This document shows, piece after piece, positions 1 through 64,000 of a stretch of DNA of 64,000 bases. Under the pieces are notes generated by a model, which was not told the origin of the DNA, did no database searches, and was given only the letters and a program-made list of their open reading frames with translations. The first letter of the stretch is position 1, and each line of letters opens with the position of its first letter. A program made the translations under genes and the position numbers. The stretch is from Ruditapes philippinarum (Eukaryota): contig NW_026857024.1 of assembly GCF_026571515.1 (NCBI RefSeq), positions 62,001 through 126,000 on the forward strand. The letters run 5' to 3'.

Positions 1-1430
1 ATTTGTTGTCAAGTATCTTCTGGATAAGGGAATGTAGAATAAAAATAGCGTCAGCTGTAGATCTAGAATCTCTAAAACCAAACTGTACATCGTTAAAAAT
101 TTGTTCTGATTCACACCATTTATTTAACCTATTACGTAGTACTAGGGAAAATATTTTTGCCATACAATTTACTAACGTGATGCCACGGTAATTTGAAGGA
201 TTTTCGGGATCACCTTTCTTATAAATAGGTACAATTACCCCTTTACACCATGCTTCTGGGTAAATGCCAGTCTCAAAGATTTTATTGAAAATAGTACACA
301 AATATGGGCTTATAAATATATTAGCATCAATGAAAAAGTCAGCAACAATATTTAAATAATCAGCACTCTTATTGCTATTCAACGAAGATATAGTTTTCGA
401 CACTTCCTCCACACTGATCGGACAATCTAACTGTTCAATATATAACGGTGCATCACGTGACTGAATAAAATCGTCTGCATTAAAATTACTGTGCTGCAAA
501 TTAGAAATATTTGAAAAATGGTTAACAAAACTATCTGAATCTAAGTTGTTTCTATCCGACGGGCTACGTTTGAATTTATTTATGTATTTCCAAAACTTAC
601 GCGGTGAGGTTTTTGACATTTGTGACATATTAATTTTTTCTTTAGAGTAAAATATCGCTTTTGCTCGTCTCTTAACCTTTATATATTCCCGTCTACTTGA
701 CAAGAATAACAACTTATTATCATTACACTTATTTACATTAAAGGCTCTTTTTTTATTCAAAAAATCTGCTTTAGCATTTCTGCAATTCACATTAAACCAG
801 GCAGCTTTTTTAACCTTTTTACAAGGCTTTTGACAAAATGTTTTCCCAAAGCACTTAAAAGAGATTTCAAAAATTTCGTCGGACAAAGAATTTACACAAT
901 TATCAACATCAGTTTCGCCCGACACAAGTTTTTGTGACAAATTGTCAAATATATGCCTTTTTGCCTCCAGAAGATTCTGTTTCATCGCTGTTCCATAAAA
1001 TTTTTTGTTGTTTTTCAGGTCTGGTATAATTAATATTTAAATCATTTTTGTAGCTTATTGAAAAAGAAATTGGGCAGTGATCAGAAAACTCAGTCATGTC
1101 CATAACACATACGTCATTTAAAGATGAAAAATTCTCAAACTTTGTTATTAAATAGTCTACTGTACTCTGTGTCGATCTGTTTCTATATTTAGAATGAAAA
1201 GTACAATCGCCGGGTTCTAGCCGGCCATTAACAATACGTAGGTTATTTTCTTTACACATTGACAATAATTTGTTTCCAAAAGAGTTCACATGAGTGTCCG
1301 TATTTTTACGTGTTGTGGTGCTTTCTTCCACTTCCGGTGGGAGAACTACATACCGGTCCAAATTAATATTGTCTACGTAATCGGGTTTCTCACCCGTCCT
1401 CGCATTATAATCTCCCGTACAATAAACATG
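1..1430 (-). mobile_element. 5'-truncated CR1/L2-group non-LTR retrotransposon (AP endonuclease C-terminus plus start of RT), running off the window start
   Basis: ORF 945..1493 contains the EN motifs GDYNARTG, NSFGNKLL..C, NGR, STVDY and FSDHCPI. In another frame, ~300..1 reads GIYPEAWCKGVIVPIYKKGDPENPSNYRGITLVN...QFGFRDSRSTADAIF, the RT N-terminus. There is a frameshift between the two parts. Confidence 0.9.
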
Positions 1431-1646
1431 TAATAATGTAACAATAATATGTAAACAAAATACATCAGATAACATTTGACGCCAGAGCAGCATATCTAGG
1501 CTTTGACAAAAACAATAAGAGACGCAGGTGGAAAAAACAAACAGCAGAAAACCGTTTTTAACACGCTTAAAACTTTACATGAACTTGTCCAGATTTCAAT
1601 TAAAACAAACCCATTCAAGATCTTAAGGGAAAATTTGAAAACAATT

Positions 1647-1883
1647 TGAGCCGCGTCACGACAAAACCAACATAATGCGTTTGCGACCAGCATGGATCCA
1701 GACCAGCCTGCGCATCCGCGCAGTCTGATCAGGATCCATGCTGTTCGCTATCAGTTTCTTTACTTCTTATAGGGTCTGTAAGCGAACAGCATGGATCCTG
1801 ATCAGACTGCGCGGATGCGCAGGCTGGTCTGGACCCATGCTGGTCGCAAACGCATTATGTTGGTTTTGTCGTGACACGACTCA
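1647..1883. mobile_element. Fold-back MITE (~237 bp, ~100-bp inverted arms)
   Basis: tgagccgcgtcacgacaaaaccaacataatgcgtttgcgaccagcatggatccagaccagcctgcgcatccgcgcagtctgatcaggatccatgctgttcgct is mirrored almost perfectly by agcgaacagcatggatcctgatcagactgcgcggatgcgcaggctggtctggacccatgctggtcgcaaacgcattatgttggttttgtcgtgacacgactca. Confidence 0.9.
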
Positions 1884-4800
1884 TTTCTGTTTGAATAGCA
1901 AACAGTGCAGACCATGAACAGGGGGCGCATAATTTCTAGATCAAAAGTGTCTATGGTATATTCAGTTGCCAACAGCAGGCAAAAGATTAATTAGAATTGA
2001 TGTTAAAAGTTTGATTTTCATTCAGTTCCATTTGTAAATGACTGGCCTCATAGGGACGAAAATATTTGACAATTTTGAAATCAACGCTATAAGGTGTTAA
2101 AACACTAAGATAAAGTATGCGACATTTGCCATTTCTGTTTCACATGAAACATTTGAAAAAAAAGTATTTTTTGGAGATTAGAGTTTTAAGCTAAATAACA
2201 TGTTTGAATTTAATGGAAATATATTTCTTTTTTATATTTCTTTTAAACAAGATTCCTTCAATTAACTCTACTACTTGCTTTCGAGATAAAAAATACAATA
2301 TAATTTCTTTCAAGAGTTCTAATCTTCAGACAGGAGCTTGTAAAAATCTAGACACGTTACACAGTTCTCCGTACAATCCTACTATAATAGCTGTCTGTTT
2401 CGTTTTAAGTGAAAATGCAATATTCGTTTCTGGCTTATTGACAAGCGTATCATTATGCCAAGGTCACCATGATTTCAGTTTTGTTTTGTTTTATGAATGA
2501 TAAGTTCTTCTTAGAAGTTTTTATCATTACTTAACCTGCTATGTTTGCATGTGATATAATTAATTTATATGATTATACGAGTCAACTGGAGGCCATATTC
2601 GCTGGAACAGCTCAAAGATATGTTTCAAATACAATATCAGTAATGGTATATGAATCAAACTCAGGTGATCTTGCTTAATAGCGAACACAAATTGAAACAA
2701 ATGAGATTTGTAATAAAATTTTATCGACTTACATAGCTTATAATTGTAATGTTCTAATACTTATTGTGGTAACACGATATTTGGCAATAAATTGTGTGTT
2801 CGAATGTCTTGTAGTGGACATGTTTTTTTGTCCTTCGTATATTATATAATGACACGTGGGCATACTGTGGTAGGTAACTTTGAAGATGTATCTTGGACTA
2901 TAGCTTTATTGAGTTCGGAAATACTTTTGATTATTTCTAGCAAGCAGTAGTAAATAATTTGTCTGGTTTTCGGACGTACTAGATAACGTAGTAAAAGGGT
3001 AGGAATTCCGGGCTACTAATAGTTAAATGCAAAGCTTGTGATGTTTGGTTTATTTTAGATTAATTCATGAATTTGAAATAATACAAACCCAACTTGTGTA
3101 GATCAGATTTATATCTTTTAAAAAATGTGGGTTAATGAAAACAAAACGTTTAATGATGTGTTATTTTTTTCTTTTCTAAAAAGAATATTTTTATTTTGAT
3201 TTTTTTGTATGTTAAAGAATTGTTCTTGTGTAATCCACTTAAGCAGAAAAAAGAAAGCTTTGAAGTCATTACACTTCATGCAGTTCTTATTTCTGTAACT
3301 TGCCGATAAGCCTAGATTGGGAGACAGTCCTGGAGGAAATAAAATCAGATAAATGTAAAAAAAGAAATATTTTTTTCTGTAAAGTTCTTAGACTCTTATT
3401 ATTGTTGCTATTGAAGTAAATTGTATAATTTGTAAGTTTTCAAGAGTTGGCTTCCAACCTGTTTTTGTTGAAATGTTTGACAATTTTGTAATATTTATTT
3501 TACTTGAAAAAATGTTAATGTTGCCTTGAGTAGTTGGAAAACTTCTACACGAATGGAATAAATTCATTTAAGTCTTGTACATTTAACACGAACTTAAGGA
3601 AATTAATATACATGTTTAAAATGTGGTACCTAAGAAATGTAATAGGAAAAAATAATACATTCCTTATTTCACTATTGTCACTCTAACCATCAGTAGTGTG
3701 TAAACTGATCCAGAATTATTTAATTAAGGGAATTTATTAAAATATATGTATTTTAAGTTAAATATAAGGTATAAAATTATACTTTAAGGTTATCATTATC
3801 TTTTATTTTTCAATGTTTGTTTTAGTTCTTAGCTAACATAATGTGGTTATCTTAATATATATAATAATAACTTTTATACCAGTTTCTATCTGAACACAGA
3901 AACGACAGGTATAAAATTGCATTTAAAGTTTCATTCATCATTCAACATGTGATTACACCCATTTTTTTCACAAGTGTAATTCATTGAATCAATTAAGGTT
4001 TGGATCATAAACTACAAACTGAATATGATATTAACCAATCATTTAATAGCATTTTATCTTATGTTATTATTTCACGCTGGTTGAATATAGATAAGCGTTT
4101 ACATACGAACTTTATCGTCACAATTGTACAAGGATTACATTGTTTGATTTGATGGCACACTCACTAGTTTATCCTTGTTTCCTTCAAAGATTATTCAATC
4201 ATTTTATGACCTTTAATAAACGTTTAGTAATGAATACTTTAGATTTAATATCTTTTCTTGAAAACAATTTTCTTTTATTTCATATAGTAGTTTATCTTTT
4301 AAATACACAAAAGTAAATATTTCAGCATTATTAATTATTTTTAATTCATAATTGCAGAAACCACCGCTATAGTTTAGTATCAATTACATATTGAATAATC
4401 TGAAAATATAATTGAAGATATATTATGACTCAAGTTCGAGATTTATGTTTTTGTTGTCTTTTTGTACTTTTTTAAGGATTTAAGTTTGTTTTGTTTAGTG
4501 TCATGGATGTCAAGGATAGTCCTTATAACCGTGTTTAAAGTTTTATAAACCGTACCAAATGAATTTTTAGATTTTAAACTTTAACTTGTTATTTTGCCAT
4601 AAATAAATGTAGTGTTTATAATCAATCTTATCCTTATCCGGTTATGGAATTTGTAACCAGTTTATGGCTAAAACTATTCTGACACTTTTATACATAACAC
4701 CCCTACCAAAAACAGTCAAACAGTCAACACGACTATAAAAGATATTTTATTACCTCTCCTATATAAATAAAACATAACTATTTGCTATTATTTCAAATTT

Positions 4801-6757
4801 AACTGCGTTAATACACAAGGGTTCTTAAAAACAATAGTTTCTTCTAGGAATACTGTGGTAGTCGTAATCAACAAATTTCAGGCTACAATCATTTACTCTT
4901 TGTCCTAATAACTTTGAACTCGCCGGCTTTCACATCATATACTGGCTGCAAACTAGGTAATCTTTTCAAATCTATCTGGTTTTCACTGATAAGATATATG
5001 ATGCCAACATATCTATACAAAAATGTACACCCGATAGTGTACGATATGCTTTTGATACGATCATTACGTCATCGTTTGTAAAGAGACATCCTGACGTACA
5101 CTCCAGTAGTTGACTTTGATTTTAATCTACATATGAATGTATGAATGTGTTACGTATTTTGCACGCAATGCGAGGCTAAACTTAATTTTATTTCATTTTA
5201 TTGAATCGTTTTTAATTTCAATAATTCATTTTATAAAAGTGAAAATTCAGAGGTTAATGAACAAATGTGTTTTTTAAATTCTGTTATCTTTGAACTTTTT
5301 TAATTTACCATATGCATTAGCCACAATACGATACTTTTCTTAAAATATTGTATATATATTTATAGGTAAAGAAAACAACAAACAATATTAACCTGAAAAC
5401 TCCATTGTGTTTAAAACTAATTGTTTAGAAATAAATCAATTGAAGGAGCTTACAAACGCATTTACGTTAACAACAAAATAACAGTAACGTTTTGTTTGAA
5501 ACTGTTTTTTTAAACGGATTTTTTTCTTTTCACATGAATCAAGTCTCTCATTTCTAAGACACAGTTTATTCCTCTTTCTAAACAAATTTTAGATTAAAGA
5601 TAACGGTTTGTTATGCAAAGTGTATCAGATTATATATGACGCCATAGAATTATATCTGGACTTTGACAAAATGCGGGGCAATAATACAAAACGGCAGAAA
5701 AAATATAATGTTGACTACTCTATCTAATGAACTTAGCGAATTAGATTGCATAAAAAACGTCTTCAATAAATTCCTAATTTTCATATTTTCAAGGCTGAAC
5801 AGTGGGGAATCGTGGGAAATTTACAAATAAAATATTTTTACACTCGATTGTTCAGTTGAAATTTCGGAGGGGGGATAGAGAGAATATATTTTAAGTATAT
5901 TTCAATTTGCGATTTGTATGCCCATTCATACAAATAAGAGATAACCAACAACTGAACGAATAACAACAATTATCTTGAAATACTTCTACAATTAAAAAAC
6001 CTTATTTGGAATACCATATAATATTTCATTTTAATTATCAATGCTACACAAATCAAGTGTTTTGATATTTTTAATTTTAAATTCGTAGGAAAAACAATTT
6101 ACTTTCATTTATAAATGCTAAAAATAATAAAAATAACAACATATATTTTATGTCTCTTATTAGACAACACACATGCATTCACATGCAACTCGTATTTTCA
6201 TTATTTCTAACAAGTTTAGCAACTACAGCATTATTAGTATTGCTAAACCATACGGTGATTGACAATCTTTTTCTAGCAATCTTAATCAACACGTATTTTC
6301 ATCACAAATGTCATTGTGGACTTATGCATGCCAAAATAGCCAGATAGTCAATATGAATTTTATCACTTTTATTACCAGGTATATAACAGATAAATATCCA
6401 GTGTACAACAGTGTTTATCGCGTTCATTACAAATGATATGATGTGGTTTTCTACTTTTACATACTATATTAATATACTGAAATGGGAAAAGTCTCCTGGT
6501 TGCAATGACAACACTACAATTCGGATTGATTGAGATTATGAATGCGCTTTATCCTTTTATTCTGTTTCATAAATGAATGTATCCATTGTTATAACTTGTA
6601 TTGCTTAAGGCCCTTTAAAATAATATTCAACAGTTAATAGGTAAATTATACAAACATATGCTTGTAATTTTTATTTGATTTTGTTTTTAGTTATTTAGAG
6701 AAATCATCCCCTTTTTTCATTTTTTGTCTATGTGCATAGCAATAGAAAGTCACCAAA

Positions 6758-7940
6758 ATGGAACCTTACAATTACATGGTTAGAGCCATAGTTTTGGTTT
6801 TGTTATTTATCAACGAAATTTTGTATCCCCGTACCCACCGAAGCGGGAATATACTATGATGTTACTTACTGATAAAGCTGAATTCATTAAAAAAATAAAA
6901 TCAAAATAGGTGTGAAAGTTCTGAAACAACAAGCATTTAGCAATTACGTTTTACACATCCGTCAACAAATTGCAATTATGCCCCTGATACTCTCTTACAG
7001 GACTCCTTGTATGAAATAAATAAATAAGGTACACGTATCCGTTATTAAAATAATAGCATGCATGATCAATTTTCAAAAAACAAAATCGTATTTCAGTCAT
7101 AACGTTTCTAAAAGATTTGCAAGAACACATTTCATTGAAACAGTTCAAATATTAAAAAACGATTTCTAACTATTTAAACGCATATATCAACTTTTTATTA
7201 TCAAAATACGTGTGAGGTTTAAATATAAAAGAAAGGTATGAAAGATATATTTATTTTCTATTGTAGAAGCGATTCAGATCTACTTAAAACATTCATTATC
7301 AAAACATAAGTGGTATCTTACATATATACTATCAAAAACGATAGAATACAGAAGTTTTAAAACTGTCAGATTTGTTAACCTTTTGCAAACATCAAATACT
7401 GGTATCATCTGTAAACACGTTTAACAAAGTATCATATAATACATTTGCATTGGTCTGAAAAGCAAAAAGTTATCAAATCGTAAAGGTATATTACCTTTAG
7501 TTGTGTTTGTATATCAGAAATGTATCACTTTTGTTTAAATTAGAAAAAGAGATTTCTGGCTGTTCTTTAAAAAGTTTAGTGTTTTTTTTTTTAAACTCTT
7601 TTTTCTCAATTGATTGTCATACGCTTCTTTAACCTTTGCAATCCCTGTGCACGAAAACCGTAACAAATGGTGAATTGTTATTAGCTCAACTATTATAATC
7701 CTAGGAATGGTTATAAAAGATTTTAATATCAATTTCCAGGAAAGAGTATATAACTGGACGTTGGACGATGGAAGTTTCCCCTTCTTCGTAGACCCGTACT
7801 TATTCCACTATCAATAACTTGGAATTTAAGTGCGCTGTTTTTCTCTGAAGAATTTGCTTGTTACCATTTTAACAGATACACTTCACTTACTCAACTGTAT
7901 TTCTCCGAGTTGATTCGTTGTGATTTTTCAAAATGATGGC
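6758..7940 (+). pseudogene. Decayed secreted-protein gene relic, tentatively signal peptide + PAN/apple + C-type lectin-like domain
   Basis: Signal-like MVRAIVLVLLFINEIL at 6776 and QNRC at ~6902. An AG/GT-flanked block ~7266-7485 reads ..LLTFCKHQILVSSVNTFNKVSY. The block from ~7685 reads STIIILGMV...YNWTLDDGSFPFF...RCFSLK...NCISPS*FV, which has CTL-like spacing. Many stops. Confidence 0.35.
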
Positions 7941-10390
7941 AGTATTGATTTTATAATTAGTAATTTCTTTCTTTCAAATGAGAGAAAATTAAGTTGCAAA
8001 ACTTAATTTCTGGGGAGATAATGACAAACTAATCAGGTTTTTCTTTTCAGAAAGATAGACAAGAAATAATTTATCCAATATAATTTAAGTTGCTCTCGCT
8101 CTCTCTCGTCAAGCAGTCAGCGGTGAGCAGTAGCTAACAAAACTGTGGATGGAAGTATCTTATTTTACATACAATGCATTTGAGTACATATCACCTAACG
8201 CATAATTGTTATGGATATTATTTTTTCGTCTGATCTTATCAGAAGACATTTTATATTTAATAAAAATTACAAAAAATTATCTTAAAACCATTTGAAGATT
8301 TTGTATATTGACTTAACCAATGATGGTAAATTCAGAAAAAATAAATTGTGCGTTCATGAACTGGAGTATTCTAATATCACAAAAAAAATGCATTTGATTT
8401 AAAAAATGTCGGTGTGAGATGGATATTGAAACGTTTAGATGAAAAGGTACGAATTATTTCAAATTGTTTGAATACATCTAGAACTCTTTATATAAGGGTA
8501 TATATAACGTATAAACATTTTTATAATTGATTTGATATCGTAAGTAAATAATTATTATTTGCAATTAGTAGTAGTATAAATAATAAATATAATGTATTAA
8601 AAACTTTGATTTTTTGATGCGTTAAACATGTAATATTATATACAAACATCTGCTTTAATTTAAATATTTTTTTTCCAATTTAGATATATTATTTGTTTCA
8701 AAAGATGAAAAAAATGTTCAAACTCCATAAAAGGCGTATGCGGGCCTTATTAAAATACCATATTGATTACTTATCTTACTTTTGATATCATTTAAAAGGA
8801 CTCGTTTTGATTTATTTCTTCTTAAAATAGCATAAAATCAAAAAATTCAATTGACGTGTGCACTCGTACCAATGTTGCTTATACTATTTTATGCGAACAC
8901 AACTATGTATTCTCAAGGTTCACATTTCATGCTTTTTTACCCTTATATAATATATAAAAAGAGAAAAGGCGAGCCTATAAATTGGACACGAATCTATGTC
9001 TGTTTGATGGTTGCTTCCTTATTATTGATCACGGTCACGTCATTCGATGAATCACGTGTTAGGAAGGTGTTTCTTGATCAACATGTTTGTGGTTCTGGTT
9101 GTGAAAGCTGCTGATTAAAAGTTCGTCACGGGCGAACTGACACTTCTGTGGTATAACCACTTAGAGCAGGCATGTTTCTTGCAATTTTATGAAGTATATG
9201 TTTTCATTATCCCTTATCACATGTATGAAATTATCAATGAAAACGTGACGTTGTTTTTTAGATGCAACTTTATTATGTTTTAAAATTAATGCTACAAATT
9301 GCGTTTTAAAGGTACGATATGAAAGTAGAAGGATGTTTAACAATTACGTTATTTAATTAGTCAAAAATTTAATTTGATCTTATCTTAACGGATGTAATAA
9401 TACTTCTTTAAAATCTCGTCTTACTAATTAAATTTGTAATGATATTGTAATCCTTAAATTAACTATGAAATAGAACGATTTAGCGCTTTATATGCCTTTG
9501 CTCCCGTAACAATGACAGTACAATAATTAATACCAAAAATGTAGGTTTTTAACCTTATTAAGCTTAAAAACTTAAAAAATGAAATTGTCAGTCTTTCAAC
9601 CAAGACAAAGAAGTACTGAAAAGCGAACAGTGCAGACTATTATCAGACGTATATGTGCCGGCTGATTTGTGTCTGAACTGGGCGCAAGGACAGAATCAGT
9701 TGCCGCCGCTAACGTGCTAAGGACCATCTGTTGTTTGCACTTGCCGATAGGTATAATCGGTTGCAACCAGCAAGCCAAGGGTTACACGTATCATACGTTC
9801 CTCTTGCCCTTTAAACTTACCTTTCATTTAAATCATCGTTCATTTTTCTTTCACTCTTTCTCACCTGAGTTAAGAACAAATTAGTGATATTTTTTTTACC
9901 CGAATTAAAGTATTCAATATTAATTACGGAAGCGGTGCTATTTTTGAGTCATTAATGAACTCAGTTTTTATGAAATTATATTCATTTGTAACGAAATATT
10001 CGTATGCACGAAAGTATGGTCGATTTGATAATTATTTTACTTAAGTATGATAGAAAACAGCAGATTTTGTGCATACAGTGGTTAACCACTTGCTTTATCT
10101 TTGAATCAATGTTTCTAGTTCCAAAGTAAACATTCCAACATAATTAAAACACAGTAATGCATCATTTCACGATGTACGTTGATGTCTGGCTTAGTTGCAC
10201 TTTAATTAAAGGTAAGCGGTATTAAATGAGTAGGCCAAAAGATAAAGTATAGGTTAATTGCAAACTAAATTGTTGTTTATTCTTGGAAATGATCGTGTTG
10301 AAATACTGAAATAATAAAAGATGTTTTGTAACGGGCAATCAAGATCTTACAGCACTTGTAGCTGATAAATATTCTAATGGCAGCTGCCTT

Positions 10391-10490
10391 AAAAAGAGAA
10401 AGAAAAAAAAGAATCTCCAAAGAACGTCTAAAATTGCAAAATTGAAAATATTGCAGGCTCGGTTTGATTGAGACTGTTTATGGACGATAT
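10391..10490 (-). repeat. Short interspersed element, family B' (truncated copy)
   Basis: Contains ttgcaggctcggtttgattgagactgt, shared with copies at ~23.4, 28.4, 29.5, 42.7, 43.1 and 44.2 kb. Confidence 0.7.
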
Positions 10491-13313
10491 TGTATCACAA
10501 ATATATATAATGTAACTCTCAAATTGTGTATAATTTTACACAGACAGTGCTTTATTTATAAAATAACTAACTAATAAAATGCAATTTATGGTATTGTATT
10601 TCAAATGAATAGGACTCTCTGATAAATGACAGAGACAAAATTTGATGCATGATATTGGCCCGTCGTCGAATTTGTTTCTAATCGCTGCGTTGGCGGTGAA
10701 TTGTCTGATATGTTTTTGCTGCAGTGTAGTCTGTAGTATTCTGTTGGAAAAGAAAGCTTTTAATCTAAAAGAAAAAAAAAATAAATTAAGCTTCGGAAAA
10801 AGTATTTGATTAAAAGCGATAAATCGTGGAAATCAATCTAATATAATATCGAATAACACAGGAAATAGAAAATAGAAGCGAATAAAAGACATTCATTATT
10901 ATTTCAATACATTTTTGTATTTCAAGGTCTATGAAAATATCATGTTAATCAAATATTGGAAAACAAATTAAGATCTAAATCACCTTCCTCATCATAGAAT
11001 GTTTGTTTTTTTTTGCTTGAATAACTTGCATTCTATTCCAACCTCTCAAATATCACAATAAAACAAAAAAATGAACTTTATTTACGTATATAATCTTATC
11101 GCAAAAACTTCGGTCAACACAAAGGAAAGAACTCGAAAAAATATCAGGCTATTTTATTGGTATAAATTATGTTTCCCTTGCTTTCCCATGGACATCAAAT
11201 TCGTCTATTATGGGCGTATATACAAGAGAGAAAAAAACTTCAACAACCAATTCCTGAAGTATAGATGTATTATTATTTCCAATTATCTTTTTAAAATACA
11301 AAGGCAGGAATTTATAATATTTAAAAAGTTGTGGGAATCTCACAATTTCTTATCAAAATTCATAATTTTGTCTACATCTAAATTGGTGTCTTATTTACAA
11401 TGTTCATATATATTATTTAATATATTCAAACAGGTTGTCATTGTTGTTCTTTGAACAAAACAAACAGGCTGTATAAATACACACATATTGATATGGAAAT
11501 ATAAGCTTTGTGAAATGATTGAGAAATTGAAAGAAAATGTCAAGGTAGCCAAAATTATTTTTTTTGTGTTACAAAGAAAGTATAGTGATCTCATGATGCA
11601 ATAGTAGTAAAAGTAATGGTACACGTCGGAGGTAATAAAACAAATTCGGAGTGATCGTAAAAATGTCAAAAAAGTTAAAGTATATTATGGAATATCTTGT
11701 TTAAAATATCTAACTTACATCCAGAAACGTACGGTTTGTTGACACTTTATGTGTAATTTATTAATATAGGTTAAAAAAAGATAAAGAAGTTCAACTTTTA
11801 CTGCCATTTAATCATTTTTTGAAGCAAGTAGCATGTTTTGTTATCGGTCAGATAAATTCTGTTAGTTTTCGACATAAAATGTCTTTAAATTTCGCAGCTG
11901 CCATATGTCCGACATAGACATAATATGTCCGTGATTTATATTTCTTGTTGAGATTGAAACATTTTATGTTAAACATGAACTGTATTATTTCGGGACAGTA
12001 GATCTGATTTAGTAAATAAATTTGATATATACTATATACAATTTTGCTCTGTTGGTATAGCATGTACCAATATGAAATCAATTTCTTCTTCTGCACAGAA
12101 GAGAAATATGTAGATATAATGTTAAACATTATTAGAAATGCACGTGGGCAATCATTTTTAAATCGAACAAGTATAAAAGGTAGAGATACAGGCAGTAAGT
12201 TACCTTTGCATTAACAGAGGCACAGTTCTGAAATTATCAGCGCTGTCGAAGGTTGTGTCTGGTAAATTAACAATACATCAAAACACATATTGCTAGCTTA
12301 GAGAGAAATTATATCCAACTGAAAAAAATGATTAATTGTTTCTTCGTTCATTAAACATCTTATAGATTGCCTGTCCGTGATGTATATGAAACATTAATGT
12401 TTATGTGATAGTAATGTGCTAAATTGTTATTGATATATGACTTAGGATAATAAAAAAAAGAGAAGGTATTTGTTTCGCAAATGAATAATTTTGGTATTGG
12501 ATTTTAAAGGGTTAATAATCTGGAATGTAAACGCGAATTGGAGATTTTATTTATTATCAAAAGGTAAGAGTGTTCTTAGAACAAAATTTAACATGAAATT
12601 ATTATATTTTATTTAGGGAATTATGTTATAATAATTCTTAGAGTGACCCTTTATGAACATCTTGTTTACAGTTAATGTAATAAAACATTATTTTTCAAAA
12701 AATTATTTAACGTTAAATCTTATACTATATAGTATTAAATCACAAAATAAATAGGACGGTTTTAACAGTTTTGAAACAACATATTTCATTTGAAGGCAAC
12801 GATAAATCATTTGAGTTTCACTTAAATAATAAGTTATATTATATAAAAAAAATAAACAGCAATTGTTCAATTGTTTCACATGAGCAAAATTTATTGTTTA
12901 AAACTTTTCATATATTATCATGCATACAATTCCACATTTCATATAAGAAAGTCGCAAAATGTCTTTTCGACATTAATGACATAACATTTTTAAGTAATTT
13001 ATTTGAATATTTCCTACATATTTCCTCTTCGAAACATAATACATGTACATTTTCAAACTGACCAATGTTTAACGGGCATTCTCCGATTTTCTGAGATAAG
13101 TTGGCGGACACTCAAACAATGCTTTCTTGGATTTTTTAGAGTAGTAAAGAAATATCAAAACGTTGATAGTAAATTGGCCGCGTGGAGATGTCAGGGTAAT
13201 TGATATTTATTAGATAGGTCGCCCTATTTATCAAGCACGTTCACACCAGACGATGTGTTCTACATGATTGGTAGAGAGTTCGTATATTGGTGTGCTCGCC
13301 TTTCCCCTCAACA

Positions 13314-13406
13314 TTGATTAACAGTCGTAACAGCCGAAACAGACGATTTAAAATCTTAACCGTCTTATTATTGTGGTGTGTCTGTTTTCTTGAAAATGTC
13401 AAAAAG
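13314..13406 (+). CDS. Delta: Delta-like ligand, putative first coding exon (signal peptide); exact start uncertain
   Basis: The frame reads (L)INSRNSRNRRFKILTVLLLWCVCFLENVKK and ends at aag|gt, joining in phase 0 to exon 2 VMCSGMFEV. There is no in-frame ATG after the upstream TAG. Confidence 0.6.
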
Positions 13407-16400
13407 GTCAATTTATGATAAACATAAAAAACTAGCATTTTATCGAATGAATAAAATCTTAAGAAAGTATGAAATAACTGTTGATATAAAACTGAGTTGA
13501 AGGTTTTATAATGCGAAAAAGTGATACTTAATATATTTAACAACAGAATGTTAATATAAGTAAAATTGTAAAACAACGATAAAAAGGAAATTCAAATAAA
13601 ATAACCTTCTGTTCTGTCCACTAAAATACAGTGACTAAGTAAATATTTTATATTTTCACCACATTATTTCACGACCTTGAGGGTTTTATTATGCATTTAA
13701 CAGCCGGATATTATTTTCGATAATTAATTTTATTGGAAACTATAGGTTGTTTGACCAAACACATCAACATTAGAAGGAGAATGTCTGACTTTGAATAATT
13801 CTTTCTATACAGACGTTTGAAATTCCAGTCCTTTTTTCCGGCGGCATCTTAAGTCATTGTAACAATAATATTGACCAAGTCATCAAACGACCCTGATTAA
13901 TGTTTCTTTTTTATATATTTAAAAAGTATCTCAATAATCAGGAAAAGTTAAGTACATTACTTTGCACATTTTTCAAACCACGAATACTCCCGACCTGTGA
14001 TACTTTACTTACTGAAGAAGTTAACATTATTCAAGCAAAACTGGACAATGTTATGATTTAGACAATCTTATACAATTTAAGGTTAATCCGTTGTGTAATA
14101 TAATGTAGATAATTATTGTGATTGCATAATTTATAAAGTTAGAGAAAAAAGAAGACGTCTTGCTTCGTTATCATTTTAATATGATTTGTGTTTCCACAAT
14201 TATGAATTAAGCAATAAAACAATTTATTTTGGCTCGCTAACATTTGAATATTATATGAATATGGAATGTGACTTATATTTGATAAATTTCAATCATTATA
14301 TTGTGTATGATGATGTACATTTATAAAGTCTAAAAACACTTCTGTTCTGTAATTCTTCACACAATCATGGTTATATTCTATGTATGTTTCTCATTCACAT
14401 TATAGAGCATTTGTTTCGCCACGTTTTGATATGGACCATACACTTTTAGAATGCACACTTTAAACAGATCATGAAATTGCATTGAACTAGTGTCAAGAAT
14501 GCCAGAAAACAAAAGGTGTTGTAAGAATTTTTAATAAAAAACAGAAGTTAATAGTTAAATATTTAGAATACAAAGTCTAATCGTGGCTGTCTGGGTGAAA
14601 GATCTGTAAATATTATAAATAAAAGTGGAAGATGAAAAAGTTTTGAATAATGAATGAAGTTACCGATTTAACTGCAAATGTAATTTAACTTACTGGAAAT
14701 AGAATTATCGTTATATTTTACTGCCAAAAGTCGTCCAACATTCAAGCATCACTTTCTAACATGCTAGACACGAAATCATTACGAATCTCAGACCTAAACT
14801 GATTACAAAATAGACCAAAGCTGATTAGATGTTGATCAATAATATTCTGAACAAAATTCCAGGCATGTACTGAATCTGAAGAAATATTGGTTTTCTATTT
14901 TTATGTTGTTGTTTTTTTTGTCGCAGATGGATCCTTAAATTCGTACAAAAACGCTTGTTTGTTTTTCATTTTGTTATGTATAGTTAAAGTACATATGCAA
15001 GGTGTTCCTTTTAAATTGATGTTCCGCGTATGTCTGCCTTTTTTGTTTTTGTTTACTTTTCTGCAACTCTGCACGATTTCATTATAAGCTAAGTGTGTAT
15101 AAGTGAATTCCTGATGCTTTGCTTGAAACTTAACTAGAGGGTTTTAATCAGAAATTACGTTGAAATAATGAAATTACCATTATCTCTCGGAAAAAAACTC
15201 TACAAAAAAACTAAACACGCAAGTTATGATCATACCGAAAAAAGATTTTGAATGTCAAATCATTTTACGTTACAAATTGTATAATATAGCATAAAATACA
15301 AGTATAATGATTGTGGGGTATTCCTAAGAATTCTTTTACGTAAATATAATCTAATATGCGTCTAAGAAAGCAAATACATGTTTTAATTTATAGGAATATT
15401 TCATATTAGCTGTGTGTAAATAGCTCAAATTGGCCCATTAACACTTTGCTATCTACAACGTACTACTGTCTGTTTTAAACGTTTTAAATTGGCAATGTTT
15501 ACCATTGTCTTATCTACAGCGCGTACAACTGCATATTTCAAATTATCAGCAGATGGCACTCAGATATTTGTTGTTATCAACAAAGATACATACTTTATAA
15601 TATCATTTTTGTAGATCAAATGGTATCAAACAGTGTCTTTATACCTAAGAATTAGTATCACGATAGACACATTACTTCAATTAGTAAGTCAAATAAGGTT
15701 ATAAAGATGTGAAAAATAATACTTATACCAAACTTTAGCCTTTCATTTAACATCAGTTACTCGTTGTTAGTCATGCTATGGATGTTCCAACTGTATATCA
15801 TCATGTTTTGTGTTAGGTCACTCAAAACTTTACTCCAGCGTTGGTAGAATTCCTGGTTCACTTTGGTATAGTTTATGGAAATTAAATTTGTTTTTAAATG
15901 TGAACAAAAAACTTTATTTTTTATTTTCAATGAAGATTCAAGGCACAATAATCCTTGTTTTAATATGTTAAGCTAGCATACGGATAGAGCAATCCATTGG
16001 ATAGCTGGATATATAACATTATGGACTACTTTATTATTTGCCATTTCTGGGATAAAGTTGTAGAAGTTGAATCTTTTTAACGCAAATTATATCATGTCAA
16101 AATAACGTTTGTTATTGAAATATTGCTTCATTTGTTCCAAATGACGGATCAATTTACAAAAACATGTGCTAATCCGACTTGGGTCGTGCAACATTTACTA
16201 TCTATGCACGCACATTTGTTTCATATATGATTGAAAAATAAAATATAGGCGGACATTTTTTTGTGTGTTTTCAGTTATAAATTTTGTGTGTTTTCAGTTA
16301 TAAATGATAGACAGTTTGAGTTGTGAGTTACTCAATGGTAACCTGATGTCACACCTCTGGGTACTCCAGGCCATTGTCGTATTATGCATTGTGGGCCGAA

Positions 16401-16922
16401 AGGTTAGTTGATTTATGTTTGAAATAAAAAAACAAAATTTGATATAAGGTTTTAGTTATCATAAGTAGCAATTTTAATGACCGTACTTGTATTAGATATT
16501 CGTAGTTTATAAAAATATACATTTTAAGTAAACAAGTAAACATTAAGATGGCAGATGAGGACATTTTAATTCTTAAACATAAAAACAGTAGATTATGCAT
16601 GTTTATTTGGTATGATTACGAATAAGATATGACATATACCAATCGTGTATGTCTATCTTTTCGGCATAATTTTTCCTTCCTTCGAAAACGCACAAGGCGC
16701 TCTTAATCTTTACTATGACTACGGTCGTATGAAAAAATCTGCGTATCTTTCTACATTCCAAATGTTCATTTATAAATATTAATTTCTTCTTTATCCGATG
16801 CAAGCGGACGCGGTCGGTAGCTTGCATTGGCTGTTTTAGGTGTTCTTTAAGGTTTAATTATTTTCTATTTTATATTACGTGTGATTGTAAAATATACTTT
16901 AAAGTGTATTTCTTTTATATAG

Positions 16923-17081
16923 GTAATGTGTTCAGGAATGTTTGAAGTATCCCTATTAAAACTGAACAATAATAGAGGTGTTACACACAATGAACAATGC
17001 TGCAAAGGGCCGTCTACGTATTCACCATGCTCTGGTGAATGTGACACATTCCTCACTGTATGTCTAATGAATTATGTTCAG
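16923..17081 (+). CDS. Delta: Delta-like ligand exon 2 (C2/MNNL domain)
   Basis: tag|gta...cag|gtaagc. Encodes VMCSGMFEVSLLKLNNNRGVTHNEQCCKG...CDTFLTVCLMNYVQ, typical of Notch-ligand N-termini. Confidence 0.93.
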
Positions 17082-17411
17082 GTAAGCGTGTGCAATATAT
17101 ACAAACTGTTTAACTACTTGTTCATGAATCCAATTAAAATGACATTTTATTTAGCCATGGTATATTATATTTAGATAAGGCTGATCCTAAAGACAAAATC
17201 TTCAAGTAATTTGAAAGCTATAACTTTGTTGAAAGAACAGACGTCTCGCATGGGAATCATGTCTAATTTTGTTGTTGCCTTTTTTAACGCTTAAGAAACA
17301 CATGGTTATAATTTTGCAGTACGTAATTAATGATCAACATCAAACCTATATTCAAGAATATGTATGAATTTGTTATGATATGAAACTAGAAAAGAAATCA
17401 TTATTTTACAG

Positions 17412-17543
17412 TCAATGCCATCACCCCGCTCATGCACATATGGCTCTGCGACGACGTCACTTCTTGGTGGAAATGATATATCTCAAGATCAAATCCCCGA
17501 CGATGATAAAATTATCAAAATTCCAATCGACTTCGCATGGCCA
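17412..17543 (+). CDS. Delta: Delta-like ligand exon 3 (C2/MNNL domain)
   Basis: cag|tca...cca|gtaagt. Encodes SMPSPRSCTYGSATTSLLGGN...IKIPIDFAWP. Confidence 0.93.
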
Positions 17544-18386
17544 GTAAGTGACTTTATCACAATAAATTATATGATCTGTTCTACAAGTGTATTTATGTTC
17601 ACGTTAAACGAAAAATTATACATCTCAATAACAGATACATAAAAATGGGGTTACCAAAAAAAACCCCTAAAAAGCACGTACAAACTAATGTTAACTGGGA
17701 TATTAACCAGATTAATAATAGATACATGAAATGGGGTTACCAAACACCTTTAAAAAAGGATATTAGTCAACCAGGTATACGTTAAGACATAAGAATGTAA
17801 TTAAAGTAAACTAAAAATTTTAAAAATGAAAAAAATCTTCACTTTCAACATATCTTCATATTAAACGTTTTACAATGAATTTAAATAATAAAAATTATAA
17901 GGATTTGTCATCGCTCAACTCATTGGTGAGATATCTAAATCTAATGTATGCACCTCAGTTAAAAATATGATATTGTGTTAGAAATGAATGCAGGAACTAC
18001 TTTTGCTAATATTGGATGAATCATATTAAATTATACTGGCATAATATTATTTTTATTAACGGATTCATAAGTTTTATTTATTCATTTGTAATAAATAACA
18101 TCACTTCCTCTGTCTCCTTTAAGTGCGCTCTTGCACTCCAAATGTTGTCCAGTTCTTGTTTGGTGCCCAATGTACTCCTTGCGTGACTTAAAAGTTTGGT
18201 GGCTGCGAAAATCACTCACCCTTCTTGATATTTACAATAATATAAATTGCCCTGTAAGGTAAAGGTGAAACCAAAATATTTCTTTTCTACGTACATCTAA
18301 AACAAAAATAAATTGCCAATGATCCATTGTTGCAAGTTAATTATATTATTTCGGTTTCGATAAAGCTTATCATGTTATATTTTCAG

Positions 18387-18447
18387 GGTAAATTCACATT
18401 GATTGTTGAGTCATGGCATGCACTAAGAGGAGAAATTAAAGTAAAAG
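18387..18447 (+). CDS. Delta: Delta-like ligand exon 4
   Basis: cag|ggt...g|gtatga. Encodes GKFTLIVESWHALRGEIKVK, resembling the conserved GTFSLIIEAWH motif. Confidence 0.92.
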
Positions 18448-18619
18448 GTATGATAATATCTGTAACAATACATTTTCTGTCTTTGGGCTGAAGTAAAAAC
18501 TGGAAAATATTGCTGCCATAGTCACCAATTTCCCCTATTTGTTTGAGAGCAATTTTGAAAAATAAAATACTTTGTTGTCGTTACTTGATGATAATTCTGT
18601 GTAATATATTCATTTACAG

Positions 18620-18874
18620 ATTCTAACCAGCTGATCATACAGTCATTTATATCTACCACGTTAAAACCAACTACAAAGTGGTCAATGGACACAACAATAA
18701 CACCAACATCCGAACAGAGGATTCAGTATCGTCTTGTATGTGGCAGACATTATTATGGAAACGGATGTGATGTTTTATGTAGACCACGTGATGATCAATT
18801 TGGACATTTTACTTGTAGCACAAATGGAACAAAAATATGCAATCATGGATGGAAAGGACATTTCTGTGACGAAC
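18620..18874 (+). CDS. Delta: Delta-like ligand exon 5 (DSL domain)
   Basis: cag|at...c|gttagt. Encodes ...YRLVCGRHYYGNGCDVLCRPRDDQFGHFTCSTNGTKICNHGWKGHFCDE, an intact DSL consensus. Confidence 0.96.
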
Positions 18875-19039
18875 GTTAGTATATTTTTATTCTAAATTTA
18901 CTTATAAAGTCTATCACAGGCAATAAAATTCTTATTTATCAGATTATCATTTATTATTCTTACATTAAATGACACTTAGTTTAAACCAATATTCGCTTAG
19001 TCAAATGCACCAATAAGCTTATTTCCATTACTTTTCCAG

Positions 19040-19100
19040 CATACTGTAGCGAAGAATGTTTTAAAAATGAGGGACGATGTGATCGACCTTTTCAGTGCAG
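19040..19100 (+). CDS. Delta: Delta-like ligand exon 6 (EGF1, DOS region)
   Basis: cag|ca...ag|gtatgt. Encodes PYCSEECFKNEGRCDRPFQCR. Confidence 0.93.
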
Positions 19101-20008
19101 GTATGTCATAAAATTTAAATTAATTAAAATCTGCATCAATTGCTTATGTTTAAAAATATCAAATTTGTTTTTAAACCGCAGATAACAAATATTTTTCTCA
19201 TCGATATATTGTGAAACTCATTTGGTGTTCTTACATTTTACCAAGAAGTTTTGGTTCTGTAAATATTGCTAACTGTTGTTTTATTTAGTGTTATGATACA
19301 CATGTACCAGCTCTTTGACTATTGTTTCTTAAGCATACACAAGGTTGTTTAAATGATCTTAGTAATGTTTTCGGATGTTGGCTCTTATCGTGATGCCTTC
19401 AATTAAACCAAAGTCATATGATCACTCTTGGTATTATTTTGATGACCTTTTAGTAAATACCATAACTATCTAAGTGATGTAAAAAACACTATATCTATAC
19501 ATCTTACAGTGAAATGGTCTATAATGGAAGGTCTATAATACACTGAATGATTATATATGATTAATATTTAGTATTATACCATCGTCGGATACCATCGGTT
19601 GATTAATGTTAATGGTTCGGACTTGGGACATTATTACGAACTTCTTAAAAGTCATACATTAAAGTTGTTGGCAAGTGTGAAGTGATATTTCATATATTTA
19701 AATTTATATAACGGATAATAAATTGTTCTAGAACAAAATATTATTATTGATCATATAAATGTTTATTCTACATCAATAAGAACTTGAACTTCATCAACAT
19801 TTTTATGCATAATTTCAAAAGAATATCCAAATGACACTTTACTATTGATTTGATCAGTATTTGAAATATTTATGTGAAATGAATCCATTGTAGAAAAACC
19901 ACTTTGAGCACACTATGTTAAATATACAATAACCGTTATTCTGAGACAAATATTCATATACTCAACTGAAAATAATTATAAAAAAGCATTGTATCATTTA
20001 TTTCGCAG

Positions 20009-20139
20009 ATGTAAACTGGGTTGGCAAGGAAAGAACTGTGAAGAATGCAGACCGCATACCGGATGTCTCCGAGGATTTTGTCACCAACCATACCAATGTA
20101 TTTGTGAAGACGGTTGGGACGGACGTTTGTGTGACATAG
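20009..20139 (+). CDS. Delta: Delta-like ligand exon 7 (EGF1-2)
   Basis: cag|a...g|gtatac. Encodes CKLGWQGKNCEECRPHTGCLRGFCHQPYQCICEDGWDGRLCDI. Confidence 0.95.
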
Positions 20140-20413
20140 GTATACGCCCACATACGAATTTATTAAAATGAATTATTATATTTATGTTTTGCATACATAA
20201 ACAGCAAAGTTTGTGCTGAATTTGCTTTTCAGCAATTGGTATTAATGAATCACAAAATATAACGGATTGTTATGTAGAAGTTAAAATAAATAACTATATA
20301 TATTCTTAAACAAGTACTGTTTTTCATATAACTGTATTTTGTTACAAAGTAATGCATTTTAATTTTTTTAAACATTATACCTTGTTGAATAAAAGCTGAA
20401 TAACTCTTTTCAG

Positions 20414-20577
20414 ATTTGAATTACTGCACAAAAACTCAGCCTTGTTTAAACGGAGGTACGTGTATTCCAGACCTGTTAGGCAACTACACATGCTTATGTG
20501 CACCTGGATTTGGAGGAAAGAACTGTATGAATCCATTGTGTTTTGATGAGTATTGTAAAAATGGAGGATCCTGTCTG
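20414..20577 (+). CDS. Delta: Delta-like ligand exon 8 (EGF3-4)
   Basis: cag|at...ctg|gtaaat. Encodes DLNYCTKTQPCLNGGTC...YCKNGGSCL. Confidence 0.95.
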
Positions 20578-20956
20578 GTAAATACATATTGTTATTACGT
20601 TGATAAAAATCAGTGTCAGTTTATTTAAAGAGATTGCACATGTTTATTTCTATATAATCTGACTATTCATTGAATTTTCTTGAAAAAGAAAACCCTCCTA
20701 TTGTAAAGTAGAGAAATCAAAACTCGCCAGTTGAACACTTGCTTTAAATCTATATCTATATTAATTTTCTAAAATAGTCCTGGCATTTGAGTATGCAGAA
20801 TGAAATCACTTAAATATTAGTAATATATCTTATGATTATTTCGATGCACCAGAACAATATAGGTTATAGAAAAAAATGAATAATAAAAATGAAATATATT
20901 ATTAGATTTTACTCGTATATTATTTAAACTGTAATATTATTACATAATATTTACAG

Positions 20957-21170
20957 ACAAGAGGTGGGTTAAGAGAATGTCAGTGTGCAGAAACGTTCTA
21001 CGGCCAACAATGTGAAAACAAGATTTTATCATGCATGGAGGTCCAGTGCTTAAATGGTGGAGTTTGCAGAACTGGGGAGCTCGGAGGATACTGTAGTTGT
21101 CCAGAGAAATTTACGGGAAACAGATGCGAACATAGAATCAATCCGTGTTCTTATCACCCATGCGAAAATG
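20957..21170 (+). CDS. Delta: Delta-like ligand exon 9 (EGF4-6)
   Basis: cag|aca...g|gtactt. Encodes TRGGLRECQCAETFYGQQCE...CLNGGVC...CSCPEKFTGNRCEHRINPCSYHPCEN. This exon is not in the ORF track. Confidence 0.93.
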
Positions 21171-21590
21171 GTACTTGCTTATAAGATATTATATTATTAT
21201 AAAATTATATAAATTAAATTATTAAAACTTTTTTTATTGTTTTAAAAGGAATCGAAGTGATCATTTTCTCGCATATATATGCTTTTTTCTGCTTAAAACA
21301 CTGACTTTGTTTCTGAACCCAAATTCGTGAAGCTACAACAATAAATATGGATTTTCGAAAGACGTTTTTAAAATAGTTCCAAGTAAAATGTGGTATAAGT
21401 CGCATAAAATAATTGCACACCTAGTAAATCCGTAACAAAGGAATGCGAAAATAAAGGAATGGTACAAAAGTAACGCCAAATTTGTGCAATATATTACACG
21501 TTACTGTTTTCTTTAAAATAAAAAAAACTAATTATTTAGGTACTTGTATACAAGAAACAAACTTTATTACCATATATCTTTTTATTTAAG

Positions 21591-22213
21591 GAGGAGAGTG
21601 TAGAGAAAATATAAAATCTTCCTTGGGTTATAAATGCATTTGTCCACCCGGATCTGGAGGTGTCCATTGCTCCATATCCATAGACCCATGTGCTGGTATA
21701 ATGTGCTTTCACGATGGGCTGTGTAAATATAAAGATGGCGACAACAGACCAAAATGTGCTTGCAAAAATGGGTATCACGGCGAATACTGTGAAATAATAC
21801 AAGATCCATGTGCTGGAGTAAAATGTAAAAATTCAGGCACTTGCAAGCCGTCCCCAATGGGAAATGGATTTTTGTGCCATTGTGCCAGGGGTTACCATGG
21901 GGAAGTTTGTGAACTTGAAATTAACCAATGTGATAGTTCTCCATGTAAAAATGGCGGATTGTGTAAAAACTATATTTCAACATTTCACTGCATTTGTCCT
22001 GAAAATGTTTCTGGTAAATATTGTGAAAAAAGAAAGCACGAAAACAAACATGAACGTACATCATCGACACAGAATGATGGAACAGCTGACCATACAGCTG
22101 TAGGCAAAGACAACTCTGATAAAAGTAAAAACATAATTAGTGGTTCAAACCGTTTTCATTCGGCAACATTACAGAGCTACATTTTTCTTGCAATATTATT
22201 TTTCTTGGTGTGA
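21591..22213 (+). CDS. Delta: Delta-like ligand terminal exon 10 (EGF6-9, linker, hydrophobic C-terminus)
   Basis: aag|ga gga gag tgt, open to TGA at 22211-22213. Summed exon length from 13314 is 1893 nt (630 aa + stop) with all splice phases compatible. Confidence 0.95.
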
Positions 22214-22295
22214 AACGTTATCAGATCTCTTTTACTTGGTCAATAATTTTGTTTGTTATGTTTACTTGTGATAAATGTTTAATGTAATATATAAT

Positions 22296-22301
22296 AATAA
22301 A
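22296..22301 (+). terminator. Probable polyadenylation signal of the Delta-like gene
   Basis: AATAAA ~80 nt after the stop codon, followed by T/GT-rich sequence. Confidence 0.55.
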
Positions 22302-23354
22302 TGAACACAAATTGTGATTAATTTGTTTATTATATCATTAATGAAATATGGAAAGTCGTTTTGTACTTTTCCTCATGTTACTGAGAAAGAAGCTTTTGAT
22401 TTTATAACAATTGTCTATTTAAAAACTATATCCAGTAAACATATCTTCCGATTAATGATACAATGCAACTGCTGAAAGCCGGAGATCCCAAAGAGTAGTA
22501 ATGAATAAAACAGGACATTATTCCTATTAGTACTAAAAAGCTACCTATGCACTGGCTATTACTGAAATATTACTGAACGAAACGTTTGATGCCTTTTTCT
22601 AAATCAATACAGGATCAGGCGATCTTGTTCTCTGATTGACTTACTTGCTATACTAAAAACTGGAGTCCGATTAAAAGGTCAGGTTTTAGCATTATGTTAC
22701 TGTAGAGTACACACACACGCTGTCATTTCAGTTTGCTGATTAGTAGATTTCTAAATTGATCTTAATTACAATTTATCTTAATTACGTTAGTTTTATATGA
22801 CATTCTGTTGCCAATTTGAATTTACAAGTCGTATGTGCTGGTAACTAAATGAATGTGCTGCAAGTTTAAATGGCTAATGAACAATAAATCAAATCGAATT
22901 GTACTGAACTGATAAACAAGCTCACCATTTAGCTATAGCACATTTGATCTATAACCATTAACATGTAATTGCTTTAGCATAAGAATAAAGTCAGGCTTTT
23001 TAATATTCTGTTTTCTAAATAATTAATAATTCTCTTATTCTGTTTTCTGAATAATATATAGTTTCCACATCCCCAACATTGGTAAAAAAACATTAATTTT
23101 CAAAGAAAAAAAAAGAAGAAAAAAAGCAAAAAAGTAAAAATATAAATTGTATGTAACAAAAGAAAAAAATGAAATAGAAAAAGGTAGCTGTATGGACAAG
23201 TCAATTTAAGAAATTCAGCAGGAAAAGTTGAAAGTTTAACTTTATCTTCATAATGCAATAACAAATATTTGTTATATTATTCATCTGTCAATTGTTCAAT
23301 ATACAATGCATCGAAATAAATGCATAAATAGCTATAAATACATACATGTATAAG

Positions 23355-23880
23355 AATCTGGAAAAAGCTGATCCCTTGAAATATAAATCACAACAAAAAA
23401 CAACATGCAAATTGCAGACTCGGTTTAATTGAGTCTGTACATGACGAATAATGAAAAATAAATCACTAGCACTGTCTTGATCGGTACACCATTTTCAACA
23501 CCTAAATCAATGACCCCGAAGGACCAGAAACATATAGCAAAACTGAAGTGAAGTACAAAATATGATAAACAAGATCGACAAGGAAAGGCGGCGTTCAATG
23601 AACGCAGCCCCCACCCGACTCAGTAACAAGCGTCAGTGGCAAGGAGCCCAGGAGGACCCCAAACAAAAATAGGACAGGGCATAAGGCAGAGCACGGGCAG
23701 GCAAACCACTACATAAGATTAAATAATTACCATTACCATTGGTAAATAATAAACAAGGCAACTTTTTTTCAGCTGCAACACGACACTTGACACCTGCTGT
23801 TGTGGGCTATAGAAATCTGGAAAAAGGTTATCTCTCGGAAGCATTTATCACAACAAAATTAATAAAAATTGCAGTCTCGT
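23355..23880 (-). mobile_element. Family B short element (partial tandem) with a family A element inserted at 23557-23710
   Basis: Colinear with 43079-43389, but interrupted at gaagtac|ggcaact by the A sequence aaaatatgataaacaagatc...aaaccact. The unit start is repeated from 23813. Confidence 0.8.
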
Positions 23881-24360
23881 AAAAAAGAGAAGAACGGAAC
23901 CCGTTCAAAGCTTTACCTGAGCGCCTAACAAATGGATAATTTATTATCTTTATCACGGGCATACGTTAAATCCATAGAATTCGATGGAATAAATGTGAAA
24001 ATCGTAATAGAATTGTTGATAATAGCATGCTTTTTTTATAGCAGTGCAATGCAATGTTCAACGCCTAGATTATTATATAGTTCAAGGATTCATTATGCAC
24101 TGGTATCACATCTTTTTCACGATTACACATTTAAGAAACCACCTGTAAGACAATATATGAGAACAAAGCTCAACCAGGACCGAATACCTGTTATTCACAT
24201 TCCATCACTAAAACACTAAACTTCCATTAATGATAAAGTCTTGTTTTAACATTGGTAACCGTCATACATTTTCTTTTGCTTCTTTAAATTGTGTTTAAAC
24301 ATCACTTTATATCAATGCTATTGCACTACTATGTGAATCTATATAAAATTAACATTCTAA

Positions 24361-24585
24361 AGGGGCTTCCGATGCCAAGGTCATTGACTTCAACCACTAG
24401 CCTCTCTTCGCTATATGTTCGAATTCGCCAGAGGTTTTCGAGTTTTTCATGTGCTATCCAGCTAGCTGGCTCTACTCAGGTGCACGTTCAGGTCTGATAT
24501 AATGCATTTAGACGCATCTGAGGTATTTTTCTATCAGTAAAACCTTTACAACGTTTACAGTGTTGGTGCGGCGTAAAACGACCCC
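24361..24585 (+). mobile_element. Degenerate tRNA-derived SINE (bivalve V-SINE-like)
   Basis: Head ggggcttccg..aaggtcattgacttcaaccactagcc..gttcgaat (A/B-box-like). Body ttcatgtg..atccagctag..ctctactcaggtgcac..ataatgca..gcatctgaggt. Tail gtgttggtgcggcgtaaaac. Confidence 0.7.
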
Positions 24586-26869
24586 CACCCCCTTCCCCTC
24601 CAGAAAAAGCAATCTAAGGATTATTTAATTCTATACGTAATACATTAACGACATTTTTTCACCATACCGTGTACTGTAAACAAATCATCACTTATTTACA
24701 TACACTGTTTCAAATTGTACTTTATATTTTGTGAAGTAAAAACTTGGAGTCTGAACCGTAGTTTATTCAACTATTTCTAAAAGTGAGATTTAGAGATAAT
24801 TATGTATTTGTAAACAACATCAAAGAGACGAAATTGCTATTTGCTAAATACCACTGCCAATAAATTGGCAATATAGCAGACTGATTAACTATCTGTGACC
24901 AATTAATTTTAGTGATCACTTTTAAACGGGAACAGAATCCGATTTGCAAAGTTGCGTTGAAATTTGTAGACATTTAAAAACTTAATTACAGTCTGAAACA
25001 TCGCAGAAATAATATTTTGAAAAGATTCTAAACTTTAAGTGCGTAGAATCATCATGAAAATGAATGCAAATAATACGCTTTGTAGAGCATTATTTTTTGT
25101 AAAAAATATCTTGGTAATAACCAAATAATTTATAACTTAATTTATAGTGTATTTTAATGAGGGCTAATCAATTTACAAAATCTCTCACCTCTAAAAATAT
25201 AGTTGTCATTTTAATGTGCAGAAATCAAATATTTAAACTTAAATTCTTATCCACCCAAATAATTGGATATAATAAATGATACAATGTAATTAACCAGCTG
25301 ACGTTGCTTAATGAACCTTTAGGAAATGTTCATTATTAAATCAAGATCCTGTAACACATTTTTTCATTTTTTATTTCATAAATATGATGCTCAAATTAAG
25401 ATTTGTCAATATTTTAAGTTCCAATAAGCATTATTTATAAAGATATTACCGAATTTAACATTTCATGCAAATAAAGGGAGTAATTAGAAATTTATTTTCT
25501 ATAAATTGTAAGTATAATTTATTGACTTAATATAATATGCACAAATATTTGCAATACACATTTTACATATTATTCGATGTTTGAAAATTGTTTTATTTGC
25601 ATAATTATATACATATATAATTTTTTGCAAGTGTGGTATACACACAGTAACAATATCAATCACATAACATACAGGATCTTTAAGGATATCATAAAGAATT
25701 TTTTTAAAAAGTCAATCAGCAGTATAGAGCCAGGTCAGATTGCACTGATGCGCAGAAGACACAATGCTAATCACTTCCGGTTCCAGCAGGTTCACATTTA
25801 AGATAAAAATTTCATGGTAAAATATCCTAAATCTGACATTGAAATAGAAGCTTTCATCAATGCTAAATACATTATTTAAAATCGTACATTATATTTGTGT
25901 AAAATTTCTAAGCATTCTCTTTGAAATAAATGATTAAGGTTTAAATAATTTTTCGATTCTAAACCTTACCATGAAAAAAAAATTACCCTTAAGCTTCCAA
26001 CAGAACACACACTTTTCAAAATGCACGTATGTACAGGATAGCAGTGCCAAACGGAAGTTGTTATCCTATCTATTATTAATCAGATTATTTACGACTGTCA
26101 ATAATTACATTTTTGTTCTCAAGTAAATACTGTTATTTGTCGCCAAAGTTCTCGGTAAATCTGTATGTTTACAGCATTCGGTTATTCGGATTTGTCCGGC
26201 ATTTTGGGTATTGCCTAGTTCCCAGCACTCGTTTAATATAGTTGGGTTAATTTCAGTAAGTCGGGTATAAGTCAGACAGGCTTAACTGTATAAAAACTCG
26301 TGAAAATCGTGCACCTCTCTCTCTTTTCGCCAAACAGCTAGCTTACAGCCAGTTTAACAAGTACAATAGACTAGTTTTTAAATCAACGTGGTCGTACTCA
26401 TGCGAGAAGGGTCGTTTCCTCAGTAAGAACAAAAAGCCATTCAGGCAGGAGAAATGCTGCCTCTCGACCAAGGGATTGGAATGTAGTTGGTAATTCCCCA
26501 AGCTAGACAGACAACCGACAACCCGGGACAAGCGTCGGACCACCAGCTCCTGTTGATAGCCATACACGAGGCAGAAAGCGTGCACGTGTTGCCTTAGCAG
26601 ACGACGAGGACAGCTGCCTTTTACAGCCTAATGCGGGTAGGTCCTCTTAGATTATTGATTTTGAAACTATAATTCGCGATTCGGGAGTTCTGGACCCGGA
26701 AAATAGAAACAGAAATGTTCTTGAAAGACATCGTGGCTAATGTGCTGGCAATAATATTTCCGGTACTGGCGATTCTAACGAAAACGTTTCTAATGTTCCG
26801 GTTATTCAGTCCATCCAGCAAAGTAGCTCGCATATCCAGCCCGAAATACGTTTAGCAGGGAATGAGTTT

Positions 26870-27480
26870 GCTGCTCATGTCCCGGCTTCCATCAAGCAAC
26901 AGATTTGTATGGGGAATATGTCAATTTAGCCCTTCTTTTAAAGGGAGCGGTTGAGCTGTCAGACAGGCAGTGGAAGAGTTTTAAGGTTGGTAGGTTCCGA
27001 CGGACATTTAGAAACCTCGAAAGTGAATGAAAGTATAAAATCCAATCTATTGAGCGTTAAACAGATGCATTTATCATCTATGCTACACATGCTGATAAAA
27101 TATATGATCTTCTATATATATGTTCTCGATAAGTGAATGCGCTGCACGTCAAGGAGGTTACGCATGGAGAACCTATGACGAGCAGTTCCGTATCCGTCAG
27201 GCACTCTCGCCTTATCCTTGGTCAGTGATTAATAACGACCTCTGATGGCGTTGCATGCGGGTGCTGAACAGTTCTAGGTCTTCAACTTCGTTTAGCTTCA
27301 AATGCCTAGAGTGTAGGTGGCCGAATTGTAGATTTGTGCATCTTTGCAAAATATGTGGCGATTCGCATTCCCTAGTCAACAAAACGCTACGCAGAGTAAT
27401 TTTCAGCCAACAAGCCCATTAAGAGGGCGGCCTTATTTTCGTCCATTCCAAGGTCGAGGCAGAGGCCAACACCAAAAGTA
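26870..27480 (+). pseudogene. Ngaro/DIRS gag-like ORF remnant
   Basis: IKQQI..GEYVNLALLL, TDAFIIYA, GGYAWRTYDEQFRIRQA and a CRWPNCRFVHLCKICGDSH zinc-knuckle. Stops and frameshifts are present. Confidence 0.8.
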
Positions 27481-27740
27481 ATCCCCGAAATTTAGATGTT
27501 TCTAGTATAGCAATATCGCCAACTAATGTCATTATGTTGGAAAAATATCTTTTATCTTATGATCAAAATGAGGCTTCATTTTTGCTAAATGGTTTCAAAT
27601 ACGGCTTTCGTATTCAATACGGCGGCCCTAGCAAAGCTCGGGATTCACCAATCGGCAAAAATAAATCCGCAAATAATCAAAAAACAAATTAACACAGAAA
27701 TTTAAGGTAGTAGAGTAGCGGGACCTTTCAAGGAGCCCCC

Positions 27741-27993
27741 TTTTTGTGCCCCCACTATAGGAGGGAGGCATTTAAATTTACCCTTGTCCGTCCGTCCTTC
27801 GGTCCGTCCGTTCTCTTTTTGTGTCGCACGTAGCTCTAAAAGTAATTGACCTAGAGTCATGAAACCTTACAGGAATGTTGATCAGCATTAGTAGTTGTGC
27901 ACCTGGGTATTTTCACGTGGATATATTTAGTATTTTTAGAGTTATTGCCCTTGACTTAGTAGAAACTTGCAATTTTCAACTTGTGCCGCACGT
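27741..27993 (+). mobile_element. Truncated Helentron-associated/DINE-like (pearl-type) non-autonomous element
   Basis: Starts ttttgtgccccc..gggaggca (hairpin), then a (gtcc)n microsatellite, then a ~160-bp unit bounded by the repeat ttgtgycgcacgta. It interrupts the RT right after EPPF. Confidence 0.65.
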
Positions 27994-28350
27994 ATGGTGT
28001 TCACCATACCGCAATCAAAATTAAACAAAGTTAAAGAAAACATTCTTCACTTGTGATCAAAATCTAAAGCAACGCTAAAAGAAATGCTGTCATTAATTGG
28101 ATTTTTGAATTTTTGCTGGCGCGCAATTTTAGTCGGCAGACCGTTTACTAGGCGTTTTATAAACACAACGTGCGGCCTTTCAAAACCGCATCATCATATT
28201 CGTATTGATTAAGAAACTCCTTTAGAGTTAGAAATGTGGTCTTTTCTCAATAAGTTTAATAGGATTTCCGTCTTTCTGGACCGCTTTTGGGTCACAAATG
28301 AGGACGTGCAATAATTCACAGACATCGCCGAGGGTCGTGGCATGGGCTTT

Positions 28351-28521
28351 TTGCCAGTTCATGTTAAATGTTGAATTCTGCTTAAGCCGGGGCTAGGGGG
28401 CGTGGACGGTAACTTTCACTTTTCAGTACCGTCCATGAACAGGCTTAATCAAACCGAGCCTGCCACATTAAAAATTTTGTTGTGTTGGGCTTTCTTTAGG
28501 GATTCTGTTTTTCTCTATTTT
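28351..28521 (+). repeat. Family B' short element inserted in the Ngaro RNase H
   Basis: Lies between ggcttt (GF) and ggtatatat (GIY). Contains aagccggggctaggggg and the hairpin caggcttaatcaaaccgagcctg. Confidence 0.8.
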
Positions 28522-28594
28522 GGTATATATTTTCAAGGTCATTGGTGCAATGCAAGTCGGCCGGATTTCTGCCATACATCGGACATAACGTCTG

Positions 28595-28749
28595 AAATAT
28601 GATAAACAAGATCAACAAGGAAAGGCGGCGTTCAATGAGCGCAACCCCCTCCCGACCCAGTAACAAGAGCCAGTGGCAAGGAGCCCATGAGGACCCCAAA
28701 CAAAAACAGGACAGGACACAAGGCAGAGCATGAGCAGGCTAACCACTTA
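28595..28749 (-). repeat. Family A short element inserted in the Ngaro RNase H
   Basis: aatatgataaacaagatcaacaaggaaaggcggcgttcaatgagcgc...aaccact, close to the copies at 23557, 44327 and 55455. Confidence 0.85.
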
Positions 28750-29450
28750 AATCATCAGCAACTGATATTACATGTTTAGAATTGTTCCCTATCGTTGTCA
28801 CACTATTTATCTGGGGTTCGGAATTAAAAAACAAAAATATTTAAGTAAATCGTAAGCAAATTAACCTCAAAATCGGATCGCGTCATGAATTTAGTAAGGA
28901 TTCTAACTATAAGATGTTTAGAGCTGAATGACCTTTTAAAAGGCTGTCACGTGGAAGGTAACAACAATAATATATGTGACGCTTTATCTCAATTTCAGGG
29001 GGAACGGCGTCGTCTCTTATGGAATGCTTTTTATTTTAGCCTATGGAAGGAGCTGTTATTATTTGCAGTTAATGTCATGTTGTGTAAATTAGTTTTATTT
29101 TGATACGTAAAATCAAGTAAACAAATATGTTATTATATTTGTATTTAATAAATTTATGTTAAAAGCATGTGCATTGTGATATTATTTTCACGAAATTGCA
29201 GGCTCAGTATAACAGCTTTTCCCTAAGCTTTATTGGCAATACTAAAATCCGGATTTCGAATATCGTTGTGGTCTACATTGATGCCGTATTCTTATTTCAT
29301 TCATTTATATATTTTCAAAATTTTCCTACAAGAAGAACGTTCACCTGCAAATGTGTATTAGGATAGGTAATGGAATTGTTGTAAACGATTATCCTATTGA
29401 TTTTATCCATATTACGTTTATCTATTGCACAGAATGAGTGTTTTTACAAA

Positions 29451-29632
29451 GGGTACCGGTATCCGGATGTTGAAAACTATCCGATTTACTGCAATTACCG
29501 CTGTCACATGGCCATCTAACTTTTTATGAATACTTTACCATTACTTTGCATGGCTTAATAAAACTGAGCCTGCAACATTTTATAATTTTGCTGTTTAGGG
29601 TGTTCTTTTGGGTTTCAGGCTTTCTCTATTTT
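29451..29632 (+). repeat. Family B' short element (diverged)
   Basis: ggcttaataaaactgagcctgcaacatttt...tttctctatttt, sharing its 3' end with the 28351 copy. Confidence 0.6.
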
Positions 29633-32600
29633 AAGGGGAAGTAACTCGTGTTAAGTTAAATAACAAAATTGTTGTTCTTTTCTGTCTATCTTAGATATTA
29701 CTTATTATTTTTGTTGTATAAAATTTACCAGTTGTAAGGTCATCAAAAGCATAGAGGCCCTGAGGAGTGAATATTGATAGATTTTTTTACTGGCTTTATA
29801 TACCTTAGACTGGATTTTTCTTGTTTGTTCAGTTAGTACAAACACACAGGTATTCTGTACAGGAATCTTCTAATCACTATGTGAAACTTATTATTACTTT
29901 CTATGTGTTTGTAATTAAATTGTTAATTAAATAACCTTTGGTAAAAATGAAAGGTAGAAAATAAAAGCTATGCATATAGGTGCTCATGTCCATATATCAA
30001 AACAGAGAATGGATAACATCCTAAAGTTATCAATTTTTAACACTTGATATATATGTAGTTAGTTATGTAGTAAAGTCTAATGGAAGGTTAAAAGAGGGAC
30101 AGTATTTGTTACTGTAAGAGATATGCATTTGATGTTTAGACACTCACACAACTCAATCTTTATTATATGATATAGACTATTTGAGATTGTTTTTCTTTTA
30201 TACTTTACAGTATAGTTTTCTTTCTACACGATTATGAATTTCATCCAAGTACCAATGTTGATAGGATGTTATATTTATTTTTAATGGAAACTGGGAATAC
30301 ATAGATGTGTATCGTAGTATATGGATATAATGTGTATTTCTGTATTTAAAGACTTACAGTTATGATGGATGAGACTTGCATTTAAAGGACAAGGTTCACA
30401 AACAGGGCTTTTTAGCCCAGTAATTTTACAAATGCAAAACCATGAAATATAAACGATATCCGACATATTTTACAAGAAATGGCCTATTTCTATCAAAAAA
30501 AATCACAAAATACCACAGTAAATGGTATTTTAATGTCTAGAAAACACAACTTATTAACCATGCATAATTGTCAAAATAGCGAAATTCTGAACGTTCACTG
30601 TCGTATTTTGTTAAAATAACATATGAAGAGCCACAAGCGACACAAAGTCCTTTTCAGGTAATGATACTTAATATATAATAAAGCTGTGGCCGAAATATGT
30701 TGGTGTCGGGTTTGGCTCTTAATATCTAAAAATAATGTTTTCTAACATTTATTGTTGCTATGGAAAATCGGTCTTAGCTGATAATACCTATGATATTTGG
30801 CATGAAAACAATATTTTTATTTTAAAATTTTAACTAAACTAAGTTCTCATGTAGACCTTTAATAAAATAATATAAACTTAGACAGCAAGTGATTTATAAC
30901 ATCTTTTGCGTGGTTTTATTTTTAATCACTATCCGAACTTGCCCTACCCAAATACGTGGTTGATCAGAAAAAAATGTTATCCGTGTGTGGAAAAAGTTTG
31001 TTTATGTCTTGCTAATAAATGAATACTTAAGACAATATAGCACATTACATTTATGTTTAACCCGCTTCTCGTAAGAAACAGCAGAAATGCGTACAAACGC
31101 CAACTTTTGGTTCGAGAATTGACCACTACTGTATTCAAGAGAATTAACTCGACATTGAAACACAAACTGAAAGTAGACTGCTATTGTTTTTCTCTCTGAT
31201 CGTTTTCCAACACTTTTCAGCGATGTAGGTGCAAAAACTGGAAACAAAAGGTAGAAACTTTTGTATAATTATATTTTGTGATGATAATACTTTTAAATTC
31301 AATTTCTGTATCGAATCAATACGTTTATTTCGATCTGTCATTTTGTGTTGTTACGGACGCAGACGTCAACATGTCAACTTTTAAAATTATGGAAGAACAG
31401 TGATAAATCAATAGTGAAATTGAAATATTTGGTAATGAATTAAAATATTTGAAAGATTTACAGAAAAGAGCCTTAAAGTATCGTTTTAAGGTAGTAACAC
31501 ATTGATAATGGTTTTTTAAGTGTATTAATATTTGTTTTGCAGACGGGATAGTCGATGTAGTCCATAGCCTAGTGTCACCCGATAGGCCGGAGTTCAAAAC
31601 CAGGTAGCTACCCTTTTTTTCTTGTCTCTTTTTTTCAACAACTTTCTTTAGATATCTTACTCATGTGTTTTATTTTGCTTTGAATTTTAAAAAGTTTTTT
31701 TTAATAATATTTGAAAGCTTAAACTGCATCAAAGAAGACCTGTCAACAAAAATATAGCTAAATATTTATGGAAATTCTATTTGATGCAAACAACCAATTT
31801 GGATTTTATTTGTGGAGGTTGCAGAAGAAAAGTGTATCCAGTTTCTAGTGCACAGCCAAAGTCATCAGTTTCAGACACATCAACAAAATCTACTGAAAAT
31901 CAGACAGCAACAGCAACAACATCTACAGCCTGTAAAAGTCCTCTATCCATTCAGCTTCCTATTAAATCTACATCCAAAAGCCATTCCTACTGTTTCATTT
32001 GTAAAAAGCCAGGTCCCAAAATCATAGTTGAACCAGCAAATATAAGATATTCAGTGTTCATTGAACATGGAATTATTATCACAGCTGAAAGCAGATGTTG
32101 TACTTCTCATTTCAATCACAACTTAAACGAATTTAATAAAGAAGAACTAGTGAACATGAAAACAAAAGAACAATCATTTTGAACAGAACTACGATTACTG
32201 AATTCATCAATAAAACTAGAGAAATTGCCTTAAAGTCTTCAAACAAGAGAATGTCATTTGACAGTATGCATACCTATACAGATGAAGATTTAATCAACTT
32301 GACAGGCCTAAACAAAGAACAATTTCTTGATTAATACCAACATGTTGAATCTTCTATAAAAACACTCCAGCAAGAACCTCCATAACAACACTTGGTATTT
32401 TCCTCTTAAAAATGAAATGTGGACTTTCAAACAAAGTATTATCAACAACATTCAATATAACAAAATCAAGTATAAGAAGAGCAATTCACTCAGCTAGACA
32501 AGCTCTTTGTGATATTATTGTTCCTGCCCATCTTGGATTTGAACATGTTACTAGAGAAGAAATCATTAAAAAACACACCAGAAAATTAGCACAAGACCTT

Positions 32601-33222
32601 CTACCTGAAAGCAATAACCAGGCAATTCTAGTTCTTGATGGAACATATATTTACATTAACAAAAGCAACAACTTTCAATTCCAAAGGAGAATCTTTAGTA
32701 TGCACAAGCACCGACCATTAGTTAAACCCATGATAATTGTCTCCACCACTGGTTATTTTGTAAATGCTTTAGGGCCATATTTTGCTGACTCAAAAAACAA
32801 CGATGCATCCATTCTAAAACATATTTTAAACAACAACATACAAGAAATCAAATCATGGATTGACCCCAGTGACATTTTTGTAGTAGACCGTGGTTTTAGG
32901 GATGCTATTGAATTAATTAAGGAACTAGGAATACAAGCAAAAATGCCTGCCTTTATAAAAAGAACAGAAAAACAGATGACAACAGATGATGCAAATGCCA
33001 GTCGGTTTGTAAAAAAGGTAATAATTTAAATAATCAACTACATATACAATTAATTATTATTATTAACTTCAGATTTAAATGCATAGCTTTTAATTGAAAA
33101 TTATTTTATGAGATATATTTAAAGTTCAATTCTTATATATGAAATATTGAACATTTCTAAAGTAAAAGAAGATAAATTACATTGTATAATATTATCAACT
33201 TAATATAAGTTCATATATTTTC

Positions 33223-34125
33223 ATGTATACTTTACATCGACCTGTAAAAATTTGTTCTCTATACCTTTCTCCAAATATAACGGTAACAAGTGATGAACTT
33301 GAGAGTATTGTTCGACAATTACCATCACCTTTCCTTCTCTTAGGCGACTTTAATGCTCATAATCCTATGTGGGGCAGTACATCTACAAATAACAAGGGTA
33401 ATATAACTGAAAAATTGATAGATAACTTTCAGGTTTGTTTATTAAACAATCGGTCACCTACATATTTACATCCAGCTACAGGTACGTTTTCTTGCATCGA
33501 CCTCTCGATTGTCCACTCTGCTATATTCTTGGACTTCGATTGGAAAGTGTTAGATGACCAGTACGGCAGTGATCATTTTCCATTGTTACGTACATCAAAT
33601 GACTCTATACCAGATGAAAGACGTCAATTTTTTAAATTTAAGAAAGCAGATTGGGAAACATTTTCTAGGCTCTGTTCCATTGATCTAACAAAAAATGAAT
33701 TTAATTTCACTTCTGCTGATATAGCTGAAACGTTTTCTTCAGCATTACATACTATTGCCTGCAAAGTTGTTCCATTAACAAAAAATAATAGTAACAAAAT
33801 CAAAAAGCCATCGTTTAACGATGAATGTAAAAAAGCTGTTCGCATACGTAAAGCTTCACTAAAAAAGTTTGAACGTCGCCCTACAACAGAAAACCTTGAA
33901 AATTATAGAATATTTAGAGCTAAAGCTAGAAGATCAATTCGTTTGTCTAAACGCAAATCCTGGCAATCATATGTTTCAAATATTAATTCAAATACTCCTA
34001 TTAAGAAAGTCTGGGATGCAGTACGGAAAATAAGTGGTAAGTATAAAAAGAGTCCAATTGTTCACTTAAAAACTGGTGATGGCCAATATGCCAAAACAAA
34101 AACGGATATTGCAGAAACTGGCTAA
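33223..34125 (+). CDS. LINE ORF2 AP-endonuclease region (5'-truncated, frameshifted from the RT part; the ATG lies in the TSD)
   Basis: LGDFNAHNPMWGS, PTY, SCIDLS and GSDHFP motifs. Confidence 0.8.
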   Translation: MYTLHRPVKICSLYLSPNITVTSDELESIVRQLPSPFLLLGDFNAHNPMWGSTSTNNKGNITEKLIDNFQVCLLNNRSPTYLHPATGTFSCIDLSIVHSAIFLDFDWKVLDDQYGSDHFPLLRTSNDSIPDERRQFFKFKKADWETFSRLCSIDLTKNEFNFTSADIAETFSSALHTIACKVVPLTKNNSNKIKKPSFNDECKKAVRIRKASLKKFERRPTTENLENYRIFRAKARRSIRLSKRKSWQSYVSNINSNTPIKKVWDAVRKISGKYKKSPIVHLKTGDGQYAKTKTDIAETG

Positions 34126-36764
34126 AACATTTGAAAAGAACTCTTCTTCAAACAATTATTCAAATGAATTTCAACAACACAAATGTAAAGCGGAGAAAGA
34201 ACATATTAATTTTACTTCAAGAAATGACGAAGACTATAATTCCCTTTTCTCTATTGATGACTTAATTTATTCAATTAAAACTGCAAAAGACAGTGCTGCA
34301 GGCCCGGACGAAATTTACTACCAGTTTCTTAAACATCTACCGCCCCAATCTCTTGACTTGCTTCTTGAAATTTTTAACAGAATTTGGGTTTCCGGTGAAT
34401 TTCCTAACACTTGGAAAAATGCGTTGGTTATTCCTATCCCTAAACCTGGAAAAGATTCAACTGACCCTACAAATTATCGCCCAATTTCACTGACAAGTTG
34501 CCTCTGCAAAACATTCGAGAGAATGATAAATAATCGGTTAGTTTGGTATCTAGAAAATAATGGAATTATTACTAATTTTCAGTCAGGTTTTCGTAAACAG
34601 CGAAGTACAAACGATCATCTTGTACGACTTGAAACTTTTATTAGAGAAGCCTTTGTAAATAAACAACACCTGGTATCAATTTTCTTTGATCTTGAGAAGG
34701 CTTACGATACTACTTGGAAATATGGTATCCTAAAAGATCTAAAGGATGCTGGACTTAAAGGCAGACTTCCTCTTTTCATTTCTGGATTTTTAAACGATAG
34801 ACACTTTAAAGTAAGACTTGGTTCAACTTTTTCTGAGGATCACCAACAAGAACAAGGTGTTCCTCAAGGAAGCATACTTTCTGTTACACTTTTTGGCCTT
34901 AAAATAAACAATATTGCTAGCGCTCTTACACCAGGCATAGATTGTTCTCTATATGTAGATGATTTTCTTATCTGCTATCGATCGAAAAGTATGAGAACAA
35001 TTGAAAGGCAACTTCAACAAAATTTAGATAAAATCCAAAAGTGGGCAATAGAAAATGGTTTTAAATTTTCAAAGTCAAAAACTCAATGTGTTCATTTTTG
35101 TCGATTGCGGAAACACCATAATGATCCTGAACTTTACATATCTGGTTCTAAAATTCCAGTAGTTGATGAAGCTAAGTTTTTAGGAATTATATTTGACAAA
35201 AAACTTTCTTTTATACCACATATTAAACATTTGAAAACTAAATGCCTTAAAGCTTTAAATTTACTTAAGGTTTTATCAAGTACAAATTGGGGATCAAATT
35301 CTTCCACATTACTGAAATTATACAGAAGTCTTATCCGATCAAAATTAGATTATGGTTCTGTTGTATATGGGTCTGCAAGAAAATCATATCTTCAAATGCT
35401 AGATACCATACATCACCAGGGTTTACGCTTAGCTTTAGGTGCATTTCGCACCTCACCTGTAGAAAGTCTATATGCGGAAGCTGGGGAACCATCGCTTCAA
35501 CTTCGTCGAAAAAAGCTATCACTTCAATATGCAACTAGAATTTCATCAAATAGCAAAAATCCAGCCAAAAATATTATTTTCAAACCAAATTATATTGAAA
35601 AATTTGTTAACAAACCAAAGGAAATTAAACCATTAGGCCTTCGTTTAAAAGATGATTTAGATAAACTTAAAATTAATCCTGTCAGTATCCTTCAAAATGA
35701 CGATGAGGATGTTCCACCTTGGACTTATAATTCCCCTGAAATAAATATTAACCTTTCAAATATAAAAAAGACATCAAATTCACATGAACATTTCAAAGAG
35801 AAGTTTCTAGCAATTAAGGAAGAACATGAAAATTTTATACATATTTATACGGACGGTTCAAAGGAAGGTTGCAAAGTAGGTGCGGCTGTGTATGAAAATG
35901 ATTTTACATCTAGTATGAGGTTACCAGATAATGCATCAATTTTTACTGCTGAAGCAAAAGCTATAGATTTAGCATTGTCATACATAGAACAGCATACCCA
36001 TGATAAATTTGTGATATTTTCTGACTCGCTTTCTGTTTTAATATCCATTAAAAATAAAAAATCTGACAATATCATGATAAAGAAACTTCTTTTGCGATTT
36101 CATGATATACTTAAAATAAAATCTGTTAAATTATATTGGATTCCAAGTCATGTAGGTATACGAGGAAATGAAAAAGTAGATGCTTTAGCTAAACAAGCTT
36201 TAAATTTTCAAAAAACTGACTTATTGTTACCTGCTTGTGATTTTAGAACGGCTATAAATAAACTCGTTTCATCTGAATGGAAAGCAAATTGGGACAATGT
36301 CGTCTTTAATAAACTTCATGATATAAACCCATCTCTTGATGTGTCACCATCTCTGTCTTTGTCAAACCGCCATGATCAAACAGTTCTTCTTCGATGCCGA
36401 ATTGGACACACTAAGGTTACCCATTCTTATCTCCTCACGAATGACAATGCCCCTTTCTGTGTAGGCTGTAATGAAAATTTTACTGTCAAGCATTTTCTTC
36501 TGGAATGTTATGATTTTTCACAAGCCCGTAACAGATTTTATAATGTAAACTCACTCAAAGAACTCTTTAATACAATTCCATCAAAAAACATCATCGATTA
36601 TTTGAAAGAGATAAGCTTGTATTCAAAGATCTGATTGGCTCTTTTTTTATTTTTATTTACAACGTTTTACATAATAGTTTAAGCCTATTTTAGCATTCGG
36701 CACGATATGGCCATTTATGTGTTGACGTGCCGAAAAAATCCAAACAAACAAACAAACAAACAAA
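33235..36764 (+). mobile_element. 5'-truncated I-clade (I/Nimb-like) LINE with 13-bp TSD
   Basis: TSD catgtatacttta at 33222-33234 and 36765-36777. 3' stem-loop cggcacg...cgtgccg and a (CAAA)6 tail. Encodes EN, RT, RNase H and CCHC. Confidence 0.95.
34076..36634 (+). CDS. LINE ORF2 reverse transcriptase + RNase H + CCHC finger
   Basis: RT motifs NYRPISLTSC, QSGFR, FFDLEKAYD, GVPQGSILS, LYVDD. RNase H motifs YTDGSK, FTAEAKAI, FSDSLS, WIPSHVGIRGNEKVDALAK. C-terminal CVGC..TVKHFLLEC. Confidence 0.93.
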   Translation: MMANMPKQKRILQKLAKTFEKNSSSNNYSNEFQQHKCKAEKEHINFTSRNDEDYNSLFSIDDLIYSIKTAKDSAAGPDEIYYQFLKHLPPQSLDLLLEIFNRIWVSGEFPNTWKNALVIPIPKPGKDSTDPTNYRPISLTSCLCKTFERMINNRLVWYLENNGIITNFQSGFRKQRSTNDHLVRLETFIREAFVNKQHLVSIFFDLEKAYDTTWKYGILKDLKDAGLKGRLPLFISGFLNDRHFKVRLGSTFSEDHQQEQGVPQGSILSVTLFGLKINNIASALTPGIDCSLYVDDFLICYRSKSMRTIERQLQQNLDKIQKWAIENGFKFSKSKTQCVHFCRLRKHHNDPELYISGSKIPVVDEAKFLGIIFDKKLSFIPHIKHLKTKCLKALNLLKVLSSTNWGSNSSTLLKLYRSLIRSKLDYGSVVYGSARKSYLQMLDTIHHQGLRLALGAFRTSPVESLYAEAGEPSLQLRRKKLSLQYATRISSNSKNPAKNIIFKPNYIEKFVNKPKEIKPLGLRLKDDLDKLKINPVSILQNDDEDVPPWTYNSPEININLSNIKKTSNSHEHFKEKFLAIKEEHENFIHIYTDGSKEGCKVGAAVYENDFTSSMRLPDNASIFTAEAKAIDLALSYIEQHTHDKFVIFSDSLSVLISIKNKKSDNIMIKKLLLRFHDILKIKSVKLYWIPSHVGIRGNEKVDALAKQALNFQKTDLLLPACDFRTAINKLVSSEWKANWDNVVFNKLHDINPSLDVSPSLSLSNRHDQTVLLRCRIGHTKVTHSYLLTNDNAPFCVGCNENFTVKHFLLECYDFSQARNRFYNVNSLKELFNTIPSKNIIDYLKEISLYSKI

Positions 36765-39380
36765 CATGTATACTTTATCAACTTTTCATTTTAACAGCAT
36801 ATCATTCACTTAATACATACATTATTGGATGTATTTTAATAATATTGAACATTTTCAGCTGCTCATTTCATAATTAAACATTTAGGATTATAAAATATTA
36901 TTATTTCAAAAAAAACCAATTTTAATTAAAATGCATTTAACATCTATTGTTGACCAGACTGTTCTGTAGATTATCATATTTCTTCTCTTTAAATATGATG
37001 TACTGTAATACTGTATTTTTATTCAATATAATGTAGATAGTTTACTGCAAGATGTTCATAATAATTCTTCTATCTTTAAATACTGCCTGATTAATTAAGT
37101 TAATTATAATAAGAACTTAAAAAAACTTTAATCTTTAATTATTTTTCCTAAGATTAATTAGTTTATTAATTAAAATTAAAAGAAAAAAAAACAAACCAGA
37201 AACACTTCTCAGACTACTGATTATAGAATACTGACCTCAGGTGACCCTCAAATTCTTTGAAATTGTAACAGTAAGTCATATTCTGGTGAAGGGGACATAA
37301 TTAAGATTAAAGTAGAATAATATGGCTAGAGTTATTTGATATTCATTATGTAACAATTATAATGTAATAATGAAAAATATTTCTTGGTTATCAGAATTCA
37401 ACTTTTATTCAATCCTTCACTTGTACATTGTACTATACATCTTAAATTGGATATTCTAACTGTATTATTACACATGTTTTGTAATTATATTTAATTGTGC
37501 TTCAGGTGAGATGGGTGGTAGAGGCTGCAAATGCAAGGATCAGAAGATATCTTTCACATGTTCTTCCAACAAACCAAGTGCCATACATAGGTGATTATGT
37601 AAGCATAATTTGTGCCTTATGTAATAAGAAACTGCCACCTATCAACCAAACCCAAGAACTTGACTCACCTTTAGCAAGCCATATGCGGGATAGATTGTCA
37701 TGCAATCTTTGTCTTCAAGATTTTGTGGAAGAACATGATCTTGCTAGAAGAAGTGTAGCCCATTGGACAATTACTGAATCATTGACAGATTTTCCAAAAC
37801 TGTCAAAACTATATTGAGAATTTTAACTCTTGGTACTTACCAGTTAAAGCTGAGCTCAAGCTATGTACATGAGTATATTAGTGGTACTTGTGACTTTCAC
37901 TTGCACAAGGAAATTCCGGGTCTTCTAAGAGTTAGAATTCAGAGCCGCTATATAACATCAAATTAAAATCAAGACCATGTAATTCCATGGTAATGAAAAT
38001 GTAGGGCTGGGGCTAGGACAGTTGGTACTTGCTCTCATGCTGCTGAAGTCATATGGTACCTGGGCATGGCTGTCCATACAGCTGAAATAAGCTTTGGTGT
38101 GAAAGACTGGGGGGAGTATTTGGAGGATGCTTCAGCTAATCCAGAATCAATAGACTCTTCAGATTCAGAAGAAAGTATAGTTGAGGAATAGCTTCCCCTC
38201 ATATAGTGGTTGATATAATGTTATATTTTAATGCAAATGTTTTATTTTCAAATTCTGTACAAAAGTTATTTTTCAATAAAATGATTCTGCTGGGTTATAT
38301 ATTTTATAAATATGTCTAACAGGTTATATGGCCATGTATGACTGACAGGTTTAAATACAGTAATGCTAATATATTTATAAATAAATGTAAATTAATATAT
38401 ACTGTAAATTCTAATTGTATGTTTTGATGTACATATAAGTAATAATGTTATATTGCTTTAGTGATGTTAATCTTAACTTGTACATCTGTATAAAAGTGCA
38501 GAATATTAATTTACTGTATAAATAATTTAAATTGTTATTGGAAGCATTTTGAACTATTTACTGTCTAATATATTTAATCAATGCTCATTACTGTTACTGG
38601 TTTATTTATATATTAACTGAGTTACTTTTATTGTCTAGTTCTTAGAACATTATGTACCCTTTATCTTTTAATTGCTACAAACATGTATCTCACCGAAGCC
38701 AATCAAACAGTGTTGCTATGGAAACAAGAAGATTTCCATGCCCTATAAAAGTAAAAACCCTCTGAAAATTAAATGTACACGGTAATTCATAAACATCCAA
38801 AATGTTAAAAATGTAACACATGCAAACTGTCTCTTCATACAACTTATTTTGTGTGAAATGAAACTAGTTTATGTTTCCATGGCAACACTGAAAACAATAC
38901 ATTCACATTCTTAATCTTGGAACTATCACTGTAGTTGAGGCTTACATATAAAAGAAACATAGATTGCAAGTATTTGTAAAATTCTGTGAATCTAGTTGCA
39001 GAGTCACAATATATGAAAATTGGTGACGTTGCCATGGAATTTTAAATTAAATTTATGCAGAAATTGTTGTTTTAAATGTTCATTTTTTTTTAAATATTGA
39101 CATTATCTATTTTATATCTAGAGAGATGTTAAGTGTGTGTGACTGAGAATGTTAACTAGCTATTTGCCAATGTTATAAGCAATTAACTTGTTAGAAATAT
39201 AAAAAATGGTGCATTTAACTTGGTTGCAATGGTAACCTACTAAATAGAAAAAATGCCTAAGTTGTTCCTGTTTCTTTTTCAACACATAAATATGAATCTT
39301 TGCTAAAATTTTGATGAATTTCTGAAACAGGGCATTTTTTCACCCAAAATGAACCTAAATGATAATACATGTATCGATTA

Positions 39381-40361
39381 CTGTAACCCAATTTATATTC
39401 GCGGATACAAATTTGCGCGTTTTGCCGAGGTCGGACATATTCGCGAATATTAATTTCCGCGTTTCCTTGATTTCCGGAAAAAAAATATTCGCGGATTGGA
39501 ACGTCCGATGGGGCTCTCAAATCCATTAGCCGACTATTAATCTTCAATAATTGAGGTCATTATTGGTGTCTTAAATTGGATTAACAATACGCTATTCTTA
39601 TATTGTATTGGTAAGTGAATTGTGATCACAATTCAGCAAAACATTTTCTCTATATATGTACATGTACGCATCGTTCGTCTTCATTTCTAAACATGTCGTT
39701 AAAAGGGTGGTTGATAAAAAATAAACCCTCAGAATGCAGGGATGTTAACTGAACTATACAGGCTGTTTAGTTTGACGGGTAAAAATCGATACTAGTATGA
39801 AACCATCTTGTATTTCACTGTTTGTAAGTATGTACACCCAATACCCTTTTGTGATGCTCGATAGGTTTATACCACCTTCGTCTTAACAATTCACTCAAAC
39901 AATTATTTTATAGGATCAAAAAAACAATAGCCTTTTGTGATGCTCGATAGTTTTCCCACTTTTGTCAAACGATTTATTCAAATAGTACCCTATACGGAAC
40001 GTAATTGACAATAGGCCTACTAGTATTTCATAAACTGTATTAAAATGTGGATGTTTATTTTGATTGCTATATTGACATAGAGTTCTTTTGATATTTATGA
40101 AATAGTAGTAGTTTACTTAGTTTGTGTTTTTATTGCTTTATGGCAATATTCATAACAATTCATTACTTCCTAAGAGGTGCCCGTAAAATTCGAATATATC
40201 CGGTCAAGTAGCTTTGCATGAACAACGTCTAAAATAAAAATTTCTCTCTAATTTATTCGCGAAATCGTGCAGACTTATTCGCGCAAACAAATATTCGCGC
40301 TTCGTGGCCAACCGCGAATAAAGCGAATATTAATTGGTCGCGAATATTCGTTGGGTTACAG
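39381..40361. mobile_element. Tc1/mariner-type non-autonomous element (~980 bp) with TA TSD
   Basis: ta|ctgtaacccaa..tattcgcg ... cgcgaatattcgttgggttacag|ta, with subterminal ttcgcg/cgcgaa repeats at both ends. Confidence 0.85.
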
Positions 40362-41338
40362 TAGTCTACAGGTTATAGGTGTTTATACCCAGTGTTAGCT
40401 GGCTAATAATACTTTCTATAATAGAGTTTATACATTATAGTTTTCTTTATACTAGATTTTGAATTCCATCCATTAGTACCAATGTTAATGTAAATGTTAG
40501 GATTTCATATATATTTGATAGAAACTGGGAATTATTAATGTTATGTGCATACATGTATATCTTAGTATATTGATACGATGAGACTTATAATATTTCTGTA
40601 TTTAAAGAGTTACAGTTATGACATTAATATATTAAAGGGATGATACTTTCATTTAAAGTTATAAATGATAATACATGTATTGATTGAAAATGTCCTTAAA
40701 CTTGGATCAAGCAATACAATTTATAAAGTCATATTCTGAATAGTTATTCTAATTGTTTTCTAACATGTGCATAGTTTGAAAAGGACAGCTTCTGTCTTAT
40801 CTATTTGTAATGGAGGGACACCGGTCTCAACATCCAGGTCACCAGAGTCAACCCGACAGCAGACTTTTCATAGAGTAGATTGTTACTTGCCCTTGAATTA
40901 ATTTGTGCACTAAATATTATAGTGGGTGATTTGTGCCACATGAAAACCAACAAAGTACAAAAAGTAACCGGGCGCCAGATGAAAACATGAAAATACAATC
41001 TACCACAAAGTGGTTCGTTTGTTGCATTTGCATGTTTTCGCCCGGTGCGCCTGATGCAAAATACAAATCAGCCTTCATAAAATTTCTTATCATAGAAAAA
41101 AGGTTAGTTTTTTATCTGTACAAAAAAAGATATTGTACATGTATTAGTACAGTTATGTTCACTTTCAAATTGACCTGTTATAAATAATGGCACAATCAAT
41201 CACTGTCTCAGCCCTTTTTAGTAAAAATAATTATACAATATATAAATTGTTATTTTGATTAAGACTATAAGAGTATGTAAGGGTTTTTTTTCTTATTTGT
41301 TTAATAAAGAAATAATCTACCTGTTAACTAAGAGTATC

Positions 41339-41600
41339 TGTCACGGTTTAGAACTGTTCACTAGGGGAGAAAATGTGATAGCTTAATCGCTACAGCCCCC
41401 GTATATTATTATGTGGGTCACAGGTTCGAGTTCTGGTCAAGCTGAAAGTTTTTCTCATCCTGTGACTGCATATCAATATAGTGGGGGAAATATGTTGCGG
41501 TTTAGAACTGTTTCATTATTAAAGAGAAAATGTGTAGCCGGCCGGATAGCTCAGTTGGTCTTCTGACAGTCATGGGTTCGAGTCATGGTCAGGCAGTTTC
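41339..41600 (+). repeat. Two tandem ~130-bp units, each with a tRNA-like core; first unit bounded by tgtcac...gtgac
   Basis: cggtttagaactgtt...gagaaaatgtg is repeated, with A-box-like tagctcagttgg and B-box-like ggttcgagt. Confidence 0.5.
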
Positions 41601-41619
41601 AGGCAGGGTTTAGAAGTGG

Positions 41620-42230
41620 TTTTTCAACTGACACATGTTTGATTCATTTAAAAGATTGTATTAAATTTGAAATGGACAAAGGCAGTATTGCATGATACTT
41701 TTAGATCAACAAAAGGCATTTGATAGTTATTCACACTATACTGCACATGAAGAAGTTCTTCTTCTTCTTCTTCATGAAACTTCAAGCATCTGCCATAGGT
41801 AATGACATTCTTACATTGTTCAAGTCTTATCTATGATAGACAGCAGCTGGTGGATGTGGCTGGTACTCATTCTACTACTGCTCCGAGTACCTATGGTGTC
41901 CCCCTGATGTTCATTTTAGGTCCTCTTTTATGTCTATTGTGTCAATGACATGTCTGCAACCTTAAGCAATAAGCTTTTATGATATGCTGATGACTCAGGT
42001 ATCCTTGTATCTGGTAAAATAAATCTGAAGACATTCTTTCTTATGGCATGCGTCTTATAAGATTGGTTAATTGACTATAAATTGTCTTTACTTATTGCCA
42101 AGACAGAGTCTATTCTTTTTGGTTTAAGTTTCAGCTTAAACTGGGCCTAGCCTCCAGGTCATATGTTTTGGTACTGCTATAAAGTACATATCTTTTCTTA
42201 AGTATTTAGGTGAAAAACTTGATCAAATTT
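41620..42230 (+). pseudogene. Old CR1/L2-type RT fragment
   Basis: MILLDQQKAFD, FKSYL, GVP..ILGPL, VNDM and YADDSGILVSGK, with many lesions. Confidence 0.8.
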
Positions 42231-42640
42231 TTTGGCGTCGCCTTTGATGCTTTGCATCAATGCTTTTCTTGTTACGGTCTGGAATAGCAGATTATTCTCT
42301 TATGACTTATCAAGAAGCATTGAATATGTTTACAAAATTTAGGAGGAAATATAAATTCCATAATTTATGGCCAATACCGGTTCGGCATGTTGTTTTATTT
42401 ATAGCTCATTGTTTTTAAAAGGGTCTCTCCCCTAAAAGCATTTTATCCTACATTTCTGGTTTTAATTATTATCACAAATTGTCAGAATTTTACGATATTG
42501 CTCACAATTTCGTTATTAAGAAAATCCTTGAAGGTTGTCACCGGAAACGCCGTCTTAATGATAAGCGGGCCCCGTTGACATTAAATGTACTTACTTCAGT
42601 TTGCGCTGCATTACAACATGTTGCAACAAATCAGTATGCG

Positions 42641-42725
42641 CGAGAGAAAATAAGAATACCTTAAGCAAGCCCAACACGGCAAAATTGAAAATGTTGCAGG
42701 CTCGGTTTGATTGAGTCTGTTCATA
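42641..42725 (-). repeat. Family B' truncated copy inside the YR gene
   Basis: Lies between NQY and ESCLFKA. Contains ttgcaggctcggtttgattgagtctgt. Confidence 0.75.
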
Positions 42726-43078
42726 GAGTCTTGTTTGTTTAAAGCGCTATTTTTACTAGCATATTTTGGGCTATTTAGAGTCAGTGAGCTTGTTGCCCCC
42801 ATGCCAGGTAGGGCTAGTCAGTTACAGCTAAGTGATTCTATATTTATCTATTTTTTAATTGACAAACGATACTTACATATAAAATTATAAAAAAAAATCA
42901 ACGAGGTAAGCGAGTTGAAATGAAAGCCGAGCAGTGAGCATTAGTTTTGCCCTGTTCAAGCAATATCTGCTTATCTAGCAATTATATCGTCTATTCGCGG
43001 TCCTTTATTTTGTCATTCTAACAGTTTACCGGTTACACGAACACAATTTTCTTTCGTTCTTAAGAAATGTATTTCTAA

Positions 43079-43389
43079 AAATCTGAAAACAAAGTGATCC
43101 CTCGGAAGCATTAATCACAACAAAATAACAGTAGTATTGCAGACTCGGTTTGATTGAGTCTGTAAATGAGGGATAATGAATAGGTGCAACATACATCACA
43201 CCCCCTAGCACCGGCTTGAGTGGTACTCAATTCTCAACACTTATTAGTGCTGGAATCAATGATCCCGAAGGACCAGAAAAATATTACAACACTGAAGTGA
43301 AGTACGGGGCAACTTTTTACAGCTGCCACACAGCCCTTGACACCTGCTGTTGTGAAGTATACAAATCTGGAAACAAAGTGATCCCTCGG
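43079..43389 (-). mobile_element. Family B short element: 284-bp unit plus a 27-bp terminal direct repeat
   Basis: aaatctgraaacaaagtgatccctcgg at 43079-43105 and 43363-43389, inserted in the YR gene just before HSFRIG. Confidence 0.85.
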
Positions 43390-43607
43390 TTTCTGGTTTG
43401 TCATTATAGGTCACACAGTTTTAGGATTGGTAGGGCAACTGATTTACTAGTAGCTGCATCAGGGGTTACAATGGAAACTATAAAGAAAATGGGCCGCTGG
43501 TCCTCTGATTCTAATAAAACGTATATTCGTCAGTAGCTTGCTATAATTAAGGTCATGCAGCGACTAATTTAAATGTTATGATGTATATGTACTTTTCCTT
43601 TATTTAG

Positions 43608-43960
43608 ATGTGTGGGTTCTTTGGGGATTCGATCCCGTACTGGGCTGGTATACGAGCTAAAGCAACCGGGAAGACCAGTCTGCACTTGCCAGGTAAGGTG
43701 ATTGCCTGGTGGGCTGTCAGGGGTATTCGATGGCTGTCATTCCGTCGTACCATTGAAGCTCAAGTTCTGCTTTCAACCCACCGGAAATTATTGCAATTCA
43801 CCTTGGCGGGAATGATCTGACCTCTAAATCTATATTCCAAATTAAAAACATAATATCTCGTTAGGTCAGGTATTTGCGTACGTACGCCTTTCCAACTGTT
43901 AAAATAATTTGGATTGATATCCTCCAGAGACAAGTGTGGCCTGGTGCTATTGAAAGCCAT
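43608..43960 (+). pseudogene. SGNH/GDSL hydrolase-like accessory ORF of the Ngaro element
   Basis: GDSIPYWAG (block I), WWAVRGIRW (block II), IAIHLGGNDL (block III) and IIWIDILQR. Frameshifted. Confidence 0.75.
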
Positions 43961-44125
43961 GGCTGTCTGATATTTTTCTAACCATTTGGATAAAATATAA
44001 GTTCATTTTGACTATATATGAATTGAAAACGCCTTCTTATTTAACCGGAATCCATTAATTAATCCACAGTTACAATATATGAAACCATACCGTCAGTGTA
44101 TGAAACCGAGGTAGCAATATATAAT

Positions 44126-44480
44126 TCTGGAAACAAAGTGATCCCTCGGAAGCATTAATCACAACAAAATAACATAAGAATTGCAGACTCGGTTTGATTG
44201 AGTCTGTACATGAGGGACAATGTATAAGTGCAACATCAATATAAGTTGATTTTGTCAATATATGATCCCAGTTCTTCAATATAAGGTACCAAAGTAGCCA
44301 TGTATGGAATCAGATATCCTTATATGAAATATGATAAACAAGATTAACAAGGAAAGGCGGCGTTCAATGAACGCAACCCCCATATGACCCAGCAACAAGA
44401 ACTAGTGGCAAGGAGCCCAGGCGGACCCCAAACAAAAACAGGACAGGGCAAAGACAGAGCACGGAAAGATTAATCACTTA
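44126..44480 (-). repeat. Family B truncated copy (44126-44237) followed by a family A copy (44327-44480)
   Basis: Direct matches to 43082-43190 and to 28595-28749 respectively. Confidence 0.8.
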
Positions 44481-44856
44481 ATGATAAATAATTTGTAACT
44501 GATTAGGAATTCAAAGAAATCAAGTAAATGATTGACTATTGGCCCACACAGTCAAAGGGGAAGGGGACAGGAGACCGGGGGAAGGGTTAATCAAAAGAAA
44601 TAAAAACTAGGGGTAATGGGGAAGATACCGTACACGAGAAAAAAACAAGGGACACAAGCAAAAGTGTCACCAAAAACAGTATGAAACAACATAGACATAC
44701 ATCTGAGGAGCACAGAAGGGCGCCGCCTTGGAGCGGTCAGAAGCATAATAATGACTGCTGGGGAGTTTAAACAGGTTAATGGTGCACCAAACCTCGCTTT
44801 TAGCCCCACCATGTTCCTATAAACGAGACAGTGTAAATAAAATGAATCCCCGCCAA

Positions 44857-47800
44857 TAGACAGGACTGATTTTGAAAATTTGGCCCTCTATAAGATGCTA
44901 GAGGCATTTTGTAGTACAAGTGGTATCTTGGTGTATATTACCTAATTAAGGTATGCTGAATCCGATAAAGGTGGATACCAAACTGAAAAACTTGATCTTG
45001 ACCATTGAAATGGCCATTTAAAATGACCACTAATATGGCCGCCAAATTTCTTTATCATTAATGGATGATATATCAAATAAAACTTTAATGAAAGGAAAAG
45101 CCTGAAATTTGTCACATAGCATGTTAAGATAAAAACAAATAAGACACCAAAACAGAATTTAAAAAAGCCAATCCAATATGGCCGAAAAATCCAAGATGGC
45201 GGACATTTTCTTTAGGCCAATATAGGAACCGCCAAAATCTTTATCATAAATGGATGATATATCAAATAAAACATTTAAAAATAGGAAAAACCTGAATTTT
45301 GTCACAAAGCAAGTTAAGGTTAAAACAAATTAGACACCAAAACAGGATTAAAAAAAAAACAATCCAATATGGCCGAAAAATCCAAGATGGCGGACATTTT
45401 TCTATAGGCCAATATAATAGTAACATAGAAGTAATATTAAAGATAGTACTGAATATTTTAAGGCATTTAAACATAAAAGAATAGAATGTAAGAGATAAAA
45501 TTTCTAGAAAGTCCCTACTCCTTTGAACCATCACTATATTTAGGGTTTACGCAGCGAACACTACACTCTTCCCTGCCCTATCTGCTAAATATATAGATAT
45601 TTCATGTATTTTATCTGGCACTTTATGCAAGCATATAGAGTGGCTACTCAGAATCCTACTTATATTTGCATAGCACTATATGCCAGTATTTCTTTCAACA
45701 AGGTTTTTAATCTTGACTAACCACCTGAGAAATTTCTAAATAGTTTACTCTTACTCCTCAGAGCTGCCCAATGCAATTCACTTATTGCGATATTGAAATT
45801 CAGGAAATATTAAGTAGGATGATTAATATTGTCATTAGAAATTTAAAACCAATAACACTTATATAACAGCTTAGATTTAATTTTGCTTCACTAAAGGATT
45901 TCTTATTACTGTCAAACAACCCTATCCTCCCATGCATGCACTGGTTTCCAAGTCAGATGTCAGTGAATGAGGCTTCATCTTGAGACTAATGCATCACCTA
46001 AATACACATCTACATATCTACCAGCTGAACTGCATGAGCATCTAGAGGATTATATTTTGATCCCAGTTAAAATGCCCTATCCAGCGACTTACAAATTTTA
46101 TTTATTGACACATAAGCAACAACATTAGGGAAAAGCTGTGTTACTATGATGTCAATGATTGGAGTTTGTTTTCATAATGACATTGTTATAAAGCCAAAGG
46201 ATTCAAGCTAAATAAGAACCTCCGAACCCTTGGGCCAGACTAAGAAAAAAAGTTTTTTCGTTGGCAGCAACATTTATCGCCCTGTGACTTTGTCATTGAA
46301 TGAAATGTCATGGTATGGTTATGACTTCAAATTCTGCTAAATCCTCATTTTATTTTCATCACAAAAAACCCTATTCCACGCAATTTATGAATAATTAACA
46401 TTATAAAAGCCATTATATTATGCAAACGTTTTGGCTTTCTTTTTTTAATAACAGTAACTTGTACTTGAAGCTTGCACAAAGTTGGTTACGACAAAGTGTT
46501 CTACTGTGATGCCAGCCAAACAGATTAACTACAACATGCATTTCCATTGACCTTCAAACAATAGAAAGTAATCAGAAGTTATCATAATTATTCATGAAAA
46601 AATAATGTTATTCTGTCAATCCCTGGAGAAAAGTTAGAGTAATTTATTGTAATTGTTGTAAAAGAATAAGAAATAACTGTGTCTTAATCACTTACTTTTT
46701 AAAGTAATTTGCCCAAGTTCTGATTATGGCTACTACAACCCATAAGACGTGTAAAATTTGAGTAATTTGTTTCTAAATGTAATGATCCACTAAATCACTG
46801 GGTATACTTCATATACTAGTATATATAATTCAGGCACTGCTTTTCTTGCAGTTATCCTTACTCCGAACATTACTAAATAGTCAGAGGTTGAGCCACTCTT
46901 AAACTACTCTTCCTCCACTATTACCCACTGGGACATAGCCCTTCCTATAGGTACCATAACCACCACTATCGCTAAACCTAAGTCCCAAAGACACTCAGCA
47001 TCAAATCACAACATTATTTAGTCTAAGAGCGATCTTCCCATATAAAAGTTGTAGGAGAGTGATCAGAAGACTGGTATGACCGTATGATTGCTTATCAGTT
47101 CTTACCACCACTACTCCATCACTTCTTCCTAACCACCATACATTTTCTGCATTTACCCCCTAAAAATATGGACAAATAGTCATGTCGGTATTTACTGACC
47201 GATGAGATGGCTTCATTGATTGTGTTGGGATCACTAATGTTAATTTTAAGCCACCTGTAATAGATTAACTTGTCCCAATAGACTTGTTTTAAAACAAGCA
47301 ACGCTTATAAATGCTAACAACTTTCTCTGCTCAAGCATATAACATGTTTGCCAAAATCTTTAAATATTCACAAGGTTCTCAATTGCGTTTTGCTGATTCT
47401 TGTGGGATTTGAAAATGAAAGCGTTACAGTTGCGTTTACTATTGAATTACCAAAGCTCAAATTACCGATAGCCTTGACCAAACTAGGTTCAAAGTCAAAT
47501 GAGATCATGGCATGATACGCTCATAGCCTTAGTATTATACAGTGGAATCCATAAAACCCCTAAAATCAATAAGAATGTCTCCAACCCAGTCAACCCTAAT
47601 TTTCTTACAAGTCACTGGTTTACATTATCTTACCTAGATGTTTTGTTATTGTTGCTGTTCCTGGATGGCAACATATACAATTAACAAGATTCAACCATTT
47701 CTCTATATAAGCCATTCGAAATGCATACTTTAATGCCATATGATAACAAATTGAAAGAAAAAAACCTCAAAAAGGGACCTCTACTGTGCACGCCATCAGG

Positions 47801-48515
47801 CATATTTTTGTCATGTTATCTTTATAGCATAAAACTACATTCTTCATATGCACCGACAAAGCCTTTATCACGTTTTGAGCAGTAAACAAAAATCAGAAAA
47901 CAACAAATTGAAAGACTAAACGACTTAACCAAACCAACGTTTCAGACTGTTACAAATACTGGCATGTGTACATATAACGAATGGGCACTCAATTCATGAG
48001 TGTGATGTGAAATATACATATATAACCATATTGAGAGCTTTATTGCATAACACAGTACAGTTCTTTCAAAGCTTCAGTTCAAATATGATAAAAGTATAAT
48101 AACGAAATGTAGTTTTAGCTTACATGATAATAATAATCATGCTTTGCGAAATAAAAATATATATGACCTTAATGACCTTGTTTTTGAGTGATTTTTACGA
48201 GTTAACCTTATATATTACTAGAAATTTGCAATTAACTAATTTAATAATTGTATAAACCTAGAGAATATTGAATAATCATTTGATTTTGACAAGGATATTT
48301 TATTGCATCATATTGTATCATATTTTTAATGACCTATTTAAGTATTTTTAGCGGCCATTTGGAATTGACCTTTTGAAGGTCAAGGTCAATTTTATTGTCT
48401 TGGTATCCACCCTCATCGTCTTCAGCATACCCGTATTAGGTTAAAACACTCAAGATATTACTTGTACTATAAAATGCCTCTAGTATTCATATTTTCTTCA
48501 AACCAGTCCTGTCTA
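44857..48515. mobile_element. Academ-like DNA transposon, degenerate
   Basis: Termini TAGACAGGACTG...CAGTCCTGTCTA, imperfect inverted repeats of ~150 bp and a 3-bp TSD caa on both sides. No intact ORF inside. Confidence 0.75.
45038..45415. repeat. Tandem duplication of a ~190-bp subterminal unit within the Academ-like element
   Basis: ccgccaaa..tttatcat..tggatgatatatcaaataaaac...aatccaatatggccgaaaaatccaagatggcggacatttt occurs twice. Confidence 0.9.
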
Positions 48516-49129
48516 CAAGTGAAATTCTAACAGTTGTCATGGTTATAAAGGGTTAAATAAGTAAAACACTAAAAAGATCATGTAGAAACATATAAAAGTA
48601 AACCCAATGACCATAACAAAAGTACTCAATGTCCTAAAGGAAGACAGAGCAACAAGAAAATCACCTACACGGGCCCGACGAAACAAGGCAGAAGACGAAC
48701 ATTAAGACAACTCGGTCCCAAAGGGCTTTAAGAAATATCCATCATAGAGTCTCCCACTTGGTCCGTCAGATGTAATCAAAAGAGGAAAACGTAGTGTCCA
48801 ACTGTAAAAGGGTTGAACACTAAACATGCAGTGTGTCTTAAAATAGTAGGGTCATAACCTCTTTTAATAAAACGTTTAATGATTTTAGTAAAAACAACAG
48901 AAAAAATACCATGACCCAAAATCTTACGAAGTTTGTAAATCACATCGCCATAAAATCCAGGATGGCTAATTCCTTGTCGCAGAAGAGTTTTTAAATCACT
49001 ATTGAATTTAGAAATTAAATCAAAATTACGATTGTAAAATTTAGTAAAATATTTCCGTAATTTATGATAGCGGTAGCCCTGTTTTAGAAGTCAACTTATG
49101 CCAATGCCCACCACTTAAATTACCATTAC

Positions 49130-49437
49130 CTAAAAAGCATACAGCTTCACAAAGTAAACAGTCTACCTCTGTGCAGAATCAGTCACCATCAAAGTATTCT
49201 CCAAAGAAGCAAACTGCAAACATTTAAATAGAATAGTCTGAGAAAGTTTATCAAAAACAATCGCCTAAAGAGCGAATTGTCATCACAGATCGGGTTAAAA
49301 AAGCAATGCGGAACCCGATCAACACAGAAAATCGGTTCAACCTACTTCACGACACCGAATGAATGGAGGATGAGGATTTATACCTCTCCCCTCCCCGAAC
49401 TCCGAATGATAGAAGTCCAATAAAGTTTCCTACTTAA
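49130..49437 (+). pseudogene. Possible C-terminal fragment of an I-clade LINE ORF1
   Basis: An S/Q/K-rich frame ending DRVKKAMRNPINTENRFNLLHDTE*MEDED...SPIKFPT*. This NRF..L + acidic + SP tail is typical of such ORF1s. Confidence 0.45.
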
Positions 49438-51612
49438 GGTATTACTATCCTAATGCATTACCTCCGGTTTGAAGAGTATTCAAATAGGCTAGAACTACTG
49501 TTAACTACATTGGAAATGAGGGCCGTGGGTTCAATCCCCAGAAGGGTCAACTTTTTGTTTGTTTCTTTTTTTATTTTAACATTATTTATGTATTTATGTA
49601 ATAAAAAGTTTATTTGTTCAAAGATTTGTATTCAATATTAGAAAAGATTTTAACTGTTCATTATATTCTATAATAATGCCTAGACACATTTGAATCTAGA
49701 TACCATTTACATCGGTTGTTACATGAATTTCTATCAGACATAACGTATTATGTTCTTAAACAAGTTTGTGCTTTGGACTGAAAAAATTAGTTTCATAAGG
49801 GGTAATATCTTTGAAATGCTTGATGGCGTTCATCATTTAATCCTGTTGTTTATCATTGATAGATATAACATAGCTTTTATAAAGCGTAGGACGAGACGCA
49901 TCTTACTACAGCGGTAAATTATGAACAGATCATAGAGATAACGTCTGCTGCATTTAATATCTGCAATCAATTTCGTTTTTATGCAAACATTCATAAACCC
50001 TATCTGTCAAAACAGGTATGAAGGATATAACGTTCAACATTTTGTTCATGTTCAAGTACATGCTGTGGCAGCAATATAGTCCTGTACTTCAATACTTTGT
50101 TGAAATTAATCAACATGAACCTGAGTTTTATTAAACTATGATTACAACAATATTGAAGTTTTAAGTATGTGTTGAAGGAACAAACTCAGTTTACACTAAA
50201 TCGGCAGACTCCTCCATTGTAGTAAAAGTTTCACATTTTTGTCTTTTATAACGTTATCAATGTTTATTAATATGCGATTTGTTTTTGAGTAATATTGTAA
50301 TAAGTTGTATTTCTTTACTAAGCCATTTCAAATATTTTGCATAGCGAGACAATACAAGTCTGTTTATTTGATTTGATCAATAATTCCTGAAAATACTAAA
50401 TACGTATATTATTGAAATATACAAATAGACGTTATATGACTGTCTACATGTGTGACATATAGATGAATACATTTACATTTACTACTAAGTATAAAGTTAA
50501 ATTATGCCCAAAATATTGAACTTATCAGTAAGCAATTATACTATTAATATTGTTCGAATCATGTTGATACACATAATCAAAATTATGCATTTAAAGATGG
50601 TCTGTTCTGTAGACTCCAGTATATGACGGCCAAAACAAACACATCAACTTGAACATTGTGTGATGTTTTATATCAACTAGCAAAGAAGAGAAAACGAATT
50701 GAAACCCTTATAAAAGCACCATTAAAATGGACAAGGATTTTAAGTACATACTTTTATCAGTTGAGAAACATAAAATACATATCAAAGAATAGAACAGAAC
50801 GATAACTGATACACCGACAATTAAAAGTCTTTTCAATCAGGCAGCTTTACGTCTAAATCTTGATCAAGGTCAAACGTTTCTTGTTTACAGCACATTTTTA
50901 ATTTTCATTTCTAGAAAAAAACAACAACTCACGATTTTATCTTTTACAAGAGCAGTTGTCATTACTCTTGAGCCTACCACAACATTATCTTTATTATAAA
51001 CAAAAGATAAAAATGAGACTTTTAGAGAAAAATTCATTTTAAAATTTCCTAATTAACTTTGAGATGAATTTCATATTTTTGATATATCTTGATATAAACG
51101 GTTAACAAATGGCATAGGCGTTTTCCTCAAAAGTGGAAAGAAAATGTACAAACGATTTCCAAGCAGAAAGACCACCATTAATTCACATAAGTGGTTTGGG
51201 ATCAGTGAAGGTCTGTACATACATCAAGAGAAATGCAAACTGTTCCGGCACGCTTTGTGCCGCAAATGATCAATGGCAAAATGAATGAAATTATAGCATT
51301 AAAGTTGCGAAACTTTTTATGGAATCACATAGACATCTAAAATTGTCGTGACGTGCGCCTCTACCTCTTAACTAGATAGATACAAATACCATTTGTTTTC
51401 ATTTACTATAATTAATAAATTAATGTATGCAAATCTTTGGGTAAAACGTCACATAGTTTAATTTATTAAATATGATATCAGCTTGACATTTTTACAGAAT
51501 TAAGCATTACTGGATTTTTATAAAAAATGTCCGAATACTGCTTGTTTGCTCTTTGTGTTCTTGTGAAACTCTTTCCTATTAATTGATTTTTTATGATTAA
51601 ATTGTTTTGATG

Positions 51613-54600
51613 TAAGGAAATGCTATATATTGGCAAGTCTTTATCTATTGTCCTGATTGATATGTTTGTCATAAGATAATCATTTTTAAAGATGATGTTG
51701 ATAGCCACTAACTTGTGTATGTTTATAGTATATTTATATATTGAAATCTTACGAATTATTTATGTAATGTTCTACGTATTTTACACGCTTTTCTTATCAA
51801 TATTAATGTTTTTAATAAAGATTGTCAAACATTATTTTCTGTCGTAATTGATTGATGTAATATAGTGGAGACGAAGCTTGATTTTCTTTTCCCTCTCTAA
51901 CACAAAAGGGCCATGAATACATAAAATATATGACAATAATCAGCATCGAATATTCTGAAGAGCCGTCATGTTATCGTTATTAATCTTTACTACTTTATTT
52001 CATATTTCAAAGAAGGCCTACCTGGAATTACATTTTATTGATCTAAAATTGCTGTCAGCAGCAAATATATCTTTCTATGAAAGATATTTATACATATTTT
52101 GAAATCTCTTCTCGCAGAAAAGTGAAAAGAGTCATAGAGTTTCTTTGCTTGTAAGTATGTGGATATATTTATACTTAAATCCTTTTACAAAGTACCTATC
52201 AAGCCTATCAAGCCATGTAGCATCCAACTAATTACCTTATTACTGGAAAATTACAACAAAGTATCATTGTGTCTGTAGTTATAATTCATTAGCCAGAGAT
52301 AAAATGTTAATTAAATATCAAATATCCTTGAATTCAAAGTTAACGGTCGTATCACATTATTTGAAACAGTAGTTGTTTGTTTGGTTGCAGCATGATACAG
52401 GCAATGATAGGTACACTTAGCTCGTCTTTTAACAAATCAATTAATTTTTCAATTTGAAATATTATAAAACGTTTATTTTAGGAACTCTTGATATAAAAAC
52501 CAATTCCGGTTGCGATCAATGTATTCCGCGTAATAGTTTCAAATTTTTATATGAAAACAAAGCAATAAAACTACGAAGCAACGAAACATCAAATATTACA
52601 CAAATTGAACGTTTTAGCTGTTCATTATAATATATGTGCTGAAAATTATTATATATTTGGAATATCACAGAGAATAAAATTGTTTAAGTTTTGTTGGAAA
52701 TTCTATATTATATAATTAATAAGATCCACATTTTTTTTTGTTTAAAAATCGATTCACACTGTAAAATGTCCTTTTGTTAAGCTTAGAGATTTTTAAATCA
52801 ACATCTGTATTTTGTTTTACACGATTTCCTTTTCTGAATTTTCACCTCTCGAACAGATAAAAAATGCTACAAATGCTTATCTTAATTAGGCGATTTCGAG
52901 ATCTTATTTTCTAAAATAACTTTTCTAAAATTAAAACGTTCACAGCAGTTGCATTTTTCCACTTAATGCATCCTACGCCTTTGATACACGTTCATACCAC
53001 TTACATTAAAGGGAATTTATGATGATGATGAAAAATAATCATTACTTAGATAACACATTTTCAATCCAATATTTAATTGAAATTAATAAAGGTGTGTGAA
53101 TAATGATTTTTTATATAGGTTACGTTTGAAATAATCACTATATGAATGATCTTTCAAGAATGATTGCTCAATATATAATCTGGCCAAGCAAAACTATACA
53201 CTATTAAATGAAAACATTTGAACCGGAAATGAAATTTTGATCACGATATCGTGCAAAAAAAGCAAATTATTTGCCTAACAATAAGAATCTTATAAATGAC
53301 ACGAATGGTGTAGCCTCCGAATTGAGTATTAACAGAATTTCTCCGAAAGCTCTAACGTATGACATGTGAACGTATGACATTCTTAGAAAAAAATAAGAAA
53401 AAAATAGACAAAAGCTCTGTTGCACAGTTTTTGTACTGATATGATATGATATTTACTGTATAAGGTTGTATTGTATTTATTGAATCTGTTGAACCAACCA
53501 TTAAATTACTGACTTCTGCCTGTTAACAATACATCTAGTGTATAAGTCCCCTGTTCGTTTTTGTTAGTCAATTAAGCTCACTGCATTATCATATGAAATC
53601 TGCATTAATAATTTTATAAAGAGATTTATACAACACTAAGATTTGCTGAGCAATGAGATAATTTATTGTGCATCATCAAACTCTTGTTGATTGAGTTAAT
53701 TACATAAAGAATGTACAGTTTCAACGGAATTAACATTTATTTATAAAACTGCATTAATGCAACGTTAGATGTAATTGATATAAATTGAACAAGGCAGAAC
53801 AAACGAAAGAAATGCTTTAATGATACATTCTTATATTTTGTTCTTTGCACATTTGTGCCTACTTGTATTATATGGTTCAACTAGTCTTTAGAAATTAACA
53901 AATCGTATTAATCCTAAAACAATCGTAACACTGTCATTTTTGTTATTTATTTTCAATTGTATTATTTGTTTATTAAGATTATGTGTCTTAAGCCTCTGAA
54001 CTAAATGAATATAAATCGTAAATCTTAATAGATAGCTCAAACGGTTCCGATGTGTATTTATCTAAAAGTATATTTTATTATTTACTACTTTTAAATATTA
54101 ATTAATGGAATCACTTTCTCGCAGTGTTATTATTATTACTATCAAAACAGTTTTTTTCAAGCAAATACAATGCTGTCAGCTTGCAGCTTCGTTTAGAATT
54201 CTCAACTATTGTTTGCAGAAGAAACAAATGGTAAGTACAATAACCTGGCTAACATCCCAAGACAATTTTCTTTGACAAGATGTACTTCCAGCCAAAAGCA
54301 ATACCTGTTCACTTTCAACAACACTTTGATAGTTCAGGCGTAATTTTTCCTCAATATCTGAAAAAAGGTTTAAACAGTTGCTGTTGTGGTAAGCATGCCT
54401 TTGGTCTTCACATTTACACCAAAGCGATTTTAGAAAATATCTGAAAGACTTGAAGAGGTTATAACTAATGTTTTTGCGGGAGTTAAGACAATTAATCTTA
54501 GCGACTCGCATTAAGTATTGAAAAGTTGTGTAACTTTTTTGAAAGAAATGTTGCAATTCGTTTTCTTTTATAAAGATAATTTCTTGTTTGGCCGGAGGTC

Positions 54601-57600
54601 ATCTCAAACTTACAGGAAAGAACTGAATATAAGAATAATTTGTATTGGTCATTTTAAATAACAAATTGAATTCCAGGAATCTCATTGGCCATTCTAAAAA
54701 AATGTAAAGGATAGTTCTTGCAATTCTAAAATAAAATGTTAAGGATAGTTCTTAAATAAGATGTACATGAGAATTCTTGTCCCTATAAAATAAAATGTTA
54801 AGGATAGTTCTCAAATAAAATATACAGGATAGTTCTTTAACTTTTTTATTCGGCCGAAGGCCGTCTAATTTCACCTTGACTTCCGCTAAAATTAAAGAAA
54901 TGAATATAGGTAGAATTTTCATTGGTCATTTTAACACTAATAGTATGTCCGATTGTAACTTCAGAAGAGCTTATAGGTACAGGTTTGTTCGATTGCGCGA
55001 TGGCAAGAAGTGTTGGAAAAAGATATAAATCCGAATAAATAAAAAAACACAAAAATGATATTTTCTAGATGTTTCTAACAGCTTTTCAATAAATATATGA
55101 AATTAAATATGACAAACCGCCATTTGCTGTTCTAGTCATTATATTCTCTTCTCGAACCGAGCATAAGACGATTGAAACGAACTTTCGACTAATTTACTGT
55201 TGCAAAATTCTCCGTGGAATCAGTGTACAGTATCTACTAAATCTTTGTTTTATTATAATTTCCTATTCAAATCAAATTCCATTTTGATTAAAATCAAATA
55301 ATGTAAGTAATATTGTTTAAATCTAAGATGACAATTAATGGGGAAAAACATTGCGGGTAAAAATGAACTGAAATAAAACTATTGAAGACGAATAAAATGT
55401 TCTATTTGCGGTTAGCATGGTTAGAAGTAACTTATCCTATGCAAGTTAACAAAAAAAATGATAAACAAGATCATCCAAGAAAGGCGGCGTTCAATGAACA
55501 CAGACCCTACCCGACCCAGTAACAAGGGTCAGTGGCAACAAGTTTGACTTCGGCCGAGTATCTTTTTAAAGATACTTCTTGGTTAAATTGCTGAGATATA
55601 ACCAAACTCCCCCACAAAACATGTTACACTGCGTTAAGATCTCATTATATTTTCTAGTGAACAGTTTGTTTTACATGAGTTTATTTTTTACAATAACTAA
55701 CTGAGTTATAAATATTGTTTTACATATACGAGACCAACAAAAACGTTCACTATCCTGTAAGTTTACTAAGTTTATATTAAAATATCGAAAAACACACCAA
55801 AATATAAGAACTTATCAGGTACTCTCAGGTTATGATGTTTAATAAGTTTATGTGTTCAATTGATATAATGTTCATAATTTTAGAATAAATAATCCTTTTA
55901 TTTCTATTTGCAATATTATAGCGGGAAACCTAATATATTTCTGTTGGCCACATTCTGAAAAAGATAAGATTTTTTATATATAATTGATACTCCTTGAAAT
56001 TTTCTTCTGAATTGCGGACTTGAACAACTAAAATGGCGACACTGGCTCTTTTCATTAACTTTTTATTTTATGACAACTTTGAGATAATATGAACTTCATT
56101 TCTCTCTTTACGCTCTTATGTTATTTTAACTTTGCATAAACACATGAGTGAAAGGTGGTTTTTTGGGATTTAAGGGAATGCAATATATTGGCAAGTCTTT
56201 GTCTCTTGTTCTTATTGATATGTTTGTCATGATATAATCATTTTGAAAATCATTTTGAGAGCCACTGACTTGTGCATACTTATAGTATTATTATTTAAAT
56301 ATTGAAATCTGTCGAATACTTTCTGTAATGTTGTACGTAATTAACACTCTTTTCTAATCAATATTAATGTTTTTAATAAAGATTTTAAAACAATATTTTC
56401 TGATGTCATTGATTGATATAACGATAACCTGATTTAATTGAGACGAACCTACAAAGCTTGACTTTTTATCCTATCTAACACAAAGGGACCACAAATACAT
56501 GTAAAATGTATGACAATAATCAGCATCGAATATTCTGAAGAGCCGTCATGTTATCTTTATTATTATTCTTTACTACTTTATTTCATATTTTTTATTGAGT
56601 TTTAATTGCTGTCAACAACAAAGATATCTTACTATGAAAGATATCTATATACATATTTTATAATCTCTAAAACGAATGGCACTTACTCGAAGAAAAGTAA
56701 AACGAGTTAATAAGACTTCTTTGCTTGTAAGTATGTGCAGATATTTCTACTTAAATCCTATTACAAAGTACCTATCAAGCCATGTAACATCCTTAACTTA
56801 TACTTAAATTCGATCTTTCAGTCGGATTTTTTGCAATATAAATCAATCCTTTAGCCAAAATACAGTATTTCTCCTAATAGATGACCATACCAACTTATTT
56901 ATAATTCTCAGTATTGTCTTAGAATAAGTTATAGGTTGACTCTTTACTTAATAGGAAATGGTTCCGATGTGTCTTTTTATTTAAAGGTATATTTTTATTA
57001 TTTATTAAAACTTTTAAGTGTTGATGAAATAACTTTTATACAGTGCTTTTATTATAATAATTATAATAATAATAATAATTATTATTATTATTAAAGTGAG
57101 ACAACATAACGGCTTTTCCAGCAAATACAATGTTGTCAGCTGGTAACTTCGTTTTAAATTCTCTAATATTGTTTGCAGAGGGAAATAATGGTAAGTACAT
57201 TCACCTGTCTAACATCCCAAGACGATTTTTCTTTGACAAGATGTGCTTCCAGCTAAAAACAATACCTGTTCTTTTTAAACAACACTTCTATAGTTTAGAC
57301 TTAGTTCTTCCTCAATATCAGAAAATGTTTAAGCGTTGCAGTTGTGGTAAGCATGCCTTTGGTCACGTCCACAACATTGCGATTACAGGCAGGAAATACG
57401 TGTAGCAGTAAGATGATGTAAACTTGAGGAAGTTTAAATTTTTTTGTTGTTTTGCAGGAATTAAACATTTAATCTTAGCGACGGGCATTTGAAGTTGAAG
57501 AAATGTTGGAATTCGTTTTCCTTTATAAAGATAATTTTTCTTTTGGCCGGAGCCATTTAAAATAAAATGTAAAGGAATCAATATTTCTTGCATTTCTAAA

Positions 57601-58045
57601 ATGTTATGGATAGTTCTAAAATAAGATGTACAAGCTAGTTCTTGACATTATAAATAAAATGTAAATGATAGTTCTCAAATAAAATGTACAGGATATTTCT
57701 TTAATAGTTTTAGTTTAATTGTTGAGATATATCTATACCCCCAGCAAAACATTTTAAACTGCGTTTAGATCTCATATTATCTAGTGAACAGTTTATTTTA
57801 CATGAGTTTATTTTAAACAATAACTAACTAAGTTATAAATATTGATTTACAATAACGAGACCACCAATAACGTTCACTATACTTTAAGTTTACTAAGTTT
57901 ATATGAAAATATGGAAAAACACCCCAAAATATAATAACTTATCAGGTACTCTCAGGTTATAATGTAAAATAAGTTTGTGTGTTCAATTGATATAATGTTC
58001 ATAATTTTAGAATGAATTATCCTTTTATTTCTATTTGCAATATTT
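51613..58045 (+). repeat. Tandem segmental duplication (copy 1 ~51613-55920 with extra sequence; copy 2 ~56171-58045)
   Basis: Colinear blocks: 51613-52230 with 56171-56795; 54040-54840 with 56958-57705; 55580-55920 with 57712-58045. Confidence 0.9.
54847..55560. mobile_element. MITE (~710 bp) present only in duplication copy 1, with a family A fragment at 55455-55538
   Basis: Inverted ends tattcggccgaag ... cttcggccgagta. Absent from the paralogous site near 57705. Confidence 0.65.
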
Positions 58046-59766
58046 AATATGTGATTCTTTAATGTTGATATTGCATATGATTACAAAATTTATCAAAATT
58101 AATGAAACGTAAAACAAGTACCGTATTAGGGACAATGATATAAATACTGTAAAAACAAGTTGTCCTACTTTGAAGAAACGTAAATATCAATATGCTTATA
58201 ATCTAATTCTCACCTACGAGAAACTATTAGGTCATTGTTACGTAAGCATTGCTAACATTTCTATATGTTTCGAAAATGTAGAAATAACACATGCAAATTA
58301 ACCATTTTTTCTTCAACCGAATATCTTTTTTAAAGATTTTTCTTGTTACGTTTTTGTATACATAATAGCGTTGCTATTGTTATTTCATTGTCATTAATTT
58401 CGTAACTATAGGCGTAGTGCAATTTGAAAAATAGTTATTTTTTCTGAAAGTAAAGTCATAAGTAAATAAATTCTTAACGTTATGTTCGAGTTTCAGAACT
58501 GCTTAAAATATATATCACAAATTTTATCTTTATATCAAACTTGGTTGGTACAAAAAAACTTTTTTTTTAATTTAAAAAAAAAATTGTACAATAAGTATAA
58601 TGACAAATATTCCACCAGTGTGATAAGGTATAACATCTAATTTTTGATAAGTCTAATGTACAGAAATAATTGGATCTATAAAACTCGTACATTGAAAACT
58701 GTTGTTTGTTCAGTTAATGGAAAGTAGAATTGACAAAGAAACAAATCGATATATCATGTTTTTCGTTTTCCTTTTTCTTACCAATAATTACAATTTTACT
58801 TGTATTATTTTGTTTATAGGGTGAAAGAAACACTCTACAAAACATTTCGAATTGAATCTAAACTCCAGCAAATAATATTGCTAATTATTTTACAAAAAAA
58901 AAAAAACCCACAAAAAAAAACTATTTCTTTACTGTTCGAAATCTCATTTGAAATGCACGCAGCAGTTGCAATACTTCATTTACTGTTTTGTTTACGCCTT
59001 TGATCAATATTGCATCTCTTTGATAAAGAGAAATCATAGGATGATGATTACACATTTTCATGGTAAAGATATAATCAAAACAGCGGAAATTAATTATAAA
59101 TCCATTAAGATTTAGAATTTATGTTGACGACTTGCAATTAATTAGTCAGACACTTTTCTCTTATTGCTGTTAATATATTCTTTAAGCTGAAAGCTGACAA
59201 AGCTTCTATGCAACATTTTATTATTTACTTTGATTTAAGCTATTTTAATGTACTTGCCGCTTGCACCAATGACTAATTTATAGTCCAGTACATCACATCC
59301 GTAATAGTTTAAGTGATTAATTGATATTAGTGCTGCTATATGATGTTATCTGTAAGAAGGTAGAATCAGACATCTATGATTAACATATAACAGGATATCT
59401 TCGAATAAAGGAATTATGTATGAAAATTTATAAAATTAATTTTTATCTAAATAATTAGCAAGAAGCTGATGCATTTGAAGTGTATTTTTATCTAATTATA
59501 CCGGTCATTGAGCTACTGTAAGTGTATGTGTTAAACTTTGTATTATCATTTGTTTATTGATTATTAGATATTTAATTTTATTCAATTTAAAGGACACAAA
59601 TGAACGTCTTCTTTTCAACCTTTTCTTTTTATTGCCGGAATAACTGTTATGAAAGGTCGAATGTCATTCTTAGTTAATGTGCTTTTAGCTAAAACCCTTT
59701 TGTTTCCATTTTTTCAAAATGTAAGAGCGGAATAAATTTTACAGCTACGATAAAGATTTTGTTCCG

Positions 59767-61070
59767 ATGACACGTTTTGCTGTAATTATTTAGTTTATGG
59801 GTCATATACATGTATACTAATCAGTCACGTTTGTTCAAATGATTAGCGGCTAGCAAAATAGATTTTTCTACTCAGTAATCTTTAGCTTTTCATTCTCTTA
59901 CCATTGATAAAAAGCATAGGGCTCTGCACAAAATCATGTTATTGATATATCAATCGCGTAACGATGTGTTTCTGTCTTTTTGAAATCTGTAATGAGGTCT
60001 CTGTAAATTAACGTTTATTTCTTGCTAACATCCAATAGAAAAGAAACAATGTCTTGCTGCGACATTGTTTGACACGATCGTTTTAATACTTCTTAGTTCT
60101 TTAGATCTGATAAAAAATTGAATTGCCTAGTATTTGCGTCATATCTTTTCAAAATTATGAATGTAATGTTTGAGAGCATGAGATCTTGCCAAAATTGTTA
60201 TTTTTAAATGATGTAAATTATCGTAACATACGCGACAAAGGATACTTGATAAAGTTAAGCTTGTAAAATAGTGCTTGTCTTCGTGAGGTAACAATCGCCT
60301 CACAAGTATATTGATACATCAGCATACATGTAAACATGCTTTTTGCATTTAGTAATATTAGCCATTATCACTGTTTAGTTATACGTTTGATAAGCAATCT
60401 AGCAGATATCTAATTAAGATTAAGCAAATATTCGAAGAACTGCGTAAATCTGTAAAATATATGCATAATCTGGTAAAAACCTTTGTTAAAATAAACACAA
60501 TTTTTCAGACAGACTCTCAAGTATTTGAGTATTTGATCGATAGACAACAGCGTAAAATAAAGGGGTTACATTCGGTACATTAATATTTAGTGCTGCATGT
60601 TTATTGCTCAGTAAAATGTATCAAACTAAATAACGTTATTTTGGAAAGGTTAAAACTATAATATAATATAAAAATTATAATTGTCTAAGTTTAACCTATA
60701 AGCACTCGATCAAATAAGATACACAAATTTTAGAAACATTTTAGTGACATTTGAGTATCAAAATGATTTATATATACTGTATGTGCCTCGATTCCATCGG
60801 AAATGTTTTGAAATCTGCATTTTTGACATTTGATAATCTTACAATCAAATAATGTGGCTCTTGTCATAATGATCTGGATCGATCCAAAGATGTTTCCATC
60901 AGATATAAAATTATACCTGATGATAAAAAACGGACATTGATGTTTCGGTAAATCACGTAGTCATAACCAGCGGAAATTCTTATTTAGTTAAGATGTCGTT
61001 CATCAAATTATAATACAATTACATCGGATTTATTGTACACATTCTAATGAAATATAGATATCATTAATAA
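59767..61070 (+). pseudogene. Decayed secreted-protein gene relic, tentatively PAN/apple (+ lectin-like)
   Basis: MTRFAVII*FMG start and QNRF. With frameshifts it reads KSIGLCTKSCY...RCVSVFLKSVMRS(C)KL, which has PAN cysteine spacing. The downstream block FEELRKSVK...FVKINT is weakly CTL-like. Confidence 0.35.
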
Positions 61071-64000
61071 ATTAATACAAAAAGTTGTATTTGATGAACT
61101 TTGGTTTATAGTGTCGGAGATTTATGAATTATCTTTATAACAATCTTTTCCAGATTTTAATTCAATTATAGCTCTTCTTTTTAAACTTATTAAAACAATC
61201 CTTTTAATTTTTGTCATATTTATATGGATAAAATATGCATAAAATATGCAAAAATTGTAGTAAAATGTTAAGATTATAAGTATCTAAGTTTCACCTTAAA
61301 ACACTTTGTGAAATAAGATATACAATTCTTAGGAACGTTTTTAGGACATTTTGGTAACTGATTTACATGTACTGTAATAAGTTGTTATGTGAGGTAATGA
61401 TATATGTACGAAATGACTTCGGGAAAATGTTTTAGAGAAGTCTTTCTTCTGGCTTCTGATGTGTATTTTATTTTCAATTAAAAGCACGTTTTTTGTTGAC
61501 CTGCGAGGTGAAGAATGTTTAAATACTTATCATTCCAACGTCATTGACGTTGTGCTTAATTCAGTTTAGATAATAACTAGATTAAATAGTTAATCTTATC
61601 ATCTTAAGATATATTCCGAAGACACGCGCGTTAGATAGAGTAACAATTCTCTCGGGGCTTATTTTCTAAACCATCACTAACCGGACATTTGCACCGTCAA
61701 ATCTATGTACCATTTTCTGTCGTTTATATATACAATTATAGATTTTTTATTCTTTACACGTCTTCACACAAAGTATGAAGATTTCAGAAGAATTAGTGCT
61801 AAGTGGAAAACATATCTGATTCGTTTAAATTATCGGCACAGGACGTATTCAACAGTTAACAATACAATGTAAATATAAAACGGTTTGTTCGAAATGTTTA
61901 TTCTATAAAAAGCATTTAACAAAAATAATGATTAGGTATATTGAGATGCTGTGTGAGTGGTTTTCTTCGTATTGCAGTGCAATGTTATATTGAGTAACAT
62001 TATTTAATGTATAGGATCACATATGAATAGCCTTATGTCTACGGTAAAATGCAAACCAATTGTGTTTCAAGTTAAAGACTTAAAGATTATGCCGTGGAAT
62101 GATATCATTTTTATTTCTCAAAAACATTTTATTTCCCTTATTTTGTTACAGTTTTTAAAAAATACCCATTTGCCATATAGATGAACTGTCTTTGCTTCTT
62201 TTGCTTTGTTTGTAAATGATATAATTATTGTGAATAAGTATTTTGTATGGAAGTCAAAATACTACCATGTTTACATTCTGCCACCTTTACAATGCATTAC
62301 TGCAAATTCAGCACTACTTTCTTCAGCTGTTAAACGTCTTTTGTGATTGATCTAAATCCAGTATTAAAACATAATTAAACACATATTTGCCATTTCTAAA
62401 GATATAAAAATATGGATTTTTGAAGCATAATGTGCCTTTAACTATTTTATAACCTCCTGACAAAACGTAATTCTTCAGTTATACTTAATTTGGTATCCTC
62501 AGTAATGTAATGAAAGTTGAGTACAAATACAGAATGCAAAATAACCTGGATGATGCAACTCAAAATGAAGAGATAAGTAATTATGTTACAATTTTTGTTT
62601 GTTCTTCGTAACAGTTGTCTTATCTATTTGTCTGTTTTGATTAAACAGATATTCGGGAGGATGGAAGTTGAAGGCCTATAGCAGATTTTGTAAGACTGAC
62701 ATAAAAAAATAAGGGAAATATGAACTCTCTTTAGTTATTCATTTTAAACATTAAAACTGATATAGATAGACGTACGTGTTACAATATATTTACTAAATTC
62801 ACAGCAACTTGCAGAGAAGCTCACTTTTCAGTAATTTATCACTATTATTCTTCACTTTTGTGTAAAACATTATTATGACCAATAAAATAATTTATTGTTT
62901 ACATCTTGAATCTAACATGTATCTCAATCATCTAAATCATTACAGTATTATTAGCCACGAATATTATAATGATTGATTGACCGATCTTATGCCAATTTGC
63001 AAACGTATTGCCACTTAAAATCTTGCAGACTGATTGACAGAGATATTATTATGATAAATTATAGACTGGAACTTTTATAATAATGTGAACTGTATAGTTA
63101 AGATGAAGTTACCTGGTAGGAATTATAACATGATTTATCATTGTATCATAGTATTTTGTCCGGTAAGTGTCTAGTACAGTGATAGAAGTTCCATTATTTC
63201 AGTCATAATTATAATCTTTATTCAATAAAAAGCTTAACTTTTTCAATTATAATATACATGTACATATTAATGTTTTACATAGTCTGATTCACTTTCAAAG
63301 ACAGTCCTTATCAATTTTAAAGATATCTTGGTTATAAATGCAATCCAGATCTGTAATTGAGTATGTTGGAGACGTTAATGAAACTAACTTACAGTAACAA
63401 CTATATTCAAAGAGCATATTTTATCTATCCATTTATCATAGGTATTTCATTATTTACAGAAACAAAATCATTCGGCTAAATTTAATCCTTGGGATACATA
63501 GCTTAGGATTATGCAAAATAAGAAGAATGTACTACAAATTATTTGAAAGTAAATGTTAGCCAGCCACTGAGAAAGACGTTGGTTTATTAAGTATTTAAAA
63601 ATGTTTCCATTGTCCAAACAGTAATATGATAATATTTTGTCCTAATGATTAAAAGAAATCAATGGAAAGTACCTGAGCTGAGCAGAAATATATTTCAATT
63701 TTTCAGTGATTTATATCAATTTTTAAATTCTTAGAATTAAAAGCCTTAATGATATAACAAAAGCCTGTACTTAATTTACTCTCATGCATGAACTACTTAC
63801 TTGAAGAAATTTTAGGTATTTACGTCTAGATTTATATGTTTAAAGAGACTCAGAACATATAGAGGTGGTTTATGATGTTCAGTACCCTGACGAAAATTGG
63901 AAGTCAAATGGCTAACGATAATAATGTTCATCACATAATTGTTCGAGACAAATATTTACTACTCTAATCTTTGTAATACATACATAAAGTCAAATTAAAA

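Follow-up and report, generated by a model that had tools for sequence, protein, structure and literature searches.

In the standard model of Notch signalling, a ligand must be pulled into its own cell by way of tail ubiquitination before the receptor opens, and in both fly and frog, Delta and Serrate engineered to be tail-less have a dominant-negative effect. Canonical ligands need ubiquitination of the intracellular domain (ICD) and endocytosis, according to passages of PMC5675594, PMC3241720 and PMC2063980. The closest described relative of the gene reported here is Delta2, a mollusc-specific Delta paralogue whose early termination has been published (Sci Rep 2021;11:11378, PMC8166818): its expression is complementary to that of Delta1 and is reported to rise at the umbo stage in C. 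gigas and P. martensii; its ends are ascribed to frameshift or nonsense events lineage by lineage, with the transmembrane (TM) segment lost or retained; and the term GPI has 0 occurrences in that paper. Two further points of comparison are DLL3, a vertebrate ligand active in cis-inhibition only (PMC2171428), and the secreted DSL/DOS proteins of C. elegans (PMC2504490).

We show that a 64 kb stretch of Ruditapes philippinarum DNA (the window) carries the orthologue of mollusc-specific Delta2 in this clam. Because the paralogue has been published (PMC8166818), its lack of a tail was already known; what is new here is the clam orthologue, a terminal exon proven by RNA, the family-wide contrast between Delta2 and Delta1 C-termini, and the proposal of a GPI anchor. 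The observation behind the original prediction of a tail-less Delta is confirmed, and the gene is both real and unusual; the prediction had missed the published mollusc paralogue.

Gene model, transcript and family of clam Delta2

The clam Delta2 coding sequence sums to 1899 nt over 10 exons, i.e. 632 codons plus the stop (Table 1), in keeping with the predicted model of about 630 aa and ten intact exons. All 10 exons are open, with GT-AG borders, matching phases and the full cysteine pattern, and their order is colinear with that of the 642-aa Mercenaria orthologue P0010. Queries were single exons or public proteins throughout, with Pfam cut-offs of 22.5 bits for MNNL (PF07657) and 24.2 bits for DSL (PF01414). 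The open reading frame is not a random one: Pfam domains fall in separate exons, and spliced RNA covers exons 8-10.

Table 1. Features of clam Delta2 in the window (a slash marks an exon border)
Feature	Coordinates	Strand	Details
Exon 1: start codon and signal peptide (MIDSLSCELLNGNLMSHLWVLQAIVVLCIVGRK)	16304..16402	+	79% identity to P0010 residues 1-34; donor AAG/gttagt
Exon 2: MNNL/C2, first part	16923..17081	+	Pfam PF07657, E 4.5e-13, 49.4 bits; borders tatag/GTA, CAG/gtaagc
Exon 3: MNNL/C2, continuation	17412..17543	+	Pfam MNNL, E 8.9e-8, 32.2 bits; 72% identity to P0010 residues 85-130
Exon 4: MNNL core strand (GKFTLIVESWHALRGEIKVK)	18387..18447	+	aligned to P0010 residues 131-150; borders ttcag/GGT, AAAAG/gtatga
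Exon 5: MNNL end and DSL domain	18620..18874	+	Pfam PF01414, E 3.3e-17, 62.9 bits
Exon 6: EGF1, DOS first half	19040..19100	+	YCSEECFKNEGRCDRPFQC fits C-x3-C-x(3,8)-C-x(2,5)-C; weak Pfam EGF_DL_JAG
Exon 7: EGF1 end and EGF2	20009..20139	+	Pfam PF21700 EGF_DL_JAG, E 1.1e-9
Exon 8: EGF3 and EGF4 start	20414..20577	+	Pfam EGF, E 9.7e-11; RNA contig X1 joins 20576 to 20956
Exon 9: EGF4-5 and EGF6 start	20957..21170	+	Pfam EGF; RNA joint to 21590/91
Exon 10, coding: EGF6 remainder, EGF7-9, polar linker, S-G-S, spacer, hydrophobic end, TGA	21591..22213	+	Pfam EGF, 3 stretches, E 3.1e-19
S-G-S, candidate GPI omega/omega+1/omega+2 triplet	22139..22147	+	12 residues ahead of the hydrophobic core
Hydrophobic C-terminal stretch LQSYIFLAILFFLV, 14 aa	22169..22210	+	nothing encoded behind, no K/R
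GTGTGA, candidate splice donor, unused	22209..22214	+	contigs X1 and X14 continue unspliced through site and stop
Stop codon TGA	22211..22213	+	post-stop frame NVIRSLLLGQ, then TAA at 22244-22246
3' UTR with AATAAA at 22296-22301	22214..22346	+	transcript end ~22300-22346 in RNA contigs

Exon 1 holds a candidate signal peptide h-region, LWVLQAIVVLCIV, read by eye, ahead of the MNNL start SG[MV]FE. Exon 5 matches the structures of human DLL1 (4xbm, E 1.4e-22), fly Delta (7alk), DLL4 (4xl1/4xlw) and Jagged (5uk5), and its DSL domain keeps the CRPRDDxFGH face in a residue-for-residue alignment with 4xbm, 7alk and 4xl1. The cysteine pattern of the translations and the colinear P0010 give nine 6-Cys EGF repeats; a VWC domain has no Pfam match in any of the exons. 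Exon 10 begins at 21591 directly after AG and is 65% identical to P0010 residues 426-640, in an alignment that continues through the clam stop.

Intact C2, DSL and DOS/EGF1-2 regions had been predicted: the MNNL and DSL domains are present by Pfam and the EGF1-2 cysteine scaffold is intact, but the protein departs from the strict DOS consensus (PMC2504490), the first half of which fits exon 6 while exon 7 has Tyr in place of Trp (HQPYQC). The strict pattern is matched by 4 of 17 Delta2 proteins vs 12 of 16 canonical Deltas. Given this departure, we assume Notch binding by clam Delta2 from its DSL and MNNL domains.

RNA reads from four runs were aligned to the locus, of which we cite contigs X1 and X14 and raw reads of X24. 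Contig X1 is spliced as 20488-20576, 20956-21169 and 21590-22346, and X14 as 20956-21169 and 21590-22300; the joint from 21169/70 to 21590/91, with GT..AG ends, occurs in both contigs and in 2 raw X24 reads. RNA depth is 0 from 22360 onward in X14, X1 and X24. As neither a joint nor a loose end at 22208 was reported across the four runs, exon 10 is terminal, as predicted, with contigs reaching 22300 and 22346 without a splice at ttg/gtgtga. Clam Delta2 is thus transcribed and polyadenylated just past exon 10. Downstream exons for a TM segment and tail were rejected: a tblastn search of the 64 kb with nine Delta1 C-termini yielded no Delta1 TM/ICD-like sequence (the top hit, at E 0.055, falls in an intron further upstream), and no RNA joint leaves exon 10. 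An Rfam scan of 22200-26300 matched no family.

Delta2 orthologues (n=20) were found in Veneridae, Mactridae, Myidae, Unionidae, Pectinidae, Arcidae and gastropods, with full open reading frames on transcript-sized contigs in P0158 (2077 nt) and P0160 (2277 nt). Public members include the proteins of Mercenaria (XP_045203022.2) and Mizuhopecten (XP_021356594.1) and those of Mactra, Mya, Sinanodonta, Patella, Lottia and Gigantopelta. The orthologues end alike, in 10-25 hydrophobic residues followed by 0-6 residues (18 in Babylonia) and by no basic cluster. On the tree, Delta2 forms one mollusc-only clade apart from Delta1 (SH-aLRT 99); the window gene, represented only by its exon 5 and its exon 10 as separate pieces, groups within the clam subclade (100), closest to Mercenaria and P0158. 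Delta2 branches are long, and the paralogue has evolved much faster than canonical Delta.

The R. philippinarum genome also carries Delta1 (P0313, contig C9385), of 814 codons vs 632 for Delta2, which ends in a 25-residue TM helix LLLIVCLGVGIPLLSIIIVVTILLC, RKRR and a 170-residue tail closing in ATEV. Every canonical Delta examined has 25-33 hydrophobic residues and then 2-5 K/R. Clam Delta2 has neither the TM helix with basic stop-transfer of Delta-type ligands nor an intracellular domain with Mindbomb/Neuralized (Mib/Neur) target sites and C-terminal ATEV. Given that the orthologues end alike and that a canonical Delta1 lies elsewhere in the genome, clam Delta2 is a conserved and expressed gene rather than a private nonsense allele of canonical Delta. 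The original prediction had proposed a ligand without a cytoplasmic tail, and had looked to mollusc orthologues and to a tree against canonical Delta for its support: the terminal exon in RNA, the tail-less ends of about 20 bivalves and gastropods and the tailed Delta1 at another locus all uphold it.

The C-terminal end and its candidate GPI signal

The translation of 21593-22213 ends in ...CEKRKHENKHERTSSTQNDGTADHTAVGKDNSDKSKNIISGSNRFHSATLQSYIFLAILFFLV and the stop, and the elements that had been pointed out here are present: S-G-S from 22139, a short hydrophobic run into TGA and a nearby AATAAA, which lies 83 nt downstream of the stop. The first Ser of S-G-S is 24 residues from the C-terminus, and a 7-residue spacer (NRFHSAT) separates the triplet from the hydrophobic run, whose length is 10 (Kyte-Doolittle core IFLAILFFLV), 12 (from SY) or 14 (from LQ) residues. 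Its Kyte-Doolittle segment sum is 34.8, vs 68-89 in Delta1 TM helices.

A GPI transamidase signal is made up of an omega site, a spacer and a terminal hydrophobic tail. The layout of clam Delta2, with a signal peptide, a small triplet, a spacer of 5-8 residues and a short hydrophobic end, is consistent with such a signal but does not prove it. The hydrophobic end runs to the stop with no cytosolic residues, as would fit a GPI-type end of ~10-20 residues. The clam S-G-S falls in a single conserved column of the alignment, which reads SGS, SGS, NGS, NGS, NRS, NRA, NNS, SIS and SGT in nine clam orthologues, and several of these triplets double as N-x-S glycosylation sequons. An omega-like triplet lies 6-13 aa ahead of the core in 17 of 20 Delta2 sequences, vs 9.6 +/- 2.2 when the linkers are shuffled (a value as high arose in 3 of 2000 shuffles), in a comparison among sequences that share ancestry and are therefore non-independent. 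A simple omega rule fires in 81% of Delta2 tails, and also in 64% (9/14) of Delta1 juxtamembrane regions; given this permissiveness toward canonical Deltas, we rejected the rule as a discriminator between Delta2 and Delta1 and keep it as weak support.

The manner in which the end has evolved points the same way. The window gene and its Mercenaria orthologue share 0 of 14 aligned residues in the hydrophobic end, of which only the hydrophobic character is kept, whereas the TM of Delta1 hardly differs between annelid and clam; variability of the Delta2 kind is expected if the end is a signal peptide that is removed. We lean slightly toward reading the C-terminus of the tail-less clam Delta2 as a GPI signal, in which case the protein would bind Notch without the usual pulling. 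Phrase searches of the literature, whose coverage leaves out most subscription journals, returned no occurrence of a GPI-anchored Delta.

Alternative readings of the C-terminus

The strongest competitor, which we regard as possible though distinctly less probable, is that Delta2 is a type I membrane protein with a real TM helix and a vestigial tail of 0-10 residues, receives no GPI processing and would still behave as a tail-less, Mib-independent ligand. Some orthologue ends do resemble a TM helix followed by a stub of a few residues and so speak against GPI: ILWSLIKLFMVVVLARIL-KRSLLFEY in Mercenaria and ...FTTNII-RSLLFG in P0001. The hydrophobic segments of Mercenaria, P0001, Lottia and Littorina measure 16-30 residues, some then followed by K/R, and the published account treats Delta2 as a Delta1 that ends 1-10 residues past the post-TM Arg, aligning the Arg of the relatives with the stop-transfer Arg of Delta1 (PMC8166818). 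The window allele, however, has only 10-14 hydrophobic residues before its stop; the segments of Gigantopelta (12-16), P0272 (13-16) and P0160 (14-17) are likewise short vs 25-33 in canonical Deltas; Kyte-Doolittle sums are about half the canonical ones, with no basic cluster behind; and the sequence of the segment is unconstrained, unlike that of the Delta1 TM.

It is unlikely that clam Delta2 is instead a secreted or shed soluble ectodomain, or never leaves the ER, its 14-residue end neither spanning the membrane nor suiting the transamidase. Such a protein would be a diffusible antagonist, or an agonist like the secreted DSL proteins of the worm. The clam hydrophobic end is certainly very short, and C. 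elegans does have secreted Notch ligands and co-ligands (PMC2504490); yet all 20 orthologues have kept a hydrophobic end over several hundred million years, which would be pointless in a freely secreted protein.

The exact position of the stop is a separate matter. The nearest relatives extend 10-12 codons beyond the clam TGA (...RSLLFG / ...KRSLLFEY), so the stop position is not conserved and, judged from these alignments, is specific to the lineage or the allele. It sits within the hydrophobic stretch, four codons ahead of the Arg used as a landmark in PMC8166818, and the clam frame, read on past the TGA, can be aligned with how P0001 (TTNIIRSLLFG) and P0010 (RILKRSLLFEY) end. This last alignment is what one would see if the TGA at 22211-22213 were private to the reference haplotype or an assembly error, the common allele reading through NVIRSLLLGQ to the TAA at 22244-22246; the protein would still be tail-less, with an end more like a TM helix and stub. 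The exon 10 reference does differ from RNA at 21714, 21886 and 21922, in the covering records of all four runs, and at 22134 from three of the four, and at two of these sites, 21714 (Asp to Gly) and 21922 (Ile to Met), it is the RNA allele that agrees with the orthologue consensus. Against a private TGA, no difference at 22211-22213 is among the best-supported RNA differences listed, beyond which each contig has two more, and the codon of a relative at this position is Thr, two changes away from TGA. We accordingly think a private or erroneous TGA quite improbable.

Last, that the gene is a canonical Delta with TM and tail exons missed via ttg/gtgtga, or a decaying pseudogene, is suggested by a GT adjoining the last sense codons and by the long Delta2 branches, but is already contradicted and deserves hardly any credence: the RNA passes the GT and stops after AATAAA; the window holds no ICD-like sequence; the ten exons keep open frames, GT-AG borders and the full cysteine pattern; 20 of the 24 public runs listed (13 studies), only one recorded as RNA, hold 0.70-0.77 of the words sampled from this stretch; and the architecture is common to ~20 species.

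Proposed function and comparison with known ligands

Were the C-terminus of clam Delta2 a GPI signal, cleavage by the transamidase would fall close to S-G-S, and a lipid anchor would hold the ectodomain on the outer leaflet. Lacking a tail, Delta2 would not be ubiquitinated by Mindbomb or Neuralized and so would not be drawn into the epsin-dependent endocytosis that pulls on Notch; it would consequently bind Notch without the usual force. Delta2 would then probably inhibit in cis or compete with Delta1 and Jagged, or at best signal weakly by a route that needs no tail. Clam Delta2 may thus be a decoy or cis-inhibitor, as the original prediction proposed. On the wider proposal, that Delta2 is a natural GPI-anchored DSL ligand across bivalves and gastropods, set apart from Delta1 in an ephrin-like split and acting as a cis-inhibitor or competitor or as a Mindbomb/Neuralized-independent ligand, our judgement is evenly poised.

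The molluscs, a whole phylum, keep an expressed Delta paralogue whose receptor-binding head is canonical and which lacks any tail; this offers a natural experiment on the pulling rule, namely a ligand able to bind and unable to pull. Should the GPI signal prove true, Delta2 would rank as the first lipid-anchored DSL ligand of natural origin traced in the literature searched, and the Notch ligands of molluscs would divide between an endocytosis-competent Delta1 and a lipid-anchored Delta2.

Clam Delta2 resembles the published Delta2: it lies in the same clade, has the MNNL-DSL-EGF order, is shorter than Delta1, ends at or just past a hydrophobic segment and is accompanied by a separate Delta1 in the genome; unlike the set in PMC8166818, it comes from a venerid clam absent from the examples named there. 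With canonical Delta/DLL1 (P0313; 4xbm, 7alk, 4xlw) it shares the signal peptide, MNNL/C2, the DSL CRPRDDxFGH, the EGF1-2 scaffold and nine EGF repeats, but it has Tyr for the DOS Trp and lacks the 25-residue TM, the RKRR and the tail of 80-210 residues with NNK-type and ATEV motifs.

Like DLL3, Delta2 is a DSL paralogue expected from its build to attenuate rather than activate Notch. The two are not orthologous. DLL3 has a TM helix and tail with a degenerate DSL/N-terminus, whereas Delta2 has a canonical DSL and no tail. The secreted DSL/DOS proteins of C. elegans (PMC2504490) also do without the transmembrane-plus-tail module; unlike Delta2, they are small, split DSL from DOS, lack MNNL and long EGF arrays, and have no conserved hydrophobic C-terminus.

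Like the engineered tail-less Delta and Serrate, Delta2 has its ectodomain complete and lacks the intracellular domain; those are laboratory constructs, whereas Delta2 occurs in nature and is conserved throughout the phylum. Natural pairs of lipid-anchored and membrane-spanning forms exist in other families: ephrin-A has a GPI anchor and ephrin-B a TM segment and tail, and NCAM, CD58 and CD16 occur in both GPI and TM forms. Under the GPI reading, Delta2 would form with Delta1 a pair of the ephrin kind, one lipid-anchored and the other tailed, with no sequence relationship between the two systems.

The tail-less gene and its last exon

The gene runs on the + strand from 16304 to ~22346 of the window. 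Its ten open stretches are colinear in alignment with P0010, the 642-aa Mercenaria orthologue ('neurogenic locus protein delta-like [Mercenaria mercenaria]', XP_045203022.2), and borders read from the sequence give GT-AG introns of consistent phase and an exon sum of 1899 nt, i.e. 632 codons plus a stop; single exons or public proteins served as search queries. The gene encodes a signal peptide. Its DSL exon (exon 5) aligns with known structures (human DLL1, fly Delta, DLL4 and Jagged-1), and the CRPRDDxFGH core is preserved. Pfam searches, exon by exon, found no Jagged-type domains in the gene.

Features of the window (exons from P0010 alignment plus GT-AG borders, with Pfam domains; differences as reference>RNA allele)
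Feature	Position	Strand	Content
Exon 1	16304-16402	+	
Exon 2	16923-17081	+	MNNL
Exon 3	17412-17543	+	MNNL
Exon 4	18387-18447	+	
Exon 5	18620-18874	+	DSL, 62.9 bits
Exon 6	19040-19100	+	EGF_DL_JAG, weak
Exon 7	20009-20139	+	EGF_DL_JAG and EGF
Exon 8	20414-20577	+	EGF
Exon 9	20957-21170	+	EGF
Exon 10	21591-22213	+	EGF
A>G, Asp to Gly	21714		covering records of all four RNA runs; residue in orthologues
C>A, silent	21886		covering records of all four RNA runs
T>G, Ile to Met	21922		covering records of all four RNA runs; residue in orthologues
T>G, Ile to Arg	22134		three RNA runs
A>G, Ile to Val	22136		two RNA runs
Transposon ORF downstream of gene	32412-33026	+	DDE_Tnp_4 (Harbinger-type) transposase fragment (Pfam)
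Transposon ORF downstream of gene	33223-34122	+	endonuclease-reverse-transcriptase (LINE) endonuclease domain (Pfam)

Translated from 21593 to 22213, exon 10 encodes the latter half of an EGF repeat and then three whole ones, followed by a polar linker EKRKHENKHERTSSTQNDGTADHTAVGKDNSDKSKNII, S-G-S, NRFHSAT, LQSYIFLAILFFLV and the TGA at 22211-22213; an AATAAA lies at 22296-22301. The original prediction had described this end correctly in every detail that matters (linker, S-G-S, hydrophobic end, TGA, AATAAA). The GT that it named as a possible exit from exon 10 (ttg/gtgtga, 22208) exists in the sequence; splicing out at that site is not borne out by RNA. Public runs were sought for 21591-22330, and 20 of the 24 listed, from 13 studies, hold 0.70-0.77 of its sampled words (one of these is labelled RNA-Seq, 'mollusc metagenome'). 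Four sequencing runs (X1, X14, X22 and X24) were then placed on 20380-26300. A 1060-nt X1 contig covers 20488-20576, 20956-21169 and 21590-22346, and a 937-nt X14 contig covers 20956-21169 and 21590-22300. The upstream introns (GT..AG) are spliced out of both, which identifies these contigs as RNA, and both cross GTGTGA and the stop unbroken. No splice joint or loose end at 22208 was reported for the four runs in this interval. Read depth is 0 from 22360 onward in X14, X1 and X24, and in X22 the cover there is as thin as over introns. A tblastn search with nine canonical Delta C-termini (205 residues each) found no TM- or tail-like sequence in the 64-kb window, its best match (E 0.055) lying within intron 6. 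Because the RNA is unspliced past 22208, depth is lost after the stop and the window holds no tail-like sequence, exon 10 is the terminal exon.

The intron 6 match, at 19372-19464 (+), is an open stretch of 31 residues (RMLALIVMPSIKPKSYDHSWYYFDDLLVNTI) that shares 35% identity with the C-terminal 31 residues of the clam Delta1 tail (...SSYYGDDVLATEV). A leftover tail exon would not be expected at that position, and the match most likely arose by chance.

Just 3' of the gene, 23350-23950 holds a ~450-nt repeat unit, present also at 28595-28747, 43076-43389, 44118-44493 and 55453-55538, that reaches very high levels in RNA (summed contig depth 800-1650, both strands). The end of the unit matches its own start, and the unit is related to a 'Family B' unit at 43079-43389. 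In X22, hundreds of reads jump from 23861 to ~23410 (452 back) with 5-6 extra letters between, which implies that the unit stands head to tail elsewhere or is circular. A second stretch of very high RNA depth, 25330-25730 (up to ~1700 in X1, both strands), is single-copy within the window and matches no Rfam family, and many of its reads pass at 25683/4 into sequence that does not match; a further dispersed repeat is the probable explanation.

Delta2 beside Delta1 in molluscs

Genomic ORFs of five other species (P0001-P0005), 52-78% identical to exon 10, all terminate within or just past the short hydrophobic stretch. The same ending occurs in full-length proteins of Mercenaria, Mactra, Mya, Sinanodonta, Mizuhopecten, Ylistrum and Tegillarca; in those of Patella, Lottia, Gigantopelta, Babylonia and Littorina; and in four Logan ORFs, of which two lie on contigs 2077 and 2277 nt long. 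Compared at their C-termini, the proteins split cleanly: in all canonical Deltas the hydrophobic segment spans 25-33 residues (Kyte-Doolittle sum 68-89), with 2-5 Lys/Arg within 6 residues past it and 81-213 further residues, whereas in all Delta2-type proteins it is 10-25 residues long (sum 24-54), with 0-6 residues beyond it (Babylonia 18) and no basic cluster. The conserved tail-less end sought in mollusc orthologues is found in all Delta2-type proteins compared, from bivalves and gastropods alike.

In a maximum-likelihood tree of 38 rows, with the window represented by its exon 5 and exon 10 pieces, all short proteins fall in one mollusc clade (SH-aLRT 99) on a long stem, and Delta1 proteins form a separate clade with annelid Delta (support 95-98). 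Both window pieces lie inside a clam subclade (100), adjoining Mercenaria; Delta2 branches are several times as long as Delta1 branches. The tail-less mollusc paralogue is already known: the clade was named 'Delta2' in PMC8166818 (Sci Rep 2021), which reports it from bivalves, gastropods and cephalopods, did not find it in a chiton, proposes separate mutations per lineage and describes developmental expression complementary to Delta1.

A search of the clam's own assembly (1.41 Gb) with the DSL exon yields, besides the gene itself, a locus on contig C9385 with 45% identity and other, weaker DSL loci. The C9385 locus belongs to a canonical Delta whose last exon encodes ...TTTQLLLIVCLGVGIPLLSIIIVVTILLCRKRRSPPLKSREEEENVQNSINNKL..., identical across this stretch to P0313 ('delta-like protein B [Ruditapes philippinarum]'); this Delta1 has 814 aa and the C-terminus DVLATEV. 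The Manila clam genome thus holds both a canonical Delta1 and the tail-less gene. The Delta1 TM segment (LLLIVCLG[VA]GIPLL.III.V) is near-invariant from annelid to clams (proteins P0313, P0165, P0303, P0162, P0164 and others), a degree of conservation well beyond the needs of a plain membrane anchor, which suggests a sequence-specific intramembrane role. Many more DSL-like matches occur in the clam genome (loci L004-L010, e.g. G000:C15656:61946-62086, C2425 and C14444), two with an in-frame TGA, and the protein set P0006-P0017 includes proteins of 594-1442 aa with 6-13 DSL-like stretches each; these would fit the bivalve-specific tandem-DSL proteins of PMC8166818.

Possible membrane attachment of the Delta2 end

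We hold it slightly better than an even chance that the Delta2 end directs GPI anchoring, as originally proposed. The word GPI is absent from PMC8166818, and no GPI-anchored or GPI-linked Delta was found in the literature searched, within whose limits this reading appears new. One ground for it is that a signal peptide is present and that nothing follows the hydrophobic stretch, whose length, in the clam as in several further species, is insufficient for a helix across the bilayer. This reading is also favoured by a small-residue triplet that lies 6-13 residues upstream of the hydrophobic end in 17 of 20 sequences (9.6 +/- 2.2 of 20 on linker shuffling; 3 of 2000 shuffles reach the observed count, which is not a probability, the sequences being related) and that forms one alignment column in nine clam sequences (SGS, SGS, NGS, NGS, NRS, NRA, NNS, SIS, SGT). 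The hydrophobic end keeps its character and not its sequence, with 0 of 14 residues identical between window and Mercenaria in an alignment counted by hand (exon 10 overall, 65%); such an unconstrained end, against the near-invariant Delta1 TM, is the pattern expected of a cleaved-off signal.

The GPI reading is weakened by the permissive triplet rule (9 of 14 canonical Deltas also pass), by shared ancestry, by the overlap of several triplets with N-glycosylation sequons and by some orthologue ends (Mercenaria, P0001) that could be a TM helix with an Arg-led stub. A stub-tailed TM protein is the alternative that we regard as unlikely but worth weighing. A secreted or retained form seems improbable.

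In the same frame past the TGA, NVIRSLLLGQ precedes a TAA at 22244-22246 and aligns with TTNIIRSLLFG (P0001) and RILKRSLLFEY (Mercenaria), so the exact stop position, as aligned, is not conserved. The reference haplotype is the unusual one, since the RNA alleles at 21714 and 21922 match the orthologues; each RNA contig has two further differences, outside the tabulated positions. Whichever allele is common in the clam, one with the TGA or one that reads past it, no tail is encoded.

Delta2 and other Notch ligands

A transcribed gene with a complete Delta ectodomain and a canonical DSL domain, lacking the TM-plus-tail, is conserved across molluscs beside Delta1. The DOS region, originally called intact, retains its cysteine scaffold and departs from the strict motif: the published consensus ends ...C-x(1,4)-W-x(1,4)-C (PMC2504490), and Tyr replaces this Trp in the window gene and its near relatives (HQPYQC). 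The strict pattern is found in 4 of 17 Delta2 proteins vs. 12 of 16 canonical Deltas.

Canonical ligands, as described in PMC5675594, PMC3241720 and PMC2063980, need Mib1- or Neuralized-dependent tail ubiquitination and epsin-dependent endocytosis for Notch activation. Delta2 would bind Notch but be unable to pull on it. Its role would then be cis-inhibition or competition, with weak signalling independent of a tail as the upper limit; a modulator would agree with, though it is not proven by, the complementary expression described in PMC8166818. DLL3 is an example of a DSL paralogue that acts purely as a cis-attenuator (PMC2171428), and worms make use of secreted ligands (PMC2504490).
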